A DNA stretch of 64,000 nt, from the sequence record OZ335961.1. The stretch is one strand, 5' to 3'. This document shows, piece by piece, positions 1 through 64,000 of the stretch. A program made the position numbers and the translations under genes. The notes beneath the pieces are model-generated. The model was not told the DNA's origin and ran no database searches. It saw only the letters and a program-made list of their open reading frames with translations. Each line of letters starts with the position of its first letter. Positions within the stretch are counted from its first letter, which is position 1. The DNA is from a phage.

Positions 1-498
1 TTCTTTGAGTACTATAAGCAATCAAAGTATGAAACATACAGTGAAATTATTGAAAAGGAAAGAAACGCACGCTTTGAATCTGTCGCCCTGGAACAACTCC
101 AGATAGTTCATATATCATCTGAGGCAGACTTTAGTGTGGTGTATTCTTTCCGCCCTAAAAACTTAAACTATTTTGTTGATATTATAGCATACGAAGGAAA
201 ACTACCTTCAACAATAAGTGAAAAATCACTTGGAGGATATCCTGTTGATAAAACTATGGATGAATATGCAGTTCATTTAAATGGACGTCATTATTATTCC
301 AACTCAAAATTTGCTTTTTTACCAACCAAAAAGCCTACTCCCGAAATAAATTACATGTACAGTTGTCCATATTTTAATTTGGATAACATCTATGCTGGAA
401 CAATAACCATGTACTGGTATAGAAATGATCATATAAGTAATGACCGCCTTGAATCAATATGTGCTCAGGCGGCCAGAATATTAGGAAGGGCTAAATAA
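1..498 (+). CDS. t: holin T, C-terminal part (5' end outside window)
   Basis: Frame 1 open from base 1 with no stop; C-terminus ...ICAQAARILGRAK recognised as T4 holin. Confidence 0.85.
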   Translation, partial: FFEYYKQSKYETYSEIIEKERNARFESVALEQLQIVHISSEADFSVVYSFRPKNLNYFVDIIAYEGKLPSTISEKSLGGYPVDKTMDEYAVHLNGRHYYSNSKFAFLPTKKPTPEINYMYSCPYFNLDNIYAGTITMYWYRNDHISNDRLESICAQAARILGRAK

Positions 499-771
499 TT
501 ATTTGTTCGTATACATCTCTAGATATCGATATACACCCTCAAAACCCTCGTTGAATTCGTCGATGAGGGTTTTCTTATCTTCTTGAGTTAATTCAGAAAC
601 AATTTTACGGAATGAATTCTGATTCAACTTTCTACCTTCATGCGTTACTCCAATCTCATTCAGAAATGCAATAAAATTAGCGCGATTCTCAACAATATCT
701 TCTCTGGAAAATTTAATCAAAATAGACGCAACAGTAATAATTTCACGAACTGTATCAATATTTTTATTCAT
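499..771 (-). CDS. asiA: anti-sigma70 factor AsiA
   Basis: 90 aa, MNKNIDTVREIITVASILIKFSRED... recognised as T4 AsiA. Confidence 0.9.
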   Translation of the reverse strand: MNKNIDTVREIITVASILIKFSREDIVENRANFIAFLNEIGVTHEGRKLNQNSFRKIVSELTQEDKKTLIDEFNEGFEGVYRYLEMYTNK

Positions 772-783
772 TAACTATACCAC

Positions 784-936
784 TCAATTAGTTGACTTTA
801 CTATAATATCATCAGACGCTTGATTTGTAAACTGGTCTGTGTTATTTTCTTCAAAAATTTTTTCTACGAATTCCTTGAACGACTCACGTTCCTGAGCTAC
901 ATTATGCTCGATTACCTTTTCAAGATTATGACTCAT
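784..936 (-). CDS. small hypothetical protein (50 aa)
   Basis: ATG overlaps arn stop region; below the 60 aa track cut-off, read by hand. Confidence 0.35.
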   Translation of the reverse strand: MSHNLEKVIEHNVAQERESFKEFVEKIFEENNTDQFTNQASDDIIVKSTN

Positions 937-1211
937 TCAAAATAATCTTCAATTTCATAATCATGGACATAAACCATTATAGTTTTTAATACATCATCAA
1001 TACTTTTTCCTGGAGCTGGAATTACGTAAAAATATCCTGCTTTTGAGAGGTCTTTATAAGTTCCAACTAAGAAATCATTATTCTCAAGATGTAGTTCTTC
1101 AACTAATTCATTAACAATTGAGTGGTATAAATTTGGTAGAAACTTATATAGCTTTTCTAGAATATCAATTTTGATTGTGTATTGAACCACAGACTGAGAA
1201 TCAATAATCAT
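933..1211 (-). CDS. arn: Arn, anti-restriction (McrBC inhibitor)
   Basis: 92 aa, size and sequence recognised as T4 Arn; position between asiA and motA. Confidence 0.8.
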   Translation of the reverse strand: MIIDSQSVVQYTIKIDILEKLYKFLPNLYHSIVNELVEELHLENNDFLVGTYKDLSKAGYFYVIPAPGKSIDDVLKTIMVYVHDYEIEDYFE

Positions 1212-1294
1212 AGACCTTCCCCTTATGTTTCTGTTTGCGATTAGATTCTTTAAACGCTTTCTTCTTATCCTTATGGACAGAAGCTTTATTAAAA

Positions 1295-1513
1295 TTATGT
1301 TTTGCGACTAAATTGTTCATAGTGCTGAATTACCTCTCTCAAACATTTGCATGTGAATGAAAACTTTTTAGCTACACCACATTCAAATATATGTTCTCTT
1401 AAATCACGTGTATCAGTATATCCCATCTCAACGATAAAATGTCTTATTAAATTTTTATCTTTATCATTAAGAGAATTAAAATAATCGGATTTTGAATTAA
1501 TTTCCCTGGCCAA
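1295..1513 (-). CDS. hypothetical protein (72 aa)
   Basis: ORF in co-directional packed cluster. Confidence 0.5.
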   Translation of the reverse strand: MAREINSKSDYFNSLNDKDKNLIRHFIVEMGYTDTRDLREHIFECGVAKKFSFTCKCLREVIQHYEQFSRKT

Positions 1514-1793
1514 ATTGAATCACCTTCAGTTGACGTTTTAGTTCTTTTATCATTTCTTCGTTCATCGCAATATAAAGATCACGTAAAGCTGGTTTTAGCA
1601 TTCCATTTATTGGAGAACTAAATGGACATACATAATCTTTTCCTACAAGCTTTTTAGTGAATTCCATATCGCAGAACTTAAATCCTGGTTCATTGGCATA
1701 AATTCCCCAATTAGTTGACATCATTTTATTGGCATATTCCAATGCCTGGATTTGATTCATAATTCCATCAATTTGAAACTTTTTAATATTCAT
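1497..1793 (-). CDS. hypothetical protein (98 aa)
   Basis: ORF in co-directional packed cluster. Confidence 0.5.
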   Translation of the reverse strand: MNIKKFQIDGIMNQIQALEYANKMMSTNWGIYANEPGFKFCDMEFTKKLVGKDYVCPFSSPINGMLKPALRDLYIAMNEEMIKELKRQLKVIQFGQGN

Positions 1794-2254
1794 TAGTAAA
1801 GGTCCTCAGAGTAAAGTTCTTTTTCACTACCACCGCGTTCAATACGTACTTGTCCAGCATAAGTTGCAATAATCATTGCTTCTTCACGTGTCCAATAATT
1901 ACTATACTGATCAATAAACCCTTGGTCATCATCACAAACTTGCTGAGTAACTAATTGAGGTTTAACTACATCTAAAACTTCTGCCATATCTTTAGAATAA
2001 TGACGAGCACCTGGAATAACAAGAGTTCGTCCATCTTTTAATTTAAAACGGTTGGCTGCGCAAACAATTCGTCGTTGATACTTTTGGTTTTTATCCCAGT
2101 ATGCGGTCTGCCAACAGATTTCAGGAACTTCATCTAAAACATTTTGTTCTGTGTATTCACCACTGTAAGAAGCTAATTTAGCAGCCAAACTTTCTGGGGT
2201 CTCACGTGACAAAGCTTTATCTAACAGAGCTAAACGTTCTTTAAAAGTTTTCAT
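1793..2254 (-). CDS. hypothetical protein (153 aa)
   Basis: ORF, stop/start overlap with neighbours. Confidence 0.55.
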
Positions 2255-2580
2255 TTAAACCATCCTTTAATACGCTGCCACAAAGTTTTCTGTTGAGCTT
2301 TGTTAACACCAATTGATCGAATAACTGGTTGAGATTCCTGGAATTCTTTATAATCAGCAAGGTAAATTTCGTAAGCTGCATCCGTAAATGAACTTATCGC
2401 CGCCATAAAATTATTGCGAATACCTACTGGAGCATCTTTACTTTCACGAATAATCATGTATTTACCAGTCTTAATCTTTACAATACTTCCAAGATAAGCT
2501 CCATGGTACCAGATGTCCCACCCCTCTTGAGTGGGTTCTGCACAACGACGAAGTTCATTAACAATTTCTAACTTGTTCAT
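2251..2580 (-). CDS. hypothetical protein (109 aa)
   Basis: ORF immediately downstream of motA. Confidence 0.55.
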
Positions 2581-2590
2581 TATTTATTCC

Positions 2591-3226
2591 TCACAGTTCA
2601 GATGCTACGGTGATTACTGCTTCAATGTTTTCTGCCGAGCGTTTAATGTCAAGATACACATTACCGTTTTTAGCGATTTTACATGACATTCCAATATCAG
2701 TAAATTTCTGAATATGATGTTCCATCATTTTGTATCCAAAAATTCGCATATTTCCGTTGTTGTTAATTTCAAAATTGCGAATTCCGTGAGTGCGTTTTTC
2801 TAAAATAGCAAGATAGTTACTACGGTAAGTTTCAACTTTTTTAAGAACAAATCCATTTTCATCTAAAAGTTTTAACATGAGGTCTTTATCTTCTTCCATA
2901 TCGGAAGTAATCTCACGAGCTTTACGAGTTGCTCGTTTTTTCAGTAGTTCAGGAGCATTTTCCTGCGCGTATAAAGTTGCTGCATTTGAAATAATATCCT
3001 GAGCTTCACCTGTAATGATTAATCCATCACCAGATTTCTCCACCAGGCCTTTTTTAATCAATACCCCAATATTACTATTAACTACTGCGTTACCTAAATC
3101 TGGATGCACCTCACGAACTTCTGCAGCTGTAATGAAATCTTTCTTAGCAATGGTAATTAAAATCGCAGCAGTTTTTTCATTCAGAACATCGTTAGAAGCT
3201 TTGATGATGTAAGTTACTTTAGACAT
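2591..3226 (-). CDS. motA: MotA, activator of middle transcription
   Basis: 211 aa, recognised as T4 MotA; early promoter directly upstream. Confidence 0.9.
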   Translation of the reverse strand: MSKVTYIIKASNDVLNEKTAAILITIAKKDFITAAEVREVHPDLGNAVVNSNIGVLIKKGLVEKSGDGLIITGEAQDIISNAATLYAQENAPELLKKRATRKAREITSDMEEDKDLMLKLLDENGFVLKKVETYRSNYLAILEKRTHGIRNFEINNNGNMRIFGYKMMEHHIQKFTDIGMSCKIAKNGNVYLDIKRSAENIEAVITVASEL

Positions 3227-3267
3227 TTTCTAATCTCCGTAATTCTGTATCAGTAGTTGATAGTTGT

Positions 3268-3297
3268 ATAGTACCACAGTATGCTTTGGTTGTAAAC
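3268..3297 (-). promoter_or_regulatory. T4-type early promoter
   Basis: minus strand TTTACA -17 nt- TGGTACTAT, leader with GGAG before motA ATG. Confidence 0.7.
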
Positions 3298-3322
3298 CGT
3301 TTTGTGAAAAAATTTTTGAAAT

Positions 3323-3350
3323 AAAAAAAGGGAGAGCCGAGGCTCTCCCT
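3323..3350 (-). terminator. intrinsic terminator hairpin
   Basis: GC-rich inverted repeat gggagagcc/ggctctccc followed on minus strand by T7 run. Confidence 0.7.
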
Positions 3351-3354
3351 AAAA

Positions 3355-3504
3355 TTACTGCATGACTGTGATAACTGTCATGATAACACGTTGAATTCCG
3401 AACGCAAGAAGACCTCCTGCTACGGCAGGAACAACACCTAAACCCGCCAGTAAAATGCTACCAGATACTAATGCAGCGCTTGTAATACCAATGAATGGAC
3501 TCAT
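3355..3504 (-). CDS. small membrane protein (49 aa)
   Basis: ATGA overlap with gp52 stop; hydrophobic; hand-read. Confidence 0.45.
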   Translation of the reverse strand: MSPFIGITSAALVSGSILLAGLGVVPAVAGGLLAFGIQRVIMTVITVMQ

Positions 3505-4829
3505 TTGATTTCCTCTAAATCTTTAGTGTATTCTGTAACTACATCAGTAGTTTTCCAATATTCGTTTTCTTCTTTTTTGGCTTTAGCTTCTTCAGCAAGT
3601 TTTTTTGCTTCGTCAGAAGTCATATGAAAAATATTCATTCCAACTAGTTTATCAACATAAGAAGAATACATATCAATTTTAGAAAGTTCTTCTGTCAGTT
3701 CTTTGCGAGTTTTACCTTGTACAACAATTTCACCTGAAATTACTTTCTTAATGAAATGCGCCTTGGCAAAGGCTAAACGAAATGCTGATTCAGTTTCTTT
3801 TATTTTGTTATCAATTCGTTTTTGGACATAAGTTTTACGAACTTCAACGAAGTCTTTGATTAAATCAACTACGTTATCGTAAACTTGTAGCTTTCCTTTC
3901 TCATTAATAACGGTGATATTCTGGGAACGACGCTCAATCAACCCGAAGTCTTTCATAATTTTCGCGTGCCGTTCTTCTTCGTTATCACTCAAAGAGTATT
4001 CTTTACGGAATTTAACTTTGAATCCAAAACCATGCTCACCACAAGCATCATCCCACGTAATGAAGCCTTTATCTTCAAGCGGGTCTAAAATTTTGCTCAC
4101 GTAAGTTTCACGATCATACTTATATGGAATCTCAGTGATATTCATTTGAGTTCGTGAAGTAAACTTGTACGTTCCACGAATTTCATATTGACCATCAATT
4201 TCAACGACTTCACCACGAAATTCTGGGAATTCTACCTTCGGTTTAGTTACTTTCTTTCCTTGAAGAGCTTGCAATACAGCTTTCTTGACAGAAGAAACAC
4301 TATGAGGAAGAATGTAAGTTGCATAACCAGTTGCAATACCGGAAACACCATTAAGAAGAACAGTAGGAATAATAGGCAAATAGAAAGCAGGCGGAATGTG
4401 TTCTTTATCTTGATGTACCGGAGCATATTCAGTATCTTTATATACGTTATAGAAATTTTTACTTACACGAGCAAAAATATAACGACTTGCCGCTGCTTTT
4501 TGAACGGTACGAGAACCAAAGTTTCCTTGACCATCTAACAAAGGAAAGTTATTATTCCAAGTGTTAGCCATCAAAGCGCCCGCGTCTTGTGCAGAGTTTT
4601 CACCATGATGATATCCAAGGTCCGCTACACCACCTGCAATAGAAGCGAGTTTGTGAAACTTATCTTTATTTCCTCGTGCCAAATCAAGAGCTCGAGCAAT
4701 AACAAATCGTTGAACTGGCTTAAATCCATCAATCATATTTGGGATAGCACGATTTTCAACCGTGTACATAGCATAAGCCAATGCTTCATTATCAATGATA
4801 CTTTTTAAATCGCGATTATTCAGTTGCAT
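3501..4829 (-). CDS. 52: DNA topoisomerase II medium subunit (GyrA-like)
   Basis: 442 aa, recognised as T4 gp52. Confidence 0.92.
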   Translation of the reverse strand: MQLNNRDLKSIIDNEALAYAMYTVENRAIPNMIDGFKPVQRFVIARALDLARGNKDKFHKLASIAGGVADLGYHHGENSAQDAGALMANTWNNNFPLLDGQGNFGSRTVQKAAASRYIFARVSKNFYNVYKDTEYAPVHQDKEHIPPAFYLPIIPTVLLNGVSGIATGYATYILPHSVSSVKKAVLQALQGKKVTKPKVEFPEFRGEVVEIDGQYEIRGTYKFTSRTQMNITEIPYKYDRETYVSKILDPLEDKGFITWDDACGEHGFGFKVKFRKEYSLSDNEEERHAKIMKDFGLIERRSQNITVINEKGKLQVYDNVVDLIKDFVEVRKTYVQKRIDNKIKETESAFRLAFAKAHFIKKVISGEIVVQGKTRKELTEELSKIDMYSSYVDKLVGMNIFHMTSDEAKKLAEEAKAKKEENEYWKTTDVVTEYTKDLEEIK

Positions 4830-4866
4830 AAATTTACCATACTAGTGAATGTAGTGCCATAATAAC

Positions 4867-4974
4867 ATCAGAAATGAAAAGCACGACTTGAATTAATCCG
4901 AACATTACTCCATAATATAGTGCTACCAATAAAGTAGCAAGGGCTAATGAATAGCCCAAGATTTTCTTAATCAT
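4867..4974 (-). CDS. small hydrophobic protein (35 aa)
   Basis: hand-read ORF upstream of gp52. Confidence 0.3.
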
Positions 4975-5125
4975 TAGTAGATAACAACACAAATGTTAAA
5001 TATGCACACATACCCTGGGCTAAAGCTTGTGAAAACACACTGCTAGCATCGATACAGATAGTTAAAACACATGCTACTATCCAACAAATAAATGAAATAA
5101 CTCCTAATAATTTTGCAATATTCAT
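4967..5125 (-). CDS. small membrane protein (52 aa), ac-like by size and position
   Basis: ATG with GAGGAAAAT SD; hydrophobic; T4 ac lies between ndd and 52. Confidence 0.4.
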   Translation of the reverse strand: MNIAKLLGVISFICWIVACVLTICIDASSVFSQALAQGMCAYLTFVLLSTND

Positions 5126-5212
5126 ATTTTCCTCACTGGCGTCCGAAGACGCCTTTGGTTTTAAGATTGTTACGATAGAACTGCATCACATGTTCGTTAT
5201 GGAAATTACTCA

Positions 5213-5668
5213 TTAATATGCCTGCAAAACAAATTTAAAGTTATCAGCCAACATACGGTTCATTTCTTCAAGCGTTTGATACTCAGAATGATGATTACGA
5301 GTAAACGCCAAAGCTAACTGACCTTTTCCAAATCCCGTCGTCAGAGGTTTCATCTTAGAAGCAGGCAAATAAAATACTGTGTATGGAACATTGTTATTTG
5401 CAATAGTACGCGCAAGCTGAGACCGACGTTGACGAATATGACTTAGAACTGCACTGAACCCTTGCTTAGAACGCTGATTACCTACATAAAATCGCGCAGA
5501 TACACATGGACTATCAAATGGACCACCAAATTTGCTCACTAAAAAGTAAAATCCAGGTTTAGACAAAATGTCTTTATGCGGAGTTCCAAAAACCCATTCA
5601 CCGCCCTTGATTGTACCAATAACGGTTGCGCCTGCATTATTCAGATCAGTAACAGTCATGTATTTCAT
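5213..5668 (-). CDS. ndd: Ndd, nucleoid disruption protein
   Basis: 151 aa from [14 protein letters not shown]..., GAGGAAATTA SD; track start extended upstream. Confidence 0.85.
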
Positions 5669-5728
5669 ATTAATTTCCTCTAAATTATTTTCTACTCCAA
5701 GGCCGCATGAATACACACGGCCAATAAA

Positions 5729-5944
5729 TTAATCGTCACAGTCGACGCTCAATTCCCAGAACTCTTCTACGGTATAAGTTTCAGTATCATTTTCAATACA
5801 GAAACGCTCATTACTGTTGTTTTCTAAAGTAGCGTTAACTGTCATTTTCTCGCTAGTGCTCTTAAGAGGTGAAATACGAATTAACTGATCACCATTATCT
5901 AAACAAAAAATTTCACCAACTTTTACATCTTTAAAAATTTTCAT
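5729..5944 (-). CDS. hypothetical protein (71 aa)
   Basis: ORF with GAGG SD. Confidence 0.5.
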   Translation of the reverse strand: MKIFKDVKVGEIFCLDNGDQLIRISPLKSTSEKMTVNATLENNSNERFCIENDTETYTVEEFWELSVDCDD

Positions 5945-5952
5945 AATTCACC

Positions 5953-6060
5953 TCAAGGAGTATAAAATCCGAATGCAGTTGTTGACCATCCCATCCAATA
6001 CGGAAAATTTGCACCAATGTAAAACATGAGAATATAAAACCAACCGCTCAGCAAATTCAT
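5953..6060 (-). CDS. small membrane protein (35 aa)
   Basis: hand-read, Trp/Phe-rich hydrophobic. Confidence 0.35.
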   Translation of the reverse strand: MNLLSGWFYILMFYIGANFPYWMGWSTTAFGFYTP

Positions 6061-6257
6061 CATTTTACACCATTCCAAATTGTTTCAACTACAGATTTTA
6101 AGCCATTTTGGTGAATATCCATTCCGACAACTGCCATCAAATAAATTCCAACTACAACTGAACCTAAGGCGAAAATCAGCATGAAAATGAATAAAGCCGG
6201 AAAAATATTATCGAAAAACCATTCAACAAATGTAAAAGCACTGCGTTTACGCTTCAT
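6060..6257 (-). CDS. small membrane protein (65 aa)
   Basis: ATG MKRKRSAF with GAGGAAAAT SD; TM helix. Confidence 0.5.
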   Translation of the reverse strand: MKRKRSAFTFVEWFFDNIFPALFIFMLIFALGSVVVGIYLMAVVGMDIHQNGLKSVVETIWNGVK

Positions 6258-6264
6258 ATTTTCC

Positions 6265-6378
6265 TCACATAAATCCAAAGTAAGCGTTTAATACATCAAT
6301 CATTAAAACGATTGGGAATATACTCAAAACTACTAGTATTATAACTACATTCCATATAGCTTTAACAATCTTTTTCAT
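6265..6378 (-). CDS. small membrane protein (37 aa)
   Basis: ATG MKKIVKAIW after GGAGG; track ORF 6265..6513 runs through the promoter. Confidence 0.45.
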   Translation of the reverse strand: MKKIVKAIWNVVIILVVLSIFPIVLMIDVLNAYFGFM

Positions 6379-6406
6379 TTTCTGTTCCTCCGTAGTTGAT
6401 AGGGTA

Positions 6407-6436
6407 ATAATACCACAGAGGAACAGTCTTGTAAAC
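6407..6436 (-). promoter_or_regulatory. T4-type early promoter
   Basis: TTTACA -17- TGGTATTAT on minus strand. Confidence 0.65.
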
Positions 6437-6443
6437 AACTTTT

Positions 6444-6542
6444 TTAAAAATATTCGTAATAAATGTGAATACCAACTACTACCGCTGAAACTTGCGCAAC
6501 CCACCACGCACAAGCAATAAGCACAGAATTCAAAATTTTCAT
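6444..6542 (-). CDS. small membrane protein (32 aa)
   Basis: hand-read, GAGG SD. Confidence 0.3.
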   Translation of the reverse strand: MKILNSVLIACAWWVAQVSAVVVGIHIYYEYF

Positions 6543-6621
6543 AATAACCTCATCACAAAAGTAAATACTAAACAAATCAATGGAATACTAATTAACCAAA
6601 CAAAACACCACCATAATGAAC

Positions 6622-6894
6622 TCATAGTTCAATCTCAGCGATTTTCATTTCATTACTATTAATAGCCGCTTTAAGACTATCTGAAAGAATTACATCCCAG
6701 TGGTCATTCATATGACCATTAACTAAGCGTGTAATTTCTTCGGGAGTTGAAAAATAAGGCGTATCAGACTCCCAGTGTGATAATCCCAAACGAGTATAAA
6801 TCATGCCTTCATCATCGCTAGAATATTCAACTGACACAAACTCATCAGTTATTTTATGTTTAGCGTAATAAAATTTAAATTTCATTTTACTCAA
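6622..6894 (-). CDS. hypothetical protein (90 aa)
   Basis: ORF. Confidence 0.55.
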   Translation of the reverse strand: MSKMKFKFYYAKHKITDEFVSVEYSSDDEGMIYTRLGLSHWESDTPYFSTPEEITRLVNGHMNDHWDVILSDSLKAAINSNEMKIAEIEL

Positions 6895-7097
6895 TAATCC
6901 GCTAAAAGATCGACGATTGTATCACGAAGACATTTATTCGCAATACGTTTAAGAGCAATTTCAGTTTCTGGAGCATTTTGAATAATCATCGAATTCAATT
7001 CAGCCTCAGCAAACTGAAGTTCTTTAACTAATTCAGCTTTATATTTTCCTTGCCCTTTCTTAGCTTTTGCTCGTTTTAATTCAGCCGTAGTAAACAT
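6891..7097 (-). CDS. hypothetical protein (68 aa)
   Basis: true ATG after conserved leader GGAGAATAAA; track extension translates the promoter. Confidence 0.5.
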   Translation of the reverse strand: MFTTAELKRAKAKKGQGKYKAELVKELQFAEAELNSMIIQNAPETEIALKRIANKCLRDTIVDLLADY

Positions 7098-7131
7098 TTT
7101 ATTCTCCAAATCCGTATCAGTTGATAGTTGT

Positions 7132-7161
7132 ATAGTACCACAGTCCTTGTGGTATGTAAAC
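7132..7161 (-). promoter_or_regulatory. T4-type early promoter with spacer dyad
   Basis: TTTACA -17- TGGTACTAT; spacer has CCACAAGGACTGTGG dyad. Confidence 0.7.
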
Positions 7162-7177
7162 CGTTTTGTGAAAATTT

Positions 7178-7735
7178 TTAAATGGAAAGATACCATCCGT
7201 TGTAGTTGCTTTTTCTTACAACCTTACGAAGGTCTTCTCTATCACCGATGAACTTCGGAGTGTACTGGATGACACCTGGATGAATTTCTTTAGTGTTGAA
7301 TATAATTATACAGTCAGCGACCTGATGATTCAGAATGGGCCCTAGATTTATTCCAGAACCATATGGATACTCTCCGCTGCATCCTGTTGTTACAGAAATC
7401 CAACGTGAGTCAGTTTGATGTGTCTTAACTTCTACACGAATCCCGCAGTATCTTGGATGCGCCAATACATCCCATGCGTATGTATACGGGTCATTAACAT
7501 CCTCTTGGCCTTTGTTAACATACCCGCTTAGCCAATCTGCTACAAAAAACTCTGCGTACACCGCGATACGACATCTTTCGATAACTTCTGCTTTATCCTG
7601 GTTCGGGTTTTGTTTTAAAGAGTATCTTGTTGTATCAGCAATTTTGACCTTCATTTCACTAGTCAAGTCACTGTTCGATAGGGTAAATGTCGGAATCTGA
7701 AATAGTCTCTGTAAACCCGGATTCGTTTTCTGCAT
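7178..7735 (-). CDS. denB: endonuclease IV (DenB)
   Basis: 185 aa; size and position between ndd and rIIB. Confidence 0.75.
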   Translation of the reverse strand: MQKTNPGLQRLFQIPTFTLSNSDLTSEMKVKIADTTRYSLKQNPNQDKAEVIERCRIAVYAEFFVADWLSGYVNKGQEDVNDPYTYAWDVLAHPRYCGIRVEVKTHQTDSRWISVTTGCSGEYPYGSGINLGPILNHQVADCIIIFNTKEIHPGVIQYTPKFIGDREDLRKVVRKSNYNGWYLSI

Positions 7736-7997
7736 TTAGACTTTCCTTTTTACCGCTGAGATAAGCGTTATATACTTTAAGAGTGCCGTAATAAATTCGG
7801 TCATTTTCATCTAAAGACTCACGGTCAAGTTCATCGAGTTCCTTTTTATCCATGACTATAATATCATTGCAGTAAAGAAACCCAAGTTTTTCGTGACCAA
7901 ACTCAAATTTATTGCAGTACACAATATTAGCGTGATGATTTCCGTGCAGTTTAATCTCTTTTATGTCGGAATCACCGATATTCATACAATAAATCAT
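7668..7997 (-). CDS. hypothetical protein (109 aa)
   Basis: ORF; overlaps denB 5' end. Confidence 0.45.
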   Translation of the reverse strand: MIYCMNIGDSDIKEIKLHGNHHANIVYCNKFEFGHEKLGFLYCNDIIVMDKKELDELDRESLDENDRIYYGTLKVYNAYLSGKKESLNAENESGFTETISDSDIYPIEQ

Positions 7998-8016
7998 AAT
8001 TTTTCCTTAAAACAAA

Positions 8017-8031
8017 AGGGCCGAAGCCCCT
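8017..8031 (-). terminator. UUCG-tetraloop hairpin followed by U-rich tract
   Basis: minus strand GGGGCUUCGGCCC then UUUUGUUUU. Confidence 0.55.
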
Positions 8032-8035
8032 TATT

Positions 8036-8230
8036 TTATTTGAATTGTGCAATTCTTTTTTCTAAACAATCTGCGTAAGATTTCATTGAGATGAACTGTG
8101 AAAGCAGTAATTCTTGCTCAACTTCATTAATCGTTAGAAACTTTGTGCTTTCTAAAAATTTGCTCAGTGCATTAATTTTGAGCATTAATTGATCGTATTC
8201 TTCTTTTACTCGTGCTTGATAACCTAACAT
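8036..8230 (-). CDS. hypothetical protein (64 aa)
   Basis: ORF downstream of rIIB. Confidence 0.5.
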   Translation of the reverse strand: MLGYQARVKEEYDQLMLKINALSKFLESTKFLTINEVEQELLLSQFISMKSYADCLEKRIAQFK

Positions 8231-8246
8231 AATTTTCCTTAGTTAA

Positions 8247-8258
8247 GGGCCGAAGCCC
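8247..8258 (-). other. UUCG-tetraloop RNA hairpin
   Basis: gggccgaagccc at rIIB stop. Confidence 0.5.
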
Positions 8259-9197
8259 TTATTTAAATTGTTCAGTAACGTCTTCAACTACTTCGTATTG
8301 GCAAGTACGCATTTTAGCATCGTTGTAATCAATCGGAATTGATACTACATCACGCGGATGCACTTTAACTTTTACAACTCGGCTGGTTGAACTGCCAAAG
8401 TGACGAATATAAGATTTAGAACATACATGCAGACCGCGAGAACAAGTTTGTGTATCATCGTCATTCACACGAGTACGTGGCATTTTAACTACTTTACCAG
8501 GACTGTTATCAAAAGTATTTGAATGGCAGTCAAAGTAATTACTGCGAACTACTTTCCAAGCATAGAAGTAGCCGTCTTCCGTAATTTCAATATCGTTTGC
8601 TACCAAGAAATCAAAGAGTCGAGATACCGCCTTTTGGCTCGGGTTTTCTAACAGATTTTCCAAGAACGGAAAATAAAATTCAAAGTTTTCGCCTTTTTCC
8701 ATCGAATCGAGAATACGATCAACTAAACCAGACCGCAATTCAATATTTTGATAGAACAAGCTTCCACCTTCAATTCGAACATCACCAGAAATATATTTTT
8801 CAACAGCGCGACGAACGTTAATTTTTTGCGCTGCTTCTTCCAATTTATCTGCAACAAGCAGATTAAGAATTTCCTGGAAGTTTGAATGAGTATTAGGAGT
8901 TGCGTTATAAGTTACACCGTCAACAGTAATTGAAATGAATTTTTTAGATGCATTCCAAATAATGTCAGATTTAGCAACTGGAGCAATAGCTGTATCGCTA
9001 TTAACTTTAACAGTAATGTCACCGCTAATAGTAACTTTGGAACGCTCAGCTTCTTCAGCATTTTTCAAAACACGACGGATTGTGTCAACCGATACACCTT
9101 GCCAATCAGCCAATTCCTGTTGGGTGTAATTACCACTTAAATACAGTTTAACAATTTCAGCTTGTTCGTTTTTGGTCAGGCATTTAATATTGTACAT
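8259..9197 (-). CDS. rIIB: rIIB membrane-associated protein
   Basis: 312 aa; recognised, adjacent to rIIA. Confidence 0.9.
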   Translation of the reverse strand: MYNIKCLTKNEQAEIVKLYLSGNYTQQELADWQGVSVDTIRRVLKNAEEAERSKVTISGDITVKVNSDTAIAPVAKSDIIWNASKKFISITVDGVTYNATPNTHSNFQEILNLLVADKLEEAAQKINVRRAVEKYISGDVRIEGGSLFYQNIELRSGLVDRILDSMEKGENFEFYFPFLENLLENPSQKAVSRLFDFLVANDIEITEDGYFYAWKVVRSNYFDCHSNTFDNSPGKVVKMPRTRVNDDDTQTCSRGLHVCSKSYIRHFGSSTSRVVKVKVHPRDVVSIPIDYNDAKMRTCQYEVVEDVTEQFK

Positions 9198-9208
9198 AAT
9201 TTTCCTTA

Positions 9209-11386
9209 TTAGGCCGCAAGGGCCTTCATAGTTTTAGCGATTTGGGAAACTTCATCATCACTTAAAGAGTTGCGATAACCGATGAAGTCGGAAACAATAC
9301 GGAATTTCTTGGTAAACTCAGCAACCATTTTATCACTGTTTTTTGAAGCATTATTTGATAATACATCAAAAAGATTAGTTACTGTCCAGATGTCATGACC
9401 GATGGTATCTTTTCCACCATTGAAATATACACCCTGTAATGAACTAACCATATTAGCGAGTCGTGTATATTCTTCAGAAACTTCATCTACACTGAAGTAC
9501 TTCATCATAAAATCTAGTTCAGGATACTTGATAATTTTATCAATATATCGTTTAGCTGAACTTGAATAACCTACATACTTATCATAATCTACATCATCAA
9601 AAGCATCTACATATAAATCACGCAAAGTTTCAAAAATACATTGGCACTGACCAAGTTCTTTTACCTTTTTCTGCAAAAGCGGACGAATAACATAAAATTC
9701 ATTAATGCCAATAAGATTAGCCATACGAATCAAAATATTCGTAGATGGATGACAAAGCGATGTAGTACCATCCATAGAGAAAATATCAGAACGATGCATG
9801 TATGCTACATAACCAGTAATTTCATCTGCTTCTGACGTAAGTGTAAACAATTCCTCTTTTTCCCAGCGCCCGTCTTTAATTTCAAACTTAAATGCAGTGG
9901 CAGCTTTAGGACGAGGAGCTGTACTTTTTACTGCCTTTGGAATATAACTTTTAACTAAAGCTTCAATTTCTGACAAATAATGAATGTTAACTTCATCACT
10001 TTCAAACATTGCCATAATATCAGGGAGTAAATCAATCTGCGATTCTACTTCCGGATTAATAAACAGAAGACGCTCATTGTGATGAATATTCAAAGTGTTA
10101 TTAAATTCGCTATCATCTAATGCACGTGCTAATCCACGGACAATATTAACACGATTTTTAATATTATCAATAACAATATTAATTTTTGTCGTATTAATAC
10201 CAAACAGACGATAACTTGATGCAACGGCTGAAGTTTCATGGCTTTGCTTAATGCGTTTCAGTCGAGGGTCAAGATTTACTTCATACACAACTCCTGCATT
10301 GCATAACTTACTGTCAGGTTCAAACATGCTCTGCATCTTCTTATATGACAGATTTTTAGTCGTAAATTTGACTGAATTACTAATCATATAATCTCGAGCA
10401 GAATATCCCATCTTCATCAATTCACGGTATGTATGACGAGGAGACGTAGATTCTTTAAATCGTTTTACATCTTCATTGAATGCCTTCTCACTAAGCTCTT
10501 TAACACGCTCAATAATATTTTTACGAGTACGATCATCTAGTGAAAGAGCTTCGCGTGATGGAGCAATATCCAGTGAACCCATTGGAAACTTAATGTAATT
10601 CACTTCATTGCGGATGCTTAACCAGTTACGGTCTCTAATAACACCATCGATAGGATAAACAATACCACCATAGATAGCATACAATCCACCACGATCTGGC
10701 CAGTATCTTTCTGGATTTACGCCGTAATAGTCATCAAAATCCGGAAAATAATCAATTTCGCGGTCAAGACCATTAATGATAGCCAAATCTTTGAATGGTC
10801 GCATGATATAAGAAACTTCATAAGCAAAGTTTCTAAAGTCTTTTTCTTCAACTGGAACTACGATTTCAATACCAGTTTTATCATCTGGACCCATTTCTTT
10901 TACAAACGTAGGTTTAATCTGCGGACCGTCACCATCCATGTAAGCTACATAACCACGAATTTCACCTTTATGATATGAAGTAATACTAAACGTATCAGTA
11001 TAACTAAACGGAGATTTAGAACCTAAACCAAATCCACCAATGAAATCGTTAGATTCAGCCTTAGATGAACTGAAGTATGAATTATACAACCCAGGAGAAT
11101 TATCATCACCCTGAATATCAAAATCGCTCATACCTGGACCAAAATCTCGACAAACAAATCGCGGATCTAATCGTCCTGGAACTTGAATGATAAATTTTTC
11201 AGGATTTCCATTGAGAGCATGGGCATCAATCATGTTGGTAATTAATTCACGAACTACTGCGCGAATCTTGTTTGTATACAAATCAGATGACAGAATTTTG
11301 AATACTTTAGGAGATGCTGTGATGCTAAATGCTTTTGATTTAGAACCATTACCAAGAATTGTTTCTTTTTCAGTGGTGATAATCAT
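9209..11386 (-). CDS. rIIA: rIIA protein
   Basis: 725 aa; recognised as T4 rIIA. Confidence 0.92.
9211..9225 (-). other. intercistronic RNA hairpin
   Basis: aggccgcaagggcct between rIIA and rIIB. Confidence 0.45.
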
Positions 11387-11396
11387 AATTTCCTCA

Positions 11397-11600
11397 TTAA
11401 TTCATATTGCGTTTAATAACTTCAGCAACTTCTAGTAGTTCATCTTTAGTTGCAGTGTCGGATTGAATTTTATCTCTAATATCCTTAAAGCGGTTTTTAA
11501 ACTCTTCGGCTTCTCCCATATCGAAAAAGCGTTGAATGATTCTATATTCTCGATGAACTGCTTTATCAAAAAGTTCTAAATTTACTCTATATGATTTCAT
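11397..11600 (-). CDS. hypothetical protein (67 aa), rIIA.1 position
   Basis: ORF between gene 39 and rIIA. Confidence 0.55.
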
Positions 11601-11625
11601 TTCAATATCCTCATTTGCCCAATTA

Positions 11626-11655
11626 ATTATACCACATCCTTGTGGTAAAGTAAAC
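11626..11655 (-). promoter_or_regulatory. T4-type early promoter
   Basis: TTTACT -17- TGGTATAAT; spacer dyad CCACAAGGATGTGG. Confidence 0.7.
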
Positions 11656-13472
11656 TACTGGCTCATCCATTCTTTACGAAGGTCAGCATTATCCCCCATG
11701 AGCATTTCAAAAAGCTCTTTCCAGTTCTCAGGAAGTTTAACAACATCATATACCGGATTTTGAATCATCTCACGATATTCAGATTTTTCCAAAGAGCCAA
11801 GTCCCTTAATATAACGGATGCTATGTTTAGGTAGAGCATCTTTGGCACTCTCATATTCAGCGACTGTATAAAACCATTCTTGTTTTTTACCGACCTGAGC
11901 GATGATTACAGGAGTTTTGACGAAGCGAATTCTTCCTTGTTCAAACAGTTCTGGCCAATTACTAAAAAATCCGAGCAGAGAAGGATAAATGCTTCCTAGA
12001 CCATCATGGTCAGCATCAGTCATAATAGCAATATTATGATAATTCAAGTTTTCAGCCTTTTCACCAAGAACTAATCCAGTGATTGCGCAAATATCAAACA
12101 GTTCTTTGTTTTTAAGCATATCAGCATATGACATACCCCAACTGTTGAGAACTTTACCACGTAATGGATAACCACCATGAAGTTCTTTATCACGAACATC
12201 AATAAGATATCCGATAGCAGAATCACCCTCAGTCAAGAAAAGAGTAGTGTCAGCGTCTTTACCACAAAGATTCGCTTTAATATGTTTATGAACTTTAGCT
12301 TTAGAAGCCTTTTTAGCTGCTTTAGTTTCTGCTGCTTTTTCTGCTGCCAATTTACGAGCCAAGGCAGCTTCAATAATTGGCATTAAAATTGCTTCATTAT
12401 TTAAAATAGCGCGTGAAATCTTTTTAGCATCAAGCTGAATATGACTACGAATTTCACCAAATGGAGAAGTCAAACGCTCTTTAGTCTGAGAATCAAATCG
12501 CATGTTTTTCATATCACGAACAAACATAACGATAGTCAAACATTCTTTAACACGTGCTTTAGTTACATCAATTTTGAATTTACGTTTGATTTGTGGAATA
12601 AGGTCTTCACAAATATCATCCATAACACAATCAATGTGATGGCCACCATTCTTAGTATGAATGTTATTGACGTATGTTAATTGACGAAAACCATCCGGTG
12701 AACGACCAACCGCAATAGAACAATTTTCTTGTTCTTGAACAATAGCATGCTCATCATATTGGCGTGCATATTTCTTAAAATTACCCTGAACCTTTTTACC
12801 ATTAAAGGTAAATTGAATATCAGGATAAACTACTGCAAGTGTCTGGAGACGATCCAGTGTAATGTCAAGATAAACTTGAGATAGCTCATTAGTTTCAAAT
12901 GACATAAAATCAGGAATGAAAGTAACGCGAGTTCCTTTCCATTTTCCAGGAATATCTTCCCATGATTTATTTTCCATGCCATTTGAACAACGAACTACAA
13001 TATTATTTTGACCGTCGCCAGTTTCACCGACAAACATCACAGAAAAAATGTTAGTTAAACTAGAACCAACACCGTTCATACCGCCAGTGACACGTTCTTT
13101 ATCATCACCGAAATTACCACCTGCTTTTGGAATAGTCCAGGCAGCAACAGGACCAGGAATTTCTTCACCAGTAGGTGTTTTAACCATCGCTTGTGGAATA
13201 CCACGACCGTTATCTTCAACTGTTACTTGATTGTTTTTAATAGTAACATTAATTTTATTTGCGAATTTAAACTTAGTACGAATACCTTCATCTACCGAGT
13301 TATCGATAATTTCATCAATAAGCTTAACAAGACCAGGTACATACTGAACACTTTCCCATTTACCAAACAGAAAGCGCTCATGCATTTCATTAGCGGAAGA
13401 GCCAATGTACATGCCGCTACGCTTTTTGATATGTTCAATATCGCTCAGAATTTTAATTTCATTCTTAATCAT
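11655..13472 (-). CDS. 39: DNA topoisomerase II large subunit (GyrB-like), uninterrupted
   Basis: 605 aa from ATG with GAGGA SD; N-terminus MIKNEIKILSDIEHIKKRSGMYIGS recognised. Confidence 0.9.
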   Translation of the reverse strand: MIKNEIKILSDIEHIKKRSGMYIGSSANEMHERFLFGKWESVQYVPGLVKLIDEIIDNSVDEGIRTKFKFANKINVTIKNNQVTVEDNGRGIPQAMVKTPTGEEIPGPVAAWTIPKAGGNFGDDKERVTGGMNGVGSSLTNIFSVMFVGETGDGQNNIVVRCSNGMENKSWEDIPGKWKGTRVTFIPDFMSFETNELSQVYLDITLDRLQTLAVVYPDIQFTFNGKKVQGNFKKYARQYDEHAIVQEQENCSIAVGRSPDGFRQLTYVNNIHTKNGGHHIDCVMDDICEDLIPQIKRKFKIDVTKARVKECLTIVMFVRDMKNMRFDSQTKERLTSPFGEIRSHIQLDAKKISRAILNNEAILMPIIEAALARKLAAEKAAETKAAKKASKAKVHKHIKANLCGKDADTTLFLTEGDSAIGYLIDVRDKELHGGYPLRGKVLNSWGMSYADMLKNKELFDICAITGLVLGEKAENLNYHNIAIMTDADHDGLGSIYPSLLGFFSNWPELFEQGRIRFVKTPVIIAQVGKKQEWFYTVAEYESAKDALPKHSIRYIKGLGSLEKSEYREMIQNPVYDVVKLPENWKELFEMLMGDNADLRKEWMSQ

Positions 13473-13526
13473 CACTTATCCTCGTTTGGTTTCGGGAATA
13501 TTATACTCCAATAATCATAAAGCTAA

Positions 13527-13540
13527 AGGCCCGAAGGCCT
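13527..13540 (-). other. UUCG-tetraloop RNA hairpin
   Basis: aggcccgaaggcct upstream of gene 39. Confidence 0.5.
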
Positions 13541-13541
13541 T

Positions 13542-13814
13542 TTATTTAAAACGGATAGTTGAATCCTTGAAGAATAGACCAGAACATACGGTTCCTTCTA
13601 CTTTCTGCCCGGTAGGTCCAATAGCGCGAAATCCAGTATGTTGGAAATCATTTTCAGAGCAACCGAACCAGTTATATCCAGTGATTTCAATATTAGTAAA
13701 ACCGCTTGAAGACAAAACTTTGGTTGCATTATCAGCATCAGTGCATCCTGCTAAAGACACTGCTAATACTAATGCCGCGATAGAACGATTAACATATTTC
13801 ATAATTTCACTCAA
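13542..13814 (-). CDS. putative lipoprotein (90 aa)
   Basis: signal peptide with lipobox LAGC. Confidence 0.55.
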   Translation of the reverse strand: MSEIMKYVNRSIAALVLAVSLAGCTDADNATKVLSSSGFTNIEITGYNWFGCSENDFQHTGFRAIGPTGQKVEGTVCSGLFFKDSTIRFK

Positions 13815-14178
13815 ATTTAATGGCTTGAAGGAGACTAATAATTCTCAAGCGACTTCTTTCATCTTTAACTGTAAAAGAAAGAGGGTCACCAGATTTCATA
13901 GTGATAGTACATTCAAAATCAAAATCTTCAGGAACTTCTTCGAAGAAGTCAAATTCTTCATCATAAATTAGAACATTACTCTGAAAACTGTGAAGAATTT
14001 TTCCATCATTTCCAGATGCTGTACTAATCATTGTAACATTATGGCCTTTCATATCTTCAACGATAAATTCACTTGTAGATATTACGACATTAATAGAACC
14101 ATTCCTATAAATAGAAGAAAGTAGATATTTCTTTTCTTCACCTTCGCGAACACGATATTTCTTACCGATTTTAAACAT
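13807..14178 (-). CDS. hypothetical protein (123 aa)
   Basis: ATG MFKIGKK; track start is GTG. Confidence 0.5.
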   Translation of the reverse strand: MFKIGKKYRVREGEEKKYLLSSIYRNGSINVVISTSEFIVEDMKGHNVTMISTASGNDGKILHSFQSNVLIYDEEFDFFEEVPEDFDFECTITMKSGDPLSFTVKDERSRLRIISLLQAIKFE

Positions 14179-14180
14179 AA

Positions 14181-14357
14181 TCACCCTTTAAGTAAGTCGT
14201 AAAAACCACCATTCACATGCTTAGGAGCAGAAGGCCGACGAGTAGACAAACGATGACATTTAGGGCAAACATCATTTTCTCGTTCAGAAATCTTTTTAAT
14301 TTTTTCATATTTATGGCCGCAATCTTCGGATTGGCATTTATAATCATACATTGGCAT
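14181..14357 (-). CDS. FmdB-like zinc-ribbon protein (58 aa)
   Basis: hand-read; MPMYDYKCQSEDCGH...CPKCH, AAGGAA SD. Confidence 0.45.
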   Translation of the reverse strand: MPMYDYKCQSEDCGHKYEKIKKISERENDVCPKCHRLSTRRPSAPKHVNGGFYDLLKG

Positions 14358-14359
14358 AA

Positions 14360-14779
14360 TTATTCCTTAAAGTGAGCTTTCAACATCTGGTACAAGGACC
14401 ATGCCTGTTCATTATTTTCAATAGTAACTTTCATGACAGGAAATGCTGTGAAATCTTCTATTTGTTCTTGCTCTTCCTGCTCTTGCTCTTCAGCTGCCTG
14501 ATATGGATTTTCAACTTCATTAAAGAATTCAGCTTCATTCGATGAAAGCCAAATAAAATCTTCATCCAAAATATCTTTACCAGAAGATAGTACTAAATTT
14601 CCAGCAAATGACATAATTTTAATAGGACGCCCAAGAGCATCCACATCTAAAATTTTAAAAGGATGCATACCTAAACGGCGTGCATAGATTCCGTTATCAG
14701 TATGGTCTTTAATAAAATTTTCTTGAGCTTGTTTATTTTTAAATTGATACCATTTATTAACTTCAAATTTAATAGCCAT
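14360..14779 (-). CDS. hypothetical acidic protein (139 aa)
   Basis: ORF; [10 protein letters not shown] stretch. Confidence 0.5.
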
Positions 14780-14994
14780 TAATAAATTTCCTTCCAGTAA
14801 GTTGTACCGTCTTCAGTGATTTCACGGAATACACCGTAAATTGGTTGTTTATCACCAACCTTTTCATACACATAAACCGAAGTCAAGTGAGTAAACTTAA
14901 CGGTATGTTCCTTTTGAACTACTACCAAATCTGGATCGAATAACACATCTTCAAATTCGTCATTAGTGCAGTTCTGAACAATTTTACGTTTCAT
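14779..14994 (-). CDS. hypothetical protein (71 aa)
   Basis: ORF; size and position like T4 cef but not recognised by sequence. Confidence 0.5.
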
Positions 14995-15093
14995 TACAAT
15001 TTCCTCATTAATTGAACATTGGAGCGATGCGTTTCAGAAGAGTGGCAGCACCTTTGGCAAATTTTCCATTTTATTCTCCAAGTTATTTTCTGT

Positions 15094-15136
15094 ATCAGTA
15101 GTTGATATTGATATAGTACCATAATCAACTACTGAT
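15094..15136. repeat. perfect 13 bp inverted repeat in a degenerate promoter cassette
   Basis: atcagtagttgat ... atcaactactgat flanking 17 bp. Confidence 0.6.
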
Positions 15137-15166
15137 GTATATAGTTTTATGAAAAAATTTTAAACT

Positions 15167-15655
15167 TTATGCATAGAGAGCTTTGCTGTAATGTTTAATC
15201 CAGCTTTCAGGAATGACTTTGTATGTTCCTAAAAATACCACATTATACAGCTTAACACCGTCTTCTACCCACTGATCGGTAATGTATGCGCACATAGCAC
15301 GAGTATAAACAGCCACACCATCATCTTTGATAAATTTAAATTCACAGGGAGCAATGAACTTAATAGCCTGACCGAGTTTCCACTTAAAGTCTACACCTAC
15401 ATGTGACGTATCAATCGTTTCAATTCCTTTAGCAGGAACAGCTTTCAAAAACGCAGACTCAAGAAATTTCGCACGAACATAGCCAAACTGAGGTTTAGAC
15501 TTTCCATCTTTAGGAATGATACGCACTTTTACTTCAGAATCTTCATCTTTAACACCATGTTTAAGCTGAATGCTTACAATTTCAACCAATTTTCCTGCTG
15601 CTTTAGAACGGGATTTATCAGATACACGAGCAATTTCACCAATATTAATAATCAT
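15167..15655 (-). CDS. motB: MotB-like protein
   Basis: 162 aa, position upstream of dexA cluster; symbol by size and position. Confidence 0.5.
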   Translation of the reverse strand: MIINIGEIARVSDKSRSKAAGKLVEIVSIQLKHGVKDEDSEVKVRIIPKDGKSKPQFGYVRAKFLESAFLKAVPAKGIETIDTSHVGVDFKWKLGQAIKFIAPCEFKFIKDDGVAVYTRAMCAYITDQWVEDGVKLYNVVFLGTYKVIPESWIKHYSKALYA

Positions 15656-15699
15656 AGTTATCTCTCACTTGTTAAAAAGATTTTATACTCCACGGGACC

Positions 15700-15729
15700 A
15701 TTATACTCTGGTCCCAAGAGTTTGTAAAC
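15700..15729 (-). promoter_or_regulatory. T4-type early promoter with stem-loop
   Basis: TTTACA -17- TATAAT; dyad GGGACCA/TGGTCCC encloses -10. Confidence 0.7.
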
Positions 15730-15731
15730 TA

Positions 15732-16274
15732 TTAATTCAAAATAGCTACCACTGCACTACGAGGTACTACGCTAAAATCACCTGCATGAACAACGTTCAG
15801 AAGTTCAACGCCATCTTCAATCCACTGGTCTGTTACCCAACCGCAGACCGAAATAAATGGGGTCTTAATAGCTACAGCACGAGTTAGAAGGTCAGTAGGA
15901 TCGCATTCTTGGAAGAGGATAAGCTCTGCTTCAAAGACTATAGTTTTAATTACTTCATCATTATCTAAGCGTTGTGCTCGAATCACGTAAGCTTTATTCT
16001 TATCATGCCAATTACTTTTTGAAAAACTTTTAACCACAAACTCACCTTCACCAAAAACACTAGTCAATGCTTTATAACCCAAACTTAATTCAGTAGTTTT
16101 AATTTCAGTTTCAACCAGTTTGTAGGTTTTGCCAATTTCGATGGTCCGAGCAGTCATAAAGGTTTCCTTAATTTCTAATGGTTTAACAAGAGTGCCGTAC
16201 ATGCTTGCTATATCCATATCAAATATTTTATCTATAGGATTTGGGGTGTATTCAGGATTATAATTAAATTTCAT
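15732..16274 (-). CDS. hypothetical protein (180 aa) sharing C-terminal domain with MotB-like protein
   Basis: shared motif TDQW(V/I)EDGV.L.NVV. Confidence 0.55.
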   Translation of the reverse strand: MKFNYNPEYTPNPIDKIFDMDIASMYGTLVKPLEIKETFMTARTIEIGKTYKLVETEIKTTELSLGYKALTSVFGEGEFVVKSFSKSNWHDKNKAYVIRAQRLDNDEVIKTIVFEAELILFQECDPTDLLTRAVAIKTPFISVCGWVTDQWIEDGVELLNVVHAGDFSVVPRSAVVAILN

Positions 16275-16276
16275 AA

Positions 16277-16777
16277 TTATCTCATTTCAATAAAATCTAT
16301 AAGTTCAGCATGGGATTTACGGAACATTACTTGATGCCCGCCAATGATAACTTGGTCATCTGGCACTTCGTATACAGCAAGATAAAATCCTTTAGAAGAT
16401 AATTCTTCACGCTCTTCTCGTGTGAACCATCTCATCATATCATATTCGCTAGCGAAAGCAAAATGATAAAGAGCTATAAACCATCCTGGAATATGATATT
16501 CTACTCCAACATAATCTTTCTTGAACTTAGTATTAATTACTATATTAGCGTTTTTAACTAATAGTTTATCTTCATGTGGTACAGGAATTCTTTTATTATC
16601 ATCGCTATGATGCATAAAATTAGGTCTACTATAACCTACACGTAATAGCCACTCTTCGCTCCATGAATCTATTATACTCCTGTACGGCGTTATTTGAACA
16701 CAAAGATTTCGACGTATTGTTATAGCATCTTCATAATCAAGAATACTAAACGATGATTCAACACGATAAATTTTCAT
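16277..16777 (-). CDS. hypothetical protein (166 aa)
   Basis: ATG MKIYRV after GAGGAT; track extension overlaps promoter. Confidence 0.5.
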   Translation of the reverse strand: MKIYRVESSFSILDYEDAITIRRNLCVQITPYRSIIDSWSEEWLLRVGYSRPNFMHHSDDNKRIPVPHEDKLLVKNANIVINTKFKKDYVGVEYHIPGWFIALYHFAFASEYDMMRWFTREEREELSSKGFYLAVYEVPDDQVIIGGHQVMFRKSHAELIDFIEMR

Positions 16778-16804
16778 TTTATTATCCTCAGTAGCTATGG
16801 TGTT

Positions 16805-16834
16805 ATAATACCACAACTAACCGAGGAAGTAAAC
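16805..16834 (-). promoter_or_regulatory. T4-type early promoter
   Basis: TTTACT -17- TGGTATTAT. Confidence 0.65.
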
Positions 16835-16840
16835 AACTTT

Positions 16841-17524
16841 TTATCGTTTTGTTTGAAGAGACAGAGGATCGCACTCTTCCTCTGACGGAGCATCTTCAAG
16901 ACCCATAGCATATCGCAAAGCATACTTCATCATCAGGATGTCTTTTGCACAGTCATGAATAGAATCATGTGCAACGAATCCATCTAAAGTTCCCTTTGGA
17001 AGAGGACACGTGGTCATATCACGAACAAGCAGAAGTGCTTCAATTCTGGTACGAATATCACGCTGATTCCAGAATTTACATGGTTCTAACTTAAATGTGT
17101 CAAGTTCATTCTCGGAAACGCCGTTAAGACGTTGAATATCGCGAATGAGATCGACTAAAATTGGAAAATCAAACGACATTCCACGGCACCAGCCTTGAGA
17201 TTTCCAAGGATCGATATTATGCGCATTGATGTAATCATTAAATTTTGCAATACCATCGATAGTGCTTACATCTTCATCTGATGGCGCAATATTTTTTCGA
17301 GCTTCAGGAGATTGATTTTTCCACCATTCGATAGTGCTTTTAGTAAAAAGACGTTGTCCTTTTTGGCTTTTTAAATCAAATTTGATTTTAATGCCACGCG
17401 AAACTAATTCATCAAATGTTTCAACTACTTCTGGATTAGGGTCAAAGGCAATAACAGCCAAATCAATAACAGCTGCCTTTTCACCGCTTCCCATTGTTTC
17501 AAAATCTATAATAAAATCAAACAT
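16841..17524 (-). CDS. dexA: exonuclease A (DEDD family)
   Basis: 227 aa; recognised. Confidence 0.85.
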   Translation of the reverse strand: MFDFIIDFETMGSGEKAAVIDLAVIAFDPNPEVVETFDELVSRGIKIKFDLKSQKGQRLFTKSTIEWWKNQSPEARKNIAPSDEDVSTIDGIAKFNDYINAHNIDPWKSQGWCRGMSFDFPILVDLIRDIQRLNGVSENELDTFKLEPCKFWNQRDIRTRIEALLLVRDMTTCPLPKGTLDGFVAHDSIHDCAKDILMMKYALRYAMGLEDAPSEEECDPLSLQTKR

Positions 17525-17799
17525 TAAATTTTCCTCGCTAAATCGCGAATTTGACCTACAGTATAATCTTGGATATAAACTTTATTAATGGGCTCATCAA
17601 TAAATTTTGCCATAGATTCAATATCTTTTTGTATCTCTTCAAGACTGTATACTATCTTTAAAGCTTTTTCGCGAATAGTAACATTATCAGGTCCTGAATT
17701 TTCTTGAATGACAGCTTTAACGTTTGTCATAAGAGATTTAAACTGATGCAAACTTAATTCAATCATTAATAACCGCCTTATAAAGATGGCTAATTTCAC
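17524..17799 (-). CDS. hypothetical protein (91 aa)
   Basis: ORF. Confidence 0.5.
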   Translation of the reverse strand: MKLAIFIRRLLMIELSLHQFKSLMTNVKAVIQENSGPDNVTIREKALKIVYSLEEIQKDIESMAKFIDEPINKVYIQDYTVGQIRDLARKI

Positions 17800-18004
17800 C
17801 TAAAACATAATCACTGATTGTAACAGTTTTCACTTCACCGCAAAAGAATTCTAATGCAATCAAATCTCGTTCAATTTCTTCCAATTGAAGCATTAACTTG
17901 CCTGATTCAATTTTCACATTTTTGCGATTTTTACTATAAGCTATTTCATAAATTTCGCTCACTTTATCTTGAAGCAGATAAAACTGGTCTTTAGTTATTT
18001 CCAC
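17759..18004 (-). CDS. hypothetical protein (81 aa)
   Basis: ORF. Confidence 0.45.
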   Translation of the reverse strand: MEITKDQFYLLQDKVSEIYEIAYSKNRKNVKIESGKLMLQLEEIERDLIALEFFCGEVKTVTISDYVLGEISHLYKAVIND

Positions 18005-18025
18005 GAATAGCTTCCTCGAATTTAA

Positions 18026-19345
18026 TCATACGTAAAACACATCATAACGACCACGAGTGACACCAACATAAAGAAGCTGCTGAGCTAGTTCAGCGTCTGC
18101 GTAATGAATACAAGGTGTATAGATGAAAGCACGGTCTACAGACATACCCTGAGCTTTATGGAATGTTGATGCAGGAAGTGCTTTCACTTTACTAAACTGT
18201 GATTTAGCATCCCAAAAATCACTCCACGGAGCTTTTCCACCTTTATTCCAATTTTTATAAGTTTCTGCCGTTTTACCTAAAAATAGGTTAAATTTATACA
18301 GCTCTTCATCAGATGAAATTATTTTAATCTTTTCACGATAATATTCATCATCGCCGTAAGTTTCTACTGTTAAATCCCAATGACGAATTAGATATTCTCC
18401 AGAAACACCACGAGCTTTAACAAATGTTGATGTATACTCTGCTTCTATAATACGAACTAATTGCCCGTTATTAAAAATAATTTCTGACACAGGCTTTCCA
18501 TCAATTTTATATGTTTTAATTAATGGTTCCTGCATTACAATAATTTCACCAACGATAAAATCTTTATCAGTTTCAAAAATCTTTTTGCGAATAATGCTAT
18601 TTAACTTGTCGACAGATTTATTCGTAAATGCCATTACGCGATTTTCAAACAAATCATCTAGTGATTTTACGATTGAAAAATAATTTACCATAAAATCGCG
18701 TAAAGCGGTATCACCAGTAAATCCACGTACTCCATGCCCGTCAACAACTTTATCATAAATCCACTTACCATTACGAACATCAGTAGCTACATCAATAATA
18801 GGAGCATTACTGCGTTTAACTTCAGTGAGTTCACACTGATAAAAATCTTTGTGCGTAAAGAATGGACTGATATAAGCAGTGTTTTCTCCTGGGTCAACGG
18901 GTCTAATTTGCTTATTATCGCCTATTCCAATTATAGTACACCATGGCGGGATAGTTGAAAGCAGAATTTTAAATAGCTTTCTATCATACATTGACACTTC
19001 GTCGCAGATTAATACTCTACATTTAGCTAAATCCGGCACTTCTTTTTGTTCAAAAAGAACGTTTTCTTCATATGTTACTGGGTTAATTTTGAGAATACTG
19101 TGAATAGTACTCGCTTCTTTCCCTGACAGTTTTGAAAGAATCTTTTTAGCTGCATGAGTAGGAGCTGCTAAAATAATGCCAGTTTCGCCCGTAGATATTA
19201 AGGCTTCAATGATGAACTTAGTAAGAGTAGTCTTACCAGTACCAGCAGGTCCATTAATAGTTACATGATGTTTCTTTTCTTTAATAGCCCTCATAACGAT
19301 GTTAAAGGCATTTTTCTGACCTTCGGTCAAATCATCAAATGTCAT
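18026..19345 (-). CDS. dda: Dda DNA helicase (SF1)
   Basis: 439 aa, Walker A GPAGTGKT; recognised. Confidence 0.92.
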   Translation of the reverse strand: MTFDDLTEGQKNAFNIVMRAIKEKKHHVTINGPAGTGKTTLTKFIIEALISTGETGIILAAPTHAAKKILSKLSGKEASTIHSILKINPVTYEENVLFEQKEVPDLAKCRVLICDEVSMYDRKLFKILLSTIPPWCTIIGIGDNKQIRPVDPGENTAYISPFFTHKDFYQCELTEVKRSNAPIIDVATDVRNGKWIYDKVVDGHGVRGFTGDTALRDFMVNYFSIVKSLDDLFENRVMAFTNKSVDKLNSIIRKKIFETDKDFIVGEIIVMQEPLIKTYKIDGKPVSEIIFNNGQLVRIIEAEYTSTFVKARGVSGEYLIRHWDLTVETYGDDEYYREKIKIISSDEELYKFNLFLGKTAETYKNWNKGGKAPWSDFWDAKSQFSKVKALPASTFHKAQGMSVDRAFIYTPCIHYADAELAQQLLYVGVTRGRYDVFYV

Positions 19346-19653
19346 CGTAAATTCCCTGCAATTGGTATACTAACAATACGCCCAGTATCTAAAATTCGCC
19401 GATATAATCTTTGTGTGTCTACATCAGGCTTAACATGTTTAACTTCTATTTTATTAAACCAAAACTTACGTGGAGTCTCGACTAATCTCGGAATTCCCAT
19501 ACCTAAAGCTAGTCGATACTGATCTTTAAGAGTTGTAAATACTTTATCAGCAATCTCCCTTTCAAAAAATACAGCAGGACGATGTTCATCAAGCGGAACA
19601 GGCACTGCAAATCCATCTTTATCTCTATACACTATCGCATATACATAAAACAT
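19342..19653 (-). CDS. hypothetical protein (103 aa)
   Basis: ORF. Confidence 0.5.
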   Translation of the reverse strand: MFYVYAIVYRDKDGFAVPVPLDEHRPAVFFEREIADKVFTTLKDQYRLALGMGIPRLVETPRKFWFNKIEVKHVKPDVDTQRLYRRILDTGRIVSIPIAGNLR

Positions 19654-19654
19654 A

Positions 19655-20401
19655 TTATCCTCGGATAAGTTTAAAAATTGAACAATTTAGCGGGTATCCT
19701 CTTTTCAGTTTAAGTTTATCAATAAAAGACAAGTTTTGATACCGCTCTACACCTTGAATAATTTTATCACACATATCATATTGCATTTCTGCTTCTGACA
19801 ACTTTTTCACAGTTTTCCAATCCGAGCCTTTAAGAAGAACGTTCAATTTAACAACTTCAGCGCCTTCTGCTATACGAGAACCATCAATACGAGCTTTGAG
19901 TGCTATAATCGTTAGCTTAACGTCAGAGGTTTGTTTTGATTTAGAAAGCTGAGAAATGTGTTCAATTCGGTTTTCACGTTTTTTCTGTATAGCTTTAATT
20001 TGATTATAAGTCTTTTTGATTTTAGCCCATTTCTTTTCATCTAAATTTAGTTTATGAACTTTTTTCGCAGATGAACGACCAATTCGCAAAGCAAATAAAT
20101 CACGCTTTTCAATCAACTCTTCTAAAGTATAATCAGAACGAAATGTATTATACTTTTTCTTTACTGCAATAACATTCCCTTTAATGTATCCAACGTTATT
20201 ATCAAAACGTTCTAATGATAATTTCTCTCCTTCAATACGATTATCAAAAGGTTCTCCCGAGTAAGCGCAAACTTTCTGATCTAAAATGTTCTTAATATAA
20301 TTGAAGTCTAAGTTAAAATCTTTAGAACGTCTTTTAGCAGATGCCTGAGTGTGCTCTAGACGACGTGTAATTTTACGAATTTGATTTTTAGACAGTTTCA
20401 T
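19655..20401 (-). CDS. Srd-like protein (248 aa)
   Basis: size and position between dda and modA; sequence not recognised. Confidence 0.45.
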   Translation of the reverse strand: MKLSKNQIRKITRRLEHTQASAKRRSKDFNLDFNYIKNILDQKVCAYSGEPFDNRIEGEKLSLERFDNNVGYIKGNVIAVKKKYNTFRSDYTLEELIEKRDLFALRIGRSSAKKVHKLNLDEKKWAKIKKTYNQIKAIQKKRENRIEHISQLSKSKQTSDVKLTIIALKARIDGSRIAEGAEVVKLNVLLKGSDWKTVKKLSEAEMQYDMCDKIIQGVERYQNLSFIDKLKLKRGYPLNCSIFKLIRG

Positions 20402-20431
20402 ATTTTTCTCACGGACGGGTTAACTACTTAT

Positions 20432-20461
20432 ACTATAACATTTTTACTTCAGCTTGTAAAC
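20432..20461 (-). promoter_or_regulatory. T4-type early promoter
   Basis: TTTACA -17- TATAGT. Confidence 0.6.
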
Positions 20462-20517
20462 AACTTTATGAAAAATGCTTTAAAACTTTCATGGTATAAT
20501 GAATCTAAGTCCTTCCA

Positions 20518-21120
20518 TTATAGATTAAATCCTTCAAAATCAAGAGTATAGATAGTGTATGTTGAATACTTTTTATACTCGTATCTATCCGCAATTCTAA
20601 ATACACTTCCAGCTGGTATCATTACTTCTTGTTCATCTGAAACTAATTCCATATTACGATAGCGATGGCTATCTGGAAACTTAAAACTTGGACTATATTC
20701 TTTACAACGTAAAGCTTTTATAGCATACTCCTGAAAATTAAACACCATAGGAGCTTTGAATTCAAAAATAACTTGTGTGTTGTATTCTAATCCAGAAGCA
20801 AAATGTAGAGCTATATTTTTATCATATGAAGCTGATACTACTTTATCAAATGTAATAATATCAATTCCTTGATTTAACACCTGCTTAGTCTCAACTGGAA
20901 CACCTCTCCAAAGAGGTTTATCGTTTGGAACCAAACGAGATTTGATTATTTCATTTAACCAAGAATGATCGTCTGGCTTATTAGTAATACAATGAATTAA
21001 AAGTTCAATTTCGGATAAATTAAATCCTTCGGAAAGTAATTCTTCACGAATAGAAGCACGCACCGATGCATCCATTGATTTGATTTTAAAATCTTTTAAT
21101 TGCATTGCTGAATATTTCAT
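20518..21120 (-). CDS. modA: ADP-ribosyltransferase ModA
   Basis: 200 aa; R...S...E motifs (LWRGVPV, EQEVMIP). Confidence 0.8.
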   Translation of the reverse strand: MKYSAMQLKDFKIKSMDASVRASIREELLSEGFNLSEIELLIHCITNKPDDHSWLNEIIKSRLVPNDKPLWRGVPVETKQVLNQGIDIITFDKVVSASYDKNIALHFASGLEYNTQVIFEFKAPMVFNFQEYAIKALRCKEYSPSFKFPDSHRYRNMELVSDEQEVMIPAGSVFRIADRYEYKKYSTYTIYTLDFEGFNL

Positions 21121-21740
21121 TCAACTACCTCAATATCATACACTTTAAATGTTCCAAATGAATCGTGTAATTTTTCTTTTGAAATAGAAGTTATTTTATA
21201 CTTTCCAATTGGAATCATCCATTCTTGTTCACGTACAATCATCATTAAGTTATCAGTACGTTCTGAATCTAATCCATCAGTATCTTCATATGTATACTTA
21301 AACTCAGTATTAGGAGAAGAAAGTATAATATCGCTGATATGGTCAGAATAATTAAAAGCTTTATCAGTTTTTAAGCGAAATATTATTTCAGTGGAATATT
21401 CAACATAAGAAAAACCGCATGCTGTGTGCAAACTAGTAGTAAATGAATCTACTCTATTCGTTGAAAACACTTCTCCAACTTGTAAATCTTTAATGAGTTC
21501 TTTTGTCGATTTTGATATACCACGATATAGCTGATAAGGCGATTTAGTTAAATGCTTTTTAACGATTTTATTCAACTGCCGATGAAGGGCTTCATTCTTT
21601 TTGGCTTCCATACATTGCCAAAGAACTGACTGTTCGAAGTCAGTAAATTTTTCACAGACCTTTTTATACATATCATATTGAAAATCGACACTTTCAGCTT
21701 TTATAGATAACTGTTCAACATCTGCGAGATTAATAATCAT
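21117..21740 (-). CDS. modB: ADP-ribosyltransferase ModB
   Basis: 207 aa from ATG after GGAGG; LYRGIS, EQEWMIP. Confidence 0.8.
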   Translation of the reverse strand: MIINLADVEQLSIKAESVDFQYDMYKKVCEKFTDFEQSVLWQCMEAKKNEALHRQLNKIVKKHLTKSPYQLYRGISKSTKELIKDLQVGEVFSTNRVDSFTTSLHTACGFSYVEYSTEIIFRLKTDKAFNYSDHISDIILSSPNTEFKYTYEDTDGLDSERTDNLMMIVREQEWMIPIGKYKITSISKEKLHDSFGTFKVYDIEVVE

Positions 21741-21766
21741 GATAGCCTCCATATACTTCAGAAGCT

Positions 21767-21796
21767 ATCATATCATTGTTAGGAAGGAAAGTAAAC
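21767..21796 (-). promoter_or_regulatory. T4-type early promoter
   Basis: TTTACT -17- TATGAT. Confidence 0.55.
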
Positions 21797-21807
21797 AACT
21801 TTTTGAA

Positions 21808-21990
21808 TTATTTTGCCCAGGGAGCCCAGGGCGGAGGGTCAAGATGGTATGAAGCTAGTTCTTCTAGAAGAGCATCTGGGGCTTCAATTCCATAATTCTG
21901 TAATACTATACGGTACTCTTTCTTATAATCACTAGAATCATTCTGGATATTCGTAGAATGATTATCTTCTAACATCTCAAATAAATCCAT
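21808..21990 (-). CDS. hypothetical protein (60 aa)
   Basis: ORF. Confidence 0.4.
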   Translation of the reverse strand: MDLFEMLEDNHSTNIQNDSSDYKKEYRIVLQNYGIEAPDALLEELASYHLDPPPWAPWAK

Positions 21991-21998
21991 ATTAATTC

Positions 21999-22481
21999 CT
22001 AGCGATAAAAACCAAAATAACGATTAGCTTCAATAATCTTTCTTTCTTCTTCAGACATTCTCCAGCGTAGTCCAACATCAAAATGAGCCCAGACCATCTT
22101 AACAAATGCATTTATATCTTTAATATCTTCAATAATGAATGATTTACTTTTAGAAGGTTGACCTGCTAAATTAAGTGCTAATTTAACTTTATCGTCTTCA
22201 AACAGGTCAAAAAGACCATATTCATGGGCTCTTTTATAGCCTTTAATAGTTAAAGCTTCAGAAGAAGAAAAAGGTGAATCAGTATTCTGCAAAATATCTT
22301 CAGTATGCTTTATAATTAGAATAACATTTTCTGGATATTTTCTTTCTTTTATATCTTTAATTAAAAAATCCGGATTTTCTGCTAAAGGAATAATTAATGA
22401 GCACTTTTTATCAAGTGTATTTACCGATTTACCTTCTTTAGACATAAATTCTATTGAATAATGTTTTGCTACTTCAATCAT
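21999..22481 (-). CDS. hypothetical protein (160 aa)
   Basis: ORF. Confidence 0.55.
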
Positions 22482-22634
22482 GTGATTTCCTCTTGCCTAC
22501 TAATGGGCCGTCAGGAATTTTGTTTTCCTGGATATATTTCTCATTTTCTTCCATCATTTTACTGCCAATTTTAAGAAGCAAATCCAGTGCTTCATTTGCT
22601 TTAGCCTTGGCCTCTTCTAATGTCATATCTCTGT

Positions 22635-22838
22635 TCATGATTTATCCCCATAGATATCTCTCATCAATTTAAGCGCTGAGCGTTCTAATTTCTTTTCTTT
22701 CTCAGCACTAATCATTGATTTCATCCATTCTTCTGATTCGTTCTGCATTTCTTTATTTGCTTGTTCAACCCAACCATCGTCAATGTACATTGAGTTTGGT
22801 CTATTAAACCATTCAAGCATTTTCTTCAGAACTTTCAT
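22635..22838 (-). CDS. hypothetical protein (67 aa)
   Basis: ORF. Confidence 0.45.
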
Positions 22839-23310
22839 TTGTTTTACCTAAAACAACAGTAGGAGCATCATCAAATTCATGAATTTTTAGCAAATTTGGA
22901 TGTAAAATATTCCACACAGAAGAAATAAAGTATGATAAAGCATCTTCACTTGCAATTATAAATTTATTTCCTTTATCTATTTTCCAACTATATACTGAAT
23001 CATACGAATAAAAAGATAAAGGTTTATCATTATATTGTTCTGCGCTAACATTAATGTATTCTGATTTAGTAAATGCTTCAATTGCTCTAAACGGAATATT
23101 TGGTACAGTTTCAATAATACCAATCTTTTTAAGTTTTATTTCAGCATCTTCTGGAACTGGCATTGAAACGAAATTTTCTACGAGATACATTGGGTCACAA
23201 TAACCCTTATCAATCATTACTGCTACGGTAATTGGAACGTCTTTAGCAAACGACAAACTATTACTGCTAATATACATTTCAAACAAAATCGCTTCCATAA
23301 TTTTCCTCAA
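22813..23310 (-). CDS. hypothetical protein (165 aa)
   Basis: ORF. Confidence 0.55.
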
Positions 23311-23645
23311 TCACAAGATGTAGATGAACAACTAGAATCACAAGAACTTCCACACGAATCGCCTGCCCATACATGAACAGGAACATTAGTGTCATATGAA
23401 TCAGAATTAGACTGTGTATTCTGCGCATTAGATGATGCAGGTGTTGACCAGCGCCAAGGATTTTTATAATATTCTTGGGCTTCTTCATAAGTCATAGTAA
23501 CTGCTTCTACTGTTCCATCTCCCATATAAACATATTCAACTACAGTTAAAGGAAGGTAGTCATTTGAAATAGGAACTACACCTTCTCCGGGAGTTGTAGA
23601 GAAAAAATCCGTAAAGAAACTTTTAAACCAATTAAAGATAAACAT
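23307..23645 (-). CDS. hypothetical protein (112 aa), Cys-rich C-terminus
   Basis: ORF ending [15 protein letters not shown]. Confidence 0.5.
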
Positions 23646-23857
23646 TACAAAAAGCCTCTTTGAAATTCGACTCTTTGAAATCCACCCCAGTCAGTGTATC
23701 GCATTTCAGCATTGAACTCGACTGAACCATCTGTATGCATCATGAATGAATGCGTGACGATATCACAATCCCAGCTTTTCATACCCCATTTATCAGAGAT
23801 AGCTTTATCAAGAACCTTCTGGAGGTCTTCATTTGGTTTAATCCAACGATTTAACAT
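23645..23857 (-). CDS. hypothetical protein (70 aa)
   Basis: ORF. Confidence 0.5.
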   Translation of the reverse strand: MLNRWIKPNEDLQKVLDKAISDKWGMKSWDCDIVTHSFMMHTDGSVEFNAEMRYTDWGGFQRVEFQRGFL

Positions 23858-23883
23858 AGTGCTCTCCTCTATAAGATAATTCT

Positions 23884-23913
23884 ATTATACCATACTCATT
23901 GTGGAAAGTAAAC
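23884..23913 (-). promoter_or_regulatory. T4-type early promoter
   Basis: TTTACT -17- TATAAT. Confidence 0.65.
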
Positions 23914-23923
23914 CGGTAAAATG

Positions 23924-23947
23924 AAAAAAGGACTCCCGAAGGAGTCC
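23924..23947 (-). terminator. intrinsic terminator
   Basis: hairpin ggactcc-cgaa-ggagtcc followed on minus strand by U6. Confidence 0.7.
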
Positions 23948-23953
23948 CTGAAT

Positions 23954-24199
23954 TTATTCACCAGTTACTTTCCACAAATCTTCGTTTGCAGCAATCCACG
24001 CAGCACGTTGATTTTCTTCATATACAGTAGTATATGCTGCTTTTTCTGAAGGGAATATCTGATAATGAGCGCCAGAAATTTTGTGAACGTCAGAATAAAG
24101 AGGGAAAGCTACAGAAATTTCTTTTCCTTCAATTTTCTTATTTCCATCTAATTTCTGCTCAAATGTTTTAATATTAACATAACCGCGAGTACTAGCCAT
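23954..24199 (-). CDS. soc: small outer capsid protein Soc
   Basis: 81 aa MASTRGYVNIKTFEQKLDG... recognised. Confidence 0.88.
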   Translation of the reverse strand: MASTRGYVNIKTFEQKLDGNKKIEGKEISVAFPLYSDVHKISGAHYQIFPSEKAAYTTVYEENQRAAWIAANEDLWKVTGE

Positions 24200-24229
24200 G
24201 TAATTCTCCTTTTATTTAAATTACATGAC

Positions 24230-24237
24230 TATTTATA
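24230..24237 (-). promoter_or_regulatory. T4 late promoter
   Basis: minus strand TATAAATA upstream of soc ATG. Confidence 0.6.
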
Positions 24238-24271
24238 ATAAATTCTCACAGCTTTTAAGCTGTCGTTTATA

Positions 24272-24790
24272 TTAATAGCCTCGGTCTTGACGAGCGAAGT
24301 TTTCGGCATTTTTTAGATAATAAAGTTTAAAGATTTCTTCAGCCGTAAGACCGAGACCTTGGAACATGTTCAGAACAAAATGAAGAATATCAATCATTTC
24401 GAATTTAATTTCCAACTGATCTTGTGGAGATAAGTCAGTAATCAGAGTTTCACGGCGTTCACCATGTTGAGATTTCCACGGCTTCCATACAGCAGATGCA
24501 TCTTTTTCGCCATTGCTCATACCACCAAGAGAAGTCAGAAGTTCGCGGAATTCATCATCAATATAATCTTTTTGATTACGCAGCCAATCAACAACTTCAC
24601 CTGCAGTAGCCAAATCATCAGGATGACGGTTATATTCAGGTTTATCTTTAGCTAAACGAACCTGCAGAGATTTCTGCATATCAAGCATAACTTGCAGCGG
24701 GTCTTTTTCATCACCGAGAATATCCCAGTATTCATTTTGAGCTTTATCAGCGCCTTCAATCAGTTGACTACATTCGTTGAAATGTGGCAT
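24272..24790 (-). CDS. 56: dCTPase/dUTPase (MazG-like)
   Basis: 172 aa; recognised as T4 gp56. Confidence 0.85.
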   Translation of the reverse strand: MPHFNECSQLIEGADKAQNEYWDILGDEKDPLQVMLDMQKSLQVRLAKDKPEYNRHPDDLATAGEVVDWLRNQKDYIDDEFRELLTSLGGMSNGEKDASAVWKPWKSQHGERRETLITDLSPQDQLEIKFEMIDILHFVLNMFQGLGLTAEEIFKLYYLKNAENFARQDRGY

Positions 24791-24791
24791 G

Positions 24792-25442
24792 TTATTTTTC
24801 CTTTCTTATGAAGTTTTCTATCATATGTCTATAGCAGATATTAGGATAACCTGCCTTGACAGCTATTTTATTAAATTTTGTGCGCTTAGGTCTATTATTA
24901 TAAACCCATAATTCATAAAGCGCATCATAACTATTCCATATTTCTCCTCGCCTAGGATTTGGTAAACCATATCGAGGCGAATTTTTACCGCTAAATCTTC
25001 CTTTTCGGGCTTTACTCATATTAGTCTTGGCTTCATCGGATATAATTTTACCTTTATGAGCTAGACGCATTTTGGCTTTAGTTTCTTCTGGAGTCTTTTT
25101 GCCTTTAATCCATGACGGCTTACCATATCTAGGATTATTTTCACCCGAGAAAAGAACAGAGTTTTGGATTTTAAGGGTTTCTATTAATCTACTTGTTAAT
25201 TTAACACCTTTATTATATCGCATTAAATTTACAGCATAATGCAATCCTCTCACATCTGGATATATTTTAGTTAATAATCTATGAGCTATAAAATGCTCAC
25301 GCGCAGTTAACTCAACAAGATTGTTTTTGCCATCTGCTCCTCCCATACATCTAGGAATTATATGATGGCGTTCTTTATATCCGCCAAGATGCCGGCATTT
25401 AGCTTTTGTAATTAAAGCCGAGTAAATTTTTTGGTAATTCAC
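24792..25442 (-). mobile_element. free-standing HNH homing endonuclease gene (216 aa)
   Basis: HNH motif ERHHIIPRCMGG...N...EH..H, two NPRYG repeats and NUMOD3-like KTPEETKAKM. Confidence 0.8.
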
Positions 25443-25512
25443 ATATATCCTTTCAATTCATGGATTAGTAGATTAATTATACAATAAATATATAAAGCAA
25501 TAAGGAGGATAT

Positions 25513-25713
25513 ATGGTACAAAAATTAATGGCACTTGTAGATGCCATAAAAGGTAATAAAAGACGTATAGCTTTTACTATTTCTGCTATGATAGGAATTT
25601 TACTTTGGAATTTTGTTTTATCGCCAGTTGCTATTGCTCATGGTGTTAGTATTCCAGTAATTACTCTCGATACATTCGTAGATTTAGCATTTGCTTTAGT
25701 TGGGTTAATTTAA
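25513..25713 (+). CDS. small membrane protein (66 aa), plus strand
   Basis: AAGGAGG 7 nt before ATG; hydrophobic; no competing minus ORF. Confidence 0.5.
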   Translation: MVQKLMALVDAIKGNKRRIAFTISAMIGILLWNFVLSPVAIAHGVSIPVITLDTFVDLAFALVGLI

Positions 25714-26738
25714 ATCTTAGCATATTTAGATAGCCGCATTTTGGCCATCAACCCTTGGGCAATATTATTTTTCATATATTCCATAATTTGTTCAGGGGTT
25801 GCACCTTCCTTTCTAATCATATCATTAACATCTTTTGATTTCCAGGGAGATTTGTCCCAAAACATAACCCTTTCTCCTGCATCAACCAATTTAGTCATTC
25901 GTTTAATAGTATCAGGGTGACGAGGTTCATTATCTAAAACCCATACACGTCTATCTTTAAATGGAACAATTTCTAGGTCTAATTGACCACCCGTAATAGC
26001 TATACCATTTTCAATAAAAAGTGAATCTATAGGTCCTTCTAGAACATATACATCACCATCTTTGACTCGTTCAACTCCATAGATTTTTGTTGCCTCAGGA
26101 TAAGCTTTGATGGTGATATATTTTTGAGGAGCATCTTTCTTTAATGCACGTCCTTGAAAAGACTCAGCTTTTCCGTTAGCATTATAAATTGGAATAACAA
26201 GACGAGGCTCAGATATTTCCTTTTTATATGTTCCTGGCGCTATACTATTAACTAATTTAGGCCATTCGGTTGTAAACCAAAGATATTTCCATTTATCCTT
26301 TGGAATACAACGAGCTTTTACATATTTTATAATTGGATGGTCTTCCGCCAGTTTATCTAATCTAATGCATGACGGAAGAGATTTAATTATTTTCTTCTCA
26401 GGCTGCTTAGGAAGTTCTTTAGGTTTTTCTACTGGACGACTTTTACCTTTTTCTTTTCTTATTTCAAAGATATACTCACGATATAAATCAGGTTCAAACT
26501 CCTTTAAATATATTCCGATTGGTGCATGATAGTTACAGTTATAACAATGAATATTTCCTTCATTATTATCACCATAATACCATCCACGGGCTTTATTTTG
26601 GTCGGTTTTTGAATCTCCACAAACAGGGCATCTAAACCGTAATTTAAAAGTTGAACTATTATTTACTTGTGCGAATTTAGGTAAATGAGCCAATGCACGG
26701 TATGCAAACTCATTATCAATCCAAGGTATTGATGACAT
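25710..26738 (-). CDS. 61: DNA primase
   Basis: 342 aa; zinc ribbon CPVCGD...CYNC; recognised as T4 gp61. Confidence 0.92.
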   Translation of the reverse strand: MSSIPWIDNEFAYRALAHLPKFAQVNNSSTFKLRFRCPVCGDSKTDQNKARGWYYGDNNEGNIHCYNCNYHAPIGIYLKEFEPDLYREYIFEIRKEKGKSRPVEKPKELPKQPEKKIIKSLPSCIRLDKLAEDHPIIKYVKARCIPKDKWKYLWFTTEWPKLVNSIAPGTYKKEISEPRLVIPIYNANGKAESFQGRALKKDAPQKYITIKAYPEATKIYGVERVKDGDVYVLEGPIDSLFIENGIAITGGQLDLEIVPFKDRRVWVLDNEPRHPDTIKRMTKLVDAGERVMFWDKSPWKSKDVNDMIRKEGATPEQIMEYMKNNIAQGLMAKMRLSKYAKI

Positions 26739-26740
26739 TT

Positions 26741-26905
26741 TTACTCTTCTTTTTCTTTAGATTCCTCTTTTTTCTTTTTAGGAATCTGTTCAGGACCTTT
26801 ATTTACTACAGCGCCTGACGTTGTTCCAGTGGAGATATTTTCAGGATTACCACCTGAGTCTCCAGCTACCATATCTTCTTTAATAAATTCTTTATATGTT
26901 TTCAT
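26741..26905 (-). CDS. small hydrophilic protein (54 aa)
   Basis: hand-read ORF between gp61 and next gene. Confidence 0.35.
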   Translation of the reverse strand: MKTYKEFIKEDMVAGDSGGNPENISTGTTSGAVVNKGPEQIPKKKKEESKEKEE

Positions 26906-26906
26906 A

Positions 26907-27533
26907 TTAACCTCTATTCATAAAAGCATTAAAAATTTGGTCATCAATAGAAACATTTACTTTAGACTGTTTTTCTGATGGTAATTCATATCCACATATT
27001 ACAATTTTGTGATCAATATCAAAATACACAGAAGCAATATGATTAATGATGTTTTCAGTAAAGTCTAAATCAACATCAATATCTTTTTGACCACAGCCCA
27101 AAGGATAAATAATGCGAGTAATTCGATTATCTTTAACAAAGATTCCACCGACATACTCTGTTCTGCGTTTAAAATCTACACGCCGACGAAATGAAAAATA
27201 TTCAGGCTCTTTATGAGCTCTGCTCATAGGACACAACGAGTAACTAGAATAAGAGATGTCAAATCCTACGCCTTCAATATGAGCCAAAGTATCATGATTA
27301 AACCAATTATAATCGTACGCCAAATCCATTAGATTATAATATGTAAAAGGCACTGGATTAACATCATTAGTCACAAGCACGTAATTAGCAATTGCTATAA
27401 TTTCATTGTTTTTAACGAATACAAACCGTGATTGATGGGAATGACCTGGACCCGCGTTTTCACGATTAATGATATAACACTGGGCACCTTTATATTTGTA
27501 TGTATCTTTGCACTTGTGCATTTGATAGAGCAT
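26907..27533 (-). CDS. hypothetical protein (208 aa), 61.1/61.2 position
   Basis: ORF between gp61 and sp. Confidence 0.55.
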   Translation of the reverse strand: MLYQMHKCKDTYKYKGAQCYIINRENAGPGHSHQSRFVFVKNNEIIAIANYVLVTNDVNPVPFTYYNLMDLAYDYNWFNHDTLAHIEGVGFDISYSSYSLCPMSRAHKEPEYFSFRRRVDFKRRTEYVGGIFVKDNRITRIIYPLGCGQKDIDVDLDFTENIINHIASVYFDIDHKIVICGYELPSEKQSKVNVSIDDQIFNAFMNRG

Positions 27534-27826
27534 TATTCACCTACCACTTCAGCGATGATATTTTTATTATTAAAGTTTTTATCACAATACAGAACATAAT
27601 TATACTGCATTACACCACCAGATTTAAGCTGTTTTTGCACTTCAGCTTTCATTTCAGGACGATCACGCTCAACGATATTCATAATATCCGCTTCAATTTG
27701 AATTTCAACTTCAGTCTGATCTGCAGTCATAGACCATTCGCACAAATCTTTGTCATAACCCGCCATAGCAGGCTGAGCAGCGCAAGAAGATAAAGCAAAA
27801 ATTGCAGCAAAGATAAATTTTTTCAT
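27533..27826 (-). CDS. sp: Spackle periplasmic protein
   Basis: 97 aa with signal peptide; recognised. Confidence 0.85.
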   Translation of the reverse strand: MKKFIFAAIFALSSCAAQPAMAGYDKDLCEWSMTADQTEVEIQIEADIMNIVERDRPEMKAEVQKQLKSGGVMQYNYVLYCDKNFNNKNIIAEVVGE

Positions 27827-27854
27827 GATAATCTCCTCAGTAGTTTATGTTTAT

Positions 27855-27884
27855 ATAGTATCTCAATTTCCAACAAAAGTAAAC
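27855..27884 (-). promoter_or_regulatory. T4-type early promoter
   Basis: TTTACT -17- TACTAT. Confidence 0.6.
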
Positions 27885-28138
27885 TATTTTATTTCCTCAA
27901 GTTCGTTAATCAATAAAAGTTCTCTGACGCTAAAAACAAAGAAAAATGTGTTCCCATCAACCAGAGCATGACCGCTAATAGAACACCCTCTGCGGAATTT
28001 AGAAACTTCACAATCTAGAACTGTAAAGGGTTTTAATCCTATGACTTTAGCTATGCGTCTATTCAGTTCACAACCACTTGCGAATTTTTCCAAATCTTCT
28101 TCTGATTTAAACTGATATTCTCTATTAACTAGCATCAT
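27884..28138 (-). CDS. hypothetical protein (84 aa)
   Basis: ORF. Confidence 0.5.
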   Translation of the reverse strand: MMLVNREYQFKSEEDLEKFASGCELNRRIAKVIGLKPFTVLDCEVSKFRRGCSISGHALVDGNTFFFVFSVRELLLINELEEIK

Positions 28139-28169
28139 TTTCTTTTCTCCGCGATTAGCTGATAGAATT

Positions 28170-28199
28170 ACTATAACACAACTCTATCAGCTTGTAAAC
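28170..28199 (-). promoter_or_regulatory. T4-type early promoter
   Basis: TTTACA -17- TATAGT. Confidence 0.6.
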
Positions 28200-28201
28200 T
28201 A

Positions 28202-28486
28202 CTATTTTACTAGCATCAATAACTGTTTCTCTAACTTAATAATTTTACGAAAGTATCTTTTGCATTGACGAATCTGCCGCTTCGTAGGGCGCACAGCAAA
28301 CTTAATAAATTCCACTCGACCAAATGGAGGACTTTCTTCTGCTGGAATATCTAACACCAATTCCCACGTATCTGCAACAAGTGCTTTGAATTGAGTATTT
28401 TTCCTGACATTATACGGAGTAGGTTTAAATAAAACAATATGCATATTACCCTCGGCAATCCACTTCACATACTTTCTTGTCATCAA
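28202..28486 (-). CDS. hypothetical protein (94 aa)
   Basis: ORF. Confidence 0.5.
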   Translation of the reverse strand: MMTRKYVKWIAEGNMHIVLFKPTPYNVRKNTQFKALVADTWELVLDIPAEESPPFGRVEFIKFAVRPTKRQIRQCKRYFRKIIKLEKQLLMLVK

Positions 28487-28628
28487 TGAAAGCTTTAACT
28501 AATGCTTTATTAACTTCAGCATATTGAGTAGTAGCCCATTGAACGTCATCTTTCATCATTGTGATTTCTTTAGTAAACATGCTTTCATTCTTAAACCACC
28601 CCATAAAAACTACCTTTACCAATTCCAT
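28446..28628 (-). CDS. dmd: Dmd antitoxin (discriminator of mRNA degradation)
   Basis: 60 aa MELVKVVFMGWFKNESMF... recognised. Confidence 0.85.
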   Translation of the reverse strand: MELVKVVFMGWFKNESMFTKEITMMKDDVQWATTQYAEVNKALVKAFIDDKKVCEVDCRG

Positions 28629-28657
28629 AACAATCTCCTCATTTAACCAACAAGACT

Positions 28658-28687
28658 ACTATACCATAGTCTTGTCGGCTTGTAAAC
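28658..28687 (-). promoter_or_regulatory. T4-type early promoter with stem-loop
   Basis: TTTACA -17- TATAGT; dyad CAAGACTA/TAGTCTTG encloses -10. Confidence 0.65.
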
Positions 28688-30114
28688 TAAAATTTTAATT
28701 CATTTGCCAAAGCATCTAACTGAGCTCGAGCGGATTCGTTTCTTTGATAGCGGTTCTGTTCAGCCTGAATCTGCTGTGAACCTGCTACTTCGTTCACTTC
28801 GGTTGGAGTAGAATCTTGCTCAATTTCTACCCATTTTTGATTTCCTTTTTGAACACCCATCAAAAACTTATTCCATTTATTCTTATCACCATATCGTGAT
28901 TTGATTTGCTTAATGAGTTGTTGTTCAGCGGCTGCTAACTCCTCGGTTTCAATGACCGCAAGCATAAAATCGGCTGTTGCTGGAAGACCGGCAGATTCTG
29001 CAATATCGCTCATGTTAACATCAGAAGAATCCCAAGCTTGCTTACCAACCTGTGCTGCAGTCCAAAGAACAGTTTCGGTTTCAACAGCCAGAGCACGCAA
29101 TTCTTCTGCGATGGCTTTAACAGTTGTGTAACTATTTTCTGAATAAACTCTGATGCGACAAGATTTACAAATACCCAGATAGTCAACAATAATGATTGTT
29201 GGAACAAAATTCTTCTTGAGCTTTAATTCGTTTAAAAGCGATCGAAATGTATTAGCGTCTGCTCCACCAGTAGGATATTGCTTAACGATTAAACGACCGA
29301 GAGTAGATTTCTCACGCCATTTTTCCATTTTTCCTTTATACTCAGCGTAAGAAATATGCCCATCATCAATGTCATCAAGAGAAACATCAAGCATGTTAGC
29401 GTCAATACGCTTAGCACAAACTTCTTCTGCCATTTCCATGGAAATGTAAAGAACATTATGTCCGAGCTGCAAATAATCTGCTGCCAATGAACACAGACCT
29501 AATGACTTACCGACGTTAACACCAGCCATTAAAACGTTCAGTGTTCCAGTTTCAGCTCCACCTTTAGTAATTTTATTTAGAATTTTGAGTCTAAATGGAA
29601 CCTTACGAGCTTTATTCATATAAGATAGCCAACGTGCTTCGTAGTCATCCATCCAATCATGACCAACGTAACTATCAAATGAAATTGATAATGCTTGGCG
29701 CATGATGTCAGGAATAGCACCTACATCTGGCATTTTCTTATTTCGTTTTTCCGGAGGAAGCTCAGCATTAGTTTGAATTTCAATTATTTTAGACGTAGCA
29801 TTAAACATCGCCCTTTGCTGAACATATTTTTCTGTTTCTTTTACTAACCAGCTATGGTCTTCTGGAGAATCGGCTAGTTTCGAAATAAGTGTTTTTACAC
29901 CAGAATATTCTGTTTCAGTAAATGAACTATTTTCTAATGCAACATTTAACGCATTAATAGATGGAACGCTATGGTATTCATTAACATGAGATTTAATTAA
30001 TTTGAATGTATTTTTAGCTGGACCACTTTCAAAATATTCTGAATCCATATATGGCCAAACTTTTGAAAAATAAGCTTGATCAAATATGAGATGAGAAAGA
30101 ATAATTTCTACCAC
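28687..30114 (-). CDS. 41: replicative DNA helicase (DnaB-like)
   Basis: 475 aa, Walker A GVNVGKS; recognised. Confidence 0.93.
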   Translation of the reverse strand: MVEIILSHLIFDQAYFSKVWPYMDSEYFESGPAKNTFKLIKSHVNEYHSVPSINALNVALENSSFTETEYSGVKTLISKLADSPEDHSWLVKETEKYVQQRAMFNATSKIIEIQTNAELPPEKRNKKMPDVGAIPDIMRQALSISFDSYVGHDWMDDYEARWLSYMNKARKVPFRLKILNKITKGGAETGTLNVLMAGVNVGKSLGLCSLAADYLQLGHNVLYISMEMAEEVCAKRIDANMLDVSLDDIDDGHISYAEYKGKMEKWREKSTLGRLIVKQYPTGGADANTFRSLLNELKLKKNFVPTIIIVDYLGICKSCRIRVYSENSYTTVKAIAEELRALAVETETVLWTAAQVGKQAWDSSDVNMSDIAESAGLPATADFMLAVIETEELAAAEQQLIKQIKSRYGDKNKWNKFLMGVQKGNQKWVEIEQDSTPTEVNEVAGSQQIQAEQNRYQRNESARAQLDALANELKF

Positions 30115-30123
30115 ACTTACTCC

Positions 30124-30468
30124 TTAAAAGAATTTAAATTTTTTCTTTGACCTTTTATTAAATGCATCTTGTAGTTGCATTGTAATACATTTTTCTACAT
30201 GAGGAGCTAACTCAGCTTTTCTTTCTTGGTCAAGAACAGCAAAGTCCATTACGACTTTTCCATCAACCCAATCTAATTTTGTCACATACACAATGTGTGT
30301 AGAACCATCTTCTAGTTTAATGACAATCTCCTGGATAACATTTTCCATGGCAGATTTAATTATCTTAAGAGATTCACTAAAAAGACGTTCTTTTCTTTCT
30401 TCTTCCCCCTCCGAAGAGGGGGATTCATCGATAATTTCTAGATCTAAATCTAAATCATCTTTATTCAT
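30124..30468 (-). CDS. 40: head vertex assembly protein gp40
   Basis: 114 aa from ATG; track start is GTG; position between uvsX and 41. Confidence 0.7.
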   Translation of the reverse strand: MNKDDLDLDLEIIDESPSSEGEEERKERLFSESLKIIKSAMENVIQEIVIKLEDGSTHIVYVTKLDWVDGKVVMDFAVLDQERKAELAPHVEKCITMQLQDAFNKRSKKKFKFF

Positions 30469-31642
30469 TAAATTCTTCCATATCACTTAACTGATCTAGG
30501 TCAGTTTCTAAATCAGCTGCTGATTTACTTTTACTTTCTGGAGATTTAAATTTTTCAACCTTTGAGTTAATCAATTCATCAACTTCAGCTTCAACAATTT
30601 CATTACTATCAATAGCACCTAACTGATAAGCACGTTTAATAGCATCTCGGAATGGTTGATGCTTAAATAAAGGACCCCAGAATGTAGTGCAATTGGTATC
30701 TTTTGCACGCCAAGATTTTTCTTCGCGAATCATCTCGCCAGTTTCTTCGTCAAGAAATTCACGAGCATACCAGCCATTTTTAGGTTTTACCACAAATCCT
30801 AATTCAAGAGCCATATCTAACAATCCAGAATAAGGATCGATGCCACCGTCAAATTTAACATCAATAAAGAATTTACTTTTTTCTTTAACTGTACGAGATT
30901 TTTCTACATTTAAAACAAATTGATACCCCTGAAGATCGGAACCATCTTTAATCTGGCGCTTACCGATAATGAATACAGTATCAGCCGAATACATTACGCC
31001 TGTACCACCTGTCATCACGGTTTTACTAAACATTTCAATTGTTTCAATTGTATGGTTAACCGCAACACATGGAATGTTTTTAATACTAAAATAAGGAGTA
31101 ACAATACGGAATAATGACTTCAGTGATTTAGCACGAGTCATATCTGCCACAGATTTTTCATTCAAGGCATCTTCCGTTTCTTTCTTAGAAGCCATATTAC
31201 CGATTGAGTCGATGAATACAATAACTTTTTCACCACGCTCAATAGCTTCAAGCTGATTCACCATATCAATTTTCAGCTGTTCAACTGACTGGATTGGTGT
31301 ATGAATTACTCGTTCCGGGTCAACTCCCATGGATCGCAAATAAGCTGGAGTAATACCAAATTCGCTATCATAGAATAGACATACCGCGTCAGGATATTTG
31401 TTCAAATACGCCGCAACCATAGTCAAAGACATATTTGATTTAAAGTGTTTAGAAGGACCTGCAAAAATGGTTAAACCAGACTGCATACCACCATCAATCG
31501 CACCAGAAATAGCGATATTAAGCATTGGGATTTTTGTACGAATTACATCCTTTTCATTAAAGAATTTAGATGTAGTCAGTTCAGCAGTCATTTTAGAAGT
31601 GGAAGCTTTAATCAAACGGGATTTTAAATCTGCAATAGACAT
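30461..31642 (-). CDS. uvsX: UvsX recombinase (RecA-like)
   Basis: 393 aa; recognised. Confidence 0.92.
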   Translation of the reverse strand: MSIADLKSRLIKASTSKMTAELTTSKFFNEKDVIRTKIPMLNIAISGAIDGGMQSGLTIFAGPSKHFKSNMSLTMVAAYLNKYPDAVCLFYDSEFGITPAYLRSMGVDPERVIHTPIQSVEQLKIDMVNQLEAIERGEKVIVFIDSIGNMASKKETEDALNEKSVADMTRAKSLKSLFRIVTPYFSIKNIPCVAVNHTIETIEMFSKTVMTGGTGVMYSADTVFIIGKRQIKDGSDLQGYQFVLNVEKSRTVKEKSKFFIDVKFDGGIDPYSGLLDMALELGFVVKPKNGWYAREFLDEETGEMIREEKSWRAKDTNCTTFWGPLFKHQPFRDAIKRAYQLGAIDSNEIVEAEVDELINSKVEKFKSPESKSKSAADLETDLDQLSDMEEFNE

Positions 31643-31719
31643 TCATTTTTTCCATAGGCATCATTATATTTTCCTCACTGGTTAAAGATAGAGTAATTAT
31701 AACACAATAAATTTAGGCA

Positions 31720-32568
31720 TTAATCAACTGCTATTGGATGAATAGCATTAAACTTATGAAATGCTTCTGATTTTTCTTTGCGCGAAACACACATACGAAG
31801 AACTTTTAATGGCTCGTCTTCTTCACCCAACGATTTTCTCTTTTCAATATTCGATGTTTTCCAACGAGCTTGCTCTGGAAACTCTCTATTGATTTGCTCA
31901 AGAGCTCTATTATGTTTTGAATTACTACGAATTGAACTACATCCGCCAGGAGCTTGCGCTTTTCCGGATACAACCAGATATTTGAACAAGGCCAAATGTG
32001 GATAACCTTGATTAATTAAATTGAGAAATGCATACATATCTTCGCATAAATCAATTTTTCCATACCCAATTTGTTCTGTTGTAAGTTTCCCAAGGTCATA
32101 CCATGTATTCGTGAATCCATATGAATTTTCACGATAATTACCCCAAGATGAAGTAATTTTAAAAATAGGTAAACGAGCATGACCGTGATAATACCCACAA
32201 TCCATGGCATCTTCAACGTATTGAATCAATTCATAGAACTGTTCACGAGTTAATTGATTAATTTTATCTACGCAGCGACGATCATCTTTCTTTCGCATTG
32301 AACTCATACGAATAGTAGTATCATCATCAATCATCCAAATTCGTTGACCTGCATACATATCAGTAATTGCTTTACGAGTACCAGCAATTCCGTTAACATC
32401 ATCAGGAATAGTTATAATTTTAGCTCTAGACCCGTAAGCGTCATAATAAGCTTTTTCTTCGTGTTCACGTACTACAATATGAGGTTCATAATCAGTCGGA
32501 AACATGTCAAGGGCAGAAACTGCCCCTACGCGTTGATAGCTTGGAATTACGAATTGAATCATTTCCAT
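31720..32568 (-). CDS. putative DNA glycosyltransferase, GT-A-like (282 aa)
   Basis: DxD-type motif WMIDDDTT; between uvsX and gene 42. Confidence 0.55.
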   Translation of the reverse strand: MEMIQFVIPSYQRVGAVSALDMFPTDYEPHIVVREHEEKAYYDAYGSRAKIITIPDDVNGIAGTRKAITDMYAGQRIWMIDDDTTIRMSSMRKKDDRRCVDKINQLTREQFYELIQYVEDAMDCGYYHGHARLPIFKITSSWGNYRENSYGFTNTWYDLGKLTTEQIGYGKIDLCEDMYAFLNLINQGYPHLALFKYLVVSGKAQAPGGCSSIRSNSKHNRALEQINREFPEQARWKTSNIEKRKSLGEEDEPLKVLRMCVSRKEKSEAFHKFNAIHPIAVD

Positions 32569-33299
32569 TCACCGTTATAATCTTTTTTCGCAATATGAGT
32601 TTCGCCAGTTTTCCACCAATGGTCAACCAAATAAAAATGACGGGAATACACATGAAGGCTCCCGACATTCCATATAATGGAACCTGCTTTATACTGACGA
32701 GTTGAATCACCTGCATTCAAATCAGATACTAATTTATCTAGTACGTATTTTTGCCATGCATAATCATTACGGAATCCGAAGACTACGTCATTTGAACGCA
32801 TGCTTACTACTGCATTGACTTTCTTATCACGAATCAGGTACTGTACTGTATTCGTACACATGAAATCTGACATACCATCTTTATTGTAGTCAAACTGCAT
32901 GGATGGACGAGTATAAATCATGATACCACGCCGAGAATCAGGGTTTTGACCAAGTTCAGCTAAACACATATCATACTGGGCATAGTTATCTTCTGACCAG
33001 ATAGCCCAACCATAATTCGAGTTAATTTCGCCTTTAGAAGATGCTACCTGTTGCCAAATCTTCGGTGTTTCACCCGGAATATCTTTAACAAACAGACTTT
33101 GAGACTTATACCATTCAAGTTCACGTTGAATGTATTCATCATTAAGAGCGCCAAAAATAAAAGGTTCATCTGCTACAAATGATGCACCAATAATTTCAAT
33201 AGTTTTAACACCAGTTTTATCAATTACGAAATCTTTTTCCTTTAATGCAAGACCCAAATCAAGACGGATTTCTTCAACTGTCATATAATCGTTAATCAT
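32559..33299 (-). CDS. 42: dCMP hydroxymethylase
   Basis: 246 aa; recognised. Confidence 0.92.
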   Translation of the reverse strand: MINDYMTVEEIRLDLGLALKEKDFVIDKTGVKTIEIIGASFVADEPFIFGALNDEYIQRELEWYKSQSLFVKDIPGETPKIWQQVASSKGEINSNYGWAIWSEDNYAQYDMCLAELGQNPDSRRGIMIYTRPSMQFDYNKDGMSDFMCTNTVQYLIRDKKVNAVVSMRSNDVVFGFRNDYAWQKYVLDKLVSDLNAGDSTRQYKAGSIIWNVGSLHVYSRHFYLVDHWWKTGETHIAKKDYNGEWK

Positions 33300-33452
33300 T
33301 TAAACCTCAATTGATGCATTCATATTTAACTTGTAACAGTAATAAACCCCAACCTATAATAAGTGTCGGAATCATACAAGGAACCGTTACGCTATAGTAT
33401 ATACTTATTATAATCATCAAAATTAAAAGCAATACTGCTAAAATTTTGCTTT

Positions 33453-33704
33453 TCATTCCTTCTCTCTGATGATAATTACTTGGTTTTGCTGTGCAGATTT
33501 TTTAGTTTCACCCGCAATTGACCAAATAAATGTAATAAACCAACCAATAATTGACCAATTAAACAGTAAAGATGTGAAAAAGATTCCTACTGTCGATTTT
33601 GACCCACGCATCAAGGCGATGAACCACGGAAGCATGTATATAATAATAGCCAACACGCCTGAAACTAAAACCATAAAAATTGAACCTGCTACTAAAGTTT
33701 CCAT
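33453..33704 (-). CDS. imm: Imm superinfection immunity membrane protein
   Basis: 83 aa, two TM segments; position next to 42. Confidence 0.8.
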   Translation of the reverse strand: METLVAGSIFMVLVSGVLAIIIYMLPWFIALMRGSKSTVGIFFTSLLFNWSIIGWFITFIWSIAGETKKSAQQNQVIIIREKE

Positions 33705-33711
33705 GTTTTCC

Positions 33712-34092
33712 TCACTTAGTCAAATTTTTTACACATGAATTATAAGAATTCACTACATACTCCATTGGAGCATTTTTACCAGTACGCCATTGGTAATTAT
33801 TAGCCCAATTAGCCCAAAGTTCGGCGCAGTAGTTTTCAATTTTTTCTTCGCGTGTAATTACATCTGAATTACGATATGCTTGAGCAGATTCATCTGGACG
33901 AATAGCTTCGTCAAAATTCGCCTGCATTTGTTCTACTGTCTGCTTTGGAGCTTCTTTATAACATTTAACATTAGGATTATAAAATTTACTTGAACAGTTT
34001 ACAATTTTTCCTACATCAGACTGATTTACTACCGGTCCTTGAGCTACACAGCCAGTAAGACCCAATGTAATAACCAAAATAGCAATTTTCAT
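33712..34092 (-). CDS. putative lipoprotein (126 aa)
   Basis: signal peptide with lipobox LTGC. Confidence 0.55.
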   Translation of the reverse strand: MKIAILVITLGLTGCVAQGPVVNQSDVGKIVNCSSKFYNPNVKCYKEAPKQTVEQMQANFDEAIRPDESAQAYRNSDVITREEKIENYCAELWANWANNYQWRTGKNAPMEYVVNSYNSCVKNLTK

Positions 34093-34102
34093 AATAATTT
34101 CC

Positions 34103-34360
34103 TCAAATACAAGTAGTAATTACTCCAGTAGTGCTTACACAGGTATTACCTAATTGAACACCAAGCGTTCCATTAGTATTCATATGAAGATTATCATCAA
34201 TTTTTGTTGATACTTTACCATTCATGTGAATAACAGTATTAGATTCAATCACATTCTGAGTGTCATTTTCAATATCAATAAATGGAACAGCTGCTAATGC
34301 AACTAGAACAACTGCTAATGCAACTAAACACGCTGCTAAACAACCATAAACAGTTTTCAT
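34103..34360 (-). CDS. small membrane-anchored protein (85 aa)
   Basis: ATG MKTVYGC after conserved leader; track extension translates promoter. Confidence 0.5.
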   Translation of the reverse strand: MKTVYGCLAACLVALAVVLVALAAVPFIDIENDTQNVIESNTVIHMNGKVSTKIDDNLHMNTNGTLGVQLGNTCVSTTGVITTCI

Positions 34361-34394
34361 TTTATTCTCCAAATCCGTATCAGTTGATAGTTGT

Positions 34395-34424
34395 ATAGTA
34401 CCATGGAAGAACAGAGATGTAAAC
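34395..34424 (-). promoter_or_regulatory. T4-type early promoter
   Basis: TTTACA -17- TGGTACTAT. Confidence 0.7.
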
Positions 34425-34506
34425 CGTTTTGTGAAAAAATTTTTAATGAATTTACAGGACCTAGAATCATCTATTTTTCCTAAGTATAGATTTATATTAC
34501 TTGTAT

Positions 34507-34528
34507 GAAAAAGGGACCCGGAGGTCCC
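34507..34528 (-). terminator. intrinsic terminator
   Basis: hairpin gggacc-cgga-ggtccc followed on minus strand by U-run. Confidence 0.65.
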
Positions 34529-34541
34529 TAGATTTATTCTA

Positions 34542-37238
34542 TCAGCCAAACAGGAAGTCTAACGAAGCTTTTTCCTCATAGTCCATACCTGCCGATTCAC
34601 ACATGCCCGCAAGTGGTTTAACAAACGATTTTTGGAACAAAGTTGAGTAGTCAATCCAAGACAGTACGTCAGAACGAATTTCTTTTGGAAGTTCTGTGCC
34701 TGATGGCCAAGCAATGCACTTGTCACCAAATGGATTTCCCTCACGTAACGGAAGAACCATTACCTTATTTCCATCCAAAATTGGAGCTACACCTAAACCG
34801 CTAACAGCTCGACGATAAGTTAGCACACCACGAATATGGAACGGACATTTAAATCCTGGCCAACCTTTATCATCATATTTCGCTATATCGTTCGCAGTTT
34901 TTACTTCAGCAATAACTTTATAGTCAAGTTGACGATATTCTTTCTCAAAGTTCTTGTAGTATTCTTGGACAGACTCTTCACCTTCCTGAAGAATACGACG
35001 AATACTTTCTTCGAGAGCTTCTTGTACTGCTTTTGGTGTTGAACTCTGTTGAGTTTCCATACCCATAATTTTTAGATGCGGTTCGGCAAATCGCTTATCT
35101 TCCATATCATAAACGTTCAGAGCATAACGTTTTTTCGCTTTCCAAAATCCACCGACACCCTTTGAACCAAGCGGAGGGCAAGAAATAGCTTCACGGTCCA
35201 TATGCATCAGATGCTCGCGGTTATTCATATAATCACATAACTCACGATATGCAACATCAATCATAGGTTCCATCTTTTTCTTACCAAACTGATTCATGAA
35301 TTCAACTAAATCATTTTGTTCTTTAAAGCGATCAAGACCTACTTTTTCAATAACTTTATCTACACAAACATATACAGAATCAGTATCACCTGCTGCGATG
35401 AAATCTTCACCATTAGTTCCACATACTTTATTCAGATATTCATTAATTTTGCGAGCAATCCACTGAATACCGACTTGACCGAAAATTGTGATAGCAGTAG
35501 CATTTCGCAAATCATAGTAACGGAAATGAATATTACCAAGAGCACCATAAAGACTGTTAATAAGAATTTTACGGTTCAGCTGATTTGTGTTAGCAAGTGT
35601 AGCTGCTTTTTCACATTCTTCGATCAGACTATTAAGAACAGATTCGGTGTAATTCGATAATTCGTTTAAGAAATCATCATTGAACTTAACATATCGTTCA
35701 ACTTCTGGTTTAGTTGAGCAAGACCCTGCACCTTTCATAATAATCTTTTTAATAGCTTCGGCATTCATTTCTTCAGCGAACATTTTCTTTTTCCAATCTT
35801 TACGCTGGAAAAATACTTTAGCGATTTCCTTTGGAATGATACCTTCTTGGTGCTTATCATACATCCATCCATTCGGAGAACAAGAATATTCATCACTTGG
35901 CTTAGGAGCTGTTCCTGCGATATATTCATGAATTGGATGAACTTTAAACTGCCCACGAATAGTCTCAGGACTAATGTTAACCTGACGAATAATGCTAGGA
36001 TACAGAGACGTCAAGTCAAAACTCATAATGTATCGACGAGCAATCGGTTTAGGTTCAAACACAAATGCACCTGGAAAACTCTGTTTAACGTGCGAACCTT
36101 GTTGAGGAATAACCTTATGTTCACCTTTCAGTGAGTTAAAAATAATAGCATCCCAAGTTTTAATAGGACTCATTACACCAGAAAAAGGCATTTTAGCGTA
36201 ATAAGACATACTTAAAACTAGATCGATAAACCCACGAATTTTATCAATTGCTTGAACTGATTCTACGTCAATGATGTTATAACTAATGTATCGTTGATGA
36301 TTAGTCTCACGAAGTTTATTAATAGGACCATCATACGGCAATTTACCTTTTTTGGTTTCATGTTGAGCAACTGATTCCAAAGAGAACGATGGCAAATTAG
36401 TAAATGCGAATTTCTTGTACAAATCTAAATAATCAAGAATAGATACGCCATCAATAGAATAAATTTCTTTGCTACCGTACATATTTTGAATTAGTTTAGA
36501 TTTTACTCGACCGATTGGAGAGAAGCGTTTCATACTACGTTCACCGAGAACCATTTTAACGCGATTCATGATATACGGAACGTCAAATCCCTCAATATTC
36601 CAACCGGTAAAAATAGCAGGTCGTTTCTGTTCCCAGAGATTAATATATTCCATGAGCATATCACGCTCATTATCAAATGGCATATAAATTACTCGGTCAA
36701 GAATTTCTTGAGGAACTTCATCACCACCTTCACAGTCAAGCTTAGCAGCTAACTTTGCATCCCATTTTGATACTGAACCGTACATTGAATTCAACAAATC
36801 AAAGACGTAAAAACGGTCGTCAATTGAATCATAATGAGTGATAGCATCAATTTCATATTCTGCTTTCATTGGGTCAGGAAATTTATCACCAGTAACCTCA
36901 ATGTCACAGTTAGCTACACGAACAAATTTTCGGTCATAAACAATTTCTGAACCATATGTATCACTGATATAAGCGAGTTTAAAATCGTTCATACCGAGAG
37001 CTTCGAGACCGATGTCTTCCATTCGCTTCATCCAGTCTCGCGCATCTTTCATTGATGGAAATTTTTGAGGAGCGCAATTTTTACCATAAATGTCTTTGTA
37101 TTTTGACTCTTCCTTACAATGCCTAAACATAGTCGGAAGATATTCTACTTCACGAGTACGTTCCTTTCCGTTTTCATCAATATAACGTTCAACAATATTA
37201 TTTCCGACTGTTTCGATAGAGATATAAAATTCTTTCAT
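34542..37238 (-). CDS. 43: DNA polymerase (family B)
   Basis: 898 aa; recognised. Confidence 0.95.
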   Translation of the reverse strand: MKEFYISIETVGNNIVERYIDENGKERTREVEYLPTMFRHCKEESKYKDIYGKNCAPQKFPSMKDARDWMKRMEDIGLEALGMNDFKLAYISDTYGSEIVYDRKFVRVANCDIEVTGDKFPDPMKAEYEIDAITHYDSIDDRFYVFDLLNSMYGSVSKWDAKLAAKLDCEGGDEVPQEILDRVIYMPFDNERDMLMEYINLWEQKRPAIFTGWNIEGFDVPYIMNRVKMVLGERSMKRFSPIGRVKSKLIQNMYGSKEIYSIDGVSILDYLDLYKKFAFTNLPSFSLESVAQHETKKGKLPYDGPINKLRETNHQRYISYNIIDVESVQAIDKIRGFIDLVLSMSYYAKMPFSGVMSPIKTWDAIIFNSLKGEHKVIPQQGSHVKQSFPGAFVFEPKPIARRYIMSFDLTSLYPSIIRQVNISPETIRGQFKVHPIHEYIAGTAPKPSDEYSCSPNGWMYDKHQEGIIPKEIAKVFFQRKDWKKKMFAEEMNAEAIKKIIMKGAGSCSTKPEVERYVKFNDDFLNELSNYTESVLNSLIEECEKAATLANTNQLNRKILINSLYGALGNIHFRYYDLRNATAITIFGQVGIQWIARKINEYLNKVCGTNGEDFIAAGDTDSVYVCVDKVIEKVGLDRFKEQNDLVEFMNQFGKKKMEPMIDVAYRELCDYMNNREHLMHMDREAISCPPLGSKGVGGFWKAKKRYALNVYDMEDKRFAEPHLKIMGMETQQSSTPKAVQEALEESIRRILQEGEESVQEYYKNFEKEYRQLDYKVIAEVKTANDIAKYDDKGWPGFKCPFHIRGVLTYRRAVSGLGVAPILDGNKVMVLPLREGNPFGDKCIAWPSGTELPKEIRSDVLSWIDYSTLFQKSFVKPLAGMCESAGMDYEEKASLDFLFG

Positions 37239-37296
37239 AGATATTCCTTAGTTTATAGCCCGAGTTATTAGGCTCTTGATATATTATACTCCAAAT

Positions 37297-37315
37297 AAGG
37301 GGCCGAAGCCCCTTG
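37297..37315 (-). other. UUCG-tetraloop RNA hairpin
   Basis: aaggggccgaagcccctt overlapping regA stop. Confidence 0.5.
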
Positions 37316-37316
37316 C

Positions 37317-37685
37317 TTAATTACCAATCGTATATTTAGGAACGAGTTTCCATTCATGTTTTTGTTTAAAAGAAATAACTCGGAAGTTATTAGTTAAATC
37401 TTTCATAAAAGTTCTTTGACCAGGAACGATTTCAATCAGTCCCCAATCTTCTAACAGCCACGCAATCGAATCACGGCGAACTTCATCTTCTTCTGTCATT
37501 TCAACCTGACGGCCATCCATACGAAGCATTTCTTTAAAATGAACGATATAGTATAGTCCTTTTTTCTGAAGAATGTGGCAGGACTGATACAGAACTTTAT
37601 CTTTATTATTAGCAATTCCCATACGAGTCAAAGTTTCTTTTACTTTCAGAAAATCTTCAGGTTTTTTAAGAGTAATTTCAATCAT
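37317..37685 (-). CDS. regA: RegA translational repressor
   Basis: 122 aa; recognised. Confidence 0.9.
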   Translation of the reverse strand: MIEITLKKPEDFLKVKETLTRMGIANNKDKVLYQSCHILQKKGLYYIVHFKEMLRMDGRQVEMTEEDEVRRDSIAWLLEDWGLIEIVPGQRTFMKDLTNNFRVISFKQKHEWKLVPKYTIGN

Positions 37686-37686
37686 T

Positions 37687-38250
37687 TTACCATTCCAATG
37701 CTAGTTTTTTGAGTTGTTTCTGTTCTTTTACGTTCTTAGTCACTTCTTTCAAAAAATCATCCGTGACTAAACCTTTTAGTTCTTTTAATACTAAAGGAAG
37801 TTTTCCATTTTTAGTAAGAATTGATTTATAGTTAATTGCATCATTTGTATTAACTTGATACCGCTTAGCAAGTAACTTAATAATCAATACTTCGGTAGAA
37901 TCTTCGACCAGTTTTGCCCATTTACCATATCTTTTACCCCGAGGAACAGCAGCCATCAGATAATTAAAATGGGCTTCATCGCTTAAACCTGATCCAATTA
38001 AATTCATAGCATATACAGCTGGCATGCATTCAGGAAATTGTGATAATGCATTCTCAACCATGTATTTTGAATAATCTTTTTGAGCAATAGAGCATTTAGT
38101 TTTATTATTAATAGCTCCAATTATTTCAAAAAATTCATTTTCAGCTTTTTCCTTAAAAGAATCAGCAGCAGATTGGACAGCTGTCCAATCTTTTGAATAC
38201 CAAGCAACTTGATGCTCGTTTAATTGAATATCATCTTCAAATAAGCTCAT
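37687..38250 (-). CDS. 62: clamp loader small subunit
   Basis: 187 aa; recognised. Confidence 0.9.
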
Positions 38251-38251
38251 A

Positions 38252-39211
38252 TCACTTCCACTGCATTTCGCATGCCAATTGAATGAAAAGATATGCTAAA
38301 TGTAATTCCGTATTAGCCGCAATTCCATGATACTGGTTATTTTCACCAACAATTTCATACATACGAATAATACTTTGCGGAGTTACGCGTGTATAGATTT
38401 CTTCGGCAAGTTTACCTACGAACCACGAATAATCAGCTGCATATTTTGGCGCTAAAGCTCTGAGCTGTTTAACATCTTTATTTTTGAGAGATTCAAGAAC
38501 ATCATCAATAGCACCACGATCGTTAGTAACCAGTGATAAAATACCAGCATCCAAAACACCTTTAGATGAATAACTATCGAGCTCGCCAATAGTTTTACGA
38601 AAATCAGGAAAATTCTTTTTAACCAAAGCTGCTACAACTTTCATATCAGCTATAGCAATTCCTTCATGCTTACAGATTTCAGTCAATCGACGAATCATCT
38701 GCTTCATCATTTCAATTTTATCTTCATCGGTTGGTTGACCGAATGTAATAACTCGACAGCGTGATTGAAGTGGTTTAATAATACCATCAATATTGTTAGC
38801 AGTAATAATAATACTACAGTTTGAACTATAAGCTTCCATAAATGAACGAAGATGTCGCTGAGACTCTGCTAACCCTGAACGGTCAAATTCATCAATAACG
38901 ATTACTTTTTGACGACCATCAAATGAAGCTGCGCTAGCAAAATTAGTCAAAGGACCACGAACGAAATCAATTTTACAATCTGACCCATTTACAAACATCA
39001 TATCAGCATTTACATCATGACACAATGCTTTTGCTACAGTTGTTTTACCTGTTCCTGGAGAAGGAGAATGAAGAATAATATGTGGAATCTTACCTTTACT
39101 TGTAATAGATTTAAAGGTTTCTTTATCAAAGGCGGGAAGAATACATTCATCGATAGTAGATGGACGATATTTCTGTTCAAGAATGTGTTCTTTTTCATTT
39201 ACAGTAATCAT
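38252..39211 (-). CDS. 44: clamp loader ATPase subunit
   Basis: 319 aa from [11 protein letters not shown] with GAGGAA SD; track start is TTG. Confidence 0.9.
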
Positions 39212-39246
39212 AATTTCCTCATTCAAGTTTTAGTGTAAATTATAAA

Positions 39247-39258
39247 GGGCCGAAGCCC
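39247..39258 (-). other. UUCG-tetraloop RNA hairpin
   Basis: gggccgaagccc between 45 and 44. Confidence 0.5.
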
Positions 39259-39262
39259 TTTA

Positions 39263-39949
39263 TTAAAAATCGTGGGTAGAATCAGCTTCAAGAGCTACTA
39301 CATAATTCGCATGTTCACCTTCAAATTTAGCAGCGCCTTGTTTACCTTTTGCCCAGAGCAGAAGTTTATAATTTCCTGGTTGCATTTTCATATTTGCCAT
39401 ATTGATAATGAAATTAAATGTATTTTCACCATCATAATCACCAAGAGTCAAAGAATATTTAACACGGGTCAAAGCAGAATCTTCTACTTTGTTAAAACCG
39501 TTAATTACGATTTTACCTTCTTTTACTGTGATAGCAATTGTATCAATCTGCAGACCGCGAGATACACGCAACAGCTGTTGAAGGTCTTCAGCTTTAATTT
39601 CGGTAACAACAGATGCTACCGGGAATGGAATTGGTTTATTAGGAGCAACTACTGTACTTGGATCGGCTGCTGGCCAAAAAATTGTTGAACGAGCATCAGC
39701 AATTTTAATATTTCCATCTTCTGACTGGGAAATTTCTGCATCGTCATTAACTAGGGACAGAATACCGAGAAAACCGTTCAAATCGTAAATTGCTACATCA
39801 AAATCAATGGTGTCAGAAATATTTGCTTCCGCATAAGTTGTACCATTAACTGCGCGAGTCATAATAAATTGACCGGATTTAAGCATAATACCAGAGTTAA
39901 TAGTAGCGAAATTTTTAAGCAGAGCAGTAGTATCTTTAGACAGTTTCAT
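39263..39949 (-). CDS. 45: sliding clamp
   Basis: 228 aa; recognised. Confidence 0.92.
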   Translation of the reverse strand: MKLSKDTTALLKNFATINSGIMLKSGQFIMTRAVNGTTYAEANISDTIDFDVAIYDLNGFLGILSLVNDDAEISQSEDGNIKIADARSTIFWPAADPSTVVAPNKPIPFPVASVVTEIKAEDLQQLLRVSRGLQIDTIAITVKEGKIVINGFNKVEDSALTRVKYSLTLGDYDGENTFNFIINMANMKMQPGNYKLLLWAKGKQGAAKFEGEHANYVVALEADSTHDF

Positions 39950-40004
39950 GTAATTTCCTTCAATTCAAATGAGATTTAATTTTATAACTAATTTAATAAA
40001 GCAA

Positions 40005-40394
40005 TTAACGATTAAAATCGGCAGCAATTGTTTCCGCAACAAGTTGAGCAGCAACAATTAGACGTTCATCTGCATTACCGCAATAATCATCTTCAAGGCG
40101 TTCACCACATGAAGTCATAATAAATTTAGCACCAGCATTTAAAGATTCTGTCGTATGTTTGCGCATTAGTTCAATCCATTTATTGCTTACTTCACGATCG
40201 ATAGCTTCATAATACGCATGACGAGCAGGTGCAGATTTAATTTTATTCTGAATAACTTCCATCGCGTTATCAGAAAGAGACAAAACCCATGCTCGACGAA
40301 TTTTATTTTGATTTTGTGGATTTGATTCAGAACGCACGTGTTTTGGCTGAATATCTTTTACATCAACAGTATAATTCACAGTAATTTTAGTCAT
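40005..40394 (-). CDS. rpbA: RNA polymerase-binding protein RpbA
   Basis: 129 aa; recognised. Confidence 0.85.
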
Positions 40395-40403
40395 AATACA
40401 CCT

Positions 40404-40592
40404 TTAGTCATAATAATCAGTAACAGTCCAAGCTTCATTTCTGTTGGACATTATTTTCGTATATTCTGCTTTAAATGCATTCTTAAGCATAGATTCAGTA
40501 ACTATATGCTCTTCATTAGAAAAATTATTTCTCAGAATATATCGTTTTATTTCAGGAATAGTTAATAGATGCTGTCCAGTTGAATATTCCAT
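40404..40592 (-). CDS. hypothetical protein (62 aa)
   Basis: ORF. Confidence 0.45.
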   Translation of the reverse strand: MEYSTGQHLLTIPEIKRYILRNNFSNEEHIVTESMLKNAFKAEYTKIMSNRNEAWTVTDYYD

Positions 40593-40647
40593 GTTTTTCC
40601 TCCATAGAGATTATACTCTAATAAATTAAAGCATAATCTCTTATAAA

Positions 40648-42330
40648 TTAAACCATTACAGTAAATCGACCAACTTTCTTCATTTGAAGATGTTGACCGT
40701 ATGCTTGCGGGTCATGGTCTCTATGTGAAATAACAAAAACATTAGTATTTTTTAAACTATCTAAAATAGTTGAAATAGCTTTTACGCCTTCAACATCGGT
40801 TGCTGAATCAAAAACTTCATCAAGAATTAATGTGTTTATTTTAACACCTGAAACTTTTTCGGCAATATCACGCCAAGTAAATAAAAGAGCAATATCAATT
40901 CGTGCTTTTTCGCCTTGACTGAATGAAGCATAACTAAAATCTTCGCGACCACGGGATTTAATTGTCTCATTAAATTCTTCATCTAATGTAAACACATAAT
41001 CCGCTTCCATTATTTTAAGATAATGGTTAATCTGCTTATTAAATAATGGAATGTACTTTTTAATAATAGCACCTTTAATACCAGAATCTTTGAGCATATC
41101 AGTCAAAATTCCTCTGTGGTATTTTTCCATTACTAAATTAGTTTTTGTCTTAACAATTTTATCAAGTTCTTCTTGAAGCAGTGCTATTTCATCAGCATGG
41201 TCAATAAACTCGGATGATGCTTTTTCTATAGCCGCTTTAACTTTTTTAGCTTTATCTACCGTCGTGATTAGAGATTGCTTTTTATTGCGAATATCATTCG
41301 CCAACGTCTGTTGGGTTTTAATATTATCTCGGTATTCATCAACAAGAACTTTTAAATTATCACGATGTGTTGAAAGCTGTTCAAACGAATGCGTGCATTC
41401 AGAAACTTTATCTTTAATTTTAGAAACAACTTTATCACCGGAACTTAATTGTGACAAACAGGTTGGACATAATCCACCTTCGTGATACATATTAATGACT
41501 TTATTATACGAGTCAATTTTTGATTTAATTAAAAATGCTTCTTGACCGATTTTATTAAATGCATCAGTTGGATCTTCATCCAAAACAATATTAACTAATC
41601 TTTCATTAGCTTCTTCTATTTCCGATTTTAACGTTCTAGCTTCTTTTGCCAAATCATCATACATATTCTGCAGACGAGTAAGGTTATCACCAGTTAATTT
41701 TTTCTGGCGTTCAACGTTATCATTATATATTTTAATTTGTTGGATAATACTATCTTTTTTAACATCAAGCACTTGGTTTTGTGAATTTAATTCACGTATT
41801 AGTGCTTTATTAAGCTTATCCATTTCAGCTAATGTTCCTACCTCGAGCAGGTCTTCGACAAGCTTTCTTCTTGCAGGAGTGGATAGGCCCATAAAAGGGG
41901 TATATCCAGCCGTGCCGAGTACGACGATCTGTTTGAAACTGGCATATGACATTCCGATAAGCTGTTCAAATTCTGCTTGGAAATCTTTACTGCTGGCAGA
42001 TTCATTAAGACGTGTACCGTTAACGGTGATTTCGAAAACATTCGGTTTTTGTCCTCTTTTGATATAGTACTTTTTCTCATCATATTCCATCCACAGTTCA
42101 ACTAAAAGTTCTTTCTTATTTGTGCTGTTTATTAATTGACCTTTCTTTACATCGCGGAATGGCTTGCCAAAAAGCCCAAATGTGATGGCTTCTAACATAG
42201 TAGACTTACCACCACCATTTCGCCCAGTAATAAGAGTTTTTTGAACCTTATCTAGTTGAATATCAATAGGATTTCCACCTACTGACATTATATTTTGATA
42301 CCTAACTCGGTTTAGTTTAAAATTCTTCAC
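40648..42330 (-). CDS. 46: recombination nuclease subunit (Rad50-like)
   Basis: 560 aa, Walker A GRNGGGKST; recognised. Confidence 0.92.
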   Translation of the reverse strand: MKNFKLNRVRYQNIMSVGGNPIDIQLDKVQKTLITGRNGGGKSTMLEAITFGLFGKPFRDVKKGQLINSTNKKELLVELWMEYDEKKYYIKRGQKPNVFEITVNGTRLNESASSKDFQAEFEQLIGMSYASFKQIVVLGTAGYTPFMGLSTPARRKLVEDLLEVGTLAEMDKLNKALIRELNSQNQVLDVKKDSIIQQIKIYNDNVERQKKLTGDNLTRLQNMYDDLAKEARTLKSEIEEANERLVNIVLDEDPTDAFNKIGQEAFLIKSKIDSYNKVINMYHEGGLCPTCLSQLSSGDKVVSKIKDKVSECTHSFEQLSTHRDNLKVLVDEYRDNIKTQQTLANDIRNKKQSLITTVDKAKKVKAAIEKASSEFIDHADEIALLQEELDKIVKTKTNLVMEKYHRGILTDMLKDSGIKGAIIKKYIPLFNKQINHYLKIMEADYVFTLDEEFNETIKSRGREDFSYASFSQGEKARIDIALLFTWRDIAEKVSGVKINTLILDEVFDSATDVEGVKAISTILDSLKNTNVFVISHRDHDPQAYGQHLQMKKVGRFTVMV

Positions 42331-42590
42331 AAAAGATTCCTTTTAATGTATCTTTTAGACCATTCTATCATATCATCATAATCTAAAAAGTATTCATCAA
42401 ATTCAGCCATGCAAACAACACCTTGCGCTGCTTTTGATGTGATATAAATTATTCCAACATATCTAGAATCTTCTTCGGTGTAATCAATATTTGCTATGAA
42501 TTCATCGTTAATGTCAAATGTCGAAAACTTCACAATATGCATCCTTAATACAAGATACAGCCATATCTTGTAATGATTTAGGTGTGTCAT
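42327..42590 (-). CDS. hypothetical protein (87 aa)
   Basis: ORF. Confidence 0.5.
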   Translation of the reverse strand: MTHLNHYKIWLYLVLRMHIVKFSTFDINDEFIANIDYTEEDSRYVGIIYITSKAAQGVVCMAEFDEYFLDYDDMIEWSKRYIKRNLL

Positions 42591-42777
42591 TATCTAAAAT
42601 GTTGAAGTTAAAAGATACAGCCCAATCAGTGCAGACCGTAACCTTTTTAATACAATTATCTTCAACCTCTAGCGGTTCAAACCAATATTCAATAATTTCT
42701 TTATGCCCAATATCATCTTTTACTTCGCATTCAAAATGCTGACTCATCATAACATTTTTAAATTCATCAAAAGTCAT
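42514..42777 (-). CDS. hypothetical protein (87 aa)
   Basis: ORF overlapping neighbour. Confidence 0.45.
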   Translation of the reverse strand: MTFDEFKNVMMSQHFECEVKDDIGHKEIIEYWFEPLEVEDNCIKKVTVCTDWAVSFNFNILDNDTPKSLQDMAVSCIKDAYCEVFDI

Positions 42778-43793
42778 TGTGTTGCCTCTACATATAACTG
42801 ATTTGCATATTGAATAAGTGCTTCGCGGTCAGAATCAGTGATGTCTGGAATTGCATTAATGTATTCTTCCATCAACATCTGAAGAGATTGAACTTCAACT
42901 TCTTCACTATCATCTGACTCGACAGAGTTATCAATCTTTGACACAACTCGTAATGAATGCACAACTTTTTCTAGTTCAGATTCGAACTTCGTTAGATTTT
43001 TGTCTACTTCAGTTACTATAACACGCACTGATAGATTTGTAAAATCTTTATAGTCAATTTTTCCCTTAAATGGATACTGAATTCGACGATGCCAGGTGGT
43101 GTTGTTTGGAATAAATTCCATTCGTTCTGTTTCTGTATCAAACATCCAGAACCCGCGAGGGTCATTCTCGTCACCTGCAGTTAGTGTCCATGGTGTCCCA
43201 ATATATCTGACGTTAGCAGCCTCAGAGATAGTATGGAAGTGACCAGACCACACTTCCTTATAAGTCTTAAGGAAATCAGGTTCAAGACCGTGAGATTTCA
43301 TTCCTTTATAAAAATAAAATCCATTCAGTTCCCAGTGACCAACACAAAAAGAAGCAGATGAAGTTTTGATGTGTTCAAGAATTTCACCAGTATTTTCTTC
43401 GCACATCCAAGGAATTAAATCAATCAAACATCCGTCAAAATCTACTGTAGTAGGCTTATCATATACTTTAACATTAGGATATTTAGCCAAAAGCTCAGTA
43501 GAAGCATTTGGAGTTAAAGTATTTTTAAAGTGCATATCATGGTTTCCTACAACAGTATGTAGGGTAATACCAGCATCATCAAGCATTTGAACTATTTCAC
43601 GGGCGAATTCCATAGTTTTATGCGTGATTGCTTTTCGCACATCAAAAATATCGCCGTATTGAATCCATGCAGTAATTCCATTTTTCTTAGAATATTCTAT
43701 TGCTTGTTTAATTCCATCCAACTGAATGGATTGAACCCACTCATCATCGGCTTTAACACCTAAATGCCAATCACCTAAATTTAAAATTTTCAT
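42774..43793 (-). CDS. 47: recombination nuclease subunit (Mre11-like)
   Basis: 339 aa; phosphoesterase motifs; recognised. Confidence 0.92.
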   Translation of the reverse strand: MKILNLGDWHLGVKADDEWVQSIQLDGIKQAIEYSKKNGITAWIQYGDIFDVRKAITHKTMEFAREIVQMLDDAGITLHTVVGNHDMHFKNTLTPNASTELLAKYPNVKVYDKPTTVDFDGCLIDLIPWMCEENTGEILEHIKTSSASFCVGHWELNGFYFYKGMKSHGLEPDFLKTYKEVWSGHFHTISEAANVRYIGTPWTLTAGDENDPRGFWMFDTETERMEFIPNNTTWHRRIQYPFKGKIDYKDFTNLSVRVIVTEVDKNLTKFESELEKVVHSLRVVSKIDNSVESDDSEEVEVQSLQMLMEEYINAIPDITDSDREALIQYANQLYVEATQ

Positions 43794-43956
43794 ATATCAA
43801 GAACCGTCATTGAAATGCAAAATAAAATTATTGAAATAAATCCATCTGGAGTGCTAAAGAACCCAATCCAACACGCTCTAGTGAATAGATAAAATGCGAG
43901 AAAAAGTATCACATATCCAAGAAATATCATTATATCAAACTCCGTATAAAGCTAAA

Positions 43957-43968
43957 GGGCCGAAGCCC
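43957..43968 (-). other. UUCG-tetraloop RNA hairpin
   Basis: gggccgaagccc at a-gt stop. Confidence 0.5.
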
Positions 43969-43969
43969 T

Positions 43970-45172
43970 TTATTTTGTAATAATGTCAAACTGTTCTTTA
44001 AAACAGAAGCTTGAATCTTGATGCTGATACAAAAATTCATAAGCTTTTTCACGTTCACGGTCATAAAGATTTCGGTCAGATGACAGTTCTTTAATACGCT
44101 CAAATGTTGATTCCATGTCATTTTCATCAAACCAAACGATACCGCTATCATGAGAAATTAACGGAGTATTATCAACACGGAATTTTAAATTTTCGCCAGT
44201 AGATTTCCAAAATACCGGAATTGTTCCACACGCACCAAGCTCGAGATGAGTATATTCTAAAGAACGTTGTAGATATTTTTTATCTAATTTACTCAGCTGA
44301 TAACCAAATCCGGATTTACTCATGCGTTCAAGCATTTCGCTATTTACATAACGGTCAAGAATTTGCGTTGGCAAATTAGGAGCAATTTTAATTTGGTCTA
44401 CTTGATGAAGACGATAATACTCGTATGGAATTCCTTTTTCTTTAATAGGAATGAACGCTGGAGAACGTTCCAGACCTTCCATAATAGTACTTAGTCCTGC
44501 AGGTTTAAGATGTTTTTCGTGAAAATCAAACATCTGATAAAAGCCTTTCCATGTAGTCGTACGACCAATCCAACGGTTGACATTCATGTTAATTTCAGAA
44601 ACATCTTTCCAGTAGGTTGATCGAACCTTCACAATATCCATAGGAGGCTGAAAGTTGTATACAGTCGGTGCTTCTTCAATATCATCAAACAGTGAAACAG
44701 TTTCTGGATACCATTCTTTCATCAAAACTTTATTAAAATCGCCATTATCAGAATGACTAAAAATAACATCAGCTCGACGAACAGTTTCTTCTAATCCCAA
44801 ATTTCGGCGCAAAGAAAGAGAAGAATGGTCATGTTGATAAACTACAACACGAACCGAAGGTTTAATGTTATCAATAATTTTTTTATAGTTATTAATAGTG
44901 TCTTCTTCGACTGAAGTAGCAGGAACTGAATTGATAATTAGAATATCACAATCATTTACCAGCTTAAGTGTTTTATCGTATTCTTTTGCCAATAAAACCG
45001 GAATTGAAAATGATTTATAATCATGCGCGCAATTACGGGTAAATGATTTATCTTTAGCATAAACCAAAGTTACTTCATGACCATTTTTAATAAACCAATC
45101 ACGTTGCTCAAGAGAAAATTTAGTTACGCCACAACCTTCAAGACCTCGAGCCATAAAAATGCATACTTTCAT
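43970..45172 (-). CDS. a-gt: DNA alpha-glucosyltransferase
   Basis: 400 aa; recognised. Confidence 0.88.
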   Translation of the reverse strand: MKVCIFMARGLEGCGVTKFSLEQRDWFIKNGHEVTLVYAKDKSFTRNCAHDYKSFSIPVLLAKEYDKTLKLVNDCDILIINSVPATSVEEDTINNYKKIIDNIKPSVRVVVYQHDHSSLSLRRNLGLEETVRRADVIFSHSDNGDFNKVLMKEWYPETVSLFDDIEEAPTVYNFQPPMDIVKVRSTYWKDVSEINMNVNRWIGRTTTWKGFYQMFDFHEKHLKPAGLSTIMEGLERSPAFIPIKEKGIPYEYYRLHQVDQIKIAPNLPTQILDRYVNSEMLERMSKSGFGYQLSKLDKKYLQRSLEYTHLELGACGTIPVFWKSTGENLKFRVDNTPLISHDSGIVWFDENDMESTFERIKELSSDRNLYDREREKAYEFLYQHQDSSFCFKEQFDIITK

Positions 45173-45189
45173 TTAATATCCTCATTGTT

Positions 45190-45221
45190 TTGGTTTATTT
45201 TACCAAAAATTTATAAAGCAA
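45190..45221 (-). promoter_or_regulatory. possible MotA-dependent middle promoter
   Basis: minus strand ATTGCTTTA (MotA box) -11- TAAAAT upstream of a-gt. Confidence 0.35.
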
Positions 45222-45224
45222 TAT

Positions 45225-45240
45225 AGGAGCCGAAGCTCCT
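45225..45240 (-). other. UUCG-tetraloop RNA hairpin
   Basis: aggagccgaagctcct. Confidence 0.45.
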
Positions 45241-45415
45241 ATCCGCATAATACACCATACAGAGGCTCATTAGAGCTTCTAAATTTTATACGTTTATGTG
45301 TTATAGTTCCTTTTGCTTTAGCTTTATCATGAGACTCTTTAAAGCGTCTCATCATTTCTACTTTAAAGGAACGAATTTTATTATAATCTATTTCAGAAGT
45401 CTGGGCGTTCATCTT

Positions 45416-45622
45416 TCACAGTTGCCACCATTTTTTGACTTGATAAGAATCAACCCACACTTTCATATTAGGGTCTGCTCTTACAATAGGAGGATTAACT
45501 TCTTTAATTGAACTATCATGGTATTCCTTTTCAGAAATTTTCACGCAAAGATGACCATTCAAAGATTCAGTAAATCCTGCATTAATTTTAAGACGCTTGA
45601 ATTTTACGTGTGTAAGCATCAA
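45416..45622 (-). CDS. hypothetical protein (68 aa)
   Basis: ORF. Confidence 0.4.
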   Translation of the reverse strand: MMLTHVKFKRLKINAGFTESLNGHLCVKISEKEYHDSSIKEVNPPIVRADPNMKVWVDSYQVKKWWQL

Positions 45623-45905
45623 TCATATCCTCAATCTGCGATCTAGTAGTCTTCCAAAGAATACTAATGAGTTCATCGTTATATGGCTGTTTTAGAATAT
45701 CCCGACTTTTCTTGATAGCATATTCGTATTGAGCAAAATTATTGTTTTCAGCTGCAATCTGAGCGTGCTTATAAAGACGGTTCAGTTCGCGTTTGTTTTT
45801 AGACAATAACTTATTTGCTTTTCTTTCTGCTTCAAGACGGTTCTTTTCTTCAATAGAAGAAATAAGCTTTTCCACTTCATCATTAATTTCGGGTTTATCA
45901 GTCAT
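45588..45905 (-). CDS. hypothetical protein (105 aa)
   Basis: ORF. Confidence 0.5.
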   Translation of the reverse strand: MTDKPEINDEVEKLISSIEEKNRLEAERKANKLLSKNKRELNRLYKHAQIAAENNNFAQYEYAIKKSRDILKQPYNDELISILWKTTRSQIEDMIDAYTRKIQAS

Positions 45906-45906
45906 A

Positions 45907-46125
45907 TTATTTCTCTAATATAAAATAAAAATCATCATCTGTTAAATGATACCGATAGTTTAATTCTACACCATTAGATTTAAAAGCGGTATCATACGGA
46001 TTTTCTGGATCAATATCAATGTCAAGAGCTAAAACTTCCCTGAGATACATTTTAAGTAAATAGGGAATAGCTTCAACTTCAGGTATTTCTTCCAAGAATC
46101 CGGAGAGGTTAATCGTTAGCCTCAT
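45907..46125 (-). CDS. hypothetical protein (72 aa)
   Basis: ORF. Confidence 0.5.
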
Positions 46126-46666
46126 ATAAAAAATCCAAACTAGGAGAATCGTCTACAACACTTTTCTTTTCAGCCCCCGGTGTTCTATAGGTTGATTCTT
46201 CGTAATGCGTCATTTTATCGTAGATGTCTTGAATAAAAGTTTCATCTACTAACGCAACCATATCGTCGTCACGACTGTCATAGACATTGTGAACGAAGTA
46301 ACTGTATTTCTTTGCAACTTCCTTACGTTCTTTTTTAATACGTTGGACGAATGCATTAAAACAAGCTTGAGTTATATATGCATGTGGGTTTTTATATTTC
46401 GTTTCATCAAAATTATGAAGTCCCTTAATAGAAGCTTCTATACCATCTGCAATCATTTCTTGTTTCCAGGATTGGGTGTATCCTGAAAAGTTGAAACGTT
46501 TAGATAAGCCTTCTGCGATAAGCATAATGGCTAATCCGATAGTATCATTCTGACGAACTACTTTATTTGGGTCTTTATTATTTGCTAATTCTGTTTTCCA
46601 ATCAATAATAGCTTGTAAAAGCTCTTTATTGTTTACGTAATTATATTTAGGCTTAGTTTCTGACAT
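46109..46666 (-). CDS. 55: late sigma factor gp55
   Basis: 185 aa from [14 protein letters not shown] with GAGGTG SD; recognised. Confidence 0.9.
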
Positions 46667-46744
46667 TTTCACCTCTTAGCTCAATTCATAGATCTATTAT
46701 ATCATAATATTTGAAGATCTATCTTAAAGCATAGAGGGTATCAG

Positions 46745-47014
46745 TTATCTAAGTAAGCAGTATGCTTGGAATACTTTCTCCATCATCTTTTTAAATTCAT
46801 GAATATCTATATAATGACTAGTTAAATCAGCATGATATAAAAAGTCTAAAAACTTTTCATGTGTGCTAACATATTCACTTTCATTTAATTCAGAAACATG
46901 GCTTTCCCAATATCCAACACCAGTCTTATTTGGGAAAAATGAAATTTTCATGTATTGGTCAACATAGAAAATGCCATAATTTTCAATAGTAATAGAAATA
47001 TTAATAAATTTCAT
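46745..47014 (-). CDS. hypothetical protein (89 aa)
   Basis: ORF. Confidence 0.5.
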   Translation of the reverse strand: MKFINISITIENYGIFYVDQYMKISFFPNKTGVGYWESHVSELNESEYVSTHEKFLDFLYHADLTSHYIDIHEFKKMMEKVFQAYCLLR

Positions 47015-47232
47015 GCATTCATCAACTTAGCCGCTTCAAGAGCTGCATCTAGTGAATCAAACTGGTCAACGTATTCAATCAATTCGCCATAATTAGCGTA
47101 TAACCACCATTGGCTAAATTCATACTCAAGGATGAATCCATTTCCTTCAATTTGAGTTAAACCAATGCCATTTGTATTTACTTCATATCCGGCAAGACGT
47201 AAATCGTTAATAAGAGCTTCGTTCATATTCAT
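47011..47232 (-). CDS. hypothetical protein (73 aa)
   Basis: ORF. Confidence 0.5.
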   Translation of the reverse strand: MNMNEALINDLRLAGYEVNTNGIGLTQIEGNGFILEYEFSQWWLYANYGELIEYVDQFDSLDAALEAAKLMNA

Positions 47233-47555
47233 ACCTTAGCAATTTTCAGGTCAGCAAATTTTTTCTTGCGTTGATTTTTCATACGACGAATAGTTTTATC
47301 AGAAATTTCATGCTTTTGATAAGCTTTAGATTCTACGCCAAAAGCTTTAACATCAAATTCTGACAAGATATATTGAACCAACAATTCGCGGACAGTATTG
47401 CGTCCAATCTTCTGATCGTTCTGTTTCATCGTCTGATGAAGCTCTTTTTCCCATTTATCCAAAATTTGAGGAGTTACAATATCGCCTTTTTCTAGCAAAG
47501 AAACTACTTTATCATATGCATAAGAATTGATGGCGTTTTTAATTTGAATAGTCAT
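47229..47555 (-). CDS. hypothetical protein (108 aa)
   Basis: ORF. Confidence 0.5.
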   Translation of the reverse strand: MTIQIKNAINSYAYDKVVSLLEKGDIVTPQILDKWEKELHQTMKQNDQKIGRNTVRELLVQYILSEFDVKAFGVESKAYQKHEISDKTIRRMKNQRKKKFADLKIAKV

Positions 47556-47595
47556 ACATTATCCTCAATTACATTAAAATTTTATTATCCAAAAA

Positions 47596-47609
47596 GGGCC
47601 GAAGCCCTT
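47596..47609 (-). other. UUCG-tetraloop RNA hairpin
   Basis: agggccgaagccct. Confidence 0.45.
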
Positions 47610-47808
47610 AGCTAAACTGTTTGGCACCCTTCCAGCCTTCGTACATCATTGCAGCTGATATTAATATTGCTCCTGCGCATTTTGAATATTTGTGATTCCA
47701 AAACCAATTTAGAAAAACTTCGTCATCAATACCTTGGGCTATCATATTTTCAAAGAACTGGCGACGAGCTTCAGCAATTCGTTGCGATAATTTAGATTCA
47801 GGATTCAT
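47608..47808 (-). CDS. hypothetical protein (66 aa)
   Basis: ORF. Confidence 0.45.
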   Translation of the reverse strand: MNPESKLSQRIAEARRQFFENMIAQGIDDEVFLNWFWNHKYSKCAGAILISAAMMYEGWKGAKQFS

Positions 47809-47946
47809 TTAAATTTTCCAGTTACCATTTTCATCAATAAATTTAATCCAGTCATTTACTGACCACTTGGTCGTATCGCCTTTGGAGCAACATTTAAAGT
47901 GTATAATCCTTGTTTAAAAAGCATGCGTTTGATATTCATATTTTCC

Positions 47947-48240
47947 TCAGCTGTAACGATAGCACTCGTTTGATTTACGCTTAGCAACTCGTTGAGAAGT
48001 ATTATAATCAAAATCATCATCAATGTAAACTGATTTTTTCAACTTTCTTACTTCACCACGTAATTGACGATTTAGCTCATCTTTAACTTCTGAATCAATG
48101 CCTTTCATTCTACGCCATTTATCTGAGCGAAAAATGTTTTCAACCATATCTTTATAACTTACACCATCAGGAGCTTTACGCTTTCCGAAATAGTCATAAT
48201 CACGAACTTTCAAGTCTTTACGACGATACGTTTTACCCAT
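47947..48240 (-). CDS. hypothetical basic protein (97 aa)
   Basis: ATG MGKTYRRKDL; track start is GTG. Confidence 0.45.
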   Translation of the reverse strand: MGKTYRRKDLKVRDYDYFGKRKAPDGVSYKDMVENIFRSDKWRRMKGIDSEVKDELNRQLRGEVRKLKKSVYIDDDFDYNTSQRVAKRKSNECYRYS

Positions 48241-48409
48241 GGAGTTTAATTTCCTTAGCAACTGAACTAAATACAGCACGATCACAAATCAAGTGTTTAT
48301 TCCATTTAAGTAAAATATAGTGAACCTCAAAATCATCTACTGCTGTAACAATAACAATATGTCCGTTAACACGATAATACTGATCTCTTTTAATCTCTTT
48401 ATCAACCAT
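48233..48409 (-). CDS. small hypothetical protein (58 aa)
   Basis: hand-read, GAGGA SD, overlaps next gene start. Confidence 0.4.
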   Translation of the reverse strand: MVDKEIKRDQYYRVNGHIVIVTAVDDFEVHYILLKWNKHLICDRAVFSSVAKEIKLHG

Positions 48410-48439
48410 ATCAAATCCTCAAAGGCAATTCATATGTTA

Positions 48440-48469
48440 ATAATACCACAGTTTGAACTTCCTGTAAAC
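48440..48469 (-). promoter_or_regulatory. T4-type early promoter
   Basis: TTTACA -17- TGGTATTAT. Confidence 0.65.
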
Positions 48470-48542
48470 AACTTTGTGAAAATTATTTTAGGGAACGATA
48501 AGAAGGGAACGATAGCTTAGAATGGTAATATACAGAATGTGA

Positions 48543-48564
48543 GAAAGAAAGGCCCAGAGGGCCC
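48543..48564 (-). terminator. terminator-like hairpin after nrdH-like gene
   Basis: ggccc-agag-ggccc followed on minus strand by UUUCUUUC. Confidence 0.45.
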
Positions 48565-48567
48565 GTC

Positions 48568-48876
48568 TTAATCTTCTATGATATCTCTATCATATCCAAG
48601 TGAAATGAGAGTTTCTTTGAAGTGTTTAATGTTCTTTTGTCTAGAATCATTGATGAAAATGACTGGATAACGAATGTTAAGAGATGTGAATCCAGCGCGT
48701 TTAGCAAGAGATACAATCAGTGGACGATCATACTCAATCTTACCATTATTTGTAAGAACTTTATAGAAAGTAAAAGGAGCATTGAGCTCCTTTAGAAGTT
48801 TTGTAACTGATTGACATCCAGGACAACGACCTACTTCATCTGGAATTCCATAGACTTCAATCTTGTTTTGTTTCAC
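48568..48876 (-). CDS. glutaredoxin-like redoxin (NrdH-like)
   Basis: 102 aa, CPGC motif, adjacent to nrdG/nrdD. Confidence 0.6.
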   Translation of the reverse strand: MKQNKIEVYGIPDEVGRCPGCQSVTKLLKELNAPFTFYKVLTNNGKIEYDRPLIVSLAKRAGFTSLNIRYPVIFINDSRQKNIKHFKETLISLGYDRDIIED

Positions 48877-48878
48877 AA

Positions 48879-49091
48879 CTATTCCTTACTAAGAACAGCA
48901 TTCAGTTTGTTAGTAATTTTATCCAGACGCTCATTGAACTCGCTAGAAGACAGTCCTTTTTCTGGAGAAATCAAACTAATCACGAAAAATATAGCAATAA
49001 AAGGAATAAGAAAAATAGCTCCAACTGCCATAAACAAAAAGAATGTTACTGTTGTAAGAAAATCAGCTAAACCTTTACGAAATTTATACAT
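48879..49091 (-). CDS. small membrane protein (70 aa)
   Basis: hydrophobic ORF. Confidence 0.5.
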   Translation of the reverse strand: MYKFRKGLADFLTTVTFFLFMAVGAIFLIPFIAIFFVISLISPEKGLSSSEFNERLDKITNKLNAVLSKE

Positions 49092-49206
49092 ATTTTACCC
49101 TTAATTGATTAACCAAGCATTGATAAGCACTAAACTATATTGTGAATAAAATTCTGGACCAAAATGAAAAATCATATCATTTATAGTGTCCATAATATAA
49201 TTCAAT

Positions 49207-49677
49207 TTAATCATGTTTCCACACCCCATCGGTATTTGACCAAAGTCGCTGATTATCTGATCCTCGCCACAGCTTTTTGGTCGGAAGATTTTTCTCATAC
49301 TTCCCATCAATAATAACATCAACATATTTAAGCATTTCTAGTTGTTTAATATCTTCAAACTTATATCCTGTCCACAACCAAATGCTTTTATTGGGATAAA
49401 GATTTTTTACTGTTTGAACAATGCAATGAACAACATCTCGGTTATCAGGATAGAGGGGGTCTCCTCCAGTTATAGTTAATCCTTCTATATAATCATTATT
49501 CAAACATTCAATTAATTGCTCTAGTGTTTCACCAGTGAATGGAATACCATTTCTAGCATTCCATGTTGATTTATTATAACACCCCTCGCATTTATGCAAA
49601 CAACCTGTAACGAAAAGAACGACCCTGCATCCAGGGCCATTCACAAAATCGCAAGGATAAAATCTATCATAATTCAT
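49207..49677 (-). CDS. nrdG: anaerobic ribonucleotide reductase activating protein (radical SAM)
   Basis: 156 aa, CxxxCxxC; recognised. Confidence 0.9.
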   Translation of the reverse strand: MNYDRFYPCDFVNGPGCRVVLFVTGCLHKCEGCYNKSTWNARNGIPFTGETLEQLIECLNNDYIEGLTITGGDPLYPDNRDVVHCIVQTVKNLYPNKSIWLWTGYKFEDIKQLEMLKYVDVIIDGKYEKNLPTKKLWRGSDNQRLWSNTDGVWKHD

Positions 49678-51491
49678 TGGTGTTTAACCCTATGCATGAT
49701 TTCTTTATTTTTGCCGAGATTAAATCCGCGTTCGTTCGGATTTCCCAAATAACCACAAGTTCTTCTTATTGTGTTCATCTTTTTAGGATCAGTTTCTCCA
49801 CAAATAGAACAAACAAATCCGTTTTCAGTAGGAGTCATTTCATGTGTACTTCCGCATGTAAAACATTTATCTACTGGCATATTAACACCAAAATAATCTA
49901 AATGTTGTGCAGCATAATCCCATACAGCCTCAAGACCTTTTAAGTTATTTTTCATATCAGGAAGTTCAACATAAGAAATGTGACCACCTGTCGCAATGAA
50001 ATGATATGGTGCTTCTCGAGAAATCTTTTCAAACGGAGTAATATTTTCTTCTACTGAAACGTGGAAACTGTTAGTGTACCAGCCTTTATCAGTAACATCC
50101 TTTACACTTCCATATTTTTCAGTATCAAGTTTACAGAAGCGATAGCACAGGTTTTCAGCAGGTGTAGAATACAAACTAAAAGCAAAACCGGTTCTTTCAG
50201 TCCACTGTTTAAGACGAGCATTCATTTTAGTCAAAATTTCCTGTCCAATATCACGACCGACAAGAATATTCAATTCGTGAATACCAATGTATCCTAGGGA
50301 CACTGAACTTCTACCGTTTTTAAATAACTCAATTATGTCGTCATCAGGTTTAAGACGAACCCCGAATGCACCTTCTTGGTAAAGAATAGGAGCAACAGTC
50401 GCTTTAACTCCTTTTAAGGAACTAATTCTACACATCAAAGCTTCAAAACACAAATCCATTCGTTCATTGAACAATTCGGCAAATTTCTGTTCATTGAATT
50501 GTGTTCCAATATAAGAATCTAACGCAATGCGAGGAAGATTTAGTGTTACAACGCCAAGATTATTACGTCCATCAAGAATTTCATTACCAGTCGAATCTTT
50601 CCATACACTTAAGAAACTACGGCAACCCATTGGAGAAACAGGAATAGATGAACCGGTGATAGCTTTATTGTTCTTAGCTGAAATAATATCAGGATACATT
50701 CTTTTGCTTGCACACTCTAGAGCAAGCTGCTTAATATCATAGTTCGGATCGTCTTTATAAAGATTGACACCCTCTTCAACGAACATAACAAGTTTAGGGA
50801 AAATAGGAGTTATCCCATCACGACCAAGGCCTTTAATACGATTTTTCAGAATTGCTTTCTGAATCATTCGTTCGGTCCAGTCAGTTCCCGTACCAAACGT
50901 AATTGTTACAAAAGGCGTTTGTCCGTTTGAACTAAAGAGAGTATTTACTTCGTATTCATAAGCTTGGAATGCATCGTATACGTCTTTTTCTGTTTTAGAT
51001 TGGGCGTAATTCAACGCATCAGCGATTTGCCATTTTTCTGCATCCTCAATATGTTTTGCATAGGTGCGTTTAACATAAGGAGAAAGTACTTTATCTACAT
51101 TCGCAAAAGTCGTTCCGCCATATTGATGAGAAGCAACCTGTGCAGTAATTTGTGCCATAATTGCAGTAGCAACGCCGATTGATTTAGGAGTTTCAATCTG
51201 TGCATTACCGAGCTTAAATCCGTTTTCAAGCATTCCTTTTAAATCTACTAAACAGCAATTAGTAAATGGAAGAGCAGGGGAATAATCAATATCATGGAAA
51301 TGGATAATTCCGCTTTCATGCGCTTTCATAATAAAAGACGGGACCATATTTTTGGCAATGTGTTTAGACACAATACCAGCCATAAGGTCCCGTTGAGTTG
51401 GAAAAACACGAGAATCTTTATTAGCATTCTCGTTCAAAAGGTCTTTATTAGTTTTATGAATCAATCCTTCAATTTCTTTTTCAATTGTCAT
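49674..51491 (-). CDS. nrdD: anaerobic ribonucleoside-triphosphate reductase, uninterrupted
   Basis: 605 aa, glycyl-radical C-terminus RTCGY. Confidence 0.93.
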   Translation of the reverse strand: MTIEKEIEGLIHKTNKDLLNENANKDSRVFPTQRDLMAGIVSKHIAKNMVPSFIMKAHESGIIHFHDIDYSPALPFTNCCLVDLKGMLENGFKLGNAQIETPKSIGVATAIMAQITAQVASHQYGGTTFANVDKVLSPYVKRTYAKHIEDAEKWQIADALNYAQSKTEKDVYDAFQAYEYEVNTLFSSNGQTPFVTITFGTGTDWTERMIQKAILKNRIKGLGRDGITPIFPKLVMFVEEGVNLYKDDPNYDIKQLALECASKRMYPDIISAKNNKAITGSSIPVSPMGCRSFLSVWKDSTGNEILDGRNNLGVVTLNLPRIALDSYIGTQFNEQKFAELFNERMDLCFEALMCRISSLKGVKATVAPILYQEGAFGVRLKPDDDIIELFKNGRSSVSLGYIGIHELNILVGRDIGQEILTKMNARLKQWTERTGFAFSLYSTPAENLCYRFCKLDTEKYGSVKDVTDKGWYTNSFHVSVEENITPFEKISREAPYHFIATGGHISYVELPDMKNNLKGLEAVWDYAAQHLDYFGVNMPVDKCFTCGSTHEMTPTENGFVCSICGETDPKKMNTIRRTCGYLGNPNERGFNLGKNKEIMHRVKHQ

Positions 51492-51961
51492 TTTAAACTC
51501 TTTCTAAGCTGCTTCTTAAATGAAGCTATTAATTGTGTTTTAGTGTCAGATTCATTATATTCAAATCCTCTTTGAAGCATCTCAGCCATCATTTCCTCTT
51601 TTCCTAAACGAGAAAATTCCTTTGATTTATCTCCAACGAAGTTAGGGTGAATATTATTTTGGGTGTAATCGGATTTTAAATAAGTAAGTAAATTTTCTAA
51701 CCATTCAAGATAATCAACACCTTGTCCCTTTAAGCCAGAACGATTGAATTTATGCTTCATTTGACCTTCTGCAGCATTACAGAGATTACAGAGCAATCCA
51801 CGTACCTTTCCTGCTTTTGGTCCATTTAATTCATGGTCATGGTCAAGGTGATTAGCTTGAACATCAGGATTTAGTTCTCGTTGGCAAATTAAGCATTTAC
51901 CGTTTTGTGCATCATAAAATTTCTGTTTTTCTTCTTTGTATAATTTGCCAGTCAATAACAT
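51488..51961 (-). CDS. 49: endonuclease VII (Holliday junction resolvase)
   Basis: 157 aa; HLDHDHELNG...CNLCN; recognised. Confidence 0.9.
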   Translation of the reverse strand: MLLTGKLYKEEKQKFYDAQNGKCLICQRELNPDVQANHLDHDHELNGPKAGKVRGLLCNLCNAAEGQMKHKFNRSGLKGQGVDYLEWLENLLTYLKSDYTQNNIHPNFVGDKSKEFSRLGKEEMMAEMLQRGFEYNESDTKTQLIASFKKQLRKSLK

Positions 51962-52003
51962 AATAAAACCCTTACCTTGAATAGATAAGGGTATTTATTA
52001 TTT

Positions 52004-52180
52004 TCAAGTATTGTAAAACATTCGATGCAATCGCTTATATTGTCGAATCATCTTTTTAGTAGGACGAGAATAAGTTCCTATACAAGTGGTCATATTAGGG
52101 TCAGTAGGACTTCCTTTAATAAAAAGTTTCCAAACCTTACCACCATTTAACTTTTCAGTATAAATTAATTCGGTTTTCAT
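52004..52180 (-). CDS. small hypothetical protein (58 aa)
   Basis: hand-read, TAATG overlap with upstream gene. Confidence 0.35.
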   Translation of the reverse strand: MKTELIYTEKLNGGKVWKLFIKGSPTDPNMTTCIGTYSRPTKKMIRQYKRLHRMFYNT

Positions 52181-52644
52181 TAAAACGCTCGGTCAGAAAA
52201 AGAAATTTGAGTTTCAAGCCATTCAATATATTCTGCCGCAGCTTGCATCAAATTTCCTTCATAACCATCGTTATTTTCTTGTGCAGCTAATTTAGCTAAT
52301 GCATATGAAATACGTTCACCTTGAAAAGCGGCTTTAGGTTTATGAATAGCTTGATCAATTCGTTCTACAACTTCTTCAATTTCGCCATTTTCTGCGGATT
52401 CAGTATTCCACAAGCACCAATACGTAATTGGCTTATCATAGATGTTAACAATCTTTCCATCAGAAAGTTCAATTTCAATAATTCCAGTATCAGGTTCTAT
52501 ATCATCTTCGCATTCTTTTGCAAGTTCACGAACTTTAAAGACAGTACCTGCACTAAGTTCCGGCCAGTAATTACACAGCCCTTTATCAGCACGATTAATT
52601 CTAAACCACTTATCTACTGCAATCATATCCCATCTCCATATCAA
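52180..52644 (-). CDS. hypothetical protein (154 aa)
   Basis: ORF. Confidence 0.55.
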   Translation of the reverse strand: MIWRWDMIAVDKWFRINRADKGLCNYWPELSAGTVFKVRELAKECEDDIEPDTGIIEIELSDGKIVNIYDKPITYWCLWNTESAENGEIEEVVERIDQAIHKPKAAFQGERISYALAKLAAQENNDGYEGNLMQAAAEYIEWLETQISFSDRAF

Positions 52645-52749
52645 TTAAGTCATTTATCGTTGGTTCATTATATACTGTTTCTTCATCAGTGTAAACCGGT
52701 TCTTCCGGCTCTGGCTCTACTGTTTCCCATCTAGCCGCCCACCAAGGTT

Positions 52750-53070
52750 TTATAGCGTAATCCATTCTCGTATTGTCTGAGTTACTACACGTTCACGGGG
52801 CTCAACTAGTTCAACAGTCGGAACTGCATAATACCAGTCAGAATGGTAAGAACCTGAGCGAGATTCATTTACAGACACATGAACGTTATGTTTTGGACTA
52901 AAATAAACGCACTGCCGATATTGGCATTTGCCATCTTGTACCCAATCTTCTATTTCGATAGGTTTAAGATAATCCGAAAAATCGAAATCATAATTTTCTG
53001 AAAATGCATCATGGTCTTCGATGATTTCACTCAGAACTGCATCAACATCTAATTTATTTTCAATAGTCAT
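52750..53070 (-). CDS. hypothetical protein (106 aa)
   Basis: ORF. Confidence 0.5.
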   Translation of the reverse strand: MTIENKLDVDAVLSEIIEDHDAFSENYDFDFSDYLKPIEIEDWVQDGKCQYRQCVYFSPKHNVHVSVNESRSGSYHSDWYYAVPTVELVEPRERVVTQTIREWITL

Positions 53071-53375
53071 TTGTCACACCACCAATTCGATACTTCAAAA
53101 TCAGGTTCACCGTTTTCCCAATACCAAGGACCTACCGGATGCCAATCACCATGCTCATCTTCTTCAAATTCTTCAGATTCAAGCCCAACATATTGCCATT
53201 GGACTTCATAAGCGGTATCACCGATTACAACCGTGTTCTCACCATACGGATTAGCCACAACAAAGTCAATACCTTCTGCTTTAGCCAACCAAACCATGTA
53301 TTCATAGAGTTTATATTCTAGGTCGTCTTCGGTGCCATCACCTAGAAAAATGGTTTGTTCGTTTAACCCAATCAT
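53067..53375 (-). CDS. hypothetical protein (102 aa)
   Basis: ORF. Confidence 0.5.
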   Translation of the reverse strand: MIGLNEQTIFLGDGTEDDLEYKLYEYMVWLAKAEGIDFVVANPYGENTVVIGDTAYEVQWQYVGLESEEFEEDEHGDWHPVGPWYWENGEPDFEVSNWWCDK

Positions 53376-53560
53376 AATTCCACCATAAATTCAAATAACT
53401 GGTCGCGTACACAAGTATCAGTCCAACCCCATTCGTTGGCTTCTTCTTTTAACCAATCCGGGAGATTTGCTAATACGGTTTCTTTACTAGGGGCAGGAGT
53501 ATCAAACTCTCTCGCCAACTCTCTTGCGCAGGTTTTATAGGCCATATCAAATTCAGTCAT
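53372..53560 (-). CDS. hypothetical protein (62 aa)
   Basis: ORF. Confidence 0.45.
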   Translation of the reverse strand: MTEFDMAYKTCARELAREFDTPAPSKETVLANLPDWLKEEANEWGWTDTCVRDQLFEFMVEL

Positions 53561-53820
53561 TTGAAATATGCTCGCAGTTCGTCAAAGCCGCCAATAGAAG
53601 TTCCATCAGGAGCAAATACCTGAGGCATGGTCAAACCAATTTGAGTATCACGACCTAGTTTCGTCAGAAGCTCAGCGATTTTCTCATCATCAAAAACACC
53701 TTTTTCCGGCATAATGTTGATAAATTCAAACGGCTGTTTCTTCACAGTCAAAAGACGTTTTGCATTATCGCAATATACACATTTATGGATGTTGCTATCA
53801 TAACCATATACTTTAAACAT
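53557..53820 (-). CDS. nrdC: thioredoxin
   Basis: 87 aa, CVYC active site; recognised. Confidence 0.88.
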   Translation of the reverse strand: MFKVYGYDSNIHKCVYCDNAKRLLTVKKQPFEFINIMPEKGVFDDEKIAELLTKLGRDTQIGLTMPQVFAPDGTSIGGFDELRAYFK

Positions 53821-53821
53821 A

Positions 53822-54079
53822 TTATTCCTTAATTCCTAGTACTTGTTTAAAAGTCTCGTCGTAATCAAGACTTTGGCCCGTTTGTTCTTTATGTTTGTAT
53901 ATAATATCACTTACTTCTGATAGCATATTTTTATATGAACGAGTTAAAGCAGATTTAAGCACGCTGTATCTATCAGGAAATTTACCATGTTCATTATAAT
54001 ACGCTATTGCTAATTCACGGACTGCCTTTTCAGCAATCTCCATATATTCTTTACGCTTGGTCATTTTCTTCTCGGTCAA
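53822..54079 (-). CDS. hypothetical protein (85 aa)
   Basis: ORF. Confidence 0.5.
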
Positions 54080-54368
54080 ATCGGTGTTTGCAATGACGAC
54101 ATTTATAACGAAGATTACTAGTCTGCCAATGGACTAATTGAACCTGTTCAGTACCGCATTCAGGACAATTAGGAACGTTTTTAGAAGCCCTTTCGCGACG
54201 TTCAACCATAGCCATAATGGCATCCCAAGCTGGAGGTTTAAAGTCTAAATCATCACAATCATGAATCTTTCCACGCATTTCCAGATCGTCTTCTTCACCA
54301 TCCATAATAATTTTAATTAGACTGGAATTACTTGAAGCTGCGATATCTTCTAATAGACGCTTTTTCAT
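54051..54368 (-). CDS. hypothetical zinc-ribbon protein (105 aa)
   Basis: CPECG...CRHCKH. Confidence 0.5.
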
Positions 54369-55294
54369 TTTAATACCTCAATAGCATTACGTAAACCATT
54401 TGCTTTTGCATTAAGAGCTTTTAACAATTTGGTGTGTTCGTCAATCTGGGCTTCAACTTCAATTAAGCGAGCATTGAGATATTCACGTTCTTCGCTCAAG
54501 TTATCAATCTTTTCTACTTTAGGCTCTTTTACAACTGTCTTATATGTATTAGGGTTCTTCAGTTTAATTAGAATGCGTGAACTGTATAACATTGAACCAT
54601 TATCTTCGGTTTCGTCATACATTTCTACTACGTCCATGATTTTTAACATCATGCGGAGTTTATAAGACAACGAACGAATAGTTTTGTTGTGCTTATTAAT
54701 TTCTCTAGAGTTCATGGTGCCGAGATTACGTGAGTAATAATAAGGAACCTGGATATTAATTAACACTGATGAACCACCTGGCTTATGTGTTACTTCATCA
54801 GCAATAACCCAGTCCTTAACATGAACTGTATTTGTACGGTCATCACCAGCGGTAAATAGTTTGCGAGCATGCTTAAAAAGCATATTCACTTGGGTATTGA
54901 ATTGACAAGCAAATTTATCAGCAAATTTAGTTTCAGGAATGGTAGATAACCAATCAGCCAAATGGGTCTTTTTAACATCGTTAACAATAGTAAATTCAAC
55001 CAAATCGGTTATAGATGTCGTAGATTTAATGAAGCTCGGCTTCATAAAGTTTTTAATGTTATCGCGAGCTACAGTAGAAGATAACATACGAGAACGTTTA
55101 AACCATTCAAGCAAATTGCCTAACGAATGAGAATAAGCGTTTTGAGTATCTTTACAGATATGATTTTCCTGACCAACATATTGAAGGAAATCACGAAGAA
55201 TATTATTGATTACTGCTCTGTGTCCGATCTGATAATTACGGTGTTTAGTAATAAGACTATCAAAATAATCAATATAATGTTTACGAGTTTTCAT
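54365..55294 (-). CDS. coiled-coil protein, paralogue family member A (309 aa)
   Basis: shares A(S/R)(K/R)L motif and C-terminal coiled coil with next three ORFs. Confidence 0.55.
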   Translation of the reverse strand: MKTRKHYIDYFDSLITKHRNYQIGHRAVINNILRDFLQYVGQENHICKDTQNAYSHSLGNLLEWFKRSRMLSSTVARDNIKNFMKPSFIKSTTSITDLVEFTIVNDVKKTHLADWLSTIPETKFADKFACQFNTQVNMLFKHARKLFTAGDDRTNTVHVKDWVIADEVTHKPGGSSVLINIQVPYYYSRNLGTMNSREINKHNKTIRSLSYKLRMMLKIMDVVEMYDETEDNGSMLYSSRILIKLKNPNTYKTVVKEPKVEKIDNLSEEREYLNARLIEVEAQIDEHTKLLKALNAKANGLRNAIEVLK

Positions 55295-55346
55295 GTTCTT
55301 CTCACTTGGTTAATGATTTATACTCCGAGCCATCCTTGGCTTTAAA

Positions 55347-56348
55347 TTACTTAATTAACTGTAAAGCTTGTTCCAAACGGTCAAGACGATTAACAGATTC
55401 TTCCCAAATCCTTTTAGCCTGCTCATAATCTTTCTGCGCTTTATTAGAAATTTCTAGAGCTTCTTTATAAGCTTTTTCTAATGCAATAACTTCTGGACGA
55501 ATTTCTACCGGTTCAGGTGAATCATCAAGACATTCCATTAGTTCCTCAAGGGTAGTTTCTTCTTTAGGAGTATTCACAATTTCATCACATTTTTGTTGGT
55601 AAATTTCTTTATCAGTCGGTGAGTACGCACACTTTACTTCACGGAGACTAACTACAATTTTATATCCTTCCCAACCGCATATATTCTTAAAAGGATAAGT
55701 ATAAATATTTTCTACTGTTTCCATACAAAGTAATGCGGTCTCTAACTGACGAGTTATATCGCTAGCAATTGAGAAAAATTTATTAATGTTCTTTTGATTA
55801 GCTTCTGGTGTAAAAAATTCATAATTCACAAAAATAGCTGCTTTATTTTTATCAAGCTCATATTCTTTTATGATAATCATATCAGAAGCCCAAGGATGAA
55901 TTTGACGATAATCACCATAGCATAATTTAGAAGCTGATTTTAGAAGTTGCTTCTTGAAAAGTCTGAAATTACTAATCCAACGACGAGTAAAAATATTCTC
56001 AGGGTCTTCTTTATTATTAAGATGATAAGAATTAACATCACCGAACCAATTATATCCTACTACATCTTTAGTTCGTTTAATTTCTTTCCCAAATTTACTA
56101 AGAATATCTCTGTTGACTAAGTATGAAAGAAGACGAGAACCTTTAAAGGTTTCCTTAATATCATCTTTATATTCGCAACTAGAAATTTTATGAACTTCAT
56201 GAATAAATTTGCCGGAAGAAACAATACTTGCATCAGTATTGTTGAGCCACTGATTGATAATAGAAAGAACACTATTCTGACTAGACATAGATTTAACTTT
56301 ATCATCAATAACGCTATTGAATGATTTGATATATTCGTTACGAGTCAT
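55347..56348 (-). CDS. coiled-coil protein, paralogue family member B (333 aa)
   Basis: ATG MTRNEYIKSF after GGAG; track extension overlaps promoter. Confidence 0.55.
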   Translation of the reverse strand: MTRNEYIKSFNSVIDDKVKSMSSQNSVLSIINQWLNNTDASIVSSGKFIHEVHKISSCEYKDDIKETFKGSRLLSYLVNRDILSKFGKEIKRTKDVVGYNWFGDVNSYHLNNKEDPENIFTRRWISNFRLFKKQLLKSASKLCYGDYRQIHPWASDMIIIKEYELDKNKAAIFVNYEFFTPEANQKNINKFFSIASDITRQLETALLCMETVENIYTYPFKNICGWEGYKIVVSLREVKCAYSPTDKEIYQQKCDEIVNTPKEETTLEELMECLDDSPEPVEIRPEVIALEKAYKEALEISNKAQKDYEQAKRIWEESVNRLDRLEQALQLIK

Positions 56349-56376
56349 ATTAATCTCCTCAGTAGAAAGTAAGAAC

Positions 56377-56406
56377 ATTATACCACATCCTTGTGGCGAA
56401 GTAAAC
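56377..56406 (-). promoter_or_regulatory. T4-type early promoter
   Basis: TTTACT -17- TGGTATAAT; spacer dyad CCACAAGGATGTGG. Confidence 0.7.
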
Positions 56407-57434
56407 TAGTTTAGTGCATTTAGTGCATTGCTCAGTTTAGAACGTTGCTTCGTAAGATTTTTGACTTTTTCTTGAGCTTTTTCTAGCATCTTTTCAGCTT
56501 CTAACACTTCATTAGTTGCTTTAACGAGTTCATCATCTACTGCCTTGATAGACTTCTCAATCGCATCCGCGTGCCATTTTTCAACAGGTTTAAGACTCGG
56601 ATTTTCAACAGGAAGAAAATTCACTTTATTGAATTTCCATGCATCCTCATTACCTGAGCTATACATCCAAAATTTAGGATCGTTTGATGAGCAATTGGAT
56701 AAATTTAAGTTATAGTTATCTTGTACTTCCTGTTTTTTCTCTTGCGGGATTTCGTCCTTTCTCAAAAAATCATATTTAAATGAAACGATCATATCAAGTT
56801 CATATGTTGTTGTGTCTAATTTAAATCGCTCAAAACGGGGTAAAATCTTAGACTGAACAGCGGCAACAACATCCATATACTTAAATGCTTCTGTCAACTG
56901 CGATTTAAGGCATTCGCAAATTGAAAGAGAATTTTTTGTATTAGGTTTAAAGCTAATTCGTGCAGTTCTGTTATTTTCTTTTAATGGTCTTACTTCCATC
57001 TGAAGAGTATAACCATCAAATTTCAGGTTCTTTAAATTAATGTCAGAACCTTTTAATCGACTAGCCGTCGACAAAATTTGCTTTAATTGTTTACGGAATA
57101 GAGCAATAAATCTCCATTCAATACGATAATGATTTGGATTGAAAAATCCAGATGATAAATCGACCTTACTTTGACCAACGCCTTGAACAAATAGAGGATT
57201 TTTATAATCAATAGTTTTACAGAAATCGGTGAGCTGCTCACGAGCCGTCATTTGTGTAATATACCCCGCTTTACTAAAATTACTCACCCATTCACTGCTA
57301 TTTAGATATTTAAAGTGATGAATAGCACGATTAACTTTATCAGGGTCTAAATTATTTTCACACAAAAATGTCATAACATTACGAGTATCGCTGGCAATAC
57401 GAACCATATCTTCAATTTGAGAACGAGTTTTCAT
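56406..57434 (-). CDS. coiled-coil protein, paralogue family member C (342 aa)
   Basis: paralogue by shared motifs. Confidence 0.55.
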   Translation of the reverse strand: MKTRSQIEDMVRIASDTRNVMTFLCENNLDPDKVNRAIHHFKYLNSSEWVSNFSKAGYITQMTAREQLTDFCKTIDYKNPLFVQGVGQSKVDLSSGFFNPNHYRIEWRFIALFRKQLKQILSTASRLKGSDINLKNLKFDGYTLQMEVRPLKENNRTARISFKPNTKNSLSICECLKSQLTEAFKYMDVVAAVQSKILPRFERFKLDTTTYELDMIVSFKYDFLRKDEIPQEKKQEVQDNYNLNLSNCSSNDPKFWMYSSGNEDAWKFNKVNFLPVENPSLKPVEKWHADAIEKSIKAVDDELVKATNEVLEAEKMLEKAQEKVKNLTKQRSKLSNALNALN

Positions 57435-57442
57435 GGTGTTCC

Positions 57443-58354
57443 TTAAGATTTAAGTAAATCAACAATTTTAATTAACTTTTCACGCTCGGATTTAGCTTTA
57501 CTACTCAATCCAGATAGTCTGAAAATTTCATCATCATATTGTTGAATAGAAATATTCAGCTCTTCAATCTGTTTATTAAAATAATCAATTTGTTCAGAAT
57601 GTTTTTCGTTACTACGAACTGGTACAGGTTTCGTAGGCAATGTAGTTGAACTGGATTCATCCGGGCGGTAAATTAAAATACAACTTGAACCAATAGGGCA
57701 TTTTGCACCAGATGAATATTCTAATGTTCCAGATTCTTTTAAAACTTCAAAAGCTAAACAGAGATGATGCCCCATATTAATATAATCTGTAGAGCGAGCT
57801 CTGATGTAATAATCATCGCCACGAATACTAAATTTAAAGCATTTAAGGTCTTCTGTATTATTGGTCTTAAAAATCATTTGTTTATCTAGACCTTTAGCTA
57901 ATCGAGCGCCCAATGCTAATAATCGTCGTTGATTTTCCCACAAATCCGCAATCATTTGATCGAATGATAATTTCGGCATTAGTCGACCGTAAAGGTCATA
58001 TCCTTTATTATAATTACGAAGGATTTCACTCGCGTTAATACGAGACAATGCTCCAATTTTATTAAGGGCTTTCATAATGCGATTAGATAAACTCATTCCA
58101 GACCCGTTTGTTCGCTGCAAATGTTTTTCTAATCCAAATCCAATATCAACTTTAAACTTATCTAAAATTTCTGCATGAACATCTCTGTCAATAACATTCA
58201 AATCCAAAGTTGGGTTAAATCTATGAAAAAATTTATCTGGCTCTCCACGGCGAAATACAGTCCATTCATTCATCATTTTTTTATTAACTAAAGATTTAAT
58301 TACTGCATTGACATTATTAATTACTACTGACATATTTTCCTCACTCAATTTCAA
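57443..58354 (-). CDS. coiled-coil protein, paralogue family member D (303 aa)
   Basis: paralogue by shared motifs. Confidence 0.55.
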   Translation of the reverse strand: MKLSEENMSVVINNVNAVIKSLVNKKMMNEWTVFRRGEPDKFFHRFNPTLDLNVIDRDVHAEILDKFKVDIGFGLEKHLQRTNGSGMSLSNRIMKALNKIGALSRINASEILRNYNKGYDLYGRLMPKLSFDQMIADLWENQRRLLALGARLAKGLDKQMIFKTNNTEDLKCFKFSIRGDDYYIRARSTDYINMGHHLCLAFEVLKESGTLEYSSGAKCPIGSSCILIYRPDESSSTTLPTKPVPVRSNEKHSEQIDYFNKQIEELNISIQQYDDEIFRLSGLSSKAKSEREKLIKIVDLLKS

Positions 58355-58748
58355 TTTTACTAAATATACAGAATAAGATGGAACAGACTATATAAGCACC
58401 ACACACAGATTGAACTAATACCATTCCAAAGAACCAAACAATATTATCAAACAATGTCTGTTTTACGTCGAAAGGACGTAAACTTACAGTAATATTATCA
58501 CCTTTTTCTATTGAAGAATACATCTCTGGGGAAATATATTCACTAAATCTATAACCGTCTTTGAGTTCATATACGGCAATAAACGATAAACTAGACCCTT
58601 TTCCTTGCGTTCCTGTAATGGTATTAACTACAGTAACATCATAATCTTTATAATGCATATAATCATTAATTGCGTAATAACCATATGCAACTACTACACA
58701 TAAACAACATATCAATAAATTCAATCTTCTAATTATCAACCGTTTCAT
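58341..58748 (-). CDS. membrane protein (135 aa)
   Basis: N- and C-terminal hydrophobic helices. Confidence 0.5.
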   Translation of the reverse strand: MKRLIIRRLNLLICCLCVVVAYGYYAINDYMHYKDYDVTVVNTITGTQGKGSSLSFIAVYELKDGYRFSEYISPEMYSSIEKGDNITVSLRPFDVKQTLFDNIVWFFGMVLVQSVCGAYIVCSILFCIFSKIEIE

Positions 58749-58803
58749 AATAATCTCAATTAAAAGGGCTTAGAACCATTATACCATCCTTGGTATAAAG
58801 CGG

Positions 58804-59331
58804 TTATGCGAGTACCGTCTTTAACCGTTCTTCAAACTTCCGAAGAGTATTTTGGCGTTCAGCTCTTTGCTTTTTGTAAGTTTCAATACGCTCTGAAATG
58901 AGAGTGTATCGTTCATTTACTGATTCTTTCATAAAATCAGGAATTTCACGAGAAGCTTTAATCTCGTCAAATTTATCAATAACAGCTTGCTCTTCAGCAA
59001 TTAAGTTATCATACATTAAAATATCTTTCTTGATGAACTCAATATCTTCTTGAGTTACACGAGATAATTTAGATGCTTTATCCTTTTTGTACTGTTCATT
59101 AGTATCACGAGACCAGTGTAATGTACGATTTTTATTCGTATTTTTGTAAATTTCTACAATACCAATCTCATCAATAATAACGATCCAATTCCAACGGGAT
59201 TTGTAAATTTGTCCTCCATCAACAGTGATTTCACCTCCGATTGAGATGTCGTTAAAGAACTTGCTTTGTGCTTCAGATTTAAATTTACCATCGTTGTAAT
59301 TTACCAAGTTGAAAATATCTTTAGCGTTCAT
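58804..59331 (-). CDS. hypothetical protein (175 aa)
   Basis: ORF with GGAGG SD. Confidence 0.55.
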   Translation of the reverse strand: MNAKDIFNLVNYNDGKFKSEAQSKFFNDISIGGEITVDGGQIYKSRWNWIVIIDEIGIVEIYKNTNKNRTLHWSRDTNEQYKKDKASKLSRVTQEDIEFIKKDILMYDNLIAEEQAVIDKFDEIKASREIPDFMKESVNERYTLISERIETYKKQRAERQNTLRKFEERLKTVLA

Positions 59332-59359
59332 TTTGTGTTCCTCCGTAGTTGATAGTTGT

Positions 59360-59389
59360 ATAGTACCACAGAGGAACAGTCTTGTAAAC
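59360..59389 (-). promoter_or_regulatory. T4-type early promoter
   Basis: TTTACA -17- TGGTACTAT. Confidence 0.7.
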
Positions 59390-59391
59390 CA

Positions 59392-59706
59392 CTAAAAGAA
59401 ACTTCTTTCACAATTTTTTCCACTGAACCAAGCGCTCACTGCTTTCTTAGTCTCAGGAGCAGTGTTATCCATAAACCATTCAAAGGCAGCCTTTTTGTGA
59501 TTCTGGAGGGCTTCTCGGGCTTTAATCTGCTCACGGTCTATTAACACTAACATATGAGCCTTTCTTGTCACCATGGGCTTCTTATGATTTTTTGAATACT
59601 CCCAGTCATTTGTCCATCGCATTGTCGTTGCGAACTGAAATACAGCTTCTTTAATCTTAGTTTCGTAAATTTCACGAGCCTTTGAGTATAACATCACTAC
59701 CTCCAT
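59392..59706 (-). CDS. hypothetical protein (104 aa)
   Basis: ORF. Confidence 0.5.
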   Translation of the reverse strand: MEVVMLYSKAREIYETKIKEAVFQFATTMRWTNDWEYSKNHKKPMVTRKAHMLVLIDREQIKAREALQNHKKAAFEWFMDNTAPETKKAVSAWFSGKNCERSFF

Positions 59707-59794
59707 TCACCAGTTTAATTCTAGTCATCTTTTTAACGGCAGTCCATATAATCTATTTCTGAACTGCCTTTTGTCATAGAAGTCCTCTTATGAA

Positions 59795-60763
59795 TTATTT
59801 CAGAAGAGTAACCTCAGCGATTTCTTCCCAACCGTTTTTGTCGGTCATAATAAAGTCAGCAAGATAAAGAGCAGTACGCAGTGAAACATTGCGTAAACGA
59901 TTAACATTAACTTTCATCCATGATAATGCTTTATAAGTTTCTTCATCAGAAAGACCGCGCTTTTGCATCATGTCAGTTGAAAGAATAACATCTTCAACCC
60001 TGACCATAATTTCTTCATTAGTGTGAACACCCAAATCCAAATAAACCGAGCGGGACACTAATGCTTGTAAATGTGGAGCAAGTTTAGTACCACGGTCTAA
60101 TTCGCGGTCAATGTCAACGTTTGTGATAAAAACAATCGTTCCTTTAAATTCAAACTCACGCTCAATGCCTTTTTCTTCTAAGTAAGAAGACGCAGTACTC
60201 CAGCAGACTTTACGGGTCTCTCCAGTGTCCAGAGCGGCTTTTAGAAGATTAAGAATATCCATATCAGAGAAAACATCCACATCATCAATCAAAAGGACAG
60301 AATTCTCTTCACGATTATTCCAAAGCTGCTCATAAAGACCAATACCAGAGATTTTACCATTAATGCTTTTATATTCAATGTATCCAATATCATTTGCTTT
60401 ATTCAAAGCTTTATCTAAAGAATACGTTTTACCAATACCTGCAGCGCCAGAGATAATCAATGAACGAATATTTCCATTAATAATACCATTCGTCATCATT
60501 CCCATAACATTAAATCTTTTATTAATGCGGGTTTTCATATCTTCATACGATTCTTTAACTTCTTCAACTTTTACACCATCATATGAAATATCTGATTTGT
60601 AAACCCAAACACCGCGACGTTTACCGTCAATTTCAACAAAAACTTTACCATCTCCTTGTGCATCTACCGGAGCATTATCTGGGAACCATTCGCCTAAGAG
60701 CTCAAAAGTTCCAGAGATTTCTTTACCGAAGTAGATACCCTTATTGATAGTTACAGTTTTCAT
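59795..60763 (-). CDS. P-loop NTPase (322 aa)
   Basis: Walker A SGAAGIGKT, Walker B VLLIDDVD; ATG after GGAGAATAAA leader. Confidence 0.6.
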   Translation of the reverse strand: MKTVTINKGIYFGKEISGTFELLGEWFPDNAPVDAQGDGKVFVEIDGKRRGVWVYKSDISYDGVKVEEVKESYEDMKTRINKRFNVMGMMTNGIINGNIRSLIISGAAGIGKTYSLDKALNKANDIGYIEYKSINGKISGIGLYEQLWNNREENSVLLIDDVDVFSDMDILNLLKAALDTGETRKVCWSTASSYLEEKGIEREFEFKGTIVFITNVDIDRELDRGTKLAPHLQALVSRSVYLDLGVHTNEEIMVRVEDVILSTDMMQKRGLSDEETYKALSWMKVNVNRLRNVSLRTALYLADFIMTDKNGWEEIAEVTLLK

Positions 60764-60799
60764 TTTATTCTCCAATTTCACATTTGTTTTGATAGGGTA

Positions 60800-60829
60800 A
60801 TAATATCACACTACTACCCTACTGTAAAC
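60800..60829 (-). promoter_or_regulatory. T4-type early promoter with stem-loop
   Basis: TTTACA -17- TATTAT; dyad TAGGGTA/TACCCTA encloses -10. Confidence 0.65.
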
Positions 60830-60832
60830 AAT

Positions 60833-61096
60833 TTATTTTAATGTTTGCCAAATTTTTACTGCTTCGCGACGAGATACTTCTACAGCTCCAAGTTCTACGG
60901 CTTTTTGGCGTCGGCGAGCATGTAAGTCATAATGTTTAATGCGTTTATCTTGAAACCAAGAACGTTTCATTCCTATTGCTTCTGCCATTTTATGAAGCTC
61001 TTCAATATCTCCATCAGTGAACATATGACAATTTTTAGTTGGATGACCGCGAAGTTTCCATCCATGATTCATTAAAACATCTACGTAAACTGTCAT
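60833..61096 (-). CDS. DUF4031-like protein (87 aa)
   Basis: pattern YVD...H....HM..D...ELH..A..IG; family assignment from memory. Confidence 0.5.
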   Translation of the reverse strand: MTVYVDVLMNHGWKLRGHPTKNCHMFTDGDIEELHKMAEAIGMKRSWFQDKRIKHYDLHARRRQKAVELGAVEVSRREAVKIWQTLK

Positions 61097-61242
61097 TGAT
61101 TCTGCTCCAAATATGTTTCTATAATTTTCTGAGCGAGATAAACTGCGTTATCTTCAGTTGCATCTTCTAAGAAATTTTCAAAATAAGCTGAAATTTCTTC
61201 TGTGTCAATCAACTTTTTTACTTCAATTAACGTAGTTTTCAT
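61093..61242 (-). CDS. small hypothetical protein (49 aa)
   Basis: hand-read; ATG after conserved leader; ATGA overlap with next gene. Confidence 0.4.
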   Translation of the reverse strand: MKTTLIEVKKLIDTEEISAYFENFLEDATEDNAVYLAQKIIETYLEQNQ

Positions 61243-61276
61243 TTTATTCCCCAAATCCGTATCAGTTGATAGTTGT

Positions 61277-61306
61277 ATAGTACCATAAAGCTTTATGCTT
61301 GTAAAC
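61277..61306 (-). promoter_or_regulatory. T4-type early promoter
   Basis: TTTACA -17- TACTAT. Confidence 0.7.
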
Positions 61307-61330
61307 CGTTTTGTGAAAAAATTTTGAAAT

Positions 61331-61354
61331 AAAAAAGGGAGCCCGAAGGCTCCC
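61331..61354 (-). terminator. intrinsic terminator
   Basis: hairpin gggagcc-cgaa-ggctccc followed on minus strand by U6. Confidence 0.7.
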
Positions 61355-61356
61355 TA

Positions 61357-62370
61357 TCATTTATAATAACTTCGATGGTTTTCAAGATAAATCCTCTCAA
61401 GGAAGTCATCCCAGAAACCCATGTCTACTTTTTGCTGCATACCGTTCTTAGAAGCTTCAATGGATGCTGCTTCTACTTGATCGACCACATCTTCCAAAAA
61501 CTCTTGAACAGTTTTAAATGGATGTTTACCCAACTTCACGTCGAGAATAAATGGAGCGTCTTGAAGTGGATAGACTAAGTCACCAGTTTTGTAAATTTCC
61601 AATAGTTGGAGTCCACCACGGCAAGCATGACTCAGAGCTTTCCAGTCAATGCCCTCATTCGCTTCAGCCTTACGAGCACGTTCGCCGTATTCAGCATCAA
61701 GTTTATTCAAAGATTGCTTAAGCTCGATAAGAGAAAGCGTTGTTTGATATTTACGACCCAACACAGTGTAGAACGTTTGTGGGCCTGTTTTCTCATGATT
61801 ATGGAATACCCATTCACAGAATTCGTTCTCTGGAAGACGATGCTTAATATCTTCTACCTTAGTTCGACGTTGCTTAATGGAACCGTCTTCTTGATAATCA
61901 ACCCATTGGTCAGGGATTTGACTAACTACTTTCAATACATCACGTAATGCGGCCAAACGAGAACCCTTGACGCCGTATTTAGAAGCTTGCTTGCGAACAT
62001 ATCCTAAATAGGATTTCATGTTAGTCGTATAAAAACGAGAACGATTGTCTTGAATAAACTTCCATACATCAGGCAAATCAGATTTAACCACTAACTCAGG
62101 TGGAGTGTGGAGCATATCCAATGCTACAGTTTCACCATCTGCTGCTAATTTAAAGAAATATTTAAGACTGTATAGTTCATGGTCAATATCATCTTTAGTG
62201 TTTTTAGATGATGTGTTGTTAGTGTTTTTACTCATATGCTCTTTAACATTTCCGATAAGAATATCGCGAGCACGAGGAACAAAAATTTCTTTAAAATCTA
62301 CATCAGATTCTGGAGTAGAAGTTCCATAAAGATGACTACCAAAATAGCTTTTCATTACTGTTTTCATCAT
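61357..62370 (-). CDS. Pol-beta-superfamily nucleotidyltransferase-like protein (337 aa)
   Basis: N-terminal GSHLYGT-x5-SDVD signature. Confidence 0.55.
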   Translation of the reverse strand: MMKTVMKSYFGSHLYGTSTPESDVDFKEIFVPRARDILIGNVKEHMSKNTNNTSSKNTKDDIDHELYSLKYFFKLAADGETVALDMLHTPPELVVKSDLPDVWKFIQDNRSRFYTTNMKSYLGYVRKQASKYGVKGSRLAALRDVLKVVSQIPDQWVDYQEDGSIKQRRTKVEDIKHRLPENEFCEWVFHNHEKTGPQTFYTVLGRKYQTTLSLIELKQSLNKLDAEYGERARKAEANEGIDWKALSHACRGGLQLLEIYKTGDLVYPLQDAPFILDVKLGKHPFKTVQEFLEDVVDQVEAASIEASKNGMQQKVDMGFWDDFLERIYLENHRSYYK

Positions 62371-62828
62371 TCAGCCTTATATTCAATAACAGGACATACT
62401 TTAGCTTTACGTGCTTTTAAAAATTCGACGATAATAGATTTCTTGGGTTGAATAGGAGGTAAACCTTTATACGCCCTATCAATATTTTCTACATGTAAAG
62501 CATAATCCTTTTTCCATTTATAATCTTTATATTTTTCATGCAGTTGTGCAGGAATAACAAATGAACCAATAATAAGTAAAACAAGCAAAATGGCAAGTGT
62601 AAATGCTGATGGAATAAGAGTCCATAAACTACCAAAAATAAGCCATTTCTGTATGATTTCTGCGCAGATAATAGTTAGACCTGTGAGTACAGTACATCCG
62701 AAAAAAGAAACGAAAAATGTAGGGATAACAATAGACCAAAAGTATGCACATAATGTCTTAGGTCGTTTCCATTCGTCGTTAAACATTTTGAATAATTTAT
62801 AATGCCAAGAGTTTTCATTAATAATCAT
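62367..62828 (-). CDS. membrane protein (153 aa)
   Basis: multiple hydrophobic helices. Confidence 0.5.
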   Translation of the reverse strand: MIINENSWHYKLFKMFNDEWKRPKTLCAYFWSIVIPTFFVSFFGCTVLTGLTIICAEIIQKWLIFGSLWTLIPSAFTLAILLVLLIIGSFVIPAQLHEKYKDYKWKKDYALHVENIDRAYKGLPPIQPKKSIIVEFLKARKAKVCPVIEYKAE

Positions 62829-62830
62829 AA

Positions 62831-63352
62831 TTATCCTTTCATTGAAGGTGTAACAGTTGTTAAATACTTAATCATAGCTTCAGCTTCTGATTTTGATAAT
62901 GAAATTTCTCCATTGTTTTGACGAATAGAAATAAAATCCGGATGATGGTCACCACCAGCTTTTAAAATACACATATAAGTATCAGTTTCATCTTCAATAT
63001 CTGAAATGATTGAAGCAGTTCCACATGAATGTGGTTTTTGATAAATCAATACAGCTTTTCTTCCACCGTTTGACTGTTCATAAACTTTTAACACATCAAA
63101 CAAATCACTTCTTTTATCAATAGCTAAGATGTTGTTTTCATCTTCAATGTTAAATCCTTCGGATACTTCATAAAGTGTCACCCATAAATCGCCAATATCA
63201 ATAACAGCGTTCACTTTTCCATGACTTTCAAGAGCATTACAAATTTTCTTGATTTCATCATAACTCATTTTAATAATATCATCTCCTTGAATAAGAAAGA
63301 TGTCATTTTTAAATTCAACACGAATTAAACCGCTTTCACTTGAAATAAACAT
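62831..63352 (-). CDS. hypothetical protein (173 aa)
   Basis: ORF; paralogue of next ORF. Confidence 0.5.
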   Translation of the reverse strand: MFISSESGLIRVEFKNDIFLIQGDDIIKMSYDEIKKICNALESHGKVNAVIDIGDLWVTLYEVSEGFNIEDENNILAIDKRSDLFDVLKVYEQSNGGRKAVLIYQKPHSCGTASIISDIEDETDTYMCILKAGGDHHPDFISIRQNNGEISLSKSEAEAMIKYLTTVTPSMKG

Positions 63353-63358
63353 ATTTCC

Positions 63359-63913
63359 TCACTTTGAAATCATAGTTGGAATGACAGAATCAAGATAAGT
63401 CTTTAGTAAAACAGCTTCTTCTTTGTTTAATACAACAACATTAACATCATTTACCGATTGACGAATAGTTAAGACATCTCCTTCTTCGTAACACTTTGAT
63501 ACATTTAAAACAGTTTCATAATTTTGATTACAAGCGTTAGTAATAATAGCATTGCAATTTTTAAACCATTTTAAACTATGTTTTCTTTCATTAGAATAAT
63601 AAAAATATTTAATCTTAGCTATAAAATTATCCCAATTATTAATTGATAAGCATATTGACTCGCTTTCAATATTAAATCCTGGGCATAAAGAATAAAAATG
63701 AATTTTATGCTCATCATTGATGCTTACAATTTTATCAGTATAAGGTTTTTCAATTTGGGTTAAATGAATGATTTCGCTAGGAGTAAAATATAGCATATCG
63801 TCTTCTTGTGTGAAACGATACATATTATTTACTTTTTCTATAGCCAATTCACCAAAAAGTGAACTAACTTCTAATACTAATCGTTTCATATTGATTCTCT
63901 TCGACTCACTCAC
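63359..63913 (-). CDS. hypothetical protein (184 aa)
   Basis: ORF; shares GFNIE and YL..V.P motifs with 62831..63352. Confidence 0.5.
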   Translation of the reverse strand: MSESKRINMKRLVLEVSSLFGELAIEKVNNMYRFTQEDDMLYFTPSEIIHLTQIEKPYTDKIVSINDEHKIHFYSLCPGFNIESESICLSINNWDNFIAKIKYFYYSNERKHSLKWFKNCNAIITNACNQNYETVLNVSKCYEEGDVLTIRQSVNDVNVVVLNKEEAVLLKTYLDSVIPTMISK

Positions 63914-64000
63914 AATTACATACTCCTTTGAATAATATCAATAATGTTGTTCACCAGATTATAAGTAAACATTGGGTAATTATATTGAATCATCACATAC

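Follow-up and report, generated by a model that had tools for sequence, protein, structure and literature searches.

About nine promoter spacers in the window, the whole stretch of 64,000 nucleotides of phage DNA analysed here, are complementary to the leaders that follow them, and at four genes the computed hairpin covers the ribosome-binding site in RNA read through from upstream and leaves it exposed in the RNA of the promoter itself. It is possible, and we put it forward tentatively, that a subset of T-even early promoters takes part in an RNA switch of this kind, in which the spacer serves as the anti-leader or anti-Shine-Dalgarno arm, so that RNA read through from early or middle promoters upstream would be shut and the promoter's own RNA would be open. 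The 22 sites concerned are very probably early promoters of the T4 class, and a scheme of cassettes with either a terminator or a hairpin explains them best. T4 early promoters, some of them built as PeSL cassettes, are an already known feature, re-identified here in a close T4 relative; they bring no new biology, and the spacer-leader complementarity is the part worth pursuing.

The window derives from a Tequatrovirus, a T4-like coliphage. Its best megablast match is phage EcNP1 (96.8% identity over 20 kb), and it is colinear with the T4 segment that starts at ~160.4 kb, crosses the genome origin and ends at 57.9 kb. The region runs from asiA to mobD.2 with all genes on the minus strand. An Rfam search of the window gave zero matches. 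Table 1 lists the sites, which are named in the text by the low coordinate of their promoter entry.

Table 1. Putative early promoters, predicted hairpins and terminators of the window. In promoter entries the low end is the -10 hexamer and the high end is GTTTAC.
Feature	Position	Strand	T4 orthologue	z
Promoter upstream of asiA, within asiA.1	803..832	-	161182	
Promoter upstream of motA; anchor site of the initial annotation	3268..3297	-	163644	
Terminator AGGGAGAGC-CUCG-GCUCUCCCU + U7, 32 nt upstream of the 3268 -35	3329..3350	-		
Promoter upstream of ndd.4	6407..6436	-	166778	
15-bp hairpin straddling the -10 of 6407; 3' arm over SD (GGAGG)	6382..6426	-		-4.2
Promoter upstream of 68-aa ORF absent from T4; spacer hairpin CCACAAGGACTGTGG	7132..7161	-		
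Promoter upstream of rIIA.1; spacer hairpin CCACAAGGATGTGG	11626..11655	-	2429	
Degenerate cassette (-35 ATATAC, intact TGGTACTAT) upstream of 11-codon mini-ORF and cef	15113..15142	-		
Hairpin, 13-bp perfect arms, straddling the -10 of 15113	15094..15136	-		-5.7
Promoter upstream of motB	15700..15729	-	7186	
Hairpin straddling the -10 of 15700, GGGACC/GGTCCC core	15687..15721	-		-4.4
Promoter upstream of motB.2	16805..16834	-	8189	
17-bp hairpin straddling the -10 of 16805; 3' arm over SD (GAGGA)	16785..16827	-		-5.0
Promoter upstream of srd	20432..20461	-	11822	
Promoter upstream of modB	21767..21796	-	13157	
Hairpin from the -10 of 21767 into SD and AUG of modB	21732..21777	-		-2.5
Promoter upstream of mrh.2	23884..23913	-	15259	
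Terminator AGGGACUCC-UUCG-GGAGUCCUU + U-run, after soc, 15 nt upstream of the -35	23928..23949	-		
Promoter upstream of sp	27855..27884	-	20080	
Promoter upstream of 84-aa goF-like ORF, within 329-bp module absent from T4	28170..28199	-		
14-bp hairpin straddling the -10 of 28170	28157..28192	-		-2.4
Promoter upstream of dmd	28658..28687	-	20583	
15-bp hairpin straddling the -10 of 28658	28645..28680	-		-4.3
Promoter upstream of 85-aa ORF absent from T4, then imm.1	34395..34424	-	Pe26.4	
Terminator AGGGACC-UCCG-GGUCCCU + U-run, after gene 43, 88 nt upstream of the -35	34512..34529	-		
Weaker promoter within gene 47, -35 TTTTAC	43015..43044	-	Pe35.3	
Promoter within 55.5	48001..48030	-	Pe40.4	
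Promoter upstream of 55.6	48440..48469	-	41677, probably Pe41	
Weak terminator-like hairpin, 81 nt upstream of the 48440 -35	48550..48564	-		
Promoter upstream of nrdC.4; spacer hairpin CCACAAGGATGTGG	56377..56406	-	50944	
Promoter upstream of nrdC.8	59360..59389	-	53914	
14-bp hairpin straddling the -10 of 59360; 3' arm over SD	59336..59378	-		-5.5
Promoter upstream of nrdC.10, one end of 458-bp module absent from T4	60800..60829	-		
10-bp hairpin straddling the -10 of 60800, TAGGGTA/TACCCTA	60792..60822	-		-3.3
Promoter upstream of two small ORFs absent from T4; spacer 12-bp palindrome ATAAAGCTTTAT	61277..61306	-	55355	
Terminator AGGGAGCC-UUCG-GGCUCCCU + U-run, after nrdC.11, 30 nt upstream of the -35	61336..61355	-		

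About nine promoter spacers are complementary to their own leaders

Segments of 75 nt, running from GTTTAC to 45 nt past the -10, were folded (n=23). Nine of the 23 gave z < -2; in these folds the spacer supplies the 5' arm, the leader supplies the 3' arm and the -10 falls in the loop between them. The initial annotation had seen dyads in the spacer or around the -10 at five places (15694-15715, 28651-28674, 60793-60821, 11631-11646 and 7137-7151), and all five coordinates are correct; further dyads accompany the sites 6407, 59360, 16805, 28170, 15113 and 21767. When the pairing of each spacer with its own leader was compared with its pairing with the leaders of the other sites in the window, the mean energy was -10.3 vs -6.9 kcal/mol (permutation p < 5e-5). 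The same comparison gave p=5e-5 in T4 (48-72 kb), p=0.014 in RB69 and p=0.013 in JS98.

Because the promoter's own RNA begins ~7 nt past the -10, only RNA that arrives from upstream can fold into the hairpin. No predicted terminator lies between a hairpin-type promoter and the next early promoter upstream of it, and in the window the terminator-type and hairpin-type promoters do not overlap, a separation of marginal significance (p=0.049).

Hairpins at four genes are predicted to mask the ribosome-binding site

We computed how much energy it takes to unfold the region between 14 nt before the AUG and 4 nt beyond its first base, in read-through RNA and in the promoter's own RNA. The costs were 16.6 vs 1.5 kcal/mol for ndd.4 (difference 15.1), 15.9 vs 2.5 for nrdC.8 (13.4), 15.5 vs 3.1 for modB (12.4) and 15.1 vs 5.0 for motB.2 (10.1), so that by computation the helix at these four genes hides the Shine-Dalgarno sequence (SD) or AUG in the long transcript and not in the gene's own transcript. 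Among 90 genes ranked by occlusion of the ribosome-binding site, nrdC.8 is second, and modB and motB.2 also fall within the 2nd to 4th places; the textbook masked genes 49 and soc, which served as a positive control on the same metric, are 5th and 6th. The effect is confined to a few sites, as occlusion in genes with early promoters is on average no higher than in other genes (Mann-Whitney p=0.63). It seems to us quite possible, at nearly even chances, that the hairpins act on translation.

Masking of the ribosome-binding site cannot be the role of the five of nine hairpins that end upstream of the SD and leave it uncovered (15113, 15700, 28170, 28658 and 60800). At four of them, 15113, 28170, 28658 and 60800, the opening cost changes by <5 kcal/mol; 15700 was left out of this comparison because its start codon was mis-assigned. 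Such hairpins are what would be expected if the straddling structures were stability or processing elements of the polycistronic early RNA rather than translational masks, serving as 3' barriers for the upstream message, as 5' protective stems after cleavage or as protection of GGAG from RegB. The GGAG of early SD sequences is where RegB cuts, and three of the four arms that cover an SD contain GGAG. This role is nevertheless the less likely one, about a quarter of our expectation, because neither a U-run nor a known RNase motif follows the hairpins, and the four strongest bury the whole SD and rank with the known masks of soc and 49.

The structure is better explained in RNA than in DNA

Mismatches within the arms, scored strand-symmetrically, are of the G-T type in 14 cases and of the A-C type in 2; once orthologous duplicates are removed the ratio is ~10:2 (p ~0.04). 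In addition, folding of the sense strand is more favourable than that of the antisense strand by 3.7 kcal/mol. Both results favour a structure of the sense-strand RNA over a DNA palindrome, and as duplex DNA would lack strand asymmetry, the 14:2 bias counts against the view that the dyads act as DNA, in the form of cruciforms or of protein-binding palindromes centred on the -10. Elements of that kind could be recombination targets (a PeSL-type stem-loop, substrates of endonuclease VII) or repressor operators for the shut-off of early promoters, a process described in the literature as not understood. Several of the dyads are perfect palindromes (15113 in the window; ipII, ipIII and 57961 in T4), and Arbiol 2010 speculates that PeSL stem-loops are targeted by a DNA-binding protein and ties similar elements of the T-even IP loci to gene shuffling (PMC2839356). 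Yet the arm sequences differ at every promoter, so that no single protein could recognise all of them, and in four cases the 3' arm coincides exactly with the SD. Together with the strand bias, these observations make a role at the DNA level improbable.

Hairpins persist across genera with different arm sequences

The hairpins vary hardly at all among the orthologues in PST, T6, RB51, Maryam and EH2, and classical covariation within Tequatrovirus is therefore weak. At the 28658 hairpin, the differences between the window and T4 retain pairing through G-U, and the T4 paralogue at 57961 carries two fully compensatory changes.

Across genera, the promoter of motB.2 has a hairpin that buries the SD in four of them, with different arm sequences in each: TCCTCGGTTAG…CTACTGAGGA in Tequatrovirus, TTCTCCTCTGGTT…AACCAGAGGAGAA in Mosigvirus RB69, TTCTCCTCATG…CATGAGGAGAA in Dhakavirus and ATGATGACCTC…GGAGGTCATCAT in Kanagawavirus. 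A MAFFT alignment of the motB.2 promoters placed these stems in different registers, for which reason pairs were not counted by column and the argument is drawn from the helix of each genus itself. The design at motB.2 thus persists in at least four Tevenvirinae genera despite the turnover of arm sequences. The motB hairpin (15700) has a counterpart with different arms in JS98, the modB hairpin has counterparts in RB69 and JS98, and the motB and modB promoters show the same behaviour in JS98 and RB69. IMG/VR contributed only 7 motB loci, which were too close or too distant to inform the comparison.

The sites are orthologous to T4 early promoters

All 18 GTTTAC(A/T) sites of the initial annotation, 3268 included, are present on the minus strand. 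The 17-nt spacer claimed for them holds when it is counted from TTTACW as the -35 to TAYTAT as the -10; from GTTTACW to TGGTAYTAT, as it was worded, the spacing is 14 nt. A literal N17 between the latter two returned only register-shifted matches, three bases off. The motif itself stood up to comparison with shuffled sequence: GTTTAC-N18-TAnnnT occurs 22 times on the minus strand of the whole window and 0 times on the plus strand, whereas 300 dinucleotide shuffles averaged 0.42 matches and gave at most 3; with TGn added there are 17 matches vs 0.03 expected. A position weight matrix, which covered the sequence from 25 nt before the -35 up to 6 nt beyond the -10, put 22 sites on the minus strand and none on the plus strand above the 95% shuffle maximum; four of these are additional to the 18 listed earlier (803, 15113, 43015 and 48001). 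Regex matches at 52667 and 54367 fell below the matrix threshold and were dropped.

The exact combination of a GTTTAC(A/T) -35, a 17-bp spacer (from TTTACW) and a TAnnAT -10 is found at 20 of the 22 sites, the others having TTTTAC (43015) and ATATAC (15113), and 18 of the 22 carry the TGn of an extended -10. A+T content between positions -65 and -38 is 75%, compared with 65% window-wide. Nineteen sites lie between genes and are followed, after 20-61 nt, by an SD and ATG. A scan with the generic sigma-70 consensus gave no enrichment (70 matches vs 80 expected), hence the specific T4 consensus is what counts.

Positional orthologues in T4 exist for 20 of the 22 sites; for the other two, 28170 and 60800, the surrounding module is itself missing from T4. 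According to Hinton 2010, the early promoters of T4 have the form UP/-35/TGn/-10 and are read by unmodified host polymerase (PMC2988021). Published T4 early starts are at 27,044 (Pe26.4), 41,225 (Pe40.4), 35,662 (Pe35.3) and 57,954 (PMC6024815), and each is exactly 7 nt downstream of a T4 -10 hexamer that we located independently (27051, 41232, 35669 and 57961). The orthologues and these mapped starts support the earlier reading of the sites as early promoters, and from the orthology we infer that they probably act as promoters in this particular phage as well.

The MotA box TGCTT is present in the -35 to -22 region at 0 of the 22 sites. Eleven matches to a MotA box plus -10 occur on the minus strand, all away from the early sites, among them matches where the T4 middle promoters P45 and PrIIB2 would be expected from the start coordinates of Hinton 2010 (PMC2988021). 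That the sites are chance matches in A/T-rich DNA, as the unenriched generic scan might suggest, or MotA-dependent middle promoters, has a negligible probability, since the shuffle statistics for a motif confined to the coding strand and the orthology with named early promoters of mapped start rule out the former, and the missing MotA box rules out the latter.

Promoter features are found in neither the RefSeq nor the GenBank record of T4; because most deposited genomes, these two included, are without them, re-identification of the promoters helps annotation.

Terminators define a subset of PeSL cassettes

Four sites had been described as immediately preceded by a GC hairpin plus U-run terminator. 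All four terminators are real and lie where they had been placed, although "immediately" is loose for 34395 (88 nt). They consist of AGGGA…TCCCT stems followed by a U-run, with dG of -13 to -18 kcal/mol, and each directly follows a stop codon; all four show the G+C-rich stem, short loop, U-run and position after a gene that characterise intrinsic terminators. In T4, the rI.-1 promoter has both a terminator and a hairpin.

The cassettes had further been matched to the promoter-early stem-loop (PeSL) modules of T4-type phages. In Comeau et al. 2014, the PeSL of T4 and PST comprises TTTACW-N17-TAYWAT with an AT-rich upstream region, a stem-loop and an SD with start codon, and the stem-loop, of the form AGnA-loop-TCnT, is located just upstream of the promoter (PMC4122927). 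The promoter part, with its AT-rich region, SD and start codon, is present in the window, and the four terminator cassettes fit the definition exactly. The match does not extend to the whole family, as the upstream stem-loop is clear at 3268, 23884, 34395 and 61277, weak at 48440 and absent at the other 17 sites. Membership in the published sense is therefore restricted to this subset. As a structure, the dyads at the spacer and -10 differ from the PeSL stem-loop and fall outside the PeSL definition.

Cassettes are repeated and border some accessory modules

A repeat family of 94 nt occupies 3222-3315, 7086-7179, 34349-34442 and 61231-61324, with three copies 80-84% identical. The UP region, -35, -10, leader, SD and ATG are common to the family, and the spacer is the variable part. 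A pair of 67-nt repeats at 6374 and 59327 is 90% identical.

Of the 18 gaps that separate the window from T4, eight have nothing to do with the cassettes and reflect differences in homing endonucleases or introns. Among the ten other indels, four have an end in a cassette, two of them both ends. The latter are small-ORF modules absent from T4, at 27891-28221 and 60775-61234, and a 21-nt SD-ATG repeat is found at each junction of the second. The module at 60.8-61.2 kb is present in 137 of 544 related genomes and that at 34.1-34.35 kb in 318 of 521; the ORFs of the variable modules belong to phage families without known function. Measured against a uniform null, breakpoints are enriched at cassettes (p=0.006); once the null is restricted to gene junctions, the enrichment loses significance (p=0.07 counted by breakpoint, 0.30 counted by event). 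A role of the cassettes in gene shuffling is consistent with these data, and recombination would then be the cause of the cassette-bounded indels.

A model for the early cassettes

In the scheme that we propose, unmodified E. coli sigma-70 RNA polymerase would read the 22 sites once the DNA enters the cell, making them strong promoters of the first minute of infection. Each cassette would be composed of an A/T-rich UP region, the -35 GTTTAC(A/T), a 17-bp spacer and TGGTAYWAT, with a start ~7 nt downstream, and would be completed by a leader of 20-60 nt with an SD and start codon. Transcription coming from upstream would be handled in one of two ways. In four or five cassettes an intrinsic terminator 15-88 nt upstream would make a self-contained unit of terminator, promoter and leader, the published PeSL. 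In about nine cassettes without a terminator, the promoter spacer is proposed to act through its complementarity to its own leader: read-through RNA would fold into a 10-17-bp hairpin with the -10 in the loop, and RNA initiated at the promoter, which lacks the 5' arm, would form no hairpin. At ndd.4, motB.2, modB and nrdC.8 the 3' arm would be the ribosome-binding site, and the likely effect is that only promoter-proximal, immediate-early transcripts of these genes would be translated. Being repeated at 80-90% identity over up to 94 nt, the cassettes may also serve as homology patches for the gain and loss of small ORFs.

If this switch exists, modB, motB.2, nrdC.8 and ndd.4 would be confined to the immediate-early window, and the hairpin would be an alternative to the terminator for the insulation of expression cassettes. 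Masking, if real, would account for the separate schedules of individual genes in tandem co-oriented early units that have no terminators, and it would offer a compact design rule for the insulation of synthetic cassettes, with the promoter spacer as anti-SD.

Comparison with known systems

The sites resemble T4 early promoters (PMC2988021, PMC6024815) in the UP element, GTTTACW, 17-bp spacer, TGn and TAnnAT, and likewise in their downstream genes, genomic positions and start 7 nt after the -10. They differ in that 28170 and 60800 sit in modules absent from T4 and that several copies drive ORFs which T4 does not have. Copy 15113 is without an intact -35, a loss that it shares with T4.

With PeSLs (Arbiol 2010, PMC2839356; Comeau 2014, PMC4122927) the cassettes have in common the terminator stem-loop, AT-rich region, promoter, SD and ATG, and the occurrence of repeated copies throughout the genome that flank variable small ORFs. 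Unlike PeSLs, only four or five of the 22 window promoters bear the upstream stem-loop, and in the window the enrichment at indel junctions hints at an association without reaching significance.

Early promoters of T-even IP genes were reported by Repoila 1994, as relayed in Arbiol 2010 (PMC2839356), to have weaker AT-rich stem-loops of variable size. The promoters of T4 ipII and ipIII bear straddling palindromes of the same design as those described here, and the IP-locus elements may be the same design as the straddling hairpins; in that second-hand account they are described for IP loci only and are read as recombination sites.

The closest parallel is with the promoter-spanning hairpins that mask ribosome-binding sites in T4, known for e, soc, 49, I-TevI/II/III and segB; the reviews give late genes only and take lateness to be the feature that unites them (PMC3014915, PMC2988022). 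The literature searched contained neither a description of nor experimental support for such hairpins at early promoters, which are plausibly an unreported variant of this known T4 control. As in e, soc and 49, the 5' arm lies upstream of the internal promoter start and the 3' arm over the SD or AUG, and soc and 49, situated in the same window, have computed masking energies equal to those of the four early-promoter cases. The internal promoter of the published masks is late, whereas that of the window cases is of the early class, so that the logic would be reversed and translation would be limited to immediate-early transcripts. If true, the switch would be the mirror image of that of the late genes e, soc and 49, and classic T4 translational control would extend from late to immediate-early genes.

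Hairpins in promoter spacers and between genes

Three early promoters that are otherwise unrelated share one small hairpin, CCACAAGGA(C)TGTGG, in the 17-bp spacer between -35 and -10. The cores of two promoters, 11626 and 56377 (each named by the low coordinate of its -10 hexamer), are 94% identical across 32 nt. The spacer of promoter 61277 carries a perfect 12-bp palindrome, ATAAAGCTTTAT, which is identical in T4; a HindIII site forms its centre. At window 34359-34404 and 61241-61287, ~46 nt match Salmonella phage STML-198 with 94-96% identity. The matching stretch comprises the -10 and leader of the cassette, and its flanks are without similarity, indicating that the cassette leader is also present in a phage otherwise dissimilar to both query regions. 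Set apart from the promoter cassettes is a family of short intergenic hairpins, GGGC-UUCG-GCCC, with a C(UUCG)G tetraloop, most of which have a weak or missing U-tail.

Features of the window by position
Feature	Position (nt)	Strand	Remarks
Spacer hairpin	7137-7151, 11631-11646, 56382-56396	minus	
Spacer palindrome	61283-61300	minus	perfect, 12 bp
GGGC-UUCG-GCCC hairpins	8015-8032, 13527-13540, 37299-37312, 39245-39260, 43956-43969, 45223-45242, 47595-47608	minus	
MotA box plus -10	9327, 25476, 39979, 40608 and seven more	minus	middle-promoter-like
Mini-ORF	15033-15068	minus	11 codons, MENLPKVLPLF
Second MotB-like ORF	15735-16202	minus	56% identity to MotB; Pfam motB
216-aa ORF	24795-25442	minus	NUMOD3 motif; 34% identity to MobD
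282-aa ORF	31723-32568	minus	Pfam TAGT (TET-associated glycosyltransferase), E=1e-9
Sites of segF, segA, mobB, mobC, nrdD intron, mobD (missing or replaced)	24237-24309, 31630-32577, 45163-45188, 49657-49677, 50951-50956, 62371-63334		

Occluded ribosome-binding sites and middle-promoter-like sites

In the context of the long transcript, the ribosome-binding sites of gene 55 (start at 46666), ndd.6 (6625) and ac (5125) are strongly occluded, with opening costs of 16.2, 11.8 and 10.8 kcal/mol, respectively; no early promoter lies near any of the three. Several of the middle-promoter-like matches fall where counterparts of T4 PrIIB2, P45 and P45.2 would be expected.

Comparison with T4

Downstream of the degenerate cassette 15113 and upstream of cef lies a mini-ORF that is conserved in T4 as MENSLKVLILF; neither of the two T4 records examined annotates it. 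The second MotB-like ORF takes the position of T4 motB.1.

The window lacks, or has replacements for, T4 segF, segA, mobB, mobC, mobD and the I-TevII-carrying nrdD intron; differences at these elements make up 8 of the 18 gaps between the window and T4. The T4 dam region (T4 16798-17725) is likewise replaced. At its place stands the 216-aa ORF, whose NUMOD3 motif and likeness to MobD point to a different homing-endonuclease-like insertion. The 282-aa ORF takes up the site where T4 carries segA and beta-glucosyltransferase; its TAGT match suggests a DNA sugar-modification enzyme differing from that of T4. The topoisomerase large subunit is encoded by one uninterrupted ORF of 605 aa (11655-13472), whereas in T4 it is divided into genes 39 and 60; T4 2793-3911, which holds the translational-bypass segment, 60.1 and mobA, is missing from the window.

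Follow-up and report, generated by a model that had tools for sequence, protein, structure and literature searches.

Promoter-early stem-loop (PeSL) elements have been described in T4-like phages as an AT-rich region, an early promoter and a stem-loop, with a Shine-Dalgarno (SD) sequence and a start codon at the 3' end (PMC2839356, PMC4122927). About 100 bp of these elements are conserved, and the PST/T4 consensus of their promoter is TTTACW-N17-TAYWAT (Arbiol et al. 2010, PMC2839356; Comeau et al. 2014, PMC4122927). They are clustered in hyperplastic regions, beside gene 43 and the nrdC genes, and they mark the indels that set close relatives apart, for which mini-circles are given as the intermediates; one of the published examples, the ndd.4/.5 segment (Fig. 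6A in PMC2839356, PMC4122927), directly adjoins a locus that is described here (copy A below).

Two other described systems bear on the same kind of sequence. The marks of a T4 early promoter are a UP element rich in A, GTTTAC from -36 to -31, an extended -10 that is GT-rich, and a T at -7 (PMC2988021, PMC1524935). The nuclease RegB, together with ribosomal protein S1, acts on a target with the consensus GGAGRAYARAA, for which GGAGAAUAAAA is the T4 optimum; the GGA is invariant, and the cut is made between G and A (PMC1702504, PMC3014915). RegB sites are single-stranded and intergenic in early mRNAs, and they usually coincide with the SD sequence (Durand et al. 2006, PMC1702504; Uzan & Miller 2010, PMC3014915).

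Here we describe a leader that is repeated upstream of unrelated genes in a T4-like phage. The repeat is real, and it is of a kind that is already known, combining a PeSL element, a T4 early promoter and a putative RegB site. An earlier note on this DNA had read the repeat as a sign of module exchange; this was right in outline, while the published PeSL elements went unrecognised there.

A leader repeated at three loci of the early region

The window, by which we mean the whole stretch of 64,000 nt from record OZ335961.1 that was analysed, belongs to a T4-like phage and has 95-98% identity to Tequatrovirus genomes. It covers the counter-clockwise early region with motA, gene 52, ndd, denB, rIIB, rIIA, gene 43, regA, genes 62/44/45 and nrdC.x, and the neighbourhoods rIIB/denB/ndd, gene 43/imm and nrdC.10/11 back the assignment to Tequatrovirus. 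Judged by ORF size and position only, the window has a single ORF of 606 aa (11655-13475) where T4 has the split genes 39 and 60, and a single ORF of 605 aa (49674-51491) where the nrdD gene of T4 carries the I-TevII intron; by the same measure, several of the mob/seg endonuclease genes of T4 are apparently absent.

On the minus strand, the 34-mer ACAACTATCAACTGATACGGATTTGGAGAATAAA occurs exactly at 7098-7131 (copy A) and at 34361-34394 (copy B), and with a single mismatch, GGAG to GGGG, at 61243-61276 (copy C). The near-identity of these three sites, which the earlier note had pointed out, is thus borne out by two exact copies and one that differs by a single nucleotide; the chance expectation is zero, and 100 dinucleotide shuffles gave no match. 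Copy A is immediately preceded by denB, copy B by gene 43, and copy C by nrdC.11. The genes behind them are indeed unrelated, as had been claimed: their products belong to PHROGs 4535, 4189 and 6888. The main features of the three copies are as follows.

7095..7184, minus strand: copy A cassette, downstream of denB; ATG at 7095-7097
7156-7184, minus strand: UP/-35 block of copy A; TTTACA at 7155-7160
7143-7155, minus strand: spacer of copy A, holding a CCACA..TGTGG mini-palindrome
7132-7140, minus strand: TGn and -10 (TACTAT) of copy A
7098-7125, minus strand: 5' UTR of copy A; predicted transcription start (TSS) at ~7125
34358..34447, minus strand: copy B cassette, downstream of gene 43; ATG at 34358-34360
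34418-34423 and 34395-34400, minus strand: -35 and -10 of copy B
34361-34388, minus strand: 5' UTR of copy B; predicted TSS at ~34388; RegB/SD 11-mer at 34360-34370
61240..61329, minus strand: copy C cassette, downstream of nrdC.11; ATG at 61240-61242
61300-61305 and 61277-61282, minus strand: -35 and -10 of copy C, with the palindromic spacer CATAAAGCTTTATG
61243-61270, minus strand: 5' UTR of copy C; predicted TSS at ~61270; degenerate 11-mer GGGGAATAAAA at 61242-61252

Anatomy of the cassette

The likeness of the copies is wider than the 34-mer, each copy of which is the 3' half of a cassette of ~90 bp. The cassette consists, in this order, of an A/T-rich UP element with GTTTACA, a spacer of 13 nt, TGn with TACTAT and ACAACTATCAACT, and a leader of ~28 nt that ends in GGAGAATAAAA-TG. 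The UP/-35 block, AAATTTTTTCACAAAACGGTTTACA, is also common to the copies, and so are, on the other side of the spacer, TGGTACTAT and the 22-mer block TGGTACTATACAACTATCAACT, the latter of which occurs exactly at five places in the window and with three mismatches at a sixth; the 13-nt spacer itself is unrelated among the copies. Within the trio, identity is 0.79-0.93 in the UP/-35 block, 0.23-0.38 in the spacer (against a background of 0.30), 0.92-0.96 from the extended -10 to +13, and 0.96-1.00 in the rest of the leader, where other pairs of early promoters in the window reach a mean of 0.33. An 11-nt linker within the leader, GATACGGATTT, is identical in all three. The alignment therefore shows identity beyond the promoter hexamers, through the whole 5' UTR, the SD sequence and the ATG, and in two copies through the next two codons; the first codons, ATGAAAACT, are common to these two copies and to a further leader at 60753-60775 (family D5).

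The sequence GTTTACA-17-TACTAT lies at 7160-7132, 34423-34395 and 61305-61277, which at each copy gives a T4-type -35 and -10 with T at -7, a TG of the extended -10, and the A/T-rich AAATTTTTTCACAAAAC upstream of the -35. As the T at -7 is the last base of the hexamer, the starts of transcription would fall at ~7125, ~34388 and ~61270, dividing the 34-mer into a discriminator of 6 nt and a 5' UTR of 28 nt. The match to the consensus points to activity as early promoters of the host sigma-70 type, and at the position of copy B the record of phage SA20RB annotates a T4 early promoter with a terminator upstream. In their GTTTAC -35, A-rich UP element, extended -10 and TAnnnT, and in lying 5' of early genes that include motA, the cassettes resemble the T4 early 'uber' promoters (Hinton 2010, PMC2988021; Nolan et al. 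2006, PMC1524935). They differ from that class, of which the window holds about 20 members, in that the three copies share an identical 22-mer of -10 and initial-transcribed sequence and an identical 5' UTR beyond the class consensus.

The likeness to PeSL elements extends to the A/T-rich region, the TTTACW-N17-TAYWAT promoter, the SD sequence and start codon at the 3' end, and the length of ~100 bp. A stem-loop or terminator stands just upstream at copies B and C and at the related copy before motA:

34512..34529, minus strand: GC hairpin and T-run, AGGGACCTCCGGGTCCCT TTTTT, after gene 43 (copy B; an annotated terminator in SA20RB)
61336..61355, minus strand: GC hairpin and T-run, AGGGAGCCTTCGGGCTCCCT TTTTTT (copy C)

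Copy A differs in this respect. No stem-loop of the terminator type adjoins it, only the 5-bp CCACA/TGTGG palindrome of the spacer (fold of the upstream region, z = -0.73), so that the stem-loop part of a PeSL element is weak there. Elsewhere between genes of the window, another hairpin, GGGCCGAAGCCC (read as GGGCTTCGGCCC on the minus strand, where its tetraloop is UUCG), is repeated at 8008-8043, 8245-8272, 13518-13547, 37290-37319, 39237-39272, 43947-43982 and 47594-47621, and these sites look like a family of near-identical terminators.

The leader itself is unstructured (z = -0.24 to -0.47). Neither the segment from +4 to +70 nor the complete cassette folded better than shuffled sequences, and RNA structure in the leader was rejected. 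This bears on the proposal that leader and linker serve as operator RNA for a regulator other than RegB, such as a RegA-like repressor or a host factor. Nothing else explains the linker, which phage STML-198 has kept, and regA does lie in the window (37317-37685, assigned by position and length in comparison with T4), all of which such an operator would fit; it fits badly with a leader that lacks stable structure, with a linker that varies in orthologues, and with other leader types replacing this one behind the same promoters. RegA, moreover, acts mostly on replication genes, in which the AUG has other surroundings. We regard an operator of this kind as exceedingly improbable.

The leader ends in a putative RegB/S1 site

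At copy A, the 3' end of the leader reads as follows.

7097..7107, minus strand: GGAGAATAAAA, SD sequence and exact RegB/S1 consensus; its last A is the A of the ATG

This is letter for letter the sequence that Durand et al. require for efficient cleavage by RegB and S1 in T4. The exact 11-mer occurs four times in the window (7097-7107, 34360-34370, 15069-15079 and 60763-60773), each time at the end of a leader, against 0.47 occurrences expected. As in known RegB sites, the optimum GGAGAAUAAAA is present exactly, is intergenic, forms the SD sequence of an early gene and is predicted to be single-stranded; it stands 8 nt before the ATG, behind an early-type promoter and in an unstructured leader. 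Three points of difference should be set beside this: cleavage is predicted here from the sequence, the regB gene lies outside the window, and copy C, with GGGG, should escape. A tblastn search found no regB in the window, but relatives that bear the cassette do have it: in T4 the gene is located ~7 kb upstream of nrdC.10, and in a relative that overlaps the end of the window it is ~5 kb beyond that end.

The degenerate 11-mer of copy C (61242-61252, GGGGAATAAAA) departs from the RegB consensus, and since its GGGG breaks the invariant GGA, control by RegB cannot apply to every copy. For the others, agreement with an experimentally defined consensus argues for RegB control of the transcripts. 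The same GGGGAATAAAA variant is also found in Shigella phage vB_SsoM_113 and in the metagenome contig OBRH01000009.1; with the invariant GGA gone and the SD sequence weakened, the 49-aa ORF behind it may escape inactivation by RegB.

Partial copies and related promoters

Three partial copies had been listed in addition to the trio, and all three are real. They precede motA, a homologue of nrdC.8, and a short ORF between motB and cef.

3227..3310, minus strand: early promoter of motA, with the partial copy 3247-3267 (ACAACTATCAACTACTGATAC); same UP/-35 block and same 22-mer TGGTACTATACAACTATCAACT
59332..59402, minus strand: promoter of the nrdC.8 homologue, with the partial copy 59341-59359 (ACAACTATCAACTACGGAG); same 22-mer, short leader ACGGAGGAACACAAA
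15067..15161, minus strand: copy between motB and cef, with the partial copy 15075-15106 (ATCAACTACTGATACAGAAAATAACTTGGAGA); degenerate -35 (TATACA), 22-mer with three mismatches
6381..6449, minus strand: ndd.4 promoter, a related member of the family, TTTACA-17-TATTAT

The motA copy has a variant leader, ACTGATACAGAATTACGGAGATTAGAAA, and a terminator hairpin upstream at ~3325-3350, while the copy between motB and cef continues with the leader ACTGATACAGAAAATAACTT, an exact GGAGAATAAAA (15069-15079) and the ATG. The ndd.4 promoter is 90% identical over 67 nt to the copy at 59360, with which it has the same hairpin between spacer and SD sequence. In both of these (59332-59402 and 6381-6449, minus strand), spacer and TGn, CUGUUCCUCUGUGG, can pair with the SD region of their own cassette, CUACGGAGGAACAG; the resulting hairpin of 13-15 bp, which at 59332-59402 has 13-14 bp, holds the -10 and the TSS in its loop (z = -4.1 and -3.5). 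A read-through RNA is thus predicted to hide the SD/GGAG in the hairpin, which an RNA begun at the cassette's own promoter would not do. In the T4 orthologues, compared by hand, the pairing between spacer and SD is kept through G-U changes.

A second paralogous sub-family of promoters is formed by a pair of early promoters at 11626-11657 and 56377-56408, which are 94% identical over 32 nt, including the palindromic spacer CCACAAGGATGTGG.

Small genes behind the leader are exchanged at its SD-ATG end

For comparison we took the loci of T4, T2, AR1, SA20RB and relatives from metagenomes. Among these genomes, the genes that immediately follow the leader are variable at loci A, B and C, as one would expect if small genes are exchanged there. 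It had further been suggested that N-terminal extensions in the ORF track are artefacts of the repeated leader, and in all three cases the ORF list does run across the promoter: the ORF behind copy A is given as 101 aa (6891..7196) instead of 68 aa, that behind copy B as 148 aa (34103..34549) instead of 85 aa, and that behind copy C as 53 aa (61093..61254) instead of 49 aa. The corrected starts (68, 85 and 49 aa) agree with the CDS annotated in SA20RB.

Locus A, between denB and ndd, holds two small ORFs behind the leader:

6891..7097, minus strand: 68-aa ORF, PHROG 4535, behind copy A; variably present (T4 without, T2 with)
6622..6885, minus strand: 87-aa ORF, PHROG 2390; true start ATG at 6885 (the ORF list uses TTG at 6894)

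The 87-aa ORF is also variably present, and its last eight codons persist as a mini-ORF in T4 and T2. Both ORFs, either one alone, or neither can be found at this locus, and every junction is a TAAAATG(AAA) repeat:

This window: leader followed by the 68-aa ORF and the 87-aa ORF
Several metagenomic relatives: leader followed by the 87-aa ORF
T2: leader, then 68-aa ORF, then 8-codon remnant
T4: leader, then 8-codon remnant MKIAEIEL*, overlapping the start of ndd.6

The mini-ORF, MKIAEIEL* in T4 (7997-8020 of the compared stretch) and MKIVEIEL* in T2 (~680-706), is unannotated; it is the C-terminal leftover of the 87-aa ORF and corresponds to 6622-6648 of the window. Its stop overlaps the ATG of ndd.6, which suggests translational coupling.

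Locus B, between gene 43 and imm, has a single such ORF:

34103..34360, minus strand: 85-aa ORF, PHROG 4189, behind copy B

This ORF is present in 326 records, while the surrounding region is present in 539. In T4, T2 and RB32, which are without it, the same promoter and leader drive imm.1, and the junction lies at SD-ATGAAAA. The spacers found at locus B in the genomes compared are mosaics of two paralogous spacer types.

Locus C, between nrdC.11 and nrdC.10, carries a whole module that is absent in T4 and AR1:

60764..61242, minus strand: module of ~480 bp
61093-61242, minus strand: 49-aa ORF, PHROG 6888, behind copy C
60833-61096, minus strand: 87-aa DUF4031 ORF; second early promoter at 60800-60828
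59795..60763, minus strand: nrdC.10 homologue, 322 aa, behind a second copy of the leader, with the RegB/SD 11-mer at 60763-60773

The module is bounded by 21-nt direct repeats of the leader end, TTGG(A/G)GAATAAAATGAAAACT, at ~61234-61254 and ~60755-60775, and from these repeats an excised circle of 479-480 bp can be predicted. In T4 and AR1 nrdC.10 stands directly behind cassette C, and the module is probably absent from many other Tequatrovirus records as well, in view of a two-piece match of ~82%.

Taken over the three loci, the same leader is fused to at least eight different start regions in the genomes sampled, and the same promoter, recognised by its spacer and position, is followed in some genomes by another leader. 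Where one or two small ORFs are inserted or deleted at loci A, B and C, the indel stops at the SD-ATG(AAA) end of the leader. At loci A and B, the junctions join the leader end to a microhomology of 8-10 nt at another gene start and not two full cassettes; microhomology-mediated deletion explains them as well as homologous exchange between two PeSL elements does. In two respects this differs from what has been described for PeSL elements: Arbiol et al. proposed the A/T-rich upstream part as the place of exchange, whereas the junctions here are at the SD-ATG(AAA) end, and two of the three use only this short microhomology with another gene start. In other respects the loci behave as PeSL elements do, being present in many copies, before small ORFs of unknown function, beside gene 43 and nrdC, and at indels.

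Two further comparisons can be made. In the polymorphism of the T-even internal-protein (IP) locus (Repoila et al. 1994), as far as it is reported in PMC4122927, small non-essential early genes are likewise shuffled between conserved flanks, although at another locus. Integron gene cassettes offer an analogy of how such a system works, since there, too, ORFs without a promoter come to stand behind a resident one, and intermediates in the form of circles have been proposed; here, in contrast, there is no integrase and no attC, recombination would be of the general or microhomology type at promoter and TIR repeats, and the modules can carry a promoter of their own.

Distribution in related phages

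The 48-nt block from the -10 to the ATG is found at 2735 places in 540 phage records, and a query of 100 nt covering the cassette finds 2773 places in 545 records. Almost all of these are Tequatrovirus, with ~5 places (typically 4-7) per genome. T4 holds orthologous copies upstream of ndd.6, imm.1 and nrdC.10, and the orthologous copy A of T4 and T2 has the same spacer as the window. Scans of IMG/VR and of metagenomes with the exact 22-mer as query gave 20 and 26 stretches that are biased to conserved copies, and the conservation of the 22-mer among them is by construction; they were used only for the flanks.

Outside this genus, Salmonella phage STML-198 (Gelderlandvirus) has a copy of the block from -10 to ATG, TGATACTATACAACTATCAACTGATACGGATTCGGAGAATAAAATATG, without the GTTTACA -35, in the orthologous nrdC.10/nrdC.11 neighbourhood (1765-1830 of the compared stretch). 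Its identity is ~95%, while the flanks are too diverged for megablast, which points to strong constraint or to horizontal transfer.

In at least seven stretches from relatives, a further cassette is present at a locus outside the window. It has a spacer of the locus B type, TCCCTGTTCTTCCA, and a leader of the cef type, ACTGATACAGAAAACAACTTGGAGAATGAAATG, and the gene behind it starts with ATGGATAATTACGGCGAA. The idea of a strictly locus-specific spacer was rejected on account of this copy: a B-type spacer at another locus implies that a complete cassette, together with its spacer, was copied from one locus to another.

The short, multicopy and dispersed nature of the cassettes, together with this extra-window copy, might suggest that a mobile element with promoter and leader, either MITE-like or associated with homing, was recently duplicated or transposed, the more so as T4-like genomes are rich in homing endonuclease genes. 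The same locus and the same spacer are, however, found in T4, T2, AR1 and metagenomic contigs, so that the copies are old and fixed, and the 13-nt spacer is wholly different among the three copies. No endonuclease gene adjoins any of the three in the window. We have rejected this explanation, which we consider very improbable, because terminal inverted repeats and target-site duplications were not seen at the junctions in the locus alignments; the junctions are direct repeats of the leader.

What keeps the copies alike

The copies might also be alike through function alone. According to such a view each block is a consensus optimum reached by convergence, recombination plays no part, and the indels are coincidental. 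It can draw on the fact that, apart from the 11-nt linker, all blocks correspond to some described consensus, on spacers that are unrelated between copies and stable in orthologues, from which it follows that the copies are old, and on the Gelderlandvirus phage, in which the block from -10 to ATG is kept at ~95% despite diverged flanks. However, other early promoters in the window differ in -10, initial-transcribed sequence and leader (with the mean leader identity of 0.33 given above), and since these are functional early promoters, a promoter can evidently work without precisely this sequence. In orthologues the linker GATACGGATTT drifts (aatacgg, gatatgg, ACT insertion), yet it is identical in the three paralogues, and the indel junctions are placed exactly on the leader end at three loci, with swaps of leaders and spacers between genomes. 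We thus consider pure convergence to be unlikely.

The earlier note had attributed the near-identity to recent recombination-mediated exchange of modules. Exchange is upheld by the junctions and the variable ORFs, but 'recent' is only partly right, as each spacer is for the most part peculiar to its locus and is kept in orthologues, T4 among them, which makes the copies old, and part of the identity is functional consensus, first of a T4 early promoter and then of an exact RegB/S1 site. The near-identity is best explained by a mixture of shared ancestry, constraint on function and patchy exchange among the copies, and not by one recent duplication. A linker that drifts in orthologues and is identical in paralogues, together with the mosaics, indicates that patchy exchange probably helps to keep the copies alike, beside selection on the promoter and on the RegB/SD blocks. 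An indel of ACT was also considered as a sign of concerted evolution, since copies A and B of T4 read CAACTACTGATACGG, while the copies of the window are without the extra ACT; when more genomes were compared, the state of the indel did not consistently track the genome, and it could be due to recurrent slippage. We therefore take it as suggestive only, and the mosaic spacers of locus B are the better evidence of exchange.

In our view, the copies are very probably immediate-early promoter cassettes of the T4 type, that is, PeSL elements; we hold the RegB step within this reading with somewhat less confidence. The host sigma-70 RNA polymerase would bind the UP element, GTTTACA, TGn and TACTAT, and would start transcription ~7 nt past the -10. 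The unstructured leader of ~28 nt would then offer GGAG 8 nt before AUG-AAA, which should favour strong translation, until RegB and ribosomal protein S1 cut GGAGAAUAAAA between G and A. This cut would inactivate the mRNA minutes after infection, giving the gene behind the cassette a brief immediate-early pulse. At the level of the genome, the cassettes, as direct repeats of 50-90 bp with ~5 copies, and the TIR motif TAAAATGAAA at many gene starts may serve as substrates of recombination, either homologous or by microhomology, which would delete, insert or swap the small ORFs behind them; each ORF swapped in would automatically come under the promoter and acquire its ribosome site and decay signal as well. 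That ORFs are exchanged at the repeats is shown by comparative genomics of all three loci, as read from aligned sequences.

We can also imagine that the whole leader, including the linker GAUACGGAUUU, has been selected as a 'standard 5' UTR' that does more than supply the SD sequence and the RegB site, and that the capture of genes is anchored on the start codon. We doubt that this is so; if it were true, the leader would serve, for example, as a site at which some other factor, of phage or host, binds or acts in processing, and ORFs would be swapped in frame behind a fixed module of expression and decay, which would amount to a gene-capture system and not a mere recombination hotspot.

Meaning for T4-like phages

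For the annotation of this genome, the true starts of three ORFs are now fixed (68, 85 and 49 aa in place of 101, 148 and 53 aa), and ~20 early promoters are marked in the window. For the biology, the locus is a clean worked example of an idea already published for T4-like phages. What we add is modest and opens no new question: the exchange points are at the SD-ATG(AAA) end of the leader, where they coincide with an optimal RegB/S1 site. The cassette may thus be seen as a portable immediate-early unit, in which a strong promoter is joined to an open leader that has a strong SD sequence and a built-in putative RegB decay site; it is at the same time the site of exchange for the small genes that land behind it.

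Follow-up and report, generated by a model that had tools for sequence, protein, structure and literature searches.

A free-standing HNH homing endonuclease gene of the T4 Mob family is inserted directly in front of gene 56, the dCTPase gene, and its presence there is probably the outcome of selfish homing at the start of that gene. This is the best overall explanation that we have for the locus, its cleavage step being argued by analogy with MobE and SegF of T4. The window, by which we mean the whole stretch of phage DNA that was analysed (64,000 nucleotides, OZ335961.1), carries an apparently intact copy, placed precisely between the SD sequence of gene 56 and its ATG. The features discussed below are the following.

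24272-24790, minus strand: gene 56 (dCTPase), host gene on the downstream flank of the cassette; Pfam dUTPase_2, dCTP pyrophosphatase in relatives
24755-24790, minus strand: first ~36 nt of gene 56, travelling together with the HNH gene; predicted nuclease target and immunity polymorphism
24791-24805, minus strand: replacement SD of gene 56, GAAAGGAAAAATAAC ahead of its ATG, made up of the closing codons of the HNH gene (RKEK*) and 1 nt
24792-25442, minus strand: HNH homing endonuclease gene, Mob family, free-standing; 216 aa, GTG start, TAA stop; the apparent mobile unit
24810-24947, minus strand: C-terminal domain, aa ~166-211, presumed helix-turn-helix DNA-binding module, common to MobD and SegA
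24993-25145, minus strand: NUMOD3 repeat/linker, aa ~100-150, presumed DNA-binding (Pfam PF07460)
25257-25442, minus strand: N-terminal HNH nuclease domain, aa 1-62, with ...ERHHIIPRCMGG...NNLVELTAREHFIAH...
25448-25454, minus strand: original gene 56 SD, GAAAGGA, at the upstream insertion junction; now serves the HNH GTG
25476-25500, minus strand: MotA-type middle promoter; mot box TTGCTTT at 25494-25500, 12-nt spacer, -10 TATAAT at 25476-25481
25513-25713, plus strand: resident gene of a 66-aa hydrophobic small protein (phrog_2024), convergent with gene 61 and outside the mobile cassette
25710-26738, minus strand: gene 61 (DNA primase), flanking host gene, annotated DNA primase in relatives

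Identity and integrity of the endonuclease gene

Judged by its sequence, the 216-aa ORF is an intact free-standing homing endonuclease gene and belongs to the Mob (HNH) family known from T4. Its product matches PHROG 655 ("homing endonuclease") far beyond chance (E=1e-59), and an identical protein from phage vB_EcoM_WL-3 is deposited in GenBank under the same name (QOQ37407.1); one GenBank record names the gene "mobile endonuclease D". When compared with the T4 proteins by blastp, it is 63% identical to MobE over aa 1-81 (E=2e-32) and 34% identical to MobD over the full length (247 columns, E=5e-33), with weaker matches to MobB (5e-20), MobC (6e-17) and MobA (3e-6). The Pfam model NUMOD3 (PF07460), which most homologues likewise carry, scores 26.7 bits against a cutoff of 20.4, its best stretch being aa 107-126, and a repeat with the consensus xSxExKxKxSxxxxG runs through this region in the alignment of homologues. 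The first-pass annotation, made from the letters alone, had read the protein as an HNH/NUMOD endonuclease and suggested a comparison with MobA-E of T4; the blastp matches, PHROG 655 and NUMOD3 all support a mobile endonuclease related to these.

The C-terminal ~85 residues match aa 131-214 of SegA, an endonuclease of the GIY-YIG type (blastp, E=5e-8). We interpret the resemblance of one and the same C-terminus to both MobD and SegA as an indication of the usual modular build, in which an HNH nuclease is followed by a NUMOD3 linker and a common C-terminal DNA-binding domain. In the AlphaFold model the HNH domain is predicted with pLDDT values of 92-96 and has the beta-beta-alpha arrangement, with strands at residues 24-27 and 42-45 and a helix at 47-60, while the C-terminal helices (172-181, 184-196 and 201-215) are modelled at low confidence. 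Whole-chain fold searches with this model returned weak matches to HNH domains. No Pfam HNH model was matched at E<=0.01, and the NCBIfam search gave nothing useful, the HNH region of IscB (E=0.033) being the sole match.

Nine residues, E24, H26, H27, P30, G35, N41, E49, H50 and H54, are invariant in an alignment of the protein with 65 database homologues (66 sequences). The ratio dN/dS between copies of the gene lies between 0.10 and 0.26, which indicates purifying selection and thus that the gene is maintained as a protein. It is the only one of its kind in the window: a tblastn search of the 64 kb for other Mob- and Seg-type homologues detected none of mobA, mobB, mobC, mobD, mobE, segA and segF.

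Insertion between the SD and the start codon of gene 56

In the alignment of genomes with the HNH gene (the window, Killian and ELT1) against the empty sites of EC121 and T4, exactly one block of 651 bp is extra. It is placed precisely between the SD and the ATG of gene 56, and at the upstream junction identity with the empty sites of EC121 and T4 resumes at CCTTTCAATTCAT. Written in the sense of the genes, the two states of the site are:

empty: ...GAATTGAAAGGAAAAATA ATG GCA...
occupied: ...GAATTGAAAGGATATAT GTG AAT TAC ...(HNH)... AGA AAG GAA AAA TAA C ATG CCA...

Both flanking genes are intact, their sequence is contiguous in the genomes with an empty site, and the HNH gene lies outside any intron or intein. 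The element is bracketed by a 7-nt direct repeat, GAAAGGA, at 24799-24805 and 25448-25454. The upstream copy is found 5 nt before the GTG of the HNH gene; at the other end a single nucleotide separates the HNH stop codon from the ATG of gene 56 (24788-24790). As the alignment presents it, the HNH gene takes over the former SD of gene 56, and the 3' end of the HNH gene recreates an SD for gene 56. The essential gene would escape silencing because the element brings this replacement with it.

The first-pass annotation had described the endonuclease gene as sitting between genes 56 and 61 with no spacer. This is accurate for the gene 56 side, with its 1 nt; on the gene 61 side, a promoter-bearing region of 70 bp (25443-25512) and then the 66-aa ORF intervene. 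At the corresponding position of T4, between dam and gene 69/56, the entry X01416 annotates a mot box and a -10 element, as middle promoter P(M)16.53, and also an SD. Its motifs suggest that the promoter at 25476-25500 is the counterpart of this T4 promoter upstream of gene 56/69, in which case the HNH gene and gene 56 would now be co-transcribed from the mot-box promoter. A generic sigma-70 promoter scan of the HNH locus did no better than on shuffled sequence, and a terminator scan of the coding strand found none within the HNH gene.

The corresponding region of T4 is annotated, in X01416 as well as in the T4 RefSeq entry, as the replication origin oriA, whose primer RNA is, according to the T4 annotation, the transcript of the MotA-dependent middle promoter before gene 56. 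An insertion at the oriA promoter might not be neutral: the element could exploit R-loop formation or replication initiation for its own copying, or it could shift or weaken the use of oriA, and it may cycle through precise loss via the 7-nt SD repeat and leave resistant gene 56 alleles behind. We regard this as a speculative and rather improbable addition to homing.

Independence from dam and from the small ORF

Given that T4 carries dam between genes 56 and 61, the first-pass annotation had proposed that a mobile endonuclease, paired with the divergent small ORF, may have replaced dam here. Its two premises are sound: the T4 locus does hold dam in this interval, and tblastn with T4 Dam found no homologue in the whole 64-kb window (best E=1.4), where the HNH gene occupies the place in which dam would be expected. 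The gene orders of relatives nevertheless make displacement of dam by such a cassette highly unlikely:

EC121: 56, intergenic region, orf66, 61
window and Killian: 56, HNH, intergenic region, orf66, 61
ELT1: 56, HNH, dam, orf66, 61
T4: segF, 56, dam, orf66 (unannotated), 61

EC121 and its relatives possess neither HNH nor dam; apart from this, the intergenic region is identical in them and in the window. ELT1 has the two genes side by side, and in IME537 both are found under the match. Moreover, dam is present in only 184 records. The junctions of the HNH gene are unchanged whichever neighbour is present, that between HNH and gene 56 in ELT1 being the same as in the window. On these gene orders, the HNH gene and dam are independent insertions or deletions, and the presence of dam is unrelated to the cassette; replacement of the locus by the endonuclease does not agree with them.

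The small ORF does not belong to the cassette either. It overlaps the stop of gene 61 by 4 nt, matches PHROG 2024 (E=1.3e-29) and occurs in EC121, which lacks the HNH gene. T4 has a copy that is 89% identical (NC_000866, about 17738-17938), which is without annotation in the T4 RefSeq record, and diverged homologues lie next to gene 61 in most of the T4-like loci examined. Its dN/dS of 0.06-0.42 points to purifying selection. The distribution marks the 66-aa gene as a conserved resident that is unrelated to the HNH cassette, and the pairing proposed for the two ORFs is to be given up.

Distribution and horizontal movement

The HNH gene is found in 59 records, compared with about 662 that contain the surrounding region, i.e., in ~9% of the latter, the record collection including duplicates and laboratory-derived series. 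T4, T2, T6 and the RB phages are not among the 59, and the T4 locus is without the HNH gene. The same gene at the same position in most T-even genomes, which the first-pass annotation had named as speaking against a mobile endonuclease, is accordingly not what these records hold. A scan of IMG/VR with the HNH protein yielded only 2 close loci. Wherever the gene occurs, it lies immediately upstream of gene 56, and this holds for Tequatrovirus, for the Mosigvirus SSE1, for the Dhakavirus VR5 and for Klebsiella phages such as Mexia.

The identities between genera differ sharply between the HNH gene and its flanks. In SSE1 the HNH gene is 99.4% identical to that of the window, while gene 56 reaches 82% and gene 61 69%; in the Klebsiella phage Mexia the corresponding values are 90%, 72% and 67%. 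When the window and SSE1 are aligned, three-way, with two SSE1-like loci that lack the HNH gene, the breakpoints in SSE1 fall within the common SD and ~36 nt into gene 56. By this alignment, the transferred tract in SSE1 is essentially the ORF together with the first dozen codons of gene 56 (~36 nt), and the HNH gene has apparently crossed from one phage genus to another with hardly any DNA from its flanks. The contrast between a nearly identical HNH gene and flanks of 69-82% identity, combined with so bare a tract, argues for a recent, site-specific and self-promoted transfer.

Within the HNH gene the identity is itself mosaic. Relative to the window, the Mexia copy (L013) shows ~100% identity in its nuclease and C-terminal portions and ~75% in the NUMOD3 portion, and the VR5 copy (L014) displays the reverse pattern. 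This mosaicism suggests that variants have recombined where one domain meets the next.

The start of gene 56 and the proposed mechanism

The allele of gene 56 that is linked to the HNH gene begins ATG CCA CAT TTC AAC..., with an Ala2Pro replacement and two synonymous changes. All six of the window-type HNH-carrying genomes examined read AAC ATG CCA CAT TTC at this point, whereas genomes without the HNH gene typically read A ATG GCN CAC TTT. Of 40 loci that lack the HNH gene, 2 (L020 and L035, both from IMG/VR) have the full HNH-type signature, in a comparison that ignores shared ancestry. Among GenBank genomes, TB004, EC128, PD112, CE1, Manna and BCH953P2 have the HNH-type start of gene 56 without the HNH gene. 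The VR5-type variant of the HNH gene is accompanied by a gene 56 signature that differs from the window type.

Carriers of the linked allele that lack the HNH gene are either footprints of precise loss via the 7-nt SD repeat or older resistant variants. Since the allele also exists without the HNH gene, it could be an older natural variant and not a consequence of homing.

By analogy with known homing endonucleases, and from the linked polymorphisms and the short co-conversion tract, the target of the nuclease is probably formed by the first codons of gene 56, whose start is highly conserved. The Ala2Pro replacement, the two synonymous changes and the extra AC would then protect the gene 56 of the carriers. 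We propose the following course of homing. In a mixed infection with a relative that lacks the HNH gene, the NUMOD3 and helix-turn-helix modules would bind DNA at the start of gene 56 or close to it, and the N-terminal HNH domain would nick or cut the bound site. The phage's recombination-dependent repair would then give the recipient a copy of the HNH gene and of about 36 nt from the beginning of gene 56. The changes carried over in the same event, an extra AC in front of the ATG and CCA CAT TTC in place of GCA CAC TTT, would make the gene 56 of the new carrier resistant.

The gene may instead be a decaying or domesticated relic, comparable to T4 mobA or the defunct I-TevIII, and may have been inherited vertically or by ordinary recombination. 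Many homing endonuclease genes of T4 are defective according to the T4 annotations, the HNH gene begins with GTG, the genomes that have the linked allele without the HNH gene suggest losses, and a copy in IMGVR_UViG_2974741249 is cut short and has no His-His motif. The window copy, however, is full length and retains all invariant catalytic residues, and the gene is under purifying selection. Furthermore, identity across genera at the level seen in SSE1, with almost no flanking DNA co-transferred, is at odds with inheritance of a relic, which we consider unlikely. Phages with the linked allele but no HNH gene, together with the decayed copy, fit the usual cycle of gain, decay and loss of homing endonuclease genes.

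A different question is whom the nuclease serves. It might mainly benefit the phage, through marker exclusion or competition at the essential gene 56, through recombination or through the amplification of anti-defence functions, with its own spread a by-product. SegF and MobE do cause localised marker exclusion (PMC2988022, PMC2790892), SegB is reported to promote amplification of anti-defence loci (PMC13096335), and the HNH gene adjoins an essential gene in the region of T4 oriA. Nothing in the sequence, on the other hand, separates a benefit to the phage from plain selfish homing, and the frequency of ~9% with its apparent losses is better matched by a selfish cycle of gain and loss. A role mainly in the service of the phage thus seems improbable to us, and selfish homing at the start of gene 56 is the reading that we retain.

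Variants of the locus in other genomes

In SSE1 (L015, MK639187, 1978-3150) one A is lost in the run GGAAAAATAAC, which puts the HNH gene and gene 56 into one reading frame for a 390-aa HNH-dCTPase protein. The fusion is also found in EPO1808421.1, an independent assembly. Either an error in sequencing the homopolymer or a genuine fusion may lie behind it.

The decayed locus mentioned above (L049, IMGVR_UViG_2974741249_000001, 1278-3800) has an HNH gene that is shortened at the N-terminus and without the His-His motif. The 5' end of its gene 56 is foreign or cut short, and an unrelated second HNH ORF of 265 aa lies downstream of that gene.

Other T4-like loci from IMG/VR (L026, L027, L029, L039, L040 and L048) carry different cargo in the interval between genes 56 and 61. 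In these other T4-like genera it includes a ~94-aa ORF (MNLQQHTFLKLGEECNEV...), ORFs of ~107-111 aa and an ORF of 250-262 aa with an N-terminus resembling a signal peptide. Across these loci, the interval between genes 56 and 61 appears as a general hot spot for variable genes.

Implications

The element adds an uncharacterised Mob-type HNH gene to the homing endonucleases that land at gene 56, of which SegF is the known one. It also makes the case that an insertion between the SD and the ATG need not silence an essential gene. The proposed target can be tested: the first codons of gene 56 would be attacked, and the Ala2Pro allele would presumably be resistant. On the annotation side, the notion of a displaced dam is corrected, and a conserved 66-aa gene missing from the T4 reference annotation is pointed out.

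The element itself is of an ordinary kind and already labelled as a homing endonuclease in database records, at a locus that is unlisted for T4. No description of an HNH gene at the 56/61 locus turned up in our literature search. Nothing here would surprise a specialist, and the locus is mainly a tidy worked example.

Comparison with known homing endonucleases

Among T-even phages, free-standing endonucleases of the Mob and Seg types are textbook material (PMC2988022), and the gene described here resembles several of them in part. I-HmuI, to which the first-pass annotation had suggested a comparison, shares the HNH motif and a modular DNA-binding tail, and a nicking chemistry is plausible for both. 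The HNH gene of the window is intergenic, however, and not intron-encoded; the relation is at the superfamily level only, and no I-HmuI-like chain was present among the PDB sequence matches of the 216-aa protein at E<=10.

MobD of T4, encoded between nrdC.11 and mobD.1, has the same architecture, i.e., an HNH domain, a basic repeat linker and a C-terminal domain with the pattern W..YD.LY.LW...RPKR...GYP. It differs in its locus and, at 34% identity, in much of its sequence; its target is listed as unknown (Table 1, PMC2988022).

With SegF, encoded in T4 between soc and gene 56, the HNH gene has the landing zone in common, since gene 56 is the target of SegF (Table 1, PMC2988022), and both are linked to a divergent gene 56 allele. 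In contrast, SegF is a member of the GIY-YIG family and is encoded on the downstream side of gene 56. The gene 56 of T4 (L004, 2271-2786) is 76% identical to that of the window (24272-24790), compared with 95-97% for the flanking soc and gene 61, and this divergence is consistent with an allele linked to segF in T4. The window itself has no segF detectable by tblastn, including the space between gene 56 and soc. Some phages have one on either side; Mexia, for example, carries a homing endonuclease gene downstream of gene 56 as well as the HNH gene upstream.

The model for the behaviour proposed at gene 56 is MobE, encoded between nrdA and nrdB of T4. In T2, which lacks the endonuclease, MobE nicks nrdB in its 5' region; mobE is co-transcribed from upstream and preferentially inherited (PMC2790892). 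MobE is 141 aa long and without the NUMOD3 and C-terminal modules, its locus and target are different, and mobE contains an internal terminator-like hairpin, of which the terminator scan of the HNH gene's coding strand found no equivalent. Nevertheless, the two HNH domains are 63% identical over 81 aa. Both genes are free-standing, lie directly upstream of a conserved gene of nucleotide metabolism, use a promoter of the neighbouring genes, as far as the motifs indicate for the gene described here, and are distributed sporadically among T-even phages.

Follow-up and report, generated by a model that had tools for sequence, protein, structure and literature searches.

The 66-codon open reading frame (ORF) that runs on the plus strand between the dCTPase gene 56 and the DNA primase gene 61 of a Tequatrovirus (T4-type) genome segment, namely the 64,000 nucleotides of phage record OZ335961.1 that were analysed and are referred to as the window, is almost certainly a real gene. 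Within the T-even phages (Tevenvirinae) it belongs, as a genuine accessory gene, to one subclade; it is already catalogued as phrog_2024 but uncharacterised, and modelling of its ∼7 kD product (66 amino acids) indicates that this is very probably a small inner-membrane protein. The ORF was present as the original prediction had described it, with an ATG start and 66 codons. The AAGGAGG Shine-Dalgarno sequence was also found, although its spacing to the ATG is 4 nt and not the 7 nt that had been given, a value which is approximately the distance measured from the centre of the Shine-Dalgarno sequence. The strong hydrophobicity claimed for the translation was reflected in a GRAVY score of 1.28. 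The stop codons are convergent as proposed, the TAA of the ORF (25711-25713, plus strand) overlapping the stop of gene 61 (25710-25712, minus strand), and the two reading frames share 4 nt. The ORF had further been singled out as the only one on the plus strand, gene t aside, to be free of a better minus-strand gene. Among the plus-strand ORFs of at least 45 aa that no minus-strand ORF of greater length covers, it was indeed the sole one with a Shine-Dalgarno sequence and an ATG; the nine others had no Shine-Dalgarno sequence and gave low-complexity translations. Gene t itself we take to be cut off by the left end of the window, since the translation of 136..498 corresponds to the C-terminal part of holin T. 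The features at the locus are collected in Table 1.

Table 1. Features at and around the plus-strand ORF. Positions are those of the window.
Feature	Position	Strand	Basis or remark
dCTPase gene 56	24272..24790	-	
HNH/NUMOD3 homing endonuclease	24792..25442	-	phrog_655, E=1e-59
Middle-promoter-type site (MotA box TGCTTTA, 11 nt, TATAAT)	25476..25499	-	would drive the HNH gene and gene 56
T4 late-promoter-like -10 box AATAAATA, A for T at -13	25483..25490	+	ends 22 nt before the ATG
Shine-Dalgarno sequence AAGGAGG	25502..25508	+	read directly; 4 nt 5' of the ATG
ORF, protein-coding gene, 66 aa, phrog_2024 member	25513..25713	+	profile match, synteny, dN/dS
Residues 2-18: amphipathic helix 2-12 and basic cluster K13, K16, R17, R18	25516..25566	+	predicted cytoplasmic
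Terminator-like hairpin and T-run, inside ORF codons 6-12	25528..25547	-	likely gene 61 transcript end
Residues 19-42: single predicted TM helix	25567..25638	+	AF2 helix 16-42
Residues 43-66: G44/P48 loop and acidic amphipathic helix 52-63	25639..25710	+	predicted periplasmic or interfacial
DNA primase gene 61	25710..26738	-	convergent with the ORF, stop codons overlapping

A tblastn search with the window protein gave a match in 696 phage records and a search started from a divergent family member gave 946. The original prediction had named conservation of the reading frame in related genomes as a point to be checked, and the frame was kept in relatives across these 946 records. The synteny search placed the ORF between genes 56 and 61, with position and orientation unchanged, in at least seven T-even genera (Tequatro-, Mosig-, Dhaka-, Gapriver-, Kanagawa-, Jiaoda- and Marfavirus), and site and orientation were likewise kept in the most divergent metagenomic members. 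No family members were found outside the primase neighbourhood; all adjoin the primase gene. The T4 copy (NC_000866 17738..17935) is 89% identical to the window protein and falls within the 310 nt that separate dam from gene 61, where it is unannotated in NC_000866. The RB69 orthologue, about 50% identical and with the same synteny, is RB69ORF029w, and many phage genomes list the ORF as ‘hypothetical protein’. The match to phrog_2024 was full length (E=1.3e-29, residues 2-66 against profile positions 1-65 of 65), and the window ORF is simply another member of the phrog_2024/RB69ORF029w family, from which no difference was apparent and to which no function is assigned. An alignment-based search of 5.8 billion proteins returned 121 clusters, all of them T4-like phage hypotheticals, while a profile search of 1.8 billion representatives returned only 8 hits, which were family members or spurious. 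No mention of the ORF was found in the papers searched on T4 ribosome profiling, mapping of transcription start sites, small proteins, RB69ORF029w or phrog_2024.

No convergent ORF was found 3' of the primase gene in seven more distant T4-like genera or phages (Roskilde-, Krisch-, Pseudoteven-, Biquarta- and Lazarusvirus and two other T4-like phages). As the ORF is missing from many T4-like genera, it is a clade-specific accessory gene. Furthermore, ATT replaces the ATG start in T6 and the ORF match is split into two pieces in one T4 strain record; taken together with the genera that do not have the ORF, these cases suggest that the gene is probably dispensable. The T6 record, NC_054907 (locus extract 1501..1701), has the CDS annotated from Met6. 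A metagenomic T4-like contig contains two family members of different subtypes in tandem (2795..3174, plus strand), the first copy being of the Gaprivervirus type with CATAAATA and AAGGAGG and the second of the Dhakavirus type with a 9-residue deletion in the helix.

The pattern of substitution was that of a coding sequence under constraint. The dN/dS ratio was 0.13-0.33 (Nei-Gojobori, unsaturated pairs) and, among the Tequatrovirus copies, the variable sites were distributed over the three codon positions as 8/3/14, an excess at the third position. Although overall identity falls to 18-30%, M1, W32, N33 and P38 do not vary and A40, G44, P48 and G64 hardly do. The frame, the length (57-74 aa), the Shine-Dalgarno sequence and the start are kept across genera that are saturated at synonymous sites. 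Given a frame kept in 946 records together with purifying selection, more than chance must be involved.

The search for a plus-strand promoter in 25440-25512, which the original prediction had recommended, gave a divided result in that no sigma-70-type promoter was found there but a late-promoter-type box was. The T4 late promoter lacks a -35 element and is made up of a TATAAATA box spanning -13 to -6, and of 50 listed T4 late promoters 32 are perfect and 9 have A at -13, the commonest natural variant; variant late promoters are active in vitro and some have been tied to RNA 5' ends in vivo (PMC2988020). Taking the window box as -13 to -6, the predicted transcript start would be at ∼25496 and the leader would be ∼17 nt long. 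A NATAAATA box was found 12-33 nt before the start codon in 17/17 related loci, the background being 0.011 per equivalent stretch. The perfect TATAAATA was present in three of these loci (Kanagawavirus twice and Marfavirus) and the copy in T4 itself has GATAAATA, a rarer variant. A Shine-Dalgarno sequence (AAGGAGG, AGGAGG, GGAGG or AAGGAG) was located 4-6 nt before the start in all 17 loci. Since the late-type box, its spacing and the Shine-Dalgarno sequence are shared by 17/17 loci, late transcription is inferred and the ORF, judged on these sequence signals, is probably expressed late.

The placing of the box agrees with that of known late genes. In T4 late genes the box ends 14-35 nt before the ATG (14-29 nt for genes 53, 4, 9, 18, 20, 22, 24 and soc) and the 22 nt of the window ORF fits this range. 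The form AATAAATA also precedes T4 genes 49, 15 and inh. For gene 49 (endonuclease VII) it stands 29 nt before the start both in the window (51992..51998, minus strand) and in T4 (46892, minus strand). The box core ATAAATA occurs 8 times in the window against an expected 39.7±5.5, and 11 times in T4 1-50 kb against 42.6 expected. This 4-5-fold depletion affects both strands of the early region, as would be expected if spurious late promoters were selected against; T4 70-120 kb is not depleted (33 against 33.8 expected). Three of the eight window copies sit 32-40 nt 5' of a Shine-Dalgarno sequence and ATG, these being the copies at soc, gene 49 and the ORF. Another copy, at 2581..2587 on the minus strand, directly abuts the ATG of a 109-aa minus-strand ORF and is too close to be its promoter. 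A parallel is offered by T4 soc, a short late gene amid early genes that has a TATAAATA box to itself, ∼29-40 nt before its ATG, and that sits 1.3 kb from the ORF in the window. However, soc is on the same strand as the early genes and its product is a soluble capsid decoration protein. T4 late transcripts of either polarity are possible (Geiduschek and Kassavetis 2010, PMC2988020), and a dRNA-seq study of T4 (GSE255091) gave 150 transcription start sites of which 22 were antisense.

Several minus-strand signals share the site with the ORF. The terminator-like hairpin inside its first codons probably ends the gene 61 transcripts, and the equivalent site carries a terminator annotation in Yersinia phage fPS-2. 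Other genera lack the hairpin at this position and it is confined to Tequatrovirus; thus it cannot account for the family-wide conservation, and a conserved terminator as the cause of that conservation was rejected. The TGCTTTA-N11-TATAAT pattern of the middle-promoter-type site occurs 3 times in the window against 0.07 expected, and fPS-2 has a predicted middle promoter annotated at the same place. The other two window copies of the pattern are at 40610..40633 (minus strand) and, unexpectedly on the plus strand, at 20476..20500. The plus-strand late box falls within the 11-nt spacer of the minus-strand site and so the two promoters would be divergent and overlapping. In Kanagawavirus and Dhakavirus copies there is a strong minus-strand hairpin over ORF nucleotides ∼110-155 (dG -12 to -17 kcal/mol per 40 nt; minus strand of the locus extracts, 1581..1620, 1610..1649 and 1616..1655). 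Its G-U pairs would not match on the plus strand and it is not followed by a T-run; it may be an RNA structure in the 3' UTR of gene 61.

These signals bear on two explanations in which the peptide would be of no consequence. That the ORF is not a gene at all, its frame surviving through the minus-strand signals and AT-richness, would agree with the overlap of the hairpin and the middle-promoter-type site with the 5' end of the ORF and the sequence upstream, and with the lack of a gene at this site in the T4 reference annotation. However, the frame, length, Shine-Dalgarno sequence and start persist despite synonymous saturation between genera, the hairpin is not conserved outside Tequatrovirus and substitutions gather at third codon positions, which leaves this explanation very improbable. 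The other explanation is a function at the level of RNA, where a late transcript antisense to gene 61, or gene 61 read-through antisense to the ORF, would shut one of the two off and the peptide would be incidental. The 4-nt overlap at the stop codons leaves no space for a terminator between the genes, and no plus-strand terminator-like site was found 3' of the ORF for ∼4.5 kb, the first being at 30201; as a result, a late transcript would continue into gene 61 in the antisense direction. The terminator-like hairpin of gene 61 also lies inside the ORF, and there are sites in T4 at which first one strand and then the other is known to be transcribed (PMC2988020). Against this stand the selection on the protein (the dN/dS values given above and residues that are invariant at about 20% identity), the conservation of a strong Shine-Dalgarno sequence and the fact that the overlap with gene 61 is itself not conserved. 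In Jiaodavirus Metamorpho a GC-rich terminator directly follows the ORF and there is an extra gene before the primase gene, and in EAWsc9 a gap of ∼120 nt separates the ORF from the primase gene. An RNA-level function of this kind is therefore considered unlikely. Given that the ORF and terminator of Metamorpho form a self-contained unit and that the minus-strand hairpin is not conserved outside Tequatrovirus, the sequence comparisons point to the protein as the selected product.

The original prediction had also offered the ORF as possible cargo of the endonuclease cassette, that is of the HNH homing-endonuclease gene which is adjacent to it in the window. This idea did not survive the comparison. 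The endonuclease and the ORF occur together in 30 records whereas the ORF occurs in 696-946, and T4 (which has dam at this spot), T6, RB69 and QL01 (with nothing there), among others, all carry the ORF without the HNH gene. Moreover, whether or not a genome has the endonuclease makes no difference to the 60 nt upstream of the ORF. The rarity of co-occurrence and the unchanged upstream sequence refute the cargo idea, and hardly any credence can be given to it. The interval between gene 56 and the ORF is variable, holding dam in T4, the HNH gene in the window, hypotheticals elsewhere and nothing in T6, RB69 and QL01, and from these sequences it looks like an insertion hot spot. The HNH gene with both flanks was found in about 30 of about 570 related records and is a sporadic insertion, and phage ELT1 has both dam and the endonuclease.

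The architecture of the protein was predicted using simple hydrophobicity and charge scales together with AlphaFold. Two AlphaFold2 (AF2) runs, with 17 and 42 sequences, gave mean pLDDT values of 80 and 75, respectively, and the models agreed on helices at residues 2-12, 16-42 and 52-62/63 with a loop at 43-51. The predicted TM helix contains the invariant W32-N33 in its middle, P38 near its end and a small-x-small motif (A-I-A) at its finish. In all lineages the net charge of the N-terminal flank is +1 to +6 and that of the C-terminal flank is -2 to 0; hence the positive-inside rule places the N-terminus in the cytoplasm. The hydrophobicity sum of the main helix ranges from -2.4 to +3.7 kcal/mol across the family on a position-independent Hessa-type scale, which is marginal, and the SAR helix of T4 RI, used as a control, gave +2.2. 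The C-terminal segment gave +2.2 to +9.3 and, being short and polar, should not be able to cross the membrane. A two-TM hairpin topology was rejected given that this segment is not TM-competent in several lineages. The last 25 residues have a mean KD of 1.67 and a net charge of -2, and the protein ends LVGLI. The conserved W32-N33, P38, G44, P48 and an acidic residue at 53 cluster in the periplasmic half of the helix and the loop following it. A polar residue in a TM helix suggests intramembrane helix-helix association, and by this analogy the invariant Asn beside an invariant Trp in mid-helix suggests that helices associate within the membrane. Of the ‘small membrane effector’ that the original prediction had put forward, a small membrane protein is thus supported by the single predicted TM helix, the positive-inside charges and the conservation, and the support stops there.

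Searches for a known family gave little. Pfam, NCBIfam and PADLOC at permissive thresholds yielded nothing meaningful for the ORF and 14 diverse members, a fold search of the AF2 model against viral structures found family members only and a sequence search of the PDB found nothing below E=0.3. The names that the family has been given in databases include ‘Holin’ or ‘holin family protein’, DNA packaging ATPase, dCTP pyrophosphatase and head morphogenesis, with the ‘holin’ label coming from a few records including a UniRef name and one GenBank record. As these product names are mutually inconsistent they are transfer noise and carry no information. The ‘putative head morphogenesis protein’ of T6 was rejected as a best-hit artefact, the same record calling the dCTPase similar to ‘ferredoxin’. 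The ‘terminase’ notes on small ORFs in the T6 record are likewise artefacts of best-hit transfer.

The N-terminus of RI, the T4 antiholin, is a SAR (signal-anchor-release) domain. Residues 1-20 of RI and residues 19-38 of the ORF product share 8/20 identities including FVLSP (pairwise E=0.007, compositionally biased segment), and the FVLSP match is confined to Tequatrovirus members. The similarity being short, compositionally biased and, for FVLSP, limited to one genus, it is treated as a lead and no homology to RI is claimed. RI is a T-even envelope protein, as the ORF product is predicted to be, and in both a weakly hydrophobic helix is present whose composition and hydrophobicity sum are alike, the fraction of weak or polar residues being 0.21-0.53 across the family and 0.42 for the RI SAR. 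However, RI carries its helix right at the N-terminus, ahead of a 70-residue periplasmic domain which binds holin T, whereas the helix of the ORF product starts at residue 19 and has only 24 hydrophobic residues after it. We know of no locus from the classical genetics of T4 r mutants that maps to the ORF site. MgrB, AcrZ and MgtS are very small bacterial membrane proteins that modulate larger ones, and Hok and TisB are type I toxins with cis-antisense partners. With under 70 residues, one predicted helix that has a polar residue at its middle and an overlap with a convergent transcript, the ORF would resemble these, but there is no sequence relationship to any of them.

Two other readings of the protein have to be weighed against that of a stable membrane anchor. 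A holin or pinholin, accumulating late in the inner membrane and permeabilising it to start lysis, would be small, hydrophobic and probably late, as the ORF product is. AF2 places one TM helix (16-42) in this small protein, some records do bear a holin name and one family member gave a sub-threshold hit (E=0.014) to the holin-like YwcE family. Class II and III holins and pinholins (S21-68, T7 gp17.5 and T4 T) are comparable in size, in having a membrane helix and in probable late expression. They differ from the ORF product in that the latter has one TM-competent segment, no lysis cassette, no match to a holin profile in Pfam, NCBIfam or PHROGs and none of the charged, hydrophilic C-terminal tail that is typical of holins. 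No endolysin, spanin or antiholin gene is adjacent, the flanks always being genes 56/dam/HNH and gene 61, and T-even phages already have the essential holin T, which is present in the window. The holin reading is accordingly quite improbable, and the protein is not a holin in its own right. The second reading takes the helix to be a cleavable or releasable signal, with the active species being a 24-residue periplasmic peptide, left after a signal peptidase cut at A40-I41-A42|H43, or a periplasmic protein that exits the membrane in a SAR-like manner as RI does. The invariant Pro is followed 3-5 residues later by small-x-small in 9/9 lineages, which makes cleavage or SAR-like release a live alternative, and the helix matches the RI SAR control in its weak hydrophobicity and is locally similar to it, FVLSP being common to both. 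However, a hydrophobic stretch of ∼20-24 residues is long for a cleaved signal peptide (h-region about 7-15), the N-region of 16-18 residues is unusually long and partly conserved and the would-be mature peptide is itself very hydrophobic. A signal function of either sort is thus doubtful though it deserves to be kept in mind.

The interpretation that we favour, by a modest degree, is of a late-expressed, N-in, single-pass inner-membrane protein, perhaps acting in control of the envelope or of lysis timing. The gp55/gp33/gp45-RNA polymerase would transcribe the ORF from the AATAAATA box at 25483-25490, and the strong Shine-Dalgarno sequence in the short leader of ∼17 nt would direct translation of the 7-kD protein. 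This would insert in the inner membrane with its basic N-terminus facing the cytoplasm; the one helix of marginal hydrophobicity (residues 19-42) would span the bilayer and the short acidic helix would lie on the periplasmic side. Since the conserved residues cluster at the periplasmic half of the helix and in the loop, the protein might act by association within the membrane or at its periplasmic face, either with itself or with a larger membrane protein, in the manner of other membrane proteins of very small size. Reading of the late transcript antisense into the primase gene 61 would be a secondary consequence in the window phage. The guess that the protein serves late control of the envelope or of lysis timing comes from the probable late expression and the likeness of the helix to the SAR domain of RI; the link to lysis is limited to the timing and the weak similarity to RI. 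A role in lysis or envelope timing, argued by such analogy, is possible but tentative. The more specific proposal of an overlooked late inner-membrane or periplasmic factor with an RI-like releasable anchor, belonging to the network of holin T, RI and RIII that times lysis or to another late envelope process, is rather speculative, and the same holds for the other processes considered under this reading, namely late superinfection exclusion and protection against a membrane-acting host defence.

The family is uncharacterised but it is already catalogued and is an ordinary kind of object, so the present value of the finding is modest. In practice, what matters most is that a gene is missing from the T4 reference annotation. 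A transcriptome and proteome study of T4 quantified only features annotated in NC_000866.4 and, given that NC_000866 has no gene at this site, a conserved and probably late membrane-protein gene is systematically invisible in T4 omics. A single convenient tryptic peptide is expected from the protein (LMALVNAIK in T4), and this yield of one peptide may be the reason that it has escaped notice in proteomics. The omission is of consequence since T4 serves as the reference organism of the phage family, and the ORF may prove to be another small component of T-even envelope or lysis control.

Follow-up and report, generated by a model that had tools for sequence, protein, structure and literature searches.

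The locus between uvsX and gene 42

The stretch of phage DNA analysed here (OZ335961.1; 64,000 nucleotides, hereafter the window) carries a minus-strand gene, ggt, located between uvsX and gene 42, which is the slot occupied by ggt in T2 and T6. The following genes and features of the window are considered:

30461-31642, downstream of ggt: uvsX, matching PF21134 and PF00154 (RecA), 90% identical to T4 UvsX
31720-32562, minus strand: ggt (or ba-gt), very probably encoding a beta-glucosyl-HMC-alpha-glucosyltransferase of the TAGT family (PHROG 842, PF20691, identity to the T2 and T6 proteins), 280 aa from its probable start
32326-32334, minus strand: GAT GAT GAT codons of the DDD motif (residues 79-81 of the ggt product), a putative DxD motif binding a divalent metal and the UDP-sugar
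32559-33299, minus strand: gene 42, the dCMP hydroxymethylase making the hydroxymethylcytosine (hmC) precursor, matching PF00303 (thymidylate-synthase fold), 95.5% identical to T4 gp42
24272-24790, minus strand: gene 56, dCTPase/dCTP pyrophosphatase, found by tblastn with T6 gp56 (71.5% identity over 172 aa)
43970-45172, minus strand: a-gt, DNA alpha-glucosyltransferase, matching PF11440 (E 3e-236), 91% identical to T4 a-gt over 400 aa

The longest ATG-initiated frame of this gene, 31720-32568 on the minus strand, encodes 282 aa and includes WMIDDDTT. The first-pass annotation, which described this frame between uvsX and gene 42, was right about the ORF, the motif and the place, but the start is probably at 32562 rather than 32568 and the product therefore 280 aa long. 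The ATG at 32568 is directly preceded by GGTGA. The ATG of the third codon, at 32562, overlaps the stop codon of gene 42 (ATGA), lies about 9 nt downstream of GGTGA and is the one from which the T2, EH2 and Geo orthologues, all of 280 aa, are annotated, which together favour it as the start. Residue numbers below refer to this 280-aa protein. Translation of gene 42 is probably coupled to that of ggt. The GC content across ggt (33-39%) is unremarkable for this genome, and a scan for promoter and terminator consensus sequences around the gene found sites no more frequent than in shuffled sequence.

The pathway partners are also present. The canonical a-gt that had been placed at 43970-45172 is confirmed by its profile match and its identity to the T4 enzyme; the T2 and T6 enzymes match it at 98.5% and 90.5% identity, respectively. 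Another member of the hmC pathway is the dCTPase gp56, which prevents unmodified cytosine from entering phage DNA.

T4 itself, as the first-pass annotation stated, encodes the 351-aa beta-glucosyltransferase (b-gt) at the equivalent position, together with segA, a GIY-YIG homing endonuclease gene lying between uvsX and b-gt. In the window, as in T2 and T6, the gap between uvsX and ggt (31643-31719) is only 77 nt. The alternation of ggt and b-gt is thus accompanied by a differing content in mobile elements at the uvsX junction. The interval between genes 42 and 43 is likewise a variable cassette adjoining the modification genes. In the window (33307-34549, minus strand) it holds small membrane-protein ORFs (a 49-aa ORF, an imm-like ORF of 83 aa and an imm.1-like ORF of 126 aa), with a further ORF at 34103-34549 (minus strand), whose product is likely to be short and hydrophobic. 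An additional small ORF (RB51ORF048) occurs there in T2 but not in T4. Directly upstream of gene 56, the position occupied by dam in T2, T4 and Geo, the window has a 216-aa ORF (24792-25442, minus strand) with an HNH-like motif, ERHHIIPRCMGG...NLVELTAREHFIAH, and repeated G-x-N-x-PRYG elements; it probably encodes a homing endonuclease. Within the 64-kb window, the search for a dam homologue gave no match at an E-value of 1e-5 or better.

Family and fold of the ggt product

The ggt product matches PHROG 842, "beta-glucosyl-HMC-alpha-glucosyltransferase", over its full length (E 1.9e-89). By direct alignment over 280 aa, it is 99% identical to the T2 protein (MH751506) and 98% identical to that of T6 (AP018814, MH550421). 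A tblastn search of 50,697 phage records returned ggt matches in 690 of them, 99 with at least 99% identity and 373 with 95-99%. Those with at least 95% identity come mainly from Tequatrovirus phages of Escherichia, Shigella and Yersinia (the EH2 orthologue being 98.9% identical). T4-like phages of Klebsiella, Enterobacter, Salmonella and Citrobacter contribute a further group of matches with 60-80% identity. The surrounding 7 kb are 98.2% identical to several Tequatrovirus genomes. A single wide protein search retrieved 11 clusters ranging from 99% down to 29% identity, nearly all with a precomputed PF20691 assignment. It is therefore almost certain that this gene encodes the beta-glucosyl-HMC-alpha-glucosyltransferase of T2/T6 type (ggt, ba-gt, TAGT); no result speaks against this, and the earlier suggestion of a T2/T6-type second-glucose transferase is borne out by the identity to both proteins and by the PHROG match.

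The Pfam family PF20691 (TET-associated glycosyltransferase, TAGT) is the domain common to nearly all the homologues found. Its match to the window protein covers the full domain (residues 5-209, profile positions 2-205 of 205) with 38.8 bits, above the curated gathering cutoff of 27.5. The score is modest (E 1.2e-9), which places the T-even enzymes on a divergent branch of PF20691. Although the family is named after TET, hmC is made here by gp42 at the nucleotide level, with no TET/JBP oxygenase taking part.

The protein had also been said not to resemble T4 b-gt, and this proved correct: BLASTP between the two gave only chance fragments (best E 3.4) with no full-length similarity. Furthermore, the Pfam profile search gave no PF09198 match for the ggt product, and tblastn of T4 b-gt across the whole 64-kb window returned nothing better than E 1.4. 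By similarity, therefore, b-gt is absent at least from these 64 kb, and a reading of the gene as a divergent b-gt was rejected for want of any BLASTP or tblastn similarity. The two enzymes share their genomic slot, the UDP-glucose donor, the beta linkage and a role in hmC hypermodification. However, T4 b-gt has a GT-B fold (PF09198; CAZy GT63 or GT72, the source being ambiguous) and uses the hydroxymethyl group of hmC as acceptor, whereas ggt is of GT-A type and its acceptor is the glucose of alpha-glucosyl-hmC.

The AlphaFold2 model of the ggt product, of moderate confidence and with disordered stretches at 127-138 and 191-211 (the latter including the conserved PGGxSxxR motif), shows a single Rossmann-like alpha/beta/alpha nucleotide-sugar domain with a predicted DxD metal-binding motif after the fourth strand, as in GT-A enzymes; DDD 79-81 directly follows the strand at 74-77. 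In a Foldseek search against predicted viral structures, the top hit was a Klebsiella phage ba-gt (E 1.5e-33), and the next ones were TAGT-domain proteins of diverse phages. A sequence-only search of the PDB gave no significant match. Its best hit and sole profile match (E 0.25) was the GT2 enzyme 9jma, and in this non-significant alignment IPSYxR pairs with IPTYNR, GIAGTR with GPSGAR and IWMLDDD with VAFLDDD. The DDD of ggt, by aligning with that of LDDDD in 9jma, falls at the place expected for the GT2 DxD. An alignment of nine homologous sequences shows I6-P7-S8-Y9, R11, G58, T62, R63, D79-D80-D81, D93, D121, D175, Y177, G206-G207, S209 and R212 to be invariant. The assignment to a GT-A type with a DxD motif, made at first from the letters alone, thus has the backing of an independent alignment (9jma), of the strand placement in the model and of the invariance of the DDD in nine homologues.

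This likeness to GT2 does not by itself make ggt a member of CAZy GT2. Sequence identity with GT2-family GT-A enzymes (TarP 6h1j, BcsA 9fmv, AvpGT 9jma) is only 8-16%, their acceptors are lipid, teichoic acid or glycan whereas that of ggt is a sugar on duplex DNA, and the PGGxSxxR loop has no obvious counterpart in them. The analyses above establish which gene this is, its fold class, the conservation of its motifs and its place in the pathway; the function itself was demonstrated experimentally on near-identical orthologues, from which we infer that the window allele is active.

The second glucose and its extent

T2 and T6 lack b-gt and combine a-gt with a second transferase converting alpha-glucosyl-hmC into gentiobiosyl-hmC (bioRxiv 10.64898/2026.02.25.707755; PMC13216743), the share of hmC in this form being about 5% for T2 and about 72% for T6, while about 25% stays bare (bioRxiv 10.64898/2026.02.25.707755; PMC13216743). 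This second transferase was assigned to PF20691, and the T6 protein was modelled as a GT-A fold, sister to GT2 (PMC13216743). The common arrangement is a-gt or b-gt together with a TAGT, the T4-type pair of a-gt and b-gt being found in only 6 of 753 genomes (PMC13216743). HPLC/MS measurement of the nucleosides of ten Tequatrovirus phages revealed that EH2 DNA contains about one-third hmdC and two-thirds alpha-5-gentiobiosyl-mdC, and TAGT was described as syntenic with T4 b-gt (PMC13390438). When ba-gt is deleted from T6, only alpha-glucosyl-hmC remains, and the DNA gains in sensitivity to the Brig1 glycosylase (PMC11078745) and turns into a substrate of the BapA deglucosylase (bioRxiv 10.64898/2026.02.25.707755).

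By analogy, gp42 and gp56 would lead to hmC in place of cytosine in the window phage, and a-gt, a GT-B enzyme, would then add an alpha-linked glucose to about three quarters of hmC. The GT-A enzyme ggt would transfer a second glucose from UDP-glucose, in beta-1,6 linkage, onto the first, as shown for its orthologues, to give gentiobiosyl-hmC. It would thereby act as an inverting, metal-dependent, GT2-like transferase; formation of a beta linkage from UDP-alpha-glucose needs inversion, and GT2-like GT-A enzymes invert. Binding of UDP-glucose and of the metal would fall to DDD 79-81 together with two N-terminal elements, IPSYxR and GxxGTR; of these, the DDD presumably takes the divalent metal and the diphosphate of UDP. 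The catalytic base, which activates the 6-OH of the DNA-linked alpha-glucose, is likely to be D175, because this residue is invariant, lies at the start of helix 174-184 in a CED stretch and resembles the "ED" base of GT2 enzymes. The PGGxSxxR loop (205-212), conserved but poorly modelled, may contact the DNA-borne acceptor. The second glucose would hide alpha-glucosyl-hmC from Brig1 and BapA.

The T2 and T6 genes have the same 280-aa length, uvsX-gene 42 slot, ATGA junction with gene 42 and partner a-gt as that of the window. Only four substitutions separate the window protein from that of T2 (R11H, K92R, I101V and P251S, window residue first) and five from that of T6 (Y40N, D55G, K92R, I101V and R106H). 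Each T6 record also has its own ggt lesion, so that two independent T6 sequences show two different lesions, neither of which is seen in the window or in T2. MH550421 (7951-7953, minus strand) has TAG at codon 10 of the 280-aa frame, where the window (32533-32535), T2 and the other T6 record, AP018814, have CAA; its ggt is annotated as 261 aa from an internal Met, a product in which the first strand and PSYxR would be missing. This amber codon, odd for a phage with 72% gentiobiosyl-hmC, could be explained by mutation of the stock, by suppression or by an error in sequencing. In AP018814 (4135-4974, minus strand), codon 10 is intact but one Asp of the DDD is missing (WMIDDTT, 279 aa), the GATGATGAT run being shorter by one unit, in frame (compare window 32326-32334).

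With about 98% identity between their enzymes, T2 and T6 still differ as 5% to 72% in gentiobiosyl-hmC, so the ggt sequence is no predictor of the extent of second glucosylation. It is therefore worth considering, though rather unlikely, that ggt is intact but a minor contributor, as in T2 (about 5% di-glucosylated), the DNA being essentially alpha-mono-glucosylated; this would be a quantitative variant of the main explanation and not another function. The window a-gt is indeed much closer to that of T2 than to that of T6, and T2 ggt is 99% identical to the window protein. However, T2 ggt (MH751506, 7286-8128) has a histidine at residue 11, inside the otherwise invariant PSYxR, whereas the window keeps the arginine (codon at 32530-32532). 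T6, EH2 and Geo have this arginine too, as do all nine homologues of the alignment, the most distant of them at 32% identity. The three phages named have 40-72% gentiobiosyl-hmC (PMC13390438; bioRxiv 10.64898/2026.02.25.707755). In addition, the dam locus of the window has no dam, like that of T6 and of the Durham phages rich in gentiobiosyl-hmC and unlike that of T2 or Geo (PMC13390438).

The R11H substitution may explain the low value of T2, being the sole candidate in a comparison of four phenotyped sequences (T2 low, T6 and EH2 high, Geo intermediate), a sample too small for any firm inference. We lean towards a T6-like, mostly di-glucosylated window phage, this being a correlation across very few genomes; any di-glucosylated fraction given for it is an extrapolation from relatives, the mono/di ratio not being readable from sequence. 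It is improbable, though less so than a change of function, that the R11, K92 and I101 allele, combined with a T2-like a-gt, brings glucosylation outside the range of T2, T6 and the Durham phages, for instance by di-glucosylating almost all of the hmC or by adding a third sugar.

A functional replacement of T4 b-gt, in which ggt would beta-glucosylate the bare hmC left by a-gt, is very improbable. It would agree with the synteny of the two genes. Distant TAGT homologues are also found in phages without a-gt or b-gt (PMC13216743), so that some members of the family must act on something other than glucosyl-hmC. However, T2, T6 and EH2, whose proteins are 98-99% identical to that of the window, retain about 25-33% bare hmC (PMC13390438; bioRxiv 10.64898/2026.02.25.707755), beta-glucosyl-hmC was not detected in the Durham phages (PMC13390438), and the T6 delta-ba-gt mutant shifts from gentiobiosyl-hmC to alpha-glucosyl-hmC with no gain in bare hmC (PMC11078745). 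Moreover, the folds are unrelated. A novel hypermodification, by transfer of another sugar (e.g., arabinose, as in RB69/Mosigvirus) or formation of another linkage, is extremely improbable: the donor specificity of GT-A enzymes can shift with few substitutions, and K92 and I101 differ from both T2 and T6, but the protein is 98-99% identical to enzymes with a known gentiobiosyl product, keeps all invariant positions of the family and is accompanied by the hmC pathway and a canonical a-gt, and I101 is also present in Geo, whose DNA contains gentiobiosyl-hmC (PMC13390438).

Significance

The assignment of ggt as the second-glucose transferase is correct but already known: the literature describes the enzyme itself, where it is encoded, how it folds and how it serves counter-defence. 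For this window, it matters as annotation only, ggt being the usual occupant of the uvsX-gene 42 slot in T4-like coliphages. The DNA of the window phage is predicted to contain hmC, alpha-glucosyl-hmC and gentiobiosyl-hmC but no beta-glucosyl-hmC. From this pattern, it would be expected to escape Brig1 and BapA in part, while still being sensitive to GmrSD/BrxU-type enzymes and to the hmC-specific Brig3.
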